Shown here: positions 1 through 32,000 of the stretch, piece after piece
Layout of the letters: the number at the start of each line of letters is the position of its first letter
How positions within the stretch are numbered: the stretch's first letter is position 1
Assembly: GCF_003367075.2 (NCBI RefSeq)
Contig: NZ_CP065936.1
Coordinates: forward strand, 30,001 to 62,000
DNA length: 32,000 bases
Source of the DNA: Cylindrospermopsis raciborskii Cr2010
GTDB lineage: Bacteria > Cyanobacteriota > Cyanobacteriia > Cyanobacteriales > Nostocaceae
Direction: 5' to 3'
The notes under the pieces: model-generated
Databases searched by the model: none
Told to the model about the DNA's origin: nothing
Seen by the model: only the letters and a program-made list of their open reading frames with translations
Translations under genes and position numbers: made by a program

Positions 1-2863
1 TCTGCTTTTTGCCAGTAGTTCCATATAAAAAGAAAATCTCCCTGTCTAGATGCTTTGCTAAATAGGGCTGCAATAATTTTCCCAACTCTGCAAATTGGGT
101 AAATATCAAAGCCCTACTCTTTTCTGCTATGACTTCTTCTAGCATTTCTTGTAAACGCTGCAACTTAGCGGAACTATACTTTTCCAGGCTAGACTCATGG
201 AGGTATTGGGCGGGGTGATTACAAATTTGTTTTAGTTTTACTAACAAAGATAAAATCATGCCGCGACGTTGTAAACCACTAGCTGACTGAATTTCGCTCA
301 AAGATTTATCAACGGCATTCTGATACAATTCTGCTTGCTCCTTAGTTAAACCACAAAATACAGTCATTTCTTGCTTTTGTGGTAAATCTTGAATAATGGA
401 TTTATCCGATTTCAATCGTCGCAAAATAAAGGGTTGTACTAAGGAACGCAATTGATTTAAGGATGATACGTCACCATATTTTTCAATGGGTATAGCAAAT
501 CGTCTTTGAAAAAATTGTTTATTACCCAAATAACCAGGATTCAGAAAATCCAGAATAGACCATAATTCCTGTAATCGGTTTTCCACGGGTGTTCCAGTTA
601 AAGCAATACGAAATTTGGCTTCTAATTTGCGCACCGACTGAGATTGTTTAGAATCATAATTTTTGATGTTTTGAGCTTCATCTAAAACAATAACTTGCCA
701 ATTAACAGTTTGCAATAACTTAAGATCCCGTTGCACCAAAGAATAACTAGTAATTACTAAATCCTGCTCCTTAGCACTCTCAGCAAACTTCTTACCTTTG
801 GGACGTTTTTCACCATGAAATTCCAAAACCTTGAGTTGAGGGGCAAATTTTTTTATTTCCCTAGACCAGTTGCCCAAAACAGAAGTAGGACATAGGAGAA
901 GACCGGGATTTTGTAAGGCATTTTTTTCTTGCAGATGTAGAAAAAAAACCAGAAACTGTACAGATTTTCCCAGTCCCATATCATCAGCTAAACAAGCACC
1001 CAAACCCCATCTTTCTAAAAAGGCTAACCAAGCAGCTCCTCTTTGTTGATAAGGTCGAAGCTGACCTTGAAAATTTTTGGGTAGGGGTAAAGGTTGAATA
1101 TCTTGGTTATCATTTAAGGTGGTAACTAAATCTTGTAATGCACCAGAAGCATCAAAACTAACAACTGGTAATTTTTCAATTACCTGGGTGTCACCTCTAC
1201 TAATTCTTATGGCTTCTTCTAAGGACAAAGATAAATCCTGTTTACGAGCAGCAAAAAAGTTTTGGGCAGTTTTAATGTCCTGTTCTCGCAGTTCTACCCA
1301 TTCACCGTTAATTTCTACCAAGGGACTATTTAAAGCCACTAATCGGTCAAATTCATCTGGAGAAATGGTCTGACCACCAATTGCCAATTGCCATTGGAAT
1401 TTTAATAAACTTTTTAAACCTAAATTCTGTTGTTTATTGTGTGGTGTTTCGGCGATAATTTGCAAACCTAAACGATTTGCCCAACCTTCACGATTAGCTA
1501 AGCTGGGAGGCAAAATTACCCCTAACCCATTATCCTCTAATCTCCCACTGACAGATTTAATAAACTGATATGCTTCCATAGGTTGAAGATAACAGCATTC
1601 CGGGAATTCTGTCTCTAAACTACTGGTAATCCCAGGATATAATCGGGAGGCTAAACCCAAACCCCGCAATAAAGTCTCTTGGGGTTTACTGACCTGGCGA
1701 TTTTCATACACCAATGTTTCCACTGGATTCTCCCATATGGTTTTGGCATCAATGAGAAATTGGTCATCATCAGTAGCTTGCAAAAAATAACCTAAACGCC
1801 AATCTGTTGTCCCTGTGGGTGGATGCAGTTGTAAACAAGTTCTAAAAGCTACTTTTTCTGTTAATTGGTGTTGTAAGGGCAATTGCCAAGATTTTAGGGT
1901 CTCTTTTAATCTCTCTAGGTCTATGGCATCCCCACACATTGGAGATGATCTATTCTTCAAACTGATCAAAGACTGGAACCATGGTTGCACTAATGATGGC
2001 AAGGACATGATTGACCGACTATCCAAAATGGATTGCTCATCTAGCATAAGACGAATTTGTACATCTATGATGCTATTGAGAAATCCCAAAATTAACTCCT
2101 GCGGTTCCCTAGGTAGATCCGTAAAGAACAAGTGGTCAACATAATTTGCATTATGGGAATCAAGCTGTTGATAATTACAACATGCCGGGGGAATATTAGC
2201 AGCAAATTTTTCTAATCTGGTTGTATCTATAGCACTATCTAAGAGTACGTGCCACCGAGCAAATTGAGAACCGTCTTCATTTATTTCTATAGTGGGTAAA
2301 AATTTACAGCGAGCTATTAAATCTAAAGACCATCTTGCTATATGGGACCAAAATCTCAGGTCTCCCGCCAAAAAACTATCTGCACTATTAGTGGAATTTA
2401 ATGGTAAATTACACAGCACTTTAATAGCCACATCAGGTTCTAAGGAAAAACCCTCTATTCGCCAGGGTTGTAAATAGGTTTGGTGATCACTATTTCTATC
2501 ATTATTCTCTACTAATATACTTGGGGAATATATGGGGCAAATAATTGGGGATCTTCCTATAAAATTAGTCGGTACAGCGAGCACTTGTGAATCAACTTTA
2601 GCTTGATTTATTTTATTCCTACTTACTTTAGTTATAGCAGAATTAGAAGTGAAAATACAGTCATAGATTCGCCCATGATAGCTTTTCAGCCACGTACCCA
2701 ACTCCAGGGATGACATGGCTAAAGGATGGTAAGGTAAGGATGTCAAACTAATAGACTCCATTGGTATTTGAGATTCGCTTCGCCAAGTTTCTGCCCAGAG
2801 GAACAATACTGGATCAAAATTACTTTTTGTTTTATTCAACCAAGCACCGTGTAGAATTGACAT
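1..2863 (-). CDS. SNF2-family DEAD/DEAH-box helicase with a long N-terminal SNF2-associated region. The 3' end runs off the left edge of the window.
   Basis: Manual reverse translation. The ATG is at 2863-2861, giving MSILHGAWLNKTKSNFDPVLFLWAETW. Helicase motifs are LADDMGLGKSVQ (about 960-1000), VLDEAQNIKN (D codon at 680-682) and ALTGTPVENRLQELW. The start codon, the DEAQ motif and the last codon at 2-4 all lie in one frame (2+3k). Spot checks at 2402-2520 found no in-frame stop. The ORF is missing from the track because it has no stop inside the window. Confidence 0.85.
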   Translation of the reverse strand, partial: MSILHGAWLNKTKSNFDPVLFLWAETWRSESQIPMESISLTSLPYHPLAMSSLELGTWLKSYHGRIYDCIFTSNSAITKVSRNKINQAKVDSQVLAVPTNFIGRSPIICPIYSPSILVENNDRNSDHQTYLQPWRIEGFSLEPDVAIKVLCNLPLNSTNSADSFLAGDLRFWSHIARWSLDLIARCKFLPTIEINEDGSQFARWHVLLDSAIDTTRLEKFAANIPPACCNYQQLDSHNANYVDHLFFTDLPREPQELILGFLNSIIDVQIRLMLDEQSILDSRSIMSLPSLVQPWFQSLISLKNRSSPMCGDAIDLERLKETLKSWQLPLQHQLTEKVAFRTCLQLHPPTGTTDWRLGYFLQATDDDQFLIDAKTIWENPVETLVYENRQVSKPQETLLRGLGLASRLYPGITSSLETEFPECCYLQPMEAYQFIKSVSGRLEDNGLGVILPPSLANREGWANRLGLQIIAETPHNKQQNLGLKSLLKFQWQLAIGGQTISPDEFDRLVALNSPLVEINGEWVELREQDIKTAQNFFAARKQDLSLSLEEAIRISRGDTQVIEKLPVVSFDASGALQDLVTTLNDNQDIQPLPLPKNFQGQLRPYQQRGAAWLAFLERWGLGACLADDMGLGKSVQFLVFFLHLQEKNALQNPGLLLCPTSVLGNWSREIKKFAPQLKVLEFHGEKRPKGKKFAESAKEQDLVITSYSLVQRDLKLLQTVNWQVIVLDEAQNIKNYDSKQSQSVRKLEAKFRIALTGTPVENRLQELWSILDFLNPGYLGNKQFFQRRFAIPIEKYGDVSSLNQLRSLVQPFILRRLKSDKSIIQDLPQKQEMTVFCGLTKEQAELYQNAVDKSLSEIQSASGLQRRGMILSLLVKLKQICNHPAQYLHESSLEKYSSAKLQRLQEMLEEVIAEKSRALIFTQFAELGKLLQPYLAKHLDREIFFLYGTTGKKQ

Positions 2864-3022
2864 ATTTTTTCACAAATTCCCAAGTACAAACTAAAAAGTC
2901 GCCAGATCCCCCCCCTTTACCTTGTCTGAAACTAATATATCCAAAACCAAGTCGTCTACATTATATAAGTGTTAGGATTGCCACAGAGCGAGAATAGAGT
3001 GCATAGAAGGAAAAGAAACTGA

Positions 3023-5179
3023 ATGGCAGAAATTGATAAGTCAATATCCTTTGATGGACGGGATATTCGACTGAAGGTCGGATTGTTAGCCCCTCAAGCA
3101 GGTGGTTCGGTGTTGATAGAATCGGGAGACACTGCCGTTTTGGTGACGGCCACAAGATCAGAAGCCAGAGAGGGCGTTGATTTTCTTCCCCTAACAGTAG
3201 ATTATGAAGAAAGACTGTACGCTGCTGGAAGAATACCCGGTGGTATTATGCGCCGCGAGGGTCGGCCACCAGAAAGGGCTATTTTAACTAGTCGTTTGAT
3301 TGACCGCCCATTGCGTCCCCTGTTCCCCTCCTGGTTAAGAGATGACCTGCAAATTATTGCTTTGACCCTCTCTATGGATGAGCTGGTGCCACCCGATGTG
3401 TTGGCTGTAACCGGAGCTTCTATCGCTACTCTGATTGCCCAAATTCCTTTTTATGGACCAATGGCAGCAGTACGTGTGGGTTTAGTTGGGGATGATTTTA
3501 TTATTAACCCTACCTACGCCGAAATAGAAGCTGGTGATTTGGATTTGGTGGTTGCTGGCTCCCCCGATGGGGTAATTATGGTGGAAGCAGGAGCAAATCA
3601 GTTACCTGAACGGGATATTATTGAGGCCATTGACTTTGGTTATGAAGCAGTTAGGGATTTAATTCAAGCACAACGAGATTTAATTGCTGAACTCGGTTTG
3701 ACTATTGTTCACCAAGAACCCCCAATACCCGATCAAAGTCTGGAAAACTATATCCGCGATCGCGCTAGTGAGGAAATTAAAAAAATACTCGCTCAGTTTG
3801 AATTGACTAAAACTGAACGCGATGCTGCTCTGGATGTAGTTAAAAGTGCGATCGCATCTAGTATTGAGTCTCTGGGGGAGGAAGATCCTATTCGCATAGC
3901 TGCAACAGCTAATGGTCAAGTACTGGAGAACACTTTTAAAGACATTACTAAGTACTTCATGCGTCGTCAAATTGTTGAAGACAATGTGCGAGTGGACGGT
4001 CGTAAGTTAGATGAAGTGCGTCCTGTTTCATCCCAAGTAGGAGTCCTACCTCGTCGTGTTCATGGTAGTGGATTATTTAATCGTGGATTAACTCAAGTAT
4101 TATCAGCTTGCACCCTTGGCACGCCAGGAGATGCCCAAAGTTTAAGTGATGATTTACAAGTAGATCAGTCCAAACGTTACTTACATCATTACAATTTCCC
4201 TCCTTTCTCCGTAGGTGAAACTAAACCCTTGCGGGCCCCTGGAAGACGGGAAATAGGGCATGGAGCTTTAGCAGAAAGGGCAATTTTGCCTGTGCTTCCT
4301 ACCAAAGAGCAATTCCCCTACGTCATTAGGGTGGTCTCGGAAGTTCTTTCTTCCAATGGCTCTACCTCTATGGGATCAGTTTGTGGATCTACCCTAGCTC
4401 TCATGGATGCAGGTGTTCCCATTACCAAACCTGTCAGCGGTGCTGCTATGGGTTTGATTAAGGAAGGATCGGAAGTACGGGTACTAACTGATATTCAAGG
4501 TATTGAAGACTTTTTAGGCGATATGGACTTTAAAGTGGCCGGTACTGATACGGGCATCACGGCACTACAAATGGACATGAAAATCTCTGGATTGTCTCTA
4601 GATGTAATTAAACAAGCCGTGGAGCAAGCCAGGGATGCTCGGTTGCACATTTTGGAGAAGATGTTGCAAACTATAGACAAACCACGAACTGAAACTTCAC
4701 CTTTTGCACCACGACTAGTCACAATTAAAATTGATCCTGATATGATTGGTTTAGTCATCGGTCCAGGCGGTAAGACCATCAAGGGTATTACGGAAGAGAC
4801 GGGTGCTAAAATCGACATTGAAGATAGTGGTATTGTGACCATTTCCGCCATAGATGAAGGTAGAGCCAAACGAGCAAAAAGTATAATTCAGGGCATGACC
4901 CGCAAGCTCCACGAGGGAGATGTATATGTGGGTCGTGTGACAAGGATTATACCAATTGGGGCCTTTGTGGAATTTTTACCTGGTAAGGAGGGCATGATCC
5001 ATATTTCCCAGCTGGCCGATTATCGTGTAGGTAAGGTGGAAGATGAAGTAGCTGTTGGTGAGGAGGTAATTGTCAAGGTTCGTGAAATTGATAGCAAGGG
5101 GAGAATTAACCTGACACGATTGGGCATTCATCCAGATCAGGCAGCTGCTGCACGAGAAGCCGCAGCAACAAATCGCTAG
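3023..5179 (+). CDS. pnp: Polynucleotide phosphorylase / polyribonucleotide nucleotidyltransferase
   Basis: 718 aa. It has two RNase PH-like halves, a KH region ([24 protein letters not shown]) and a C-terminal S1 domain ([34 protein letters not shown]). Confidence 0.97.
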
Positions 5180-5249
5180 TTGTATCTAGCTTTGTCCAGA
5201 AGGTTTAGTGAAGAAGCGTTCTGGCTCACCCCCGGTGGCTAGGGCTATA

Positions 5250-5297
5250 GGATTTTAGATTGTAGATTAAGTATAATAAATCACAAATCTAAAATCC
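5250..5297. repeat. 12-bp perfect inverted repeat GGATTTTAGATT ... AATCTAAAATCC downstream of pnp
   Basis: The arms are 5250-5261 and 5286-5297, with a 24-nt AT-rich loop. It lies 71 nt after the pnp stop and has no U-tract. Confidence 0.5.
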
Positions 5298-5375
5298 GTG
5301 ATACCTGGGTAATGGGATATTCTCCAGTGATTGTATAATTTTCTTACTCGAAGGAAAATTTACACTTGTTATTCC

Positions 5376-5642
5376 ATGGTCAGCGCTAAACGTTTACCAG
5401 AAACTACTGCCCACGTGAGAATCACCCGTCAATCCTGGCAACATGGCTTTCTGGAAGGTGATGTCAGTGCTGGCAATTTTGAATGGCATTTTGAATGGTA
5501 TTTTCTCCGGGGAGAACTTTCCATTCAACCCTCTCGGGGAAGGGCCTTGATTAGGGATCCCCTGGGACGCTTTTTAGAAAAACAAGATTATCAATTGGAA
5601 CCAGGAGGAGATTATACTTTTACTATTCGGGCCGAAATATGA
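5376..5642 (+). CDS. Small hypothetical protein of about 88 aa
   Basis: The track ORF 5331-5642 begins at a TTG. The first ATG (MVSAKRLPETT...) is at 5376, and a TATAAT sits at 5334-5339 upstream. I recognise no motif. Confidence 0.4.
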   Translation: MVSAKRLPETTAHVRITRQSWQHGFLEGDVSAGNFEWHFEWYFLRGELSIQPSRGRALIRDPLGRFLEKQDYQLEPGGDYTFTIRAEI

Positions 5643-5680
5643 ACTATAGCCACTACAAGAGGTTGACAAATACTAAAACA

Positions 5681-6154
5681 CTACTGGTCACAAATGGGAT
5701 GACTAGTAGAGTTTTTGTGGCAAATCCCCAGTTCTTCAAGATAGCGTTCAATTAGGAGAATTGCTACAATATCATCTATAGCCCGTGGTGGTTGACGTAA
5801 ACCTTTGGGTACGAGATTTGTTAATCCTCTGGGAGGAAACATCTGCCAATAACGGTCTCTTGCAGCTAAGGTAGTGTAACGTTCATCTACTAAGATAATA
5901 TCCAAACTGGGGTTTAATTCCTGCTCCAGTTGCTGTTTCCAAGTTTTAGCTGTGGTTTGATTTCCCATCACAATTCTGGAAATGGAAAAAGTTGCCCTGA
6001 AATCAGAAATATGGGCGATCACCTGTTTAGCTGGCACAACTTCATGATGGTAAAGTTTACGGTCTATTCCCATCACTGCTACACCACATTTGTCACGTCC
6101 AGGGTCAAAGCCTAAAATTGTGCACTGTGTTTTTATACCATTTATATTATTCAT
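5681..6154 (-). CDS. RNase-H-fold nuclease, RuvC/YqgF-like 'resolvase' family
   Basis: 157 aa. The N-terminal ILGFDPGRDKCGVAV matches the first acidic motif of RuvC/YqgF-type nucleases, and DERYTT lies further downstream. Its ATG (6154) is 2 nt from the stop of the upstream gene (6157), so the two are probably one operon. Confidence 0.6.
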   Translation of the reverse strand: MNNINGIKTQCTILGFDPGRDKCGVAVMGIDRKLYHHEVVPAKQVIAHISDFRATFSISRIVMGNQTTAKTWKQQLEQELNPSLDIILVDERYTTLAARDRYWQMFPPRGLTNLVPKGLRQPPRAIDDIVAILLIERYLEELGICHKNSTSHPICDQ

Positions 6155-6156
6155 TT

Positions 6157-7647
6157 TTAAGTGCTAAAAACAATTTTTCCATTGGATATTGCCACCAGTT
6201 TAACTCTTAAAGGACCTGCAGTATAGATATTTTCTGCAGCAACTGCTTTTACTTCCAAAGCTTGTTGAGACTGCTCCAGTTCAGAAAAAAATCGTAAAAA
6301 AGTGCCATCTATCTCTATTCTCTCCACAATGCCAGCATTTCGGGCACGGAACTGGGAAGCAGAAATTACTAGATCTAGCCTTTGACGCAGTTGATATGAT
6401 GTCATACTTTTCATATCCGCAGAGGTTGTAGCCAATACCTGACCAGCAGAAAATACCAGTTGATTGGGCATAGCATCGGCAAAAAATTCTATTTGTTTTT
6501 CCCCTCTTACGTAGTTACCAGCAGAAAAAATTCTCACTACATATTCCCTACCATCCTGAATTTGTTTAGTCAGTTGTTCCACCCTTTCTTCACTTATACG
6601 TAGTAAGTCTGTGTTATTTTGGTTGGTTCCTGGTTCATTTAATTGAATGCTGGCGTTATTATTAGCTTCCTGAAATATTTGGGTAATGACCTGATTGGCA
6701 ACGCTAGGTTTATTCACACTAACTACAGCAGATGCTATGACCTGACCACGAACCAAAGCTAATTTACCCAAACGTAGGTCGCGATAAGACTGATAATATT
6801 TTTCCAATCTTGCTACCTCTTGTTCTAAATACTGCTGCTGTTTTTCTAGCTCCCCTAGTTGCACTTCTCTACTAGCAATAATTTGTTCTCGTTTCCTAAT
6901 TTCTAAATTGCGATTTTGAATTAGCCTATCCAAACCAGCAATTTTTCGATCTCGCTGTGCAATAATTGCTTTGCGGTTGAACAATTCTCGATCTCGTTTG
7001 GTAACTGCATTTTTAGCCTCATCAATAGCTTGTTGAGCTTGAGCATATAACTGCTGACGTTCACTTCTTAATTCTCCCACTGCCAATCGTAAGGCTTGGC
7101 GTTGTTGGTATAAATTTTCCAGTTCACCCAGGGCCTGTCTATACTGAACCACAACCTTACCTAGTTTGCTCTGGGTTCCCCGGAGTTGAGTTTGAGTTTT
7201 AATCTGTTTTGTAGTAGTAATGTCAAGTTTAGCTTGTGTAGCTTTTTGTTTACTATTTGCTTCTTGTAAAGACTTATTTGTTTCTATAAGCTGGTTTTTA
7301 GCTTCTTCTTGAGCTTTTCTAGCTGCAATTAGTCTATTCTCTATATTAATCTTCTGAGCTTCAGCAGTTTTTAATTGTTCCCGTTTATTTCTGAGATCTT
7401 TTTGAATATCTTCTAACTCAAATACACCCTTTCTCAAACCCTCGTCGGCGGCAAATAAAATGGCCAAGGTGGTGGCGGAAATCACACTACCCGTAAAGAT
7501 AGTGACAATAACCGCCGTTTTCTTGGGACGTAAATTAAACAGAGATAAACGTGCTTTACCTACTTTGGTACCAATGCGATCGCCGAGGGTGGCAATCACA
7601 CCGCCCAAAATTAAAATTGCTGCTATGAGGATGTACCCAGTGGCCAT
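6157..7647 (-). CDS. Membrane-anchored long coiled-coil protein (cyanobacterial DUF3084-like)
   Basis: 496 aa. It has an N-terminal hydrophobic helix (YILIAAILILGGVIATLG), a second helix, and then about 250 aa of Q/K/E/R-rich heptad-like sequence. Confidence 0.7.
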   Translation of the reverse strand: MATGYILIAAILILGGVIATLGDRIGTKVGKARLSLFNLRPKKTAVIVTIFTGSVISATTLAILFAADEGLRKGVFELEDIQKDLRNKREQLKTAEAQKINIENRLIAARKAQEEAKNQLIETNKSLQEANSKQKATQAKLDITTTKQIKTQTQLRGTQSKLGKVVVQYRQALGELENLYQQRQALRLAVGELRSERQQLYAQAQQAIDEAKNAVTKRDRELFNRKAIIAQRDRKIAGLDRLIQNRNLEIRKREQIIASREVQLGELEKQQQYLEQEVARLEKYYQSYRDLRLGKLALVRGQVIASAVVSVNKPSVANQVITQIFQEANNNASIQLNEPGTNQNNTDLLRISEERVEQLTKQIQDGREYVVRIFSAGNYVRGEKQIEFFADAMPNQLVFSAGQVLATTSADMKSMTSYQLRQRLDLVISASQFRARNAGIVERIEIDGTFLRFFSELEQSQQALEVKAVAAENIYTAGPLRVKLVAISNGKIVFST

Positions 7648-7931
7648 CTTAATCCTACCGCCAAAAAAGCTTCCATATACACTTTACTACTTTTAACCAT
7701 GGTCTGTGGAGAAAAAGAATTGGATAGAATAGTAAAGTTTAAATATTGTTTGACAGCCATAGGTATCCATGTCTTGGAGTCATAGAATTGCACCTTATTA
7801 AAATTGTTGCACGGTGGACACAGGGGGATATTGGTCCGTAAGAGTAAACACAACTTGCCTGGTGAATTAGACCCCCCAGATTTTTCCGTGAGCTAACTCA
7901 AATTATAGCTTATAAGCAAACTTGGTAAACA

Positions 7932-8603
7932 TTAAGTAAACTGCTTGCTTAGTGCGACTGGCTTATGCACAGTGATTTTTTTCTTGTGGATAGAAATCAT
8001 TTTTTTCTCCCGCAAGTCTCCTAGTAACCTGGTTACAGTCACTCGGGTGGAACCTATTGCTTCTGCGATCGCCTGATGGGATAACTTGAGGTCAACAGTA
8101 ACCCCGTCAGCACAGGGAACACCAAAGTCGCGACAGAGAATTAGCAGAAAACTGACTAACCGAGAACCCATATCTCGGTGAGCAAGAGTTTCAATCATCA
8201 TTTCTGTTTGCAGAATCCGCGAGGAGAGGCCTCGCAGCATAAGCATTGACAGTTCTGGATTTTCCTTGAGGGCCTGCTCTACCTGCTCAATTGGCGAAGA
8301 GAGCAATTCCACCGCAGTAAAAGCAACTGCATGGTAAAACCTATCTGATTTATTACCTGTTAGTAATGACAAAACACCGAAAACGCTATTTTCCCGTAGC
8401 AGGGCCACTGTTATTTCTTCTCCTGCTTCATACACCCTGGAAAGTTTCACAGCACCTCTGAGAAGAAAATAAACTCGTTCGGCCGGATCCCCGGGAAAAA
8501 AGATGGTTTTGTTACGTTCAAACGTCTCCACAACAGGGGGAAAAGCCCCCGTTGCCATTTGACGAAAAACATTTGCCAGGGCTTTATCTTGCATTACGAT
8601 CAT
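7932..8603 (-). CDS. ntcA: Global nitrogen regulator NtcA (CRP/FNR family)
   Basis: [48 protein letters not shown] ... [27 protein letters not shown] is nearly identical to Anabaena NtcA as I remember it. The start is placed at the second Met (8603); the track ORF adds 7 upstream codons. Confidence 0.96.
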
Positions 8604-8961
8604 CTCCCTTCCCTTACCCAACACCGGAAAAACAAAAACTTAATACCTAAGAATACAACTGAAGAATCAAGAACGCACCGTCAATCTTTCTGTCTTTTAC
8701 TATACTCAAATTTGCTAGTCTATCTTATTTTGTCGATCATGATACCCAATTTTGGTGATTTTTAACCTAAAATGGTGGATCACCCCTCCCCTGGAGGACA
8801 ATTTTGGGGTTTTTTCGGTTCAAAATTTGCCAGATCTTTAATAAGTTCTTAAACAATCACCATAAAAAGGTTTATGGGGACAGAGAATTATCAAGATCAC
8901 ATTTAGGATAACATTTAATTTAACAATATTCTCAATAAGATCAATCGCGTTAACAATTTTT

Positions 8962-9738
8962 ATGCTAAACCTGTCCGGTAAGAATGCCCTGGTTACGGGG
9001 ATTGCCAATAGTCGGTCTATTGCTTGGGGTATTACCCAACAACTACATGCAGCTGGAGCTAATCTGGGAGTTACCTATTTGCCCGATGATAAGGGTAAGT
9101 TCGAAAAGAAGGTCTTGGAGTTAGTTGAACCCCTTGAACCTAGTTTATTTCTGCCCTGTAATGTAGAGAATGAGGAACAAATCCAAGCTACTTTTGACGC
9201 TATTCAACAAAAATGGGGTAAGCTAGATATTCTCATTCACTGTCTAGCTTTTGCTAACAAAGAGGATTTAAGTGGAGATTTTAGTCAAACTTCTCGCTTA
9301 GGATTTAATAAGGCATTAGAAGTTAGCACTTATTCTCTTATTCAGTTAAGTGGAGCAGCTAAACCTTTGATGACAGAAGGTGGTAGTATTCTGACTCTTT
9401 CCTATTTGGGCGCAGTGCGCGCTATTCCTAATTATAATGTAATGGGAGTAGCCAAAGCTGGACTAGAAGCTAGTGTGCGTTACTTGGCAGCAGAACTGGG
9501 ACCCCAAAATATTCGTGTCAATGGTATCTCCGCAGGTCCCATCCGCACTCTGGCTTCCTCTGCTGTAGGTGGTATTTTGGATATGATTCATCACGTTGAG
9601 CAAGTGGCTCCCCTTAAACGTACTGTTACTCAATTGGAGGTAGGTAGTGCAGCTGCTTTTTTGTGTAGTGATTTATCTAGTGGAATTACTGGACAAATCC
9701 TATATGTAGATGCGGGATATGAAATTATGGGCATGTAA
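8962..9738 (+). CDS. fabI: Enoyl-[acyl-carrier-protein] reductase (NADH), FabI
   Basis: 258 aa SDR-type protein: GKNALVTGIANSRSIAWGI, the catalytic-region SYLGA...YNVMGVAKAGLEASVRYLA, and RVNGISAGPIRTLA. Confidence 0.94.
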   Translation: MLNLSGKNALVTGIANSRSIAWGITQQLHAAGANLGVTYLPDDKGKFEKKVLELVEPLEPSLFLPCNVENEEQIQATFDAIQQKWGKLDILIHCLAFANKEDLSGDFSQTSRLGFNKALEVSTYSLIQLSGAAKPLMTEGGSILTLSYLGAVRAIPNYNVMGVAKAGLEASVRYLAAELGPQNIRVNGISAGPIRTLASSAVGGILDMIHHVEQVAPLKRTVTQLEVGSAAAFLCSDLSSGITGQILYVDAGYEIMGM

Positions 9739-9759
9739 CTAGGTTCAATATTAAGCATC

Positions 9760-9778
9760 ACCGACGTTCTACGTCGGT
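9760..9778 (+). terminator. Stem-loop after fabI: ACCGACG-ttcta-CGTCGGT
   Basis: A perfect 7-bp stem with a 5-nt loop lies 22 nt after the fabI stop. It is followed by tagtgtttg, which is only a weak U-tract. Confidence 0.4.
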
Positions 9779-9836
9779 TAGTGTTTGAACTACTTGCTAA
9801 TGAACTAACAAAAAAATATAAAAATATAAGTTGACA

Positions 9837-10433
9837 ATGAGCAAAGAAAGACTCGCTACGGTTAAACGTGTTACAGGAGAAACAGATGTAACCGTATCCA
9901 TTAATCTTGATGGTACGGGAATTTGTAAGTCTAATACGGGTATTTATTTTTTGGATCACATGATCCAGCAGATTGCCTCCCATGGTTTATTTGATTTGGA
10001 TATTCAAGCTACAGGTGACTGGCAAATTGATGACCACCACACCAATGAGGATGTGGGTATTACTTTAGGTCAGGCTCTCCATCAGGCACTTGGTAATAAA
10101 AAGGGTATTGCCCGCTTCGGTCATTTCATCGCTCCTTTGGATGAAGCACTGATCCAGGTAGCTTTGGATTTCTCTGGTCGCCCCCATCTCAGTTATGGAT
10201 TACATATTAGTACGGAAAGGGTAGGAACCTATGATACTCAACTCGTGAGAGAGTTTTTTGTGGCTTTAGTAAATCATAGTCAAATGACTCTACATATTCA
10301 GCAACTAGATGGTATTAATTCTCATCATATTATTGAGGCTACCTTTAAGGCTTTTGCTAGAGCAATGCGCATGGCCGTGGAGATCGATCCTCGTCGCGCT
10401 CAAACTATTCCTAGTTCTAAGGGCGTGTTATAG
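9837..10433 (+). CDS. hisB: Imidazoleglycerol-phosphate dehydratase
   Basis: [46 protein letters not shown] and [16 protein letters not shown]. The track start at 9831 is a TTG; the ATG at 9837 is preferred. Confidence 0.94.
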
Positions 10434-10452
10434 TTGATAATAAAATACATTC

Positions 10453-11400
10453 ATGTTTAACAATTCTCCAGCAATCCTTACCTCTCAGGTGAGCAAGGTT
10501 TACCGCACAGGATTTTGGTCGCACCACAAGATTATATCTCTCCACAACTGCTCCCTAGAAGTCTATCCAGGAGAAACTTTTGGCCTTTTGGGACCTAATG
10601 GTGCAGGAAAAACTACTTTGTTAAAAATTTTACTGGGAATAAGTCGTCCTTCTAGTGGTAAAGGATTTTTGTTGGGGAAACCACTAGGCGATCGCTCGGT
10701 CAAACAGTTTATTGGTTATTTACCAGAAAACCCCTATTTTTACGATTATCTGACTGGATACGAGTTGTTAGAGTTGACTGGGGAGATCTTCCGAATTTCC
10801 TCCCGTGTGCAACGACAACGGATAGTTCATCTGTTAGAATTAGTCGGGTTATCCCAAAATCAAGCTCGCAAACAAAGGATTGGTTCCTATTCTAAGGGAA
10901 TGGTTCAGCGAATTGGTTTAGCCCAGGCGTTAATCAATGATCCAAAAGTGCTGTTTTTGGATGAGCCTATGTCTGGACTTGATCCCTTAGCACAAAATCA
11001 AATGCGAGAAATTATCCTTTCGCTTAAATCTGCAGGCAAAACCATCTTTTTTAACAGTCATATGTTAGGGTATGTAGAACAGATTTGCGATCGCATTGGC
11101 ATATTAAATCAAGGGGAAATAATTTGTAGTGGATCCCTGAGTGAATTATTAGGGGAAGAGAAAGGCTACTATATCAGGGGTAAAGGAGGGGATAAAGAGA
11201 TATTACAAAAAAGATTGGGAGAGATACAATTTGAACGGGAAGCTATATGGCATGGCATCTTAAAAGAAGATTTATATGATTTTCTTGCCAGTTTGCGGTT
11301 AATGGGTGGGAAAGTGATTAAAATAAGCTTATGTCGTCAGTCCTTGGAGGATTTTTTTATTCAACAGTTATCCCCGTTACCAACCCAATCAAAACTTTAA
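10453..11400 (+). CDS. ABC transporter ATP-binding protein, with no adjacent permease
   Basis: Walker A GPNGAGKTT, signature-like YSKGMVQRIGLAQAL, and Walker B VLFLDEPMSGLD. Confidence 0.85.
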   Translation: MFNNSPAILTSQVSKVYRTGFWSHHKIISLHNCSLEVYPGETFGLLGPNGAGKTTLLKILLGISRPSSGKGFLLGKPLGDRSVKQFIGYLPENPYFYDYLTGYELLELTGEIFRISSRVQRQRIVHLLELVGLSQNQARKQRIGSYSKGMVQRIGLAQALINDPKVLFLDEPMSGLDPLAQNQMREIILSLKSAGKTIFFNSHMLGYVEQICDRIGILNQGEIICSGSLSELLGEEKGYYIRGKGGDKEILQKRLGEIQFEREAIWHGILKEDLYDFLASLRLMGGKVIKISLCRQSLEDFFIQQLSPLPTQSKL

Positions 11401-11645
11401 CCTAACCTTACCCAAAACTAATAGTTTGGACAAGTTACTCCCGGATAATGAAGCTTGTGGATGAAAATAAATGAAAACAATGCTATTGGGAACTTACACA
11501 GCTAACTATAGTCAGGACTTAGGTATAGAGCCAGAATGCTTACCCGACTCTCATTTTTAGCCATCAAACTTGTCTATAGCGTTCTTTCCAAGCTATATTT
11601 CCAAATTTTTTCAGCTGTTATAATTTCTAAACCTTACTATTACAA

Positions 11646-13106
11646 ATGCCAAGCACAAACTCTCAGGTAAAAATGGTTAGCAAAAACTTCTGGAAACCTA
11701 TTATCCATTCAAGCACAGCCCTAATCTTACTGACCACCCTTAATACAGCCTGGCCATTGGTCAGTTTAGCTCAATCAAAACCCCAGCCAAAAGTAAATTC
11801 TGCCACTTCTAGTCTATTCACCGATTACCTATTAGGTGGTGGAGATCGGATTCGTGTGAACGTTTTTGAGGCGCCAGAATACACCGGGGAATATCAAATC
11901 CCACCTGGGGGAGAAATCAACATGCCATTAATTGGCAGCATTCCCGTTTCTGGACTAACAACCCAACAAGCAGCAGACGAAATAGCCAGAAGATATGCTC
12001 GGTTTCTTAAACGCCCTTTAATTTCAGTAAACTTGTTAGCTCCCCGTCCCATCAACGTTTTTGTTGCTGGAGAAGTGACACGACCTGGATCTTATAGCTT
12101 GAGTTTACAAGGAACAGGAGGTAACAATCCTGGTGTACAATATCCCACAGTATTAGCCGCCCTAACCACAGCAGAGGGAGTAACACTAGCAGCGGATGTG
12201 ACCAAGGTACAACTACGACGTCAGGTGGGACGTTCGGGAGAACAGGTGATAAGTCTCGACCTGAAACAAATTACCCAAACAGGAAGAATACCCATAGACA
12301 TAACTCTCAGAGATGGAGACACCATATTTGTCCCCACTGCAACAGATTTTAATGTAGCTGAGGCCCGCAACTTATTTGCAGCCAGCTACGCTGCTAGTAG
12401 AACAGCACCGCGCAGGGTAGCCATTACTGGTCAAGTTTACCGTCCTGGTTCCTACTTGGTTGCTGCAGGGGGTGGAAACGACAGTGGTGGTTTACCCACA
12501 GTAATGCGAGCCATTCAGTTATCGGGAGGAATCACATCCCAAGCTGACGTGCGCAACATTAAGGTTCGTCGTCCTACCAGAACTGACAAGGAACAAACCC
12601 TAAACATCAATTTGTGGGAACTGTTGCAAAGCGGAGACTTAAATCAGGATGTGGTGGTACAAGACGGTGACACTATTATTGTTCCCACAGCAACACAAGT
12701 AAACACAGCAGAGGTAACCCAGTTGGCCACTACCACCCTATCGCCCGCAACAATCAAGGTGGGGGTAGTTGGGGAGGTAAAAAGACCAGGGGTTACTGAG
12801 CTTCAGCCTAACAGTTCTTTAAACCAAGCTTTGTTAGCAGCTGGTGGATTCAATGATGCTAGGGCAAGTAGTAGTTCAGTGGACTTGGTTCGTCTTAATC
12901 CCAACGGTACAGTTACTAAACGAGCAGTAAAGGTTGACTTTTCTAAAGGGATAAATGAGGAGACCAACCCTATTCTGCGCAATAATGACGTTATAGTGGT
13001 GAATCGTTCAGTTTTGGCTAGGACGGGAGATACTTTAGGTGCAGTTACTGCTCCCCTAGCTCCCGTATTTAGCATCATTAGTCTATTCCGACTACTGGGA
13101 TTTTAG
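11646..13106 (+). CDS. Polysaccharide biosynthesis/export protein (Wza-like, with repeated SLBB-type modules)
   Basis: It has a signal-peptide-like N-terminus. A Poly_export-like segment (GDRIRVNVFEAPEYTGEYQIPPGGEINMPLIGSIPVSGLT) is followed by repeated modules ending in GDTIFVP and GDTIIVP. Confidence 0.75.
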   Translation: MPSTNSQVKMVSKNFWKPIIHSSTALILLTTLNTAWPLVSLAQSKPQPKVNSATSSLFTDYLLGGGDRIRVNVFEAPEYTGEYQIPPGGEINMPLIGSIPVSGLTTQQAADEIARRYARFLKRPLISVNLLAPRPINVFVAGEVTRPGSYSLSLQGTGGNNPGVQYPTVLAALTTAEGVTLAADVTKVQLRRQVGRSGEQVISLDLKQITQTGRIPIDITLRDGDTIFVPTATDFNVAEARNLFAASYAASRTAPRRVAITGQVYRPGSYLVAAGGGNDSGGLPTVMRAIQLSGGITSQADVRNIKVRRPTRTDKEQTLNINLWELLQSGDLNQDVVVQDGDTIIVPTATQVNTAEVTQLATTTLSPATIKVGVVGEVKRPGVTELQPNSSLNQALLAAGGFNDARASSSSVDLVRLNPNGTVTKRAVKVDFSKGINEETNPILRNNDVIVVNRSVLARTGDTLGAVTAPLAPVFSIISLFRLLGF

Positions 13107-13108
13107 CA

Positions 13109-13139
13109 GTGGGGGGGGGAGATCCATAATCCCTCCCAC
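13109..13139. terminator. GC-rich hairpin between convergent genes
   Basis: GTGGGGGGG ... CCCTCCCAC pairs 13109-13117 with 13131-13139 (8 Watson-Crick pairs plus one G-T). It sits in the 48-nt gap between the stops at 13106 (+) and 13155 (-). Confidence 0.5.
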
Positions 13140-13154
13140 CATCTGTAAACATCA

Positions 13155-14060
13155 TTAAAACTGGTAGGAGAGTCCTAGAGATAGTACGGGATAAATATTT
13201 AACCATTTCAGGTCATTTTCTAGTTGTTGTCTTTCTTTCTCAACATCAGCTTGAATTTGGTTCCGGATCTCAGGGGTTGCAGCACCTCCAAATTGAGGTG
13301 CTAAATTAACTTTAGGGGATCCCGTAAACATGACACCTAAGTTGGCGGAAAAACTCCAACGGTTACCAGGTTTAACTGCATTTCCCCAACCAATTCCCAG
13401 ATATGGGGCCACACTATTAGGAAAGGAAACTTTAGCTTTAACTGATCCTAACTGGTCTGAGGTGTATTCTTGGTCGCCTATTTGTATTTTTTGATTACTG
13501 TTGGATTTGCCAGTTCCTTCTATATTGTTGTCTTGGAATACTAGACCTCCCGTTAAACGAAAACCTGAGTTTTTCCAAGGGTGGTAGTCTACCAAAGTGG
13601 AGACACTGAACAAATTGAGTTTAGCATCATAATCAATCCCGGACTCGCTGATGTTAGCATTAGTACCAAACCCCCTAACTCCCAATTTGGCATTGAGATT
13701 GGGTGTGATTGATTTGGTTACCGTTGCACCAATACCAAGAGTGCTAATTTCAGGAGTAACTCCCCAACCACTGGTTGTTGGGCCAGTTTGGGTTGTTTCT
13801 TGGGTGGGTTGAGGAGGTTGTGGTGTTACCGGTTGTGTGGGAACACAACGGGAATTCAAAGGGTAGACTTTACAAAATTCTTCCAAATTAATTGGTGTTT
13901 CCGCTAACAAATCGGCAGCTTGGTAAGAAAAAGTACCTGGTTGTAGGGTCACCACCTGTGCCAATACTGTCTGACTGGTGGAGGTTACAATAGCCAACCC
14001 GCTGGTTAATGTCAATACTGATGTAGCTAGACCTGTTAATTTATCTATCTTAATATTCAT
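13155..14060 (-). CDS. Outer-membrane beta-barrel protein (putative)
   Basis: It has a signal peptide (MNIKIDKLTGLATSVLTLTSGLAIVTSTSQTVLAQ) and a Pro/Thr/Gln linker. These are followed by alternating amphipathic strands and the OMP-type C-terminal motif LSLGLSYQF. The start is placed at the Met at 14060. Confidence 0.6.
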   Translation of the reverse strand: MNIKIDKLTGLATSVLTLTSGLAIVTSTSQTVLAQVVTLQPGTFSYQAADLLAETPINLEEFCKVYPLNSRCVPTQPVTPQPPQPTQETTQTGPTTSGWGVTPEISTLGIGATVTKSITPNLNAKLGVRGFGTNANISESGIDYDAKLNLFSVSTLVDYHPWKNSGFRLTGGLVFQDNNIEGTGKSNSNQKIQIGDQEYTSDQLGSVKAKVSFPNSVAPYLGIGWGNAVKPGNRWSFSANLGVMFTGSPKVNLAPQFGGAATPEIRNQIQADVEKERQQLENDLKWLNIYPVLSLGLSYQF

Positions 14061-14214
14061 GTTAATCCCCCACACCATGTTTTTAATTTAATGCAATAAC
14101 CTAACTCATTTTTAGTTCCCTGTCAATCTAAAAGTTACTGAAAATTATTATCGGTATCCTGATTCAGACCTGCCTAAGTATAAGTGGGTGGGTGGAATTA
14201 AATATAATATGAAC

Positions 14215-14247
14215 GTAGGATGGGTTGAGGAACGAAAGCCATCCTAC
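14215..14247. repeat. Perfect 9-bp inverted repeat: GTAGGATGG-gttgaggaacgaaag-CCATCCTAC
   Basis: Read directly. It resembles a short hairpin repeat family (loop ...gaggaacgaaa...) that I recall as dispersed in Nostocales intergenic DNA. Only one copy lies in this window. Confidence 0.45.
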
Positions 14248-14423
14248 AAATAATTGTGCCTCCCTACTTAGTGGAGATAGTGAACATACATTAAACATTA
14301 AAATATATAATCGAAATTCGCCATATCAGTCTTCCCACTGTAACAATCAGCTAAGTTAGAAGAGAACTAACCTGAAGAGTTCTCCATGGCTAAAGCTATA
14401 AATATCTACAAACAGGAGGTTAA

Positions 14424-15446
<1,023 letters not shown>

Positions 15447-15522
15447 CTGCTACTGTTTGTATTTCTCATCATTCCTCTGGGCTTAATTGGGTTGTGCTAC
15501 CCCCACCCTACTCTTAATTTCT

Positions 15523-16956
15523 ATGATGCGTCGCACCAAAATTATCTGCACTATTGGTCCTGCTACAGCTGCACCGGAAAAGTTACAAGCTTTAGTAGAA
15601 GCGGGAATGAATGTGGCAAGACTAAATTTTTCCCATGGAGCTTATGAGACACATGCCCAAACGTTCCACAATTTAAGACGCATTAGTAATGAAGCTGGTA
15701 GACCTGTGGCAATCTTACAGGATTTATGTGGTCCCAAAATCCGTTTGGGAAAACTCCCACCAGAAGGGATCATGTTGGCAGCTGGTACTGAGGTAACTTT
15801 TCTTTTACAGGAAAAGGGGGAAACTACTCAAGAATTACCCTTGCCTCTACCCACTTTATTTGCCATGATTCGACCTGGTGAGCCAATTCTGATTAATGAT
15901 GGTCGGGTAAAGTTAACTGTGGTTAGTCGCAATGCTGACCAAATTCGTGCACGGGTAGATACTGGTGGATTAGTTTCCTCCCATAAGGGTGTGAATTTAC
16001 CTGGTACTCCTTTACCTGTAAGTTCAATTACAGAAAAGGACCTGCAAGACCTACGGTTTGGAATGGAGTTAGGTGTGGACTGGGTAGCAGTGTCTTTTGT
16101 GCGCTCTACCCAGGATTTGGAACCCGCTAGACGAATGATTGAGGGTGCTGGTTCTAAAATTCGTCTGATTGCTAAAATCGAACGTCCTGAGGCGGTTGAA
16201 CACTTGGATGATATTCTCAAGGTGGCTGATGCAATTATGATTGCTCGTGGTGATTTGGGTGTGGAAATGCCTATTCACCAAGTGCCATTAATTCAAAAGG
16301 ATATTACTCATCGCTGTAATCTCATTGGTAAGCCGGTAATTACGGCTACTCAAATGTTAGAGTCTATGATTAGTTCCCCTGATCCAACTCGAGCTGAGGC
16401 AACAGATGTGGCTAATTCCATTTTAGATGGTACGGATGCGGTGATGTTATCTGGGGAGACCGCTGTGGGTGATTATCCTATGGCAGCAGTACAAATAATG
16501 CACAACATCGCTTTACAAACAGAGCAGGCAATTAAAGAAGGAAGTAAACATACTTGGAACCGTGAATCTGGTCTTCTGAGTGTCACTGAATCAGTTGCAC
16601 AGGCAGTTTGTCGAATTGCTTACGAGACAGGTGCTAAGGCGATTCTTTGTAATACTACTTCTGGCAGCACGGCAAGATTGATTTCTAAATATCGTCCTTT
16701 GACCCCGATTATTACTCTGACCTCTGAACCTATTGCTTATCATCAGTTAGCATTGTCTTGGGGTGTTCAACCTTTGTTAATTCCCCCAGTTCATCATGCT
16801 GAGGAGATGTTTACTAATGTGGTGAGTACGGTAGTTAATCAAGGTTTGGTGGAAATGGGTGATAAGGTGGTTATTACCTCAGGAGTTCCAATTGGTATGT
16901 CAGGCACAACAAGTTTAATCAAAGTGCATTCTATTGGACAACCAATTACAGCTTAG
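15523..16956 (+). CDS. pyk: Pyruvate kinase
   Basis: MMRRTKIICTIGPA, NVARLNFSHG, IAKIERPEAV and MIARGDLGVEMP. The track start at 15487 is a TTG; the ATG at 15523 matches the usual N-terminus. Confidence 0.94.
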   Translation: MMRRTKIICTIGPATAAPEKLQALVEAGMNVARLNFSHGAYETHAQTFHNLRRISNEAGRPVAILQDLCGPKIRLGKLPPEGIMLAAGTEVTFLLQEKGETTQELPLPLPTLFAMIRPGEPILINDGRVKLTVVSRNADQIRARVDTGGLVSSHKGVNLPGTPLPVSSITEKDLQDLRFGMELGVDWVAVSFVRSTQDLEPARRMIEGAGSKIRLIAKIERPEAVEHLDDILKVADAIMIARGDLGVEMPIHQVPLIQKDITHRCNLIGKPVITATQMLESMISSPDPTRAEATDVANSILDGTDAVMLSGETAVGDYPMAAVQIMHNIALQTEQAIKEGSKHTWNRESGLLSVTESVAQAVCRIAYETGAKAILCNTTSGSTARLISKYRPLTPIITLTSEPIAYHQLALSWGVQPLLIPPVHHAEEMFTNVVSTVVNQGLVEMGDKVVITSGVPIGMSGTTSLIKVHSIGQPITA

Positions 16957-17100
16957 TAGATCTAAAATGGCTATGAGATCCCGGTGATAAAGGGCAATTC
17001 TGGGAGAAGGTTGCCATAATGGTAATCGTTTGGAATATCAAAGAGTTTAAATATTTGCGAATTGGTAAATCCTGAACCCAAGAAAATCATGGAGTATACT

Positions 17101-18105
17101 ATGTCTAAAAACTTACTAGAACAGTTGCGTGAAGTAACGGTGGTTGTAGCAGATACTGGTGATATTCAAGCTATTGAAAAATTTAAACCCCAGGATGCAA
17201 CAACAAATCCCTCTTTGATTACTGCAGCAGCTCAAATGCCCGAATATCAACATATTGTTGACCAAACTCTCATTAAGGCTAAGAAAGATGCTGGAAATAA
17301 GGCTAGTCACCAAGAGGTGGTTTCTCTGGCTTTTGACCGCTTGGCAGTTTCCTTTGGTTTAAAGATTCTGCAAATTATTCCTGGTCGGGTTTCTACAGAA
17401 GTGGACGCCCGTTTGTCATACGATACTGATGGAACTGTGGCTAAGGCTAGATATTTGATTTCTGAGTATCAAGCAGCAGGAATTTCTCGAGACCGGGTTT
17501 TGATTAAGATTGCTGCTACTTGGGAAGGCATTAAAGCGGCGGAGATTTTAGAAAAAGAGGGTATTCACTGCAATTTAACTCTATTGTTTGGAATTCATCA
17601 AGCTATAGCTTGTGCTGAAGCTGGAATTACCCTGATTTCTCCTTTTGTGGGACGGATTCTAGATTGGTATAAAAAAGATACAGGCAGATCTAGCTATCCT
17701 CCTGCAGAAGACCCTGGTGTGTTATCCGTAACTAAAATCTATAATTATTATAAGAAGTTCGGTTATCAGACTGAGGTTATGGGGGCTAGTTTCCGCAATA
17801 TGGGGGAAATTACTGAATTAGCTGGTTGTGATTTGTTGACTATTTCCCCCGCTTTATTATCGGAATTGCAAAATACTGTGGCTGAGTTACCTCGGAAACT
17901 GGATCCGGTAACTACTTCTGGTTTGTCTATTGACAAAATATCGGTTGATCAGGCTACTTTTGAGCGCATGCATGCTGCAGATCGCATGGCTTCGGATAAA
18001 TTGAGGGAGGGAATTGATGGTTTTACTAAGGCTTTAATCAGTTTGGAGGAATTACTAACAGCTAGATTAAGTCGTTTAGAAACGGAAATGGTAGGTGTTG
18101 GTTAA
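17101..18105 (+). CDS. tal: Transaldolase
   Basis: [50 protein letters not shown] and [11 protein letters not shown]. The start is placed at the ATG at 17101 (MSKNLLEQL). Confidence 0.94.
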
Positions 18106-18139
18106 ACAACTGAGATTTTGAATTTTAGACTGGATAGAG

Positions 18140-18176
18140 AAATTGCCTAGATCCTTCACGGATATGGGCAATTTTT
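18140..18176 (+). terminator. Rho-independent terminator after tal
   Basis: AAATTGCC (18140-18147) pairs with GGCAATTT (18167-18174). There is an inner ATCC/GGAT pair, and the T-run extends to 18176. It lies 35 nt after the tal stop. Confidence 0.6.
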
Positions 18177-18293
18177 GATTATGGCTTTACCAAAATTTCA
18201 TGCTATTTTAGAATGTGGAAAATAAAAATCAACAAAATCTTTATACTAACCAAAAGCAAGTTAATTAAGGATTAGAGAGGGATATCCAAGGTA

Positions 18294-20093
18294 ATGGCGC
18301 TCATAGTTCAAAAATACGGTGGTACTTCCGTTGGTTCTGTGGAACGTATTCAAGCGGTAGCCAGGCGCATCCATGGCACTGCACAGGTGGGAAATTCTGT
18401 TGTGGTTGTGGTTTCTGCTATGGGAAAAACCACTGATGGCTTAGTGAAGCTGGCCCATGAAATTTCCCCTAGTCCTACTCGTCGGGAAATGGATATGTTG
18501 CTTTCCACGGGAGAGCAGGTAACTATTGCTCTCCTGAGTATGGCTCTACAAGAAATTGGCCAGCCAGCTATTTCTCTAACTGGGGCACAAGTAGGTATTG
18601 TTACTGAAGCAGAGCATACTCGCGCTCGAATTTTACATATTGAAACTGAACGGTTAATTAGCCATTTAAATGCTGGTCAGGTGGTAGTAGTTGCAGGTTT
18701 TCAAGGAATTTCTAACACTTCAGCTATGGAAATTACTACCCTGGGACGTGGAGGTTCTGATACTTCAGCAGTGGCTTTGGCTGCGGCTTTAAAGGCTGAT
18801 TTCTGTGAGATTTACACGGATGTACCCGGTATTTTAACTACTGATCCCCGGTTAGTACCGGAGGCTCAGTTAATGAAGGAAATTACCTGTGATGAAATGC
18901 TGGAATTGGCTAGTTTGGGTGCTAAGGTGTTACATCCTAGGGCGGTGGAAATTGCCAAGAATTATGGTGTACCTTTGGTGGTGAGATCCAGTTGGACTGA
19001 CCAACCGGGAACTTGGGTAACATCTAATAAGGTTCAAGAACGAGCTATGGTCAATTTAGAGTTGGCTCGTCCTGTGGATGCGGTAGAGTTTGATGTTGAT
19101 CAGGCTAAAGTTTCTTTATTACGCGTCCCTGATCGACCAGGGGTAGCAGCTCGATTGTTTAATGAGATTGCCGATCAGCAGGTAGATGTGGATTTGATTA
19201 TTCAATCAATTCATGAGGGTAATTCTAATGATATTGCTTTTACTGTAAATACACCTATTTTGAACCGAGCGGAAGCTGTGGCTTCAGCTATTGCTCCAGC
19301 TTTGAGAAATAACGACGGCTCTAATGAAGCAGAGGTGCTTGTAGAAAGGAATACGGCAAAGGTCAGTATTTCTGGAGCGGGGATGATTGGCCGCCCCGGA
19401 GTAGCTGCTAAAATGTTTGCTACTCTGGCTAAAGCTGGTGTGAATATTCAAATGATTTCTACTAGTGAGGTTAAAGTTAGTTGTTTAGTTGCTGCAGTAG
19501 ATTGCGATCGCGCTATTTTATCTCTCTGTCAGGAGTTTGAAGTTAATGCGTCTACACGTAATGTTTCTTCTTCAAACTCTATATATTCCACTGTGTGTGG
19601 TGTTGCATTAGATATGAATCAGTCCCGACTGGCAATTCGTCATGTGCCAGATCAACCGGGGATAGCTGGGAAGTTGTTCGGTTTACTGGCTGAATCTAAC
19701 ATCAGTGTGGATATGATTATTCAGTCTCAACGCTGTCGGGTAATTGATGGCGTAGCTTGTCGGGATATAGCTTTTACCACAAACCGCACGGATGGAGAAA
19801 ATGCTCAAGCTAAAATCAATCAAGTTGCTGCACAGTTGGGATGGGGAGAAGTCATCCTAGATGACGCCATTGCCAAGGTTAGTGTTGTAGGTTCGGGAAT
19901 GGTTGGTCAACCAGGGGTAGCAGCTAAAATGTTCACAGCTTTGGCGCAGAATCAAATTAATATTCAAATGATTACTACTTCAGAAATCAAAATTAGCTGT
20001 GTTGTATCAGAAAAAGAAGGGGTTAAAGCATTACAGATAATTCACACTGCTTTTGGACTAGCTGGAACCCATAAGTTTGTGGTTCCAGCATAA
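18294..20093 (+). CDS. lysC: Aspartate kinase with a duplicated ACT regulatory region (cyanobacterial long form)
   Basis: [10 protein letters not shown] and the kinase core [17 protein letters not shown]. Two repeats of the ACT pair follow (...[17 protein letters not shown]...[13 protein letters not shown] and ...[17 protein letters not shown]...[13 protein letters not shown]). Confidence 0.94.
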
Positions 20094-20108
20094 TTTGCCA
20101 ACTACCTC

Positions 20109-21956
20109 TTAACTGTTACGTTGTTGGCTTAGGATGCGGTAGGAGTGTTGAAAATCGTCAATGGTAACCCTAATGGCTGTAGGATCGGTTTCCCCCCTAG
20201 CGCGAAATCGCCTAATTGCTTCCACGGATGCTTGGTTACATAACAAAACTAAATCTGCTCCATTCCAACCTTCCGTAGTCTGGGCCCAATATTCTAAGTC
20301 TACATCCAATAGTGGTCTACCTTCGGTATAAACTCGTAAAATTTCCAAGCGACTGGCTAAATTAGGTAGATCAACTTTTAATTGTAGATCTAATCTTCCA
20401 GCTCTTAATAGAGCTGGATCTAACGCATCTGGACGGTTAGTAGCTCCTATTACTAGAATATTAGTACCAGTTTCCAAACCATCCAATTCCGTTAATAGTT
20501 GTCCTACTACCCGGTTACTCACACCAGAGTCTCCAGTATAAGTCCCACGAGCGGGGGCTAGGGTGTCAATTTCATCAATGAATATGACGCAGGGATCCGC
20601 TTGTCGAGCTTTAGCAAATAGTTCCCTTACTGCTTGTTCGCTTGCTCCTACCCAACGGGTGAGTAGTTCTGGTCCGTTGACTGCAATGAAATTGGCCCTG
20701 GCCTGGGAAGCTACTGCTTTGGCTAATAGGGTTTTACCGGTTCCGGGTGGCCCCCATAGTAAAATCCCCCTAGGAGCTACTGCTTTCGTTTGACGGTAGA
20801 GTTCTGGATATAGTAAGGCCCCCTCTACAGATTCTCTCAAGGTTTGTTTGATGGCTTCCAGTCCGCCAATGTCCTCCCATTCCACATGGGGAACTTCTAC
20901 CTCCATGCTCCGTAGCACTGCTGGTTTGATTTCTTTGAGCGCTTGCAGAAAATCTGACTGGTTCACTGTCATGGTTTCAGGAATATCTGTTTCCATGGAT
21001 GGAACTTGACGGCGCAGGGCCATATAGGCCGCTTTTTGGCAAACAGCTTTTAAGTCAGCTCCCACAAATCCTACAGTGCGATCGCTAATAAATTCTAAGT
21101 CCACAGTGTCATCTAAGGGCATGGCACGGGTAAGAACTTGCAGAATTTCTTTACGTCCGTTAGCGTCGGGAATGCGAAACTGAATTTCTCGATCAAACCT
21201 TCCTGGACGACGCAGCGCTGGATCTAAATGATCCGGACGGTTAGTAGCAGCCAGTACAATTACACCTGGTGTGTGAGAAAACCCATCCATTAAGCCCAAT
21301 AACTGGGCAACTAACCGTTTCTCTACTTCTCCCTCCACTGCACTGCGGTCAGGGGCCAGACTATCAATTTCATCAATAAAAATAATGCAGGGGGCATTTT
21401 TAGCAGCTTTTTCAAAAATACCCCTCAGTTTTTGTTCCGCTTCACCATAGTATTTGCTAATCACCTCTGGACCCACCAGGGCAATATAATTTACCCCCAG
21501 TTCTTCCGCTAAAGCACGAGCTGTGAGGGTTTTACCAGTACCGGGAGGACCAACTAAAAGCACCCCATGGGTTGGCTCTAGACCCAGTTTAGCCAGCAGA
21601 TCTGGGCGCTTTAAGGGGATGGCAATTAATTCTTTGAGCTCTTTGACTACCTGACTTAAACCACCTATGTCTTTCAGGGAAATACCAGAATTTTCAGGGG
21701 GGGTAGCTGAATCTGATGACCCATTAGAGGGTTGGGGAGTAGCTGGGGAAGAGGGGGTGCGAATGCGACTAGTACCAATATCATTGATATTACTGCTCTT
21801 GGCTGCACCACGGGGAATATTGCCCGTTCTGGGAATACTACTCAGGGGACGAGAGTTGACCTGTATATCTGTTTTTACCTCTCCACTCTCGATTTTTTCT
21901 TCTAAGGTTTTAACCAAATCTAGAAACTGCTCAAATCCTTTGAATAGGTCACTCAT
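20109..21956 (-). CDS. Double AAA+ ATPase (Cdc48/FtsH-class), with a short N-terminal helix and a Ser/Pro-rich linker
   Basis: 615 aa. D1 has GVLLVGPPGTGKT, IIFIDEIDSL and ATNRPD..LDPALRRPGRFD. D2 has GILLWGPPGTGKT, VIFIDEIDTL and ATNRPDALDPALLRAGRLD. I recognise no Cdc48 N-domain in the N-terminal 95 aa or so. Confidence 0.85.
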   Translation of the reverse strand: MSDLFKGFEQFLDLVKTLEEKIESGEVKTDIQVNSRPLSSIPRTGNIPRGAAKSSNINDIGTSRIRTPSSPATPQPSNGSSDSATPPENSGISLKDIGGLSQVVKELKELIAIPLKRPDLLAKLGLEPTHGVLLVGPPGTGKTLTARALAEELGVNYIALVGPEVISKYYGEAEQKLRGIFEKAAKNAPCIIFIDEIDSLAPDRSAVEGEVEKRLVAQLLGLMDGFSHTPGVIVLAATNRPDHLDPALRRPGRFDREIQFRIPDANGRKEILQVLTRAMPLDDTVDLEFISDRTVGFVGADLKAVCQKAAYMALRRQVPSMETDIPETMTVNQSDFLQALKEIKPAVLRSMEVEVPHVEWEDIGGLEAIKQTLRESVEGALLYPELYRQTKAVAPRGILLWGPPGTGKTLLAKAVASQARANFIAVNGPELLTRWVGASEQAVRELFAKARQADPCVIFIDEIDTLAPARGTYTGDSGVSNRVVGQLLTELDGLETGTNILVIGATNRPDALDPALLRAGRLDLQLKVDLPNLASRLEILRVYTEGRPLLDVDLEYWAQTTEGWNGADLVLLCNQASVEAIRRFRARGETDPTAIRVTIDDFQHSYRILSQQRNS

Positions 21957-21994
21957 AAGTCTTAATAGGTCTGGGTAAATGTGATGTACTAGTT

Positions 21995-23878
21995 TTATTT
22001 CTCAAATGCAAACAAAAGGTTAGCCGCACCCTTGATTCTTTCTATGGGCTCTACTGATCTAGGTAGCAGGGGTAGGTGAATAATTGTTTGTTCGGGAAAT
22101 AAATTGTGATCAACTTCCACTGCTTGAGTATAGCGATTTTGTACTACGTACCTTTGTTCAATGCCCATGTTTTTCAAAGATGCGGTTAACCGAACGTGTT
22201 CTGATGTAATAGCCGATTCCGCCTGAATTACACCCACAAATTGGGTATGACGGGGGTCTTTCAATTTCTTTTGCGCCTTTACTACCTGTTGTCGCAGCTG
22301 TCGCAATCTACCAATGAAGTCTACCCGACCTAAAACATCCTGATATTTCATCCATAGCTTAAAGATCCAGGATAACCAATCTCCTAAAGCGGAAGGCATG
22401 GATAAAAATTGTAACAGATGTCCCGTAGGAGCTGTGTCTAGAATAATCAAATCTTGCTGGTTAGTTTCTAGAAGGTTAGTGATTGTGATTAAGGATAGCA
22501 TTTCGTCAATACCCGGTAATGCTTGAGACATAATTTGTCTCCACGCTTCCGGTAGGTAGGCAATGTTTACGTCTGTATCCTTGGTTGTTCCTTCCCCACT
22601 AATCATATCTGCCAATTCCCACAGATAATCAGTACGGAACTGGTCTAATATTTTGTCAGCATCTATTTCTTGTCCACATAGGTTGGGAGTGATTGGTTGG
22701 GAATCATGTCCTAATTTTTGACCAAATGCATCGCCAAGAGAATGTGCTGGATCTATGGAGATCACGCTAATATTTTTTTGGGGATAATGACTAGCAAAGG
22801 CCCAACCCATTGCTGCTGATACCGTTGTTTTGCCTACTCCTCCTTTTCCACCTACAATAATTAGTTTACAACCCTGATCCAGAAAATCAGTAAAACTAGG
22901 TGGTATTCTCTGTGGCCAGTGAATTATGGGTGGTGCTACCTCTTCTACCTGACTGATATGTTGAATTTCTCCAGCCAATTTATCCAGTGCTTGACTACCC
23001 AAGGGGGCGGCGGGTTGTTGGGGAATAATAAATACGGGTTGTCCGGAAAGATTTAGGAACTTTTGCACGTAGTTCTGCTGTTCCGCATATCGATCCTGAT
23101 CCATACTAGGATCTGTTAAAATTCGATTGATTAGAATTCCTCCAAAGGGAACTTTTAAGGTTTTTAACTGTTCTAGGAATCTTTCGGTTTCTGCTAAACA
23201 CATTGGTTCGGCAATCCCGACTATTAAAAACCCGGTGAATTGACTGTCTTGCAGTAGTCTTCTACTCTGTGATAGTTGAAATTTGAAGTCAATCAAAAAG
23301 TCGTCTACTGCATCCGGTTGATAGTTTCCAGTAAAGCTTTCGGTGATGACTTGATACTTTTTTTGAAATAATTCTAAGGAGTGTAAAATTACGTCCAAGA
23401 AGTCTTTTAGTTTTAGCAAGCTCACCGTATGTCCAGATGGAGCCATATCCACTACTATACGATCTACGTTTTTCTCTGATAGCAGTCTTTGGATCTCTAG
23501 TAGTCCCATCAGTTCATTTAATCCGGGCCAGTCTAAATCCCAAACGGGGGCTAGATCCTCTCCATCCGCTAAACTTCCTCTTTCCACTAGAATTTCCAGG
23601 TACTGGCTATATTTGGCTTTGAATTCTAACAGAAGATTTTGAGCATCTAGGGCCTGAATGCTCAAATTCGGTAAATCTACTGCTGATTGAGGTTCATTGG
23701 TGACTTCTGTCAGTAGTACATCCCCTAGGGAATGGGCTGGGTCTGTTGATAATAGAAGAATTTTCTCTTCTGGAAATTTCCTAGCCCAATAACGAGCTAA
23801 GCAGCAAGATAGGGTGGTTTTACCTACCCCTCCTTTACCGCTCAACATGACTAAATTTAATTTATCGTACTGGTACAT
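21995..23878 (-). CDS. Tandem-domain ArsA/GET3-family P-loop ATPase
   Basis: 627 aa with two halves. Half 1 has SGKGGVGKTT, STDPAHSLGD and DMAPSGH. Half 2 has GGKGGVGKTT, SIDPAHSLGDAFG and DTAPTGHLLQFL. Confidence 0.85.
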   Translation of the reverse strand: MYQYDKLNLVMLSGKGGVGKTTLSCCLARYWARKFPEEKILLLSTDPAHSLGDVLLTEVTNEPQSAVDLPNLSIQALDAQNLLLEFKAKYSQYLEILVERGSLADGEDLAPVWDLDWPGLNELMGLLEIQRLLSEKNVDRIVVDMAPSGHTVSLLKLKDFLDVILHSLELFQKKYQVITESFTGNYQPDAVDDFLIDFKFQLSQSRRLLQDSQFTGFLIVGIAEPMCLAETERFLEQLKTLKVPFGGILINRILTDPSMDQDRYAEQQNYVQKFLNLSGQPVFIIPQQPAAPLGSQALDKLAGEIQHISQVEEVAPPIIHWPQRIPPSFTDFLDQGCKLIIVGGKGGVGKTTVSAAMGWAFASHYPQKNISVISIDPAHSLGDAFGQKLGHDSQPITPNLCGQEIDADKILDQFRTDYLWELADMISGEGTTKDTDVNIAYLPEAWRQIMSQALPGIDEMLSLITITNLLETNQQDLIILDTAPTGHLLQFLSMPSALGDWLSWIFKLWMKYQDVLGRVDFIGRLRQLRQQVVKAQKKLKDPRHTQFVGVIQAESAITSEHVRLTASLKNMGIEQRYVVQNRYTQAVEVDHNLFPEQTIIHLPLLPRSVEPIERIKGAANLLFAFEK

Positions 23879-23916
23879 TTGGTTTAAAAAAATAGGGTTA
23901 GAAACTGGAATGAATA

Positions 23917-24603
23917 TTAATGCTCAATAAAATGATAGGGGGGTAGGCAATCTCCCCAAACTAAATCCCATCTGGGACAGGCCCGCTGCCAATTCAAGAA
24001 TTTTTCCTCTAGGTGAATTTTTTCATTTATGTTAATCAAAACATATATTTTTATTCCTTCTTTCTGTTCCTGAACCATTGCTGGTAAGTTATATTCTTTG
24101 GTAATTAAATCAATTAGGTTCTGTTTTTCTATGTTTTGACTATTGACAAAGGTTTTCTGATTCTCATACTCTTGCTTTTTGGCTAAAAAGTAGTTTCTCC
24201 CCCCTTTCTCGCTAACTACTGGTTCTAGAAATGTGTGGGGAATTAGTTTTAAGGTTAGTTCTATTTTGTCTCTGATTTTTTCTAGCTGGGATTTATATTC
24301 TTTTTCTTGCCATGCTAGGTGCTTGAGTAGATTATCTAAGGAGTCAAAACATGTACCAAATCTTAAAGGCAAAACTGTTACTTGTTCAAACATCTCACAA
24401 ATCACTCTGTCATGACATAAAGCCATCTGAACTATCTTCTCGTCATCATTCTCCCAGAAAGCTGGGGATATTCCAGGTTCCACAAGAGCTGAAACTTGAT
24501 TACCTGTTACTAAGCTTACTGGACCTCTCACACCCTGTGGTAAAACCAGGGGTGAATGGGGCGTTTCTAAAAAGGCATAAGTGTACAAGTCTGTTAATTC
24601 CAT
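23917..24603 (-). CDS. GvpL/GvpF-family gas vesicle protein (second paralogue), at the position gvpW holds in Anabaena/Microcystis clusters
   Basis: LYTYAFLETP...LPQGVRGPVSLVTGNQVSALVEP...HDRVICEMFEQVTVLPLRFGTCF fits the GvpF/L N-terminal pattern, also seen in the gene at 25592-26335. The ATG at 24603 is preceded by AGGTGA; the track start at 24618 is a GTG. Confidence 0.75.
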   Translation of the reverse strand: MELTDLYTYAFLETPHSPLVLPQGVRGPVSLVTGNQVSALVEPGISPAFWENDDEKIVQMALCHDRVICEMFEQVTVLPLRFGTCFDSLDNLLKHLAWQEKEYKSQLEKIRDKIELTLKLIPHTFLEPVVSEKGGRNYFLAKKQEYENQKTFVNSQNIEKQNLIDLITKEYNLPAMVQEQKEGIKIYVLININEKIHLEEKFLNWQRACPRWDLVWGDCLPPYHFIEH

Positions 24604-24725
24604 ATTTTCACCTATCACAGGATTTTGTCGCCCATTGCTCCCAGATCTTTAACTCAGCTATAACTAAAGTATAAACTTAATCTTAATCAAAAGTGGAAAC
24701 AATTCCTTTGACAGTGGTTTGATAG

Positions 24726-24753
24726 TTTACAATCGCAAGAAGTTAGTTATAAT
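24726..24753 (+). promoter_or_regulatory. Sigma70-like promoter candidate for the gvpV-like gene
   Basis: The -35 is TTTACA (24726-24731), followed by a 16-nt spacer and a perfect -10 TATAAT (24748-24753). The ATG is at 24778. Confidence 0.4.
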
Positions 24754-24777
24754 AGGTGAATACTTCTAGGTAGTTTT

Positions 24778-25092
24778 ATGAAAAGCATTCCCAACGCTGC
24801 CATGTCTAGGGCCAAAATTAGCACCATGCCCAGAACTAAAACTGACGCTTCTAGCCAATTAGATCTTTATAAAATGGTGACGGAAAAACAACGTATCCAG
24901 AGAGAACTACTCAGTCTTAAAGAACGAACCACTATCCTTCAAAAGAGATTGGATCTTCTTAATAGCCAAATAGAATCAACAGAACAAAGCATTTATGTGT
25001 CTCGTCAACCGCGATTGAGTTCTCGCATACTAGCTAAACTAAACACTCACAATGATATTCCTAGTTACAGCACTTTTGAAATTGAATATTAG
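24778..25092 (+). CDS. gvpV: Small coiled-coil protein, GvpV-like gas vesicle protein
   Basis: 104 aa with a central heptad region (QLDLYKMVTEKQRIQRELLSLKERTTILQKRLDLLNSQIESTEQSI). It sits between gvpG and the gvpW-position gene, where gvpV lies in described cyanobacterial clusters. The assignment rests on position and memory, not on a motif. Confidence 0.5.
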   Translation: MKSIPNAAMSRAKISTMPRTKTDASSQLDLYKMVTEKQRIQRELLSLKERTTILQKRLDLLNSQIESTEQSIYVSRQPRLSSRILAKLNTHNDIPSYSTFEIEY

Positions 25093-25147
25093 CATATTTT
25101 CTGCCTAACTAGACTTAAAAAAAGCCAGCGCTGTTTTTATTATTTAA

Positions 25148-25167
25148 TAACCCGCCATAGCGGGTTA
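25148..25167. terminator. Hairpin between the convergent gvpV-like gene and gvpG
   Basis: TAACCCGC-cata-GCGGGTTA, an 8-bp perfect stem with a 4-nt loop. It lies in the 104-nt gap between the stops at 25092 (+) and 25197 (-). Neither side has a clear U-tract. Confidence 0.45.
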
Positions 25168-25196
25168 CTTAGAAACAGCTTAGGTTTCATTCCTGG

Positions 25197-25550
25197 TTAA
25201 CGTGATAAGACTAAGGTTTTATCTTCTTCCTGAATTTTGGGTGTGTTTATATTGAATTCGGGTTCCTCAATGAGATCTTCTTCTTCCTCAGTTAGGTACT
25301 CTTCCTCTTCTAAACTGGCCCTTTCTTCTTCTAGGGCCTGGATTTGTAGAAGTATTTCTTCCTCTTGTTCCTCAAATTCTTCCTCGCCAATTTCCCCTAG
25401 GTCAAATGATAACTGCAAGTTTAATAATTTTTTGTGCAGGTTTTCTTGATCATCAAATTCAGTATTGGTGCGTTCTTGGATTTTTTCGGCAATCCATACT
25501 ACTCCATTAATCGGACCCATTACGGGTGATAGCAACAGTTTCATCAACAT
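25197..25550 (-). CDS. gvpG: Gas vesicle protein GvpG
   Basis: LLLSPVMGPINGVVWIAEKIQE is the typical GvpG N-terminus, followed by an acidic tail. The ATG at 25550 is preceded by AGGAAG; the track start at 25571 is a TTG. Confidence 0.8.
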   Translation of the reverse strand: MLMKLLLSPVMGPINGVVWIAEKIQERTNTEFDDQENLHKKLLNLQLSFDLGEIGEEEFEEQEEEILLQIQALEEERASLEEEEYLTEEEEDLIEEPEFNINTPKIQEEDKTLVLSR

Positions 25551-25591
25551 AAGGCACTTCCTGGATAACAAAAATAAAATGGTTCAACCAC

Positions 25592-26335
25592 TCATGATGG
25601 CGACAATTGGGCAAACGTATAGGGAGCTGTGAAATTATTGTACCTGATACGCAGGCGATCGCCGAATTGTTTGTCAATAGACTCCACGCGATCGCTAAAT
25701 GCGGATTCAGCATCCCAAGGAATTAAAAATGCTGCATTGTAGATCATCTCTTCCATCATAGGTTCATTTTCGACCACATCTTTAGCAAATGGTTGCAGTT
25801 GTTCTCGAAAAACCTGAATTACTGCTTCTTTGCGTTCCATCAAATTACTTTCAATCAGTTGTCCAATTTGAATCACCTCATCCATACTTAAATTTTTGCC
25901 TTCCATAGCGTCTCGTTGCTGCTTTAAGTCAGGATTAGAATCAATCATCATTTGCAGTTCTGATTTGGTATCCCAAAGTATCTTCACACTGACTTCTCTT
26001 TGTCCTGCTAGTTTCTCAAACAGCTGGTGTAGTTGATTTTGGGATGGGTTAATTAATTGATTAGAAATTTCCTGCCAATCTTTCACGACCAGTCCAAAGC
26101 GCAAAGGTAAAAGAGTCGGACACCCCTCTTGCATAACCTGTTCTAAAACTCTCTCGTGAGCCAACAAATTACGTCGGGAAGCCAAATACTGCTTTTGGAG
26201 AGCATGAGAATATAAAAAAACAAACCCATTGACATCCTGAGTTTTAACTGGTTGCTTATCCAAACCCTCCAATGTTAAATCCTGCGTTAATGGTTTTGGT
26301 AAAATACCATATAAGTAAAGTCCATTGCTACTCAT
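25592..26335 (-). CDS. gvpF: Gas vesicle protein GvpF (GvpF/L family)
   Basis: GLYLYGILPKP...LEGLDKQPVKTQDVNGFVFLYS...HERVLEQVMQEGCPTLLPLRFGLVV. The ATG at 26335 is preceded by AGGTG; the track start at 26344 is a GTG. Confidence 0.85.
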   Translation of the reverse strand: MSSNGLYLYGILPKPLTQDLTLEGLDKQPVKTQDVNGFVFLYSHALQKQYLASRRNLLAHERVLEQVMQEGCPTLLPLRFGLVVKDWQEISNQLINPSQNQLHQLFEKLAGQREVSVKILWDTKSELQMMIDSNPDLKQQRDAMEGKNLSMDEVIQIGQLIESNLMERKEAVIQVFREQLQPFAKDVVENEPMMEEMIYNAAFLIPWDAESAFSDRVESIDKQFGDRLRIRYNNFTAPYTFAQLSPS

Positions 26336-26422
26336 AATAATCACACCTGGGAATCCGATTTAAAACAGATTATAACTAACGTATAACCATATAAATAAGT
26401 AACACCGAATCATTAAACAGCC

Positions 26423-26467
26423 AAATTGGTTTTGCCTAAATTGGTTTTGCCTAAATTGGTTTTGAAG
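26423..26467. repeat. 15-bp direct repeat, three copies (AAATTGGTTTTGCCT), spanning the gvpK stop codon
   Basis: The units are 26423-26437, 26438-26452 and 26453-26467; the last 3 nt of the third unit diverge. Read directly. Confidence 0.85.
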
Positions 26468-26945
26468 TTAAAACCAGCTGTAATTTGGCATGAATTAAAT
26501 CTAAATTAGCCACTCCCAAATCTACTTCCCCATCAACAACAACCCCTGTATTGAGAAGACGATCCAACAGTTCCAGCACACTAGGTTGAGTTCCCTCCTC
26601 TCCGGGATAATAGGAACCCTTATGTGGTAAGAGCGTGCCAAAATCGCCCAAATTCACATTCAATTCAGCTGGGTCAACATCAAACACCTCACACAGATGG
26701 AGGACCTGAGATTCCAGTTTTTGTAAGCTTTCTGCAGCTTGCTCCAACTGCAAGTCGCTCAGATAATTCTCCTCCATACGACGAATTACCTGAGCCTCCA
26801 TTAATTGGCGCACTAGTTCCAAAACCGTTAATAGCAAGGGAGCCAAACCCGCTTCTTTCTTGGTACCAGAAGCGGGTGGTAAGAAGTCCTGGGACTGATC
26901 AAATGGAGTGATAGCCATTTCCATAGTTTCACCGACGAACGTCAC
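26451..26945 (-). CDS. gvpK: Gas vesicle protein GvpK
   Basis: GLAPLLLTVLELVRQLMEAQVIRRME...LEQAAESL is the GvpK-family core. The start is uncertain: GTG at 26945, or ATG at 26924 or 26918. Confidence 0.85.
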   Translation of the reverse strand: MTFVGETMEMAITPFDQSQDFLPPASGTKKEAGLAPLLLTVLELVRQLMEAQVIRRMEENYLSDLQLEQAAESLQKLESQVLHLCEVFDVDPAELNVNLGDFGTLLPHKGSYYPGEEGTQPSVLELLDRLLNTGVVVDGEVDLGVANLDLIHAKLQLVLTSKPI

Positions 26946-26973
26946 CTAAACACTCAGAATGGTCAGTAGACAA

Positions 26974-27594
26974 TTAACCAATCTCATCATCCAATGCTAC
27001 AATAGCTTGAGTGTCTGGTTGACTGGTTTCCGTCTCTTCTAAAACAACATCATGTTGATTAAAACCCCCAATATAATCAGTATTTTCTTGGAGATTTTCC
27101 GGAAGTTGCTCTGATACTATAGTATATTCCTCCAGTTCCTCCTGGTCTACAGATATTGGCGTAATTTCCTCACTCAGTTCCTGAGTGTTATCATCACCAT
27201 TCAGATTGTTCTCCAGAGTTAATTCTGGCTTTTCAACAGAGGTTTTGGCTATATCAGAAGTTAGCAAGTTTAGTTGTGACTCTAAATTAGCTAAACGCCC
27301 TCTGAGTTCCCTGTTTTCCTCAATTAAACCCTGAGCCTTACTACTGAGGTAAGGATCGCCCTCCCACCAATTAATACCCATCTCCTTGGCTTTATCAACG
27401 GAAGCAATTAATAAGCGAATCCGAATGTGTAGAAGCTCAGTAGAGGCAATAGACACGGAAATATCGCCAGCAATGACAATACCCTTGTCTAAAACTCTTT
27501 CCAGAATGTCCGCTAGTGTCGAACCTTGGGTAGAGGTTTTAATAACTTGACCGGAGCTTACCTGGGAACGTGTTGGTAGTATTGGGGAATTCAC
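26974..27594 (-). CDS. gvpJ: Gas vesicle protein GvpJ (GvpA/J/M family) with a coiled-coil and acidic C-terminal tail
   Basis: LADILERVLDKGIVIAGDISVSIASTELLHIRIRLLIASVDKAKEMGINWW. The start is a GTG at 27594, 15 nt after the gvpN stop. Confidence 0.9.
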   Translation of the reverse strand: MNSPILPTRSQVSSGQVIKTSTQGSTLADILERVLDKGIVIAGDISVSIASTELLHIRIRLLIASVDKAKEMGINWWEGDPYLSSKAQGLIEENRELRGRLANLESQLNLLTSDIAKTSVEKPELTLENNLNGDDNTQELSEEITPISVDQEELEEYTIVSEQLPENLQENTDYIGGFNQHDVVLEETETSQPDTQAIVALDDEIG

Positions 27595-27609
27595 AAATGA
27601 TCAACTCTG

Positions 27610-28788
27610 TTAAATAGTGTAAATACGTTTGTTTTTACTCACCAAACCTTTTTGCTCTAAAGAACGTAGAGCATTAAGGGCGGTGTGATATTCCGAGTTT
27701 AGGAATTTTTTAATCCCATTGACAGACTCGCTTCTTTTTTGTAGTAGGTAGTTGTAAACTTCTTTTTCAAAGGGAACTACCTTGGCTGTAACTAAACCCT
27801 CAATTTCCTCAATTGGTATGGCAGTGTGATTACTTTCTTCTTCGTTTATATGACCATTTAATTCTTCTACAGGCAATTCTGGTTCGTCTAAGTTGAGCAG
27901 ATCCATGAAAATATCTGTACAGTCTGCAATAGGCAAGCTACTACGATTGAACAGAATATCCATAGCAATCTCGCGGAAGGTAGGATCTTCTGGTGCGACC
28001 AAAATATCGTTGTCAGCACAAACCTTAGCAATCATCAAACCTGCACGCAATCCAGAGGTTTTCTCCGCGTGGGTAGCCAGTCGAAATGATCTGACCAAAT
28101 CCACAATCAAACCAGCAGATTGTTTATCTATATTTGTTTTTTGAACCAATATTTCCGTTTGAGTTAGGTGCTCAGGTTCTGGCATGTTAATGGTTACCAG
28201 TCTATCCATCAGTGCATCCTGTGTGGAATGAACCCCACAGTATTCTTCTGGATTAGAGGTGAAAATAACTCGGAACTGAGGGTTAACATGAAGATACTCA
28301 GGCTGATTGCTGCTGGGTGGCAAACTGAGAATTTTCTCCTCTAAGGCTGAAAGCAAAACGTTATTTACTTCTGGACGGGAGCGGTTAAATTCATCATATA
28401 CTAATGTGAAGCCTTCACGACAAGCTAAAGTTAGTCTAGAATCCATCCAGTTTTGCCTAAATTCGTCCTCAATCTTGACAACGCTATGGATATAGTTATC
28501 TAGAAGCTTCTTATGGGTATAACCAGATTCACTACCAATTAAATCTGAACTTTTAAACTCATCATCCCCAAAGAGCAACATTACTGGTCTATCTAAACAA
28601 TGAGCTAAATGTAATGCTAAAGTGGTTTTGCCTGTACCAGCAGGACCACGGAGGTGCACGGGGAAGCCAGATCTCAAATAGAGTAAAGCTCGCAAGGCCA
28701 CCTTCTCAATAGCAGGTGTCATCACAAACTGACCTGGACGAACCCGAAGAATTGCTCTTTTCTGATTGTTAATGTTGCTGACAGCCAT
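27610..28788 (-). CDS. gvpN: Gas vesicle AAA+ ATPase GvpN, with a C-terminal extension of about 90 aa
   Basis: Walker [10 protein letters not shown], Walker B-region [25 protein letters not shown], and FTSNPEEY. Confidence 0.92.
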
Positions 28789-28984
28789 AAGGTTACAAAT
28801 TGTAAGGAAATGAGATTAGCTAAAAAAATATGCTAGGTTTGAGATCAAGGTGCGGGATCAAGGTTAGTTTGAATGAATCCCCCTGAGTTCTTATTGCTGT
28901 TAGACCATGGACCACAGTCCTTAGACTCAGGTACGAACGACTGCATCAAAACTGCACTTTAAAACTCATTGTTATATGTTTAGT

Positions 28985-29025
28985 GCCTCCTAATCTTCAG
29001 TTCGAAAACTGTTGCTCTAGGAGGC
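28985..29025. other. 8-bp perfect inverted repeat GCCTCCTA ... TAGGAGGC (25-nt loop) in the gvpC-gvpN gap
   Basis: The arms are 28985-28992 and 29018-29025. Read directly. Its function is unknown. Confidence 0.5.
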
Positions 29026-29101
29026 CTTCGTTTGACTAGAATATCATGCGGATGGGTCAGAGGCAAAATATTTGAATTAATTTGCCTGATATATCAGCAC
29101 C

Positions 29102-29764
29102 TTACACACCAATAACACTCAAAAATAGATCTTGGCGGAACTGACGCAATGCCTCTTTTTGGGCAGATGCTTTGGCAGCGCGATCGCTAGTTGTAGCTGT
29201 CAAGAAAGCACTAGTTTTTTGCTCCAGTTCTTTATGGAAAGCACTTAACTCTGCTGCTTGCTTTTGAGCTTCGTCAATACGAGTTTTAGCTGTATCTGCC
29301 AAAAAAGCACTGGTTTTTTGCTCTAGTTCTTTGTGGAAAGCGCTTAATTCAGCTGCTTGTTTTTGAGCTTGGGCAATGCGAGCTTTCGCTGTATCTGCCA
29401 GAAACACTTCTGTTTTTTGCTCTAGTTCTTTGTGGAAAGCGCTTAATTCAGCTGCTTGTTTTTGAGCTTGAGCATGGCGAGCTTGAGTGGTCTTTGTCAA
29501 AAACTCATTGGTTTCTTGCTCTAGCTGAGAGCGGAACTGATATAGTTCTTGGGCTTGAGCCTGAGCTTGAGCTTGACGAGATTGAGCGGTTTTTGCTAAG
29601 AACTGATCAATTTCTTGCTCTAGTTGTTGGCGAAATTGGCTTAAATCCTCGGCTTGCTTCTGAGCTTGCGCAAGTCTATTACTTTTCCTTGTGGAAAGAA
29701 AATCGTTGACCTCTTGAAATATTGACTGATTTTCCAGTCTGATCTTTTGCAACAAAGCGACCAT
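29102..29764 (-). CDS. gvpC: Gas vesicle outer-surface protein GvpC with five 33-residue repeats
   Basis: Five tandem 33-aa units of the type QAQKQAAELSAFHKELEQKTSAFLADTAKTRID, and a C-terminus of RQFRQDLFLSVIGV. The ATG at 29764 (MVALLQKIRLENQ) is preceded by GAGGAGGA; the track start at 29806 is rejected. Confidence 0.9.
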   Translation of the reverse strand: MVALLQKIRLENQSIFQEVNDFLSTRKSNRLAQAQKQAEDLSQFRQQLEQEIDQFLAKTAQSRQAQAQAQAQELYQFRSQLEQETNEFLTKTTQARHAQAQKQAAELSAFHKELEQKTEVFLADTAKARIAQAQKQAAELSAFHKELEQKTSAFLADTAKTRIDEAQKQAAELSAFHKELEQKTSAFLTATTSDRAAKASAQKEALRQFRQDLFLSVIGV

Positions 29765-29869
29765 GAAGTCCTCCTCAAATATCAACATCAATGGGAGAAG
29801 ATTCACCAGATTAAAACAAATCTAGTGAACTTCTTACCACTTGGTTATTGGCGTAGTCTAATAAAAAAA

Positions 29870-30085
29870 TTAAGCAGGTACAGCTGCGGATTGGGTCAAT
29901 CCTACTGCTTCTGCATACTTCAAGTAGGTTTCTACGGAAGCAATAACGATACGAGCTTCAACTGCTAGTAGTTCGATACCTACTAAGGATACACGAACCC
30001 AAGCATCTACTACGATACCTTTGTCTAGGATTCTGTCGATTACTTCTGCCAAGCTAGAGGAAGAATTGGTCTTTTCAACTGCCAT
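29870..30085 (-). CDS. gvpA: Major gas vesicle structural protein GvpA, copy 5 (promoter-distal)
   Basis: 71 aa: [71 protein letters not shown]. This is canonical cyanobacterial GvpA. Confidence 0.97.
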
Positions 30086-30126
30086 TGTTTTGCACCTTTA
30101 ATTAATTGTTGTTAGTTAGATTTTTC

Positions 30127-30152
30127 TAGCAGAACATATTGTTGTTCTGCTA
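30127..30152 (-). other. Spacer stem-loop TAGCAGAACA-6nt-TGTTCTGCTA (short spacer between copies 4 and 5)
   Basis: A perfect 10-bp inverted repeat, read directly. Neither strand has a 3' U-tract. Confidence 0.6.
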
Positions 30153-30168
30153 AATCAAAGTCAGAAAA

Positions 30169-30384
30169 TTAAGCAGGTACAGCTGCGGATTGGGTCAATC
30201 CTACTGCTTCTGCATACTTCAAGTAGGTTTCTACGGAAGCAATAACGATACGAGCTTCAACTGCTAGTAGTTCGATACCTACTAAGGATACACGAACCCA
30301 AGCATCTACTACGATACCTTTGTCTAAAATTCTGTCGATTACTTCTGCCAAGCTAGAGGAAGAATTGGTCTTTTCAACTGCCAT
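30169..30384 (-). CDS. gvpA: GvpA, copy 4
   Basis: Same 71-aa protein, with its own AAAGGTG ribosome-binding region. Confidence 0.97.
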
Positions 30385-30425
30385 TGTTTTGCACCTTTAA
30401 TTAATTGTTGTTAGTTAGATTTTTC

Positions 30426-30451
30426 TAGCAGAACATATTGTTGTTCTGCTA
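30426..30451 (-). other. Identical spacer stem-loop (short spacer between copies 3 and 4)
   Basis: The same sequence, 299 bp from the first copy. Confidence 0.6.
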
Positions 30452-30467
30452 AATCAAAGTCAGAAAA

Positions 30468-30683
30468 TTAAGCAGGTACAGCTGCGGATTGGGTCAATCC
30501 TACTGCTTCTGCATACTTCAAGTAGGTTTCTACGGAAGCAATAACGATACGAGCTTCAACTGCTAATAGTTCAATACCTACTAAGGATACACGAACCCAA
30601 GCATCTACTACGATACCTTTGTCTAAAATTCTGTCAATTACTTCTGCCAAGCTAGAGGAAGAATTGGTCTTTTCAACTGCCAT
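30468..30683 (-). CDS. gvpA: GvpA, copy 3
   Basis: Same 71-aa protein. Confidence 0.97.
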
Positions 30684-30790
30684 TGTTTTGCACCTTTAAT
30701 TAATTGTTGTTTTCTGGAAACACTGGGCAGAACAACCAGTTTTTTTCTAGCTTGCCCTGCCTTAGTAAATAAAATTACGAATCAAAAAAA

Positions 30791-31006
30791 TTAAGCAGGT
30801 ACAGCTGCGGATTGGGTCAATCCTACTGCTTCTGCATACTTCAAGTAGGTTTCTACGGAAGCGATAACGATACGAGCTTCAACTGCTAATAGTTCAATAC
30901 CTACTAAGGATACACGAACCCAAGCATCTACTACGATACCTTTGTCTAAAATTCTGTCAATTACTTCTGCCAAGCTGGAGGAAGAATTAGTTTTTTCAAC
31001 TGCCAT
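30791..31006 (-). CDS. gvpA: GvpA, copy 2
   Basis: Same 71-aa protein. Confidence 0.97.
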
Positions 31007-31113
31007 TGTTTTGCACCTTTAACTCATTGTTGTTTTCTGGAACCACTGGGCAGAACAACCAGTTTTTTTCTAGTTTGCCCTGCCTTAGTAAATAAAATTA
31101 CGAATCAAAAAAA

Positions 31114-31329
31114 TTAAGCAGGTACAGCTGCGGATTGGGTCAATCCTACTGCTTCTGCATACTTCAAGTAGGTTTCTACGGAAGCAATAACGATACGAGC
31201 TTCAACTGCTAATAGTTCAATACCTACTAAGGATACACGAACCCAAGCATCTACTACGATACCTTTGTCTAGGATTCTGTCGATTACTTCTGCCAAGCTG
31301 GAGGAAGAATTGGTTTTTTCAACTGCCAT
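31114..31329 (-). CDS. gvpA: GvpA, copy 1 (promoter-proximal)
   Basis: Same 71-aa protein. Confidence 0.97.
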
Positions 31330-32000
31330 TGTTTTGCACCTTTAACTCATTGTTGTTTTTGTTGACTGAACCTAATTATAACAACCTAACTGACTAACAC
31401 GGAGAGGAATCGGGTGAAACAACTCATTTGAGTGCTTACCCCAAACCGGTTTTGACCTGGAAGATTGTTTTGGTGGTTCACATAAATATGAATACCACTA
31501 TTTGTTTTTGATGTAAAGCATTTCCAATTGAAAAACAAAAAACTTTACAATTGTTATGGGTGTCATTCTATACTCTTAATAGAAATTACTTATTGTTTGT
31601 ACTTGCATTTATTACATTGATAAAGAAAATGATTCAAATATGAGAAGGTAAAATTTTACTTTCTTAACTGTATACAAATCCATATTTATACTGAAAATAT
31701 TACAAGTAAAATACATTTCTATTGTAATGTAAACTATAAAAAAGCACGAATTATCTAGTTAAATACTTTGAGTATAATATTTTCATACATAGTAGTATTT
31801 GTCAGATTTGAATAGAAGAAATTAGAGTTTACGAATCCCAACCTTCACTGCAGTGATTACTTTCCTGAGAATTTGGTTCAATTTCCCAACAGCTCTAATA
31901 TAACTTGTTTAAAATTCTAGCTAGTAGAATGGTGTAAGGTCTCGAGTCATACTAATGAAATTTATTATGTAAAATTAGGCGCGGTTAATTTAATAAATGT
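31330..32000 (-). promoter_or_regulatory. AT-rich ORF-free region upstream of gvpA copy 1 (presumed gvp promoter/regulatory region, extending past the window edge)
   Basis: The track shows no ORF of 60 aa or more on any frame. A perfect minus-strand TATAAT at 31375-31380 lies 45 nt upstream of the ATG. The exact promoter is not determinable from sequence alone. Confidence 0.5.

Follow-up and report, generated by a model that had tools for sequence, protein, structure and literature searches.

The window, i.e., the whole stretch of 32,000 nucleotides analyzed from Cylindrospermopsis raciborskii Cr2010, harbors a canonical gas-vesicle (gvp) cluster, to the end of which two genes encoding large ATPases are appended. 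Genes of the cluster are arranged in the order gvpA (five copies), gvpC, gvpN, gvpJ, gvpK, gvpF, gvpG, gvpV and gvpW, and this order recurs in other cyanobacterial loci. The following features were identified:

23917..31329, minus strand: canonical gvp cluster, with the ATPase pair appended to its end (gene and domain calls)
24778-25092, plus strand: gvpV, on the strand opposite to the rest of the gvp cluster
23917..24618, minus strand: gvpW-position gene of the GvpL/GvpF family, directly 5' of the ArsA-like gene
23879..23916, minus strand: gvpW/ArsA-like gap of 38 nt without hairpin (typically 40-60 nt in other species)
21995..23878, minus strand: ArsA-like tandem ATPase gene, 627 aa (ORF call, Pfam/TIGRFAM matches, predicted fold, synteny in 80 loci)
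21957..21994, minus strand: ArsA-like/AAA+ gap of 38 nt without hairpin (typically 41-90 nt in other species)
20109..21956, minus strand: AAA+ gene, 615 aa, type II (double-ring) Cdc48/VAT class without Cdc48 N-domain (profile matches, motifs, synteny)

The original prediction had placed two co-oriented genes behind a GvpF/L-family gene, separated by short gaps in which no hairpin was seen. Coordinates, lengths and co-orientation were confirmed by ORF and domain calls, the GvpF/L-family gene occupying the gvpW position. Likewise, folding of the two gaps yielded minimum free energies (0 and -0.7 kcal/mol) that were not lower than those of shuffled sequences, and a terminator-like site was found in neither gap (23879-23916, 21957-21994). 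The pair is presumably co-transcribed with the gvp genes. At the other end, lysC is convergent with the AAA+ gene, with 15 nt between the lysC end and the AAA+ stop codon.

The 627-aa protein is a tandem (pseudo-dimeric) ATPase of the ArsA/Get3 family, belonging to a gvp-linked clade without arsenic-pump features. Pfam ArsA_ATPase matched twice (332.6 bits), and the GET3/ArsA/TRC40 model TIGR00345 scored 334 bits (cut-off 135). GKGGVGKTT P-loops are located at residues 14 and 344, one in each half:

22919..23878, minus strand: ArsA-like half 1, aa 1-320, with P-loop (23813-23842) and variant switch II/signature motif DMAPSGH (residue 144; 23429-23449)
21998..22876, minus strand: ArsA-like half 2, aa 335-627, with P-loop (22823-22852) and canonical DTAPTGH (residue 481; 22418-22438)

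The asymmetry between the halves, noted beforehand for this single protein, is conserved: DMAPSGH is retained in 76/79 and DTAPTGH in 78/79 orthologues, and conservation along the protein is highest in the helices adjoining the latter motif (aa 481-540). The AlphaFold model (pLDDT 84, pTM 0.76) aligned with structures of tandem ArsA and with Chlamydomonas ArsA1, and each of its halves with Get3/TRC40. Top Foldseek matches were the ArsA structures 1f48 and 9nbw (TM about 0.6-0.69), and the top PDB sequence match was ArsA1 (5zme, 6e-44; Foldseek 2e-25).

Database names such as 'arsenite-transporting ATPase' and the Nodularia genome paper (PMC3610870), which lists the gene beside gvpW (nsp15480) among arsenic genes, would make the product of the ArsA-like gene an ArsA pump subunit that is stimulated by arsenite and serves arsenic resistance. 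Such a function is negligibly probable: the arsenical-pump model TIGR04291 scored 175 (cut-off 650), the orthologue alignment contains a single conserved Cys and no conserved cysteine triad, and neither arsB, acr3, arsD nor arsR was found in any of the approximately 90 loci examined. Absence of ars genes was also reported for ArsA-containing gvp operons by Castillo & Saier 2010 (PMC2963123). The score, the single Cys and the neighborhoods thus rule against an arsenic pump.

The second protein consists of two AAA domains, each followed by a lid according to the domain search, and a distinct N-terminal region:

21810..21956, minus strand: conserved N-terminal peptide, aa 1-49, MSDLFKGFEQFLDLVKTLEEKIESGEVK...IPR, conserved among orthologues and GvpH-like
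21684..21809, minus strand: Ser/Pro/Gly-rich variable linker, aa 50-91 (majority identity ~0.45, many indels)
20922..21683, minus strand: D1 ring domain with Walker A (21528-21551), Walker B (21363-21386) and pore loop KYYG (21444-21455)
20112..20900, minus strand: D2 ring domain with Walker A (20730-20753), Walker B (20565-20588) and pore loop RWVG (20646-20657)

Walker A (GPPGTGKT, residues 136 and 402) and Walker B (FIDEID, residues 191 and 457), both noted beforehand as intact in the two rings, are accompanied by the aromatic pore loops KYYG (168) and RWVG (434) and by arginine fingers, and all of these elements are retained in 52-53 of 53 orthologues. Catalytic motifs are hence intact and conserved in both ATPases; P-loops, switch motifs, Walker A/B, pore loops and arginine fingers across 52-79 orthologues suggest that both are competent enzymes. 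The nearest solved structures to the AAA+ protein are Thermoplasma VAT (E 5e-175) and p97. Neither CDC48_N nor CDC48_2 was detected by the domain search, and TIGR01243 (CDC48) scored 669.6, below its cut-off of 802.65, with the match beginning at profile position 175.

The N-terminus had been described as a short helix plus a Ser/Pro-rich linker. The linker was recovered, but the preceding part is more than a short helix, comprising approximately 50 conserved residues (LFKGFEQL..LA..LEEK...GEIK). As a new detail, this peptide resembles, as far as can be judged from sequence profiles, the N-terminal motif of GvpH-like small heat-shock proteins (sHSPs) from gvp clusters: HMMs of the two match reciprocally, hhalign gave a P-value of 1.4e-4 (probability 53%) over ~28 columns, and 0/2000 shuffles reached the observed score. 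Pfam GvpH (PF05455) did not match the AAA+ N-terminus directly, and an LFKG-type peptide is absent from the AAA2 paralogue. GvpH-like sHSPs carrying the LFKG-type motif are encoded beside CDC48 in non-cyanobacterial gvp clusters.

Comparative genomics had been set beforehand as the test of the original prediction, and its outcome was clearly favorable. Among 80 cyanobacterial species-level loci containing the ArsA-like gene, gvp genes lie within 10 kb in 60. A co-oriented gvpW is located immediately 5' in 55 of the 74 loci whose upstream sequence spans 1.5 kb or more, and the AAA+ gene follows immediately 3' in 47/80; seven further loci possess a displaced or inverted AAA+ orthologue. The pair tracks gvp rather than lysC across cyanobacterial lineages (Nostocales, Microcystis, Oscillatoriales, and Gloeobacterales and Xenococcaceae MAGs). 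Moreover, the two genes stay together in rearranged clusters (L057, L063) and, as divergent neighbors, where gvp is not nearby (L058, L064). Three Scytonema/Tolypothrix loci retain gvpW and ArsA with no AAA+ gene within 10 kb. Linkage of the pair to gvp is thus conserved and operon-like in cyanobacteria. Viewed alone, the gene order of this window would fit chance adjacency of unrelated genes between gvpW and lysC. However, it recurs in 47-55 of 80 species, and the conserved block ends exactly after the AAA+ gene, beyond which conservation does not extend past the genus: lysC follows only in Raphidiopsis (L018), and a NACHT gene in PCC 7120-like strains. Chance adjacency is therefore highly improbable and already contradicted by cyanobacterial synteny.

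Both ATPase types also recur within gvp clusters of other phyla. Eight genomic neighborhoods of remote tandem ArsA homologues (30-36% identity; Zixibacteria-like, Chloroflexi, Desantisbacteria and other metagenome contigs) were sampled, and all eight lie inside gvp clusters, accompanied by a GvpF-DnaJ fusion (8/8), full-length CDC48 (7/8), Hsp20/GvpH (7/8) and, in some cases, Hsp70. In these phyla the ArsA gene is located mid-cluster next to gvpG, gvpO, gvpA and GvpF-DnaJ; in one contig (L085) CDC48, GvpF-DnaJ and ArsA follow each other with abutting coordinates. The gvp-cluster CDC48s of other phyla matched the AAA+ protein with 536-559 bits, no better than archaeal VAT (587 bits), and these scores therefore do not show descent of the two gvp-linked Cdc48 types from a common ancestor. 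Because the pair tracks gvp across cyanobacteria and both ATPase types reappear in gvp clusters elsewhere, simple adjacency, which the original prediction had kept as a live alternative, was set aside.

Approximately 17 informative cyanobacterial loci, including Halothece/Dactylococcopsis, Kamptonema, Nodosilinea and Oscillatoriales USR001, contain the ArsA-like gene among unrelated housekeeping genes, the flanking sequence available being free of gvp genes; the Thermostichus homologue (47% identical) adjoins DNA ligase and ClpX. This placement away from gvp in some lineages, together with membership in the Get3/TRC40/ArsA family and the best PDB sequence match to a chloroplast tail-anchor factor, would suit a general tail-anchor membrane-protein targeting or quality-control system of the cell, whose link to gvp reflects genome history only. 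This explanation is improbable, as linkage to gvp persists across several cyanobacterial orders and is found again in unrelated phyla, and most cyanobacteria would be expected to carry a general system. In a 2017 phylogenetic-profile study (PMC5464585), ArsA shared a presence/absence cluster with eight Gvp proteins, being present in about 25% of cyanobacterial genomes versus 30% for the Gvp proteins.

The ArsA-gvp link is thus already known from comparative genomics (PMC2963123, PMC5464585), and the earlier assumption that no ATPase beyond GvpN had been described for such clusters was incomplete in view of these 2010 and 2017 publications. In gvp operons from four phyla, Castillo & Saier described ~630-aa ArsA homologues with two domains (Clusters 4 and 6): the cyanobacteria Anabaena variabilis and Nostoc PCC 7120 are represented, as are Bacteroidetes/Chlorobi, one deltaproteobacterium and one acidobacterium. 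Reporting no experiments, these authors proposed that the homologues energize a step of gas-vesicle biogenesis. The literature search returned no paper tying a Cdc48-type ATPase to gvp clusters and no experiment on the ArsA-like or the AAA+ protein.

Based on their position beside gvp in dozens of cyanobacteria and on relatives inside gvp clusters elsewhere, the two ATPases are very likely uncharacterized Gvp-handling helpers. A dedicated ATP-driven proteostasis (holdase/unfoldase) module for the hydrophobic, aggregation-prone Gvp proteins is proposed as the probable function; the original interpretation is partly supported, its chaperone, insertion or disassembly role being putative. Heterologous gas-vesicle expression is reported to cause proteotoxic stress in E. 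coli (PMC12848028). Regarding clients and direction of action (assembly versus recycling), we infer the following. The ArsA-like protein, acting as one pseudo-dimer, would shield a hydrophobic Gvp segment in an ATP-regulated manner and hand it over to the growing vesicle, with the GvpA/J-type core or the hydrophobic helix at the GvpG N-terminus as candidate clients. The Cdc48/VAT-type hexamer may thread polypeptides via the aromatic pore loops of both rings, extracting Gvp subunits from mis-assembled aggregates or collapsed vesicles for reuse. The GvpH-like 'LFKG' peptide on its flexible linker, in place of the lost Cdc48 N-domain, probably targets the AAA+ protein to the gas-vesicle machinery or substrate.

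Results obtained in human cells are subject to the caveat that these possess their own TRC40 and p97. In HEK293T cells, Anabaena flos-aquae gvpA plus gvpNJKFGWV suffices for gas vesicles without the ATPase pair (PMC10344784), and the pair is therefore regarded as accessory, not as a core assembly factor. Such dispensability for de novo assembly, the VAT unfoldase-like pore loops in both rings and the distal position in the operon would also accord with a role in turnover or recycling only, in which the Cdc48-type ring takes apart vesicles that have collapsed or are unwanted, e.g., upon turgor collapse or reversion of hormogonia, and the ArsA-like protein holds the freed hydrophobic subunits. 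Nothing separates this role from that of an assembly chaperone. The mid-cluster ArsA of other phyla looks more like biogenesis; an exclusive recycling function is considered rather unlikely, and the proteostasis module is preferred.

Compared with known systems, the two-domain ArsA of Castillo & Saier is of the same family, and the observation made on it is identical; there, however, the adjacent Cdc48-type AAA+ gene was unmentioned and ArsA was cast as a transport energizer, not as a Get3-like chaperone. With Get3/TRC40 and ArsA1, the latter also a single-chain pseudo-dimer and a targeting factor for tail-anchored proteins, the ArsA-like protein shares the TIGR00345 family, deviant Walker A, switch motifs and fold. 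It differs in its identity of only 20-26%, the missing CXXC zinc motif, the lack of known Get1/2- or Get4/5-like partners and its presumed clients, namely cytosolic shell proteins instead of membrane proteins. The arsenite-stimulated pump ATPases of E. coli and Leptospirillum share tandem architecture and overall fold; the ArsA-like protein departs from them in failing the equivalog model and in lacking both the metalloid-binding cysteines and neighboring ars genes. The motif LGGLFKG..L..LA..L..EG...GEIK of GvpH/Hsp20 is similar to the AAA+ N-terminal peptide, but the likeness is short and the AAA+ protein has no alpha-crystallin domain. Regarding VAT/Cdc48/p97, D1 and D2 share 47-51% identity with CDC48 proteins and possess both Walker sets, arginine fingers and aromatic pore loops of the VAT kind, whereas the double-psi-barrel N-domain is replaced by the conserved 50-residue peptide and linker, and a C-terminal HbYX-type tail is absent. 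Cyanobacteria are not known to possess a 20S proteasome, and the AAA+ protein therefore probably unfolds without degrading. Finally, GvpN, the canonical MoxR-type gas-vesicle AAA+ protein needed for vesicle enlargement, is an ATPase of the same cluster but, with its single AAA_5 domain, falls into another AAA+ clade; it accompanies the Cdc48-type protein and does not replace it.

On the minus strand of the window, a textbook cyanobacterial gas-vesicle (gvp) cluster is encoded, and two ATPase genes follow its last gene, gvpW. The features concerned are listed below.

Features at the gvpW end of the cluster
21995-23878, minus strand: ArsA-like gene encoding a tandem ArsA/Get3-family ATPase of 627 aa, co-oriented with the gvp cluster
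20109-21956, minus strand: AAA+ gene encoding a double-ring ATPase of 615 aa, co-oriented with the gvp cluster
21810-21956, minus strand: LFKG peptide, aa 1-49 of the AAA+ protein
18294-20093, convergent to the AAA+ gene: lysC, 15 nt from the AAA+ stop codon

The gaps between gvpW and the ArsA-like gene and between the latter and the AAA+ gene are 38 nt each. Their folding was no better than that of shuffled sequences, and a scan for terminators and hairpins returned no terminator-like site in either gap, its sole match being located inside gvpW. The original prediction, which had described both gaps as hairpin-free, was borne out in this respect; likewise, all ORFs, domains, motifs and gaps described therein were recovered in the window. 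Such short, hairpin-free gaps support the predicted co-transcription of the ATPase genes with gvp. The nearest named genomes are those of Raphidiopsis brookii D9 and Anabaena sp. FACHB-1237.

Within the cluster, gvpV (24778-25092) lies on the opposite strand, as is the case in all collinear loci; ahead of it, at 24726-24753, is the sequence that best matches a sigma-70-like promoter in this region (11/12). Five tandem gvpA copies (29870-31329) encode identical 71-aa products. Moreover, the gvpK ORF (26451-26945) encodes a GvpK domain followed by a C-terminal GvpA/J-type 'Gas_vesicle' domain (PF00741, aa 122-160). The same two-domain call was obtained for PCC 7120-like strains (L081, L082), and the domain order is reversed in the non-cyanobacterial contig L086. 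The C-terminal extension of GvpN (gene at 27610-28788) matches the TrmB winged-helix family (PF01978, aa 341-390, E 8.7e-7).

In order to evaluate the neighbourhood of the pair, the window proteins were mapped onto 80 loci harboring a relative of the ArsA-like gene, with one genome per species. Genes of the gvp type were found within the flank in 60 of these 80 cyanobacterial loci. Of the 74 loci whose upstream sequence was long enough, 55 have gvpW immediately upstream and co-oriented, mostly at a distance of 40-60 nt. The AAA+ orthologue follows immediately downstream and co-oriented in 47 loci (gap mostly 41-90 nt), being displaced or inverted in seven further loci and missing within 10 kb in three. 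The taxa covered include Nostocales, Microcystis, Planktothrix, Limnoraphis, Floridaenema and Aerosakkonema, as well as MAGs of Gloeobacterales, Xenococcaceae and Leptolyngbyaceae. The comparison therefore upholds the neighbourhood with gvp that the original prediction had put forward. Its alternative, simple adjacency, would be favored by the same pair lying beside lysC in genomes devoid of gvp genes. The conserved block ends exactly after the AAA+ gene, lysC being the next gene only in Raphidiopsis and a NACHT gene following in PCC 7120-like strains, and across the 80 loci no further downstream gene is conserved beyond genus level. Since lysC is limited to Raphidiopsis and sharing of downstream genes does not extend past the genus, this comparison does not refute the link to gvp.

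The ArsA-like gene was found away from any gvp gene in about 17 loci, including those of Halothece/Dactylococcopsis, Kamptonema and Nodosilinea. In roughly 20 loci lacking gvp, neither a conserved alternative neighbour nor ars genes were detected. The ATPase genes are still neighbours in two loci that have no gvp genes nearby (L058 and L064), which points to a functional tie between them. Furthermore, hot-spring 'Synechococcus' of the Thermostichus lineage encode a tandem ArsA homologue with 47% identity (L090, 1310-3376) that has no gvp neighbours; a gene for a multi-pass membrane protein is located upstream, and genes for DNA ligase and ClpX downstream. This homologue was placed between the gvp-linked cyanobacterial clade and a distant gvp-linked clade.

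The ArsA-like protein belongs to the ArsA/GET3/TRC40 family, as deduced from its scores for TIGR00345 (334.4 bits, cut-off 135) and PF02374 (ArsA_ATPase; 332.6 bits, cut-off 24.3), the latter matching in two stretches that correspond to the two halves. Both P-loops with the deviant Walker A motif GKGGVGKT are intact (residues 14 and 344). The signature/switch II motif reads DMAPSGH at residue 144 in half 1 and, in its canonical form, DTAPTGH at residue 481 in half 2. Since DMAPSGH was found in 76 of 79 and DTAPTGH in 78 of 79 orthologues, this asymmetry is no quirk of Cr2010. A confident AlphaFold model computed from a 67-sequence alignment (pLDDT 84, pTM 0.76) matched tandem ArsA at 4e-29 and Chlamydomonas ArsA1 at 2e-25 in Foldseek, and each of its halves matched Get3/TRC40 with target-normalised TM values of 0.74-0.83. 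The predicted structure thus shows the Get3/ArsA fold with two facing nucleotide-binding domains. A CxxC motif follows each half in distant gvp-linked tandem ArsA proteins, and the cyanobacterial clade has lost both. A Rosetta-stone search for domain fusions of tandem ArsA returned only one TPR fusion and unannotated extensions.

Genes of this type are widely mislabelled as arsenite-transporting ATPases, and the Nodularia genome paper filed the gvpW-adjacent gene under arsenic (PMC3610870). The protein scored 175.4 bits against the arsenical pump equivalog TIGR04291, whose cut-off is 650. Concerning the metalloid-binding Cys triad, only Cys25 (not in E. coli numbering) is kept in the 79 orthologues, the other Cys residues being variable. 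Moreover, arsB, acr3, arsD and arsR were absent from all loci examined; the lack of ars genes beside gvp-linked ArsA homologues had already been remarked on (PMC2963123). Based on the low equivalog score, the single conserved Cys and the lack of ars genes, the ArsA-like protein is not an arsenic pump.

The AAA+ protein comprises two AAA domains with lids, Walker A and B motifs in both rings and SRH arginine fingers, and its pore loops are aromatic in both rings (KYYG, RWVG). All catalytic and pore motifs are kept in 52-53 of 53 orthologues. Among solved structures, Thermoplasma VAT (E 5e-175) and p97 are the closest relatives. The CDC48_N and CDC48_2 domains (PF02359, PF02933) were not matched; the TIGR01243 score of 669.6 remained below the cut-off of 802.65, with the match starting at profile position 175, because the protein is devoid of the Cdc48 N-domain. 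Judging from its sequence, it is predicted to work like a Cdc48 D1D2 core and not as a full-architecture Cdc48 member, and all features required of an unfoldase are present in this core. A special kinship with gvp-cluster CDC48 proteins of other phyla was also considered and rejected, since VAT is equally close.

Some loci harbor another double-ring AAA+ protein, a paralogue with about 65% identity that has no LFKG N-terminus. In several Nostoc and Oscillatoriales genomes, its gene lies beside gvp genes and is paired with that of a large Laminin_G_3 (ConA-like) protein.

Loci with the AAA+ paralogue/Laminin_G_3 pair
L025: 15041-19366
L028
L032
L030: 144-4094, directly upstream of gvpA
L049: 6511-9879, a five-repeat Laminin_G_3 protein between gvpN and the ArsA-like gene, followed by only a 153-aa AAA fragment

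Distant tandem ArsA proteins were identified by an exhaustive profile-free search and subsequently with a profile built from the distant proteins. Identity to the ArsA-like protein drops sharply between the cyanobacterial orthogroup (at least 52%) and the Thermostichus lineage (47%); hundreds of tandem proteins, about 650 aa in length, follow at 30-36%. Relatives recovered with the profile carried the names Zixibacteria, Chloroflexi, Desantisbacteria and Patescibacteria. All eight contexts that were looked up lie inside gvp clusters, and seven of them encode a full-length CDC48 with N-domains. On the eighth contig the flank stops at an Hsp70 gene; the collinear contig L088 has Hsp70, then HTH-Hsp20 and then CDC48. 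A GvpF-DnaJ fusion, consisting of a GvpL/GvpF domain and a J-domain, is encoded in 8/8 contexts, and Hsp20/GvpH-like proteins in 7/8.

GvpF-DnaJ fusions and GvpH-like Hsp20 proteins carrying the N-terminal motif on non-cyanobacterial gvp contigs
L083: 4992-6137, GvpF-DnaJ; 1776-2339, GvpH-like Hsp20
L084: 6950-7966, GvpF-DnaJ
L085: 7951-9000, GvpF-DnaJ
L086: 6201-7232, GvpF-DnaJ; 3368-3946, GvpH-like Hsp20
L087: 7939-9000, GvpF-DnaJ; 1806-2366 and 2381-2902, GvpH-like Hsp20
L088: 6975-8000, GvpF-DnaJ
L089: 5031-6098, GvpF-DnaJ; 657-1196, GvpH-like Hsp20

On a Chloroflexi contig, CDC48, GvpF-DnaJ and tandem ArsA are encoded by abutting genes. With gvp linkage in all eight contexts, CDC48 in seven and GvpF-DnaJ in eight, both ATPase types thus recur within a chaperone-rich gene set of gvp clusters, and the pair found in cyanobacteria resembles a slimmed-down form of this set. 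Several non-cyanobacterial clusters add DnaJ-type zinc-finger proteins and Hsp70. Moreover, tandem ArsA genes abut or overlap gvpG genes (L084, 8729-11631; L086, 8758-10971; L088, 8750-11328); GvpG, which possesses an N-terminal hydrophobic helix, is a candidate client.

The first 50 residues of the AAA+ protein are well conserved (about 0.8 majority identity) and are followed by a variable linker (residues 51-90). Going by sequence only, the N-terminus is probably helical. Pfam searches with this part alone matched no family, GvpH (PF05455) included. Besides orthologues, an HMM of the peptide matched almost only Hsp20/GvpH-like proteins of non-cyanobacterial gvp clusters, namely at the N-terminal motif LGG[LIV]FKG..L..LA..L..EG...GEIK of these small heat-shock proteins (sHSPs), and the reverse HMM returned almost only gvp-linked AAA+ proteins from 12,946 cyanobacterial ORFs. 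The motif common to both groups reads LFKG..L..LA..L..E...GEIK. An hhalign comparison of the AAA+ N-terminus with the sHSP motif yielded a P-value of 1.4e-4 and a probability of 53% for what is a short similarity. Shuffled sequences reached the observed score in 0-3 of 400 cases per sHSP and in 0 of 2000 in the reverse test. Two sHSPs (L087, 2381-2902; L085, 850-1368) passed the GvpH Pfam cut-off and three more matched below it; in at least three of these five proteins, the profile alignment spans the N-terminal motif. The AAA+ paralogue is devoid of the LFKG peptide, and hsp20 genes are absent from cyanobacterial gvp clusters. The likeness may reflect domain shuffling; since the similarity is short, a putative 'grafted GvpH targeting peptide' represents a lead, not a result.

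Two-domain ArsA homologues encoded in gvp operons were previously described for Anabaena variabilis, Nostoc PCC 7120 and three further phyla, and were proposed to energise gas-vesicle biogenesis; Hsp20 was noted in that study, a Cdc48-type gene was not (PMC2963123, Castillo and Saier 2010). In a 2017 study, ArsA shared a presence/absence cluster with eight Gvp proteins, being present in about 25% of genomes as compared to about 30% for GvpA/N (PMC5464585). Judging from locus tags, two 'uncharacterised' members of that cluster occupy gvpV/gvpW positions and do not represent the AAA+ protein. The description of the PCC 7120 cluster in the corresponding paper ended at gvpW. Furthermore, Npun_F2147-F2164, with gvpA as F2159, were termed a hormogonium-specific gas-vesicle/motility block based on RNA-seq (PMC9127174); by gene order in related Nostoc loci, both ATPases possibly lie inside this block. 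The literature search returned no link between gas vesicles and Get3 and no experimental work on either protein, and publications joining gas vesicles and Cdc48 were, by title, abstract and occurrence counts, haloarchaeal or incidental matches. Half of the finding, namely the ArsA-gvp link, had thus been published before. No earlier description seems to exist of the Cdc48-type partner, of the chaperone set shared across phyla or of the GvpH-like peptide at the AAA+ N-terminus.

Based on the linkage in cyanobacteria and other phyla, the two ATPase genes very probably belong functionally with gas vesicles, which supports the cluster-membership part of the original interpretation of the pair as a chaperone, insertion or disassembly module. 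By analogy to family behaviour, the Get3-like pseudo-dimer would shield hydrophobic Gvp segments, and the Cdc48-like ring would extract or unfold Gvp subunits, possibly directed by the LFKG peptide. In HEK293T cells, gvpA plus gvpNJKFGWV is enough for gas-vesicle formation, and the native cluster is weak in E. coli (PMC10344784). The HEK293T result argues against an essential role of the pair, although these cells possess their own TRC40 and p97; E. coli K-12 is not known to encode Get3 or Cdc48. Further caveats come from the about 17 loci with an ArsA-like gene remote from gvp, from the Thermostichus homologue and from the three loci with no AAA+ gene within 10 kb. The proposed mechanism is favored by the chaperone-rich context in other phyla and by the proteotoxic stress that heterologous gas-vesicle expression is reported to cause (PMC12848028).

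An open question of gas-vesicle biology concerns the extremely hydrophobic GvpA, namely how it stays soluble, enters the growing shell and is cleared once vesicles have collapsed. Poor, toxic heterologous expression also restricts the application of gas vesicles as acoustic reporter genes. The conserved Get3-like/Cdc48-like pair and the Hsp20, J-domain and Hsp70 set represent testable candidates for GvpA handling and parts for possible addition to engineered clusters. As a more speculative proposal, regarded as rather unlikely at present, gvp clusters across bacteria might encode their own proteostasis machine, streamlined in cyanobacteria. Its parts would be a GvpH-type sHSP, a GvpF-fused J-domain, in some cases Hsp70, a holdase of the tandem Get3/ArsA type and an unfoldase of the Cdc48 type; in the cyanobacterial version, the sHSP targeting peptide would be grafted onto an N-domain-less Cdc48 core. 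The Get3-like protein would hand hydrophobic clients of the GvpA/GvpG type over to a shell made of protein and not of membrane, and the Cdc48-like ring would pull subunits from collapsed or faulty vesicles. If true, a bacterial Get3-plus-Cdc48 pathway would serve a protein organelle rather than a lipid membrane. Such a use would be out of the ordinary for both machines, which are best known from eukaryotes, where they target and extract membrane proteins.
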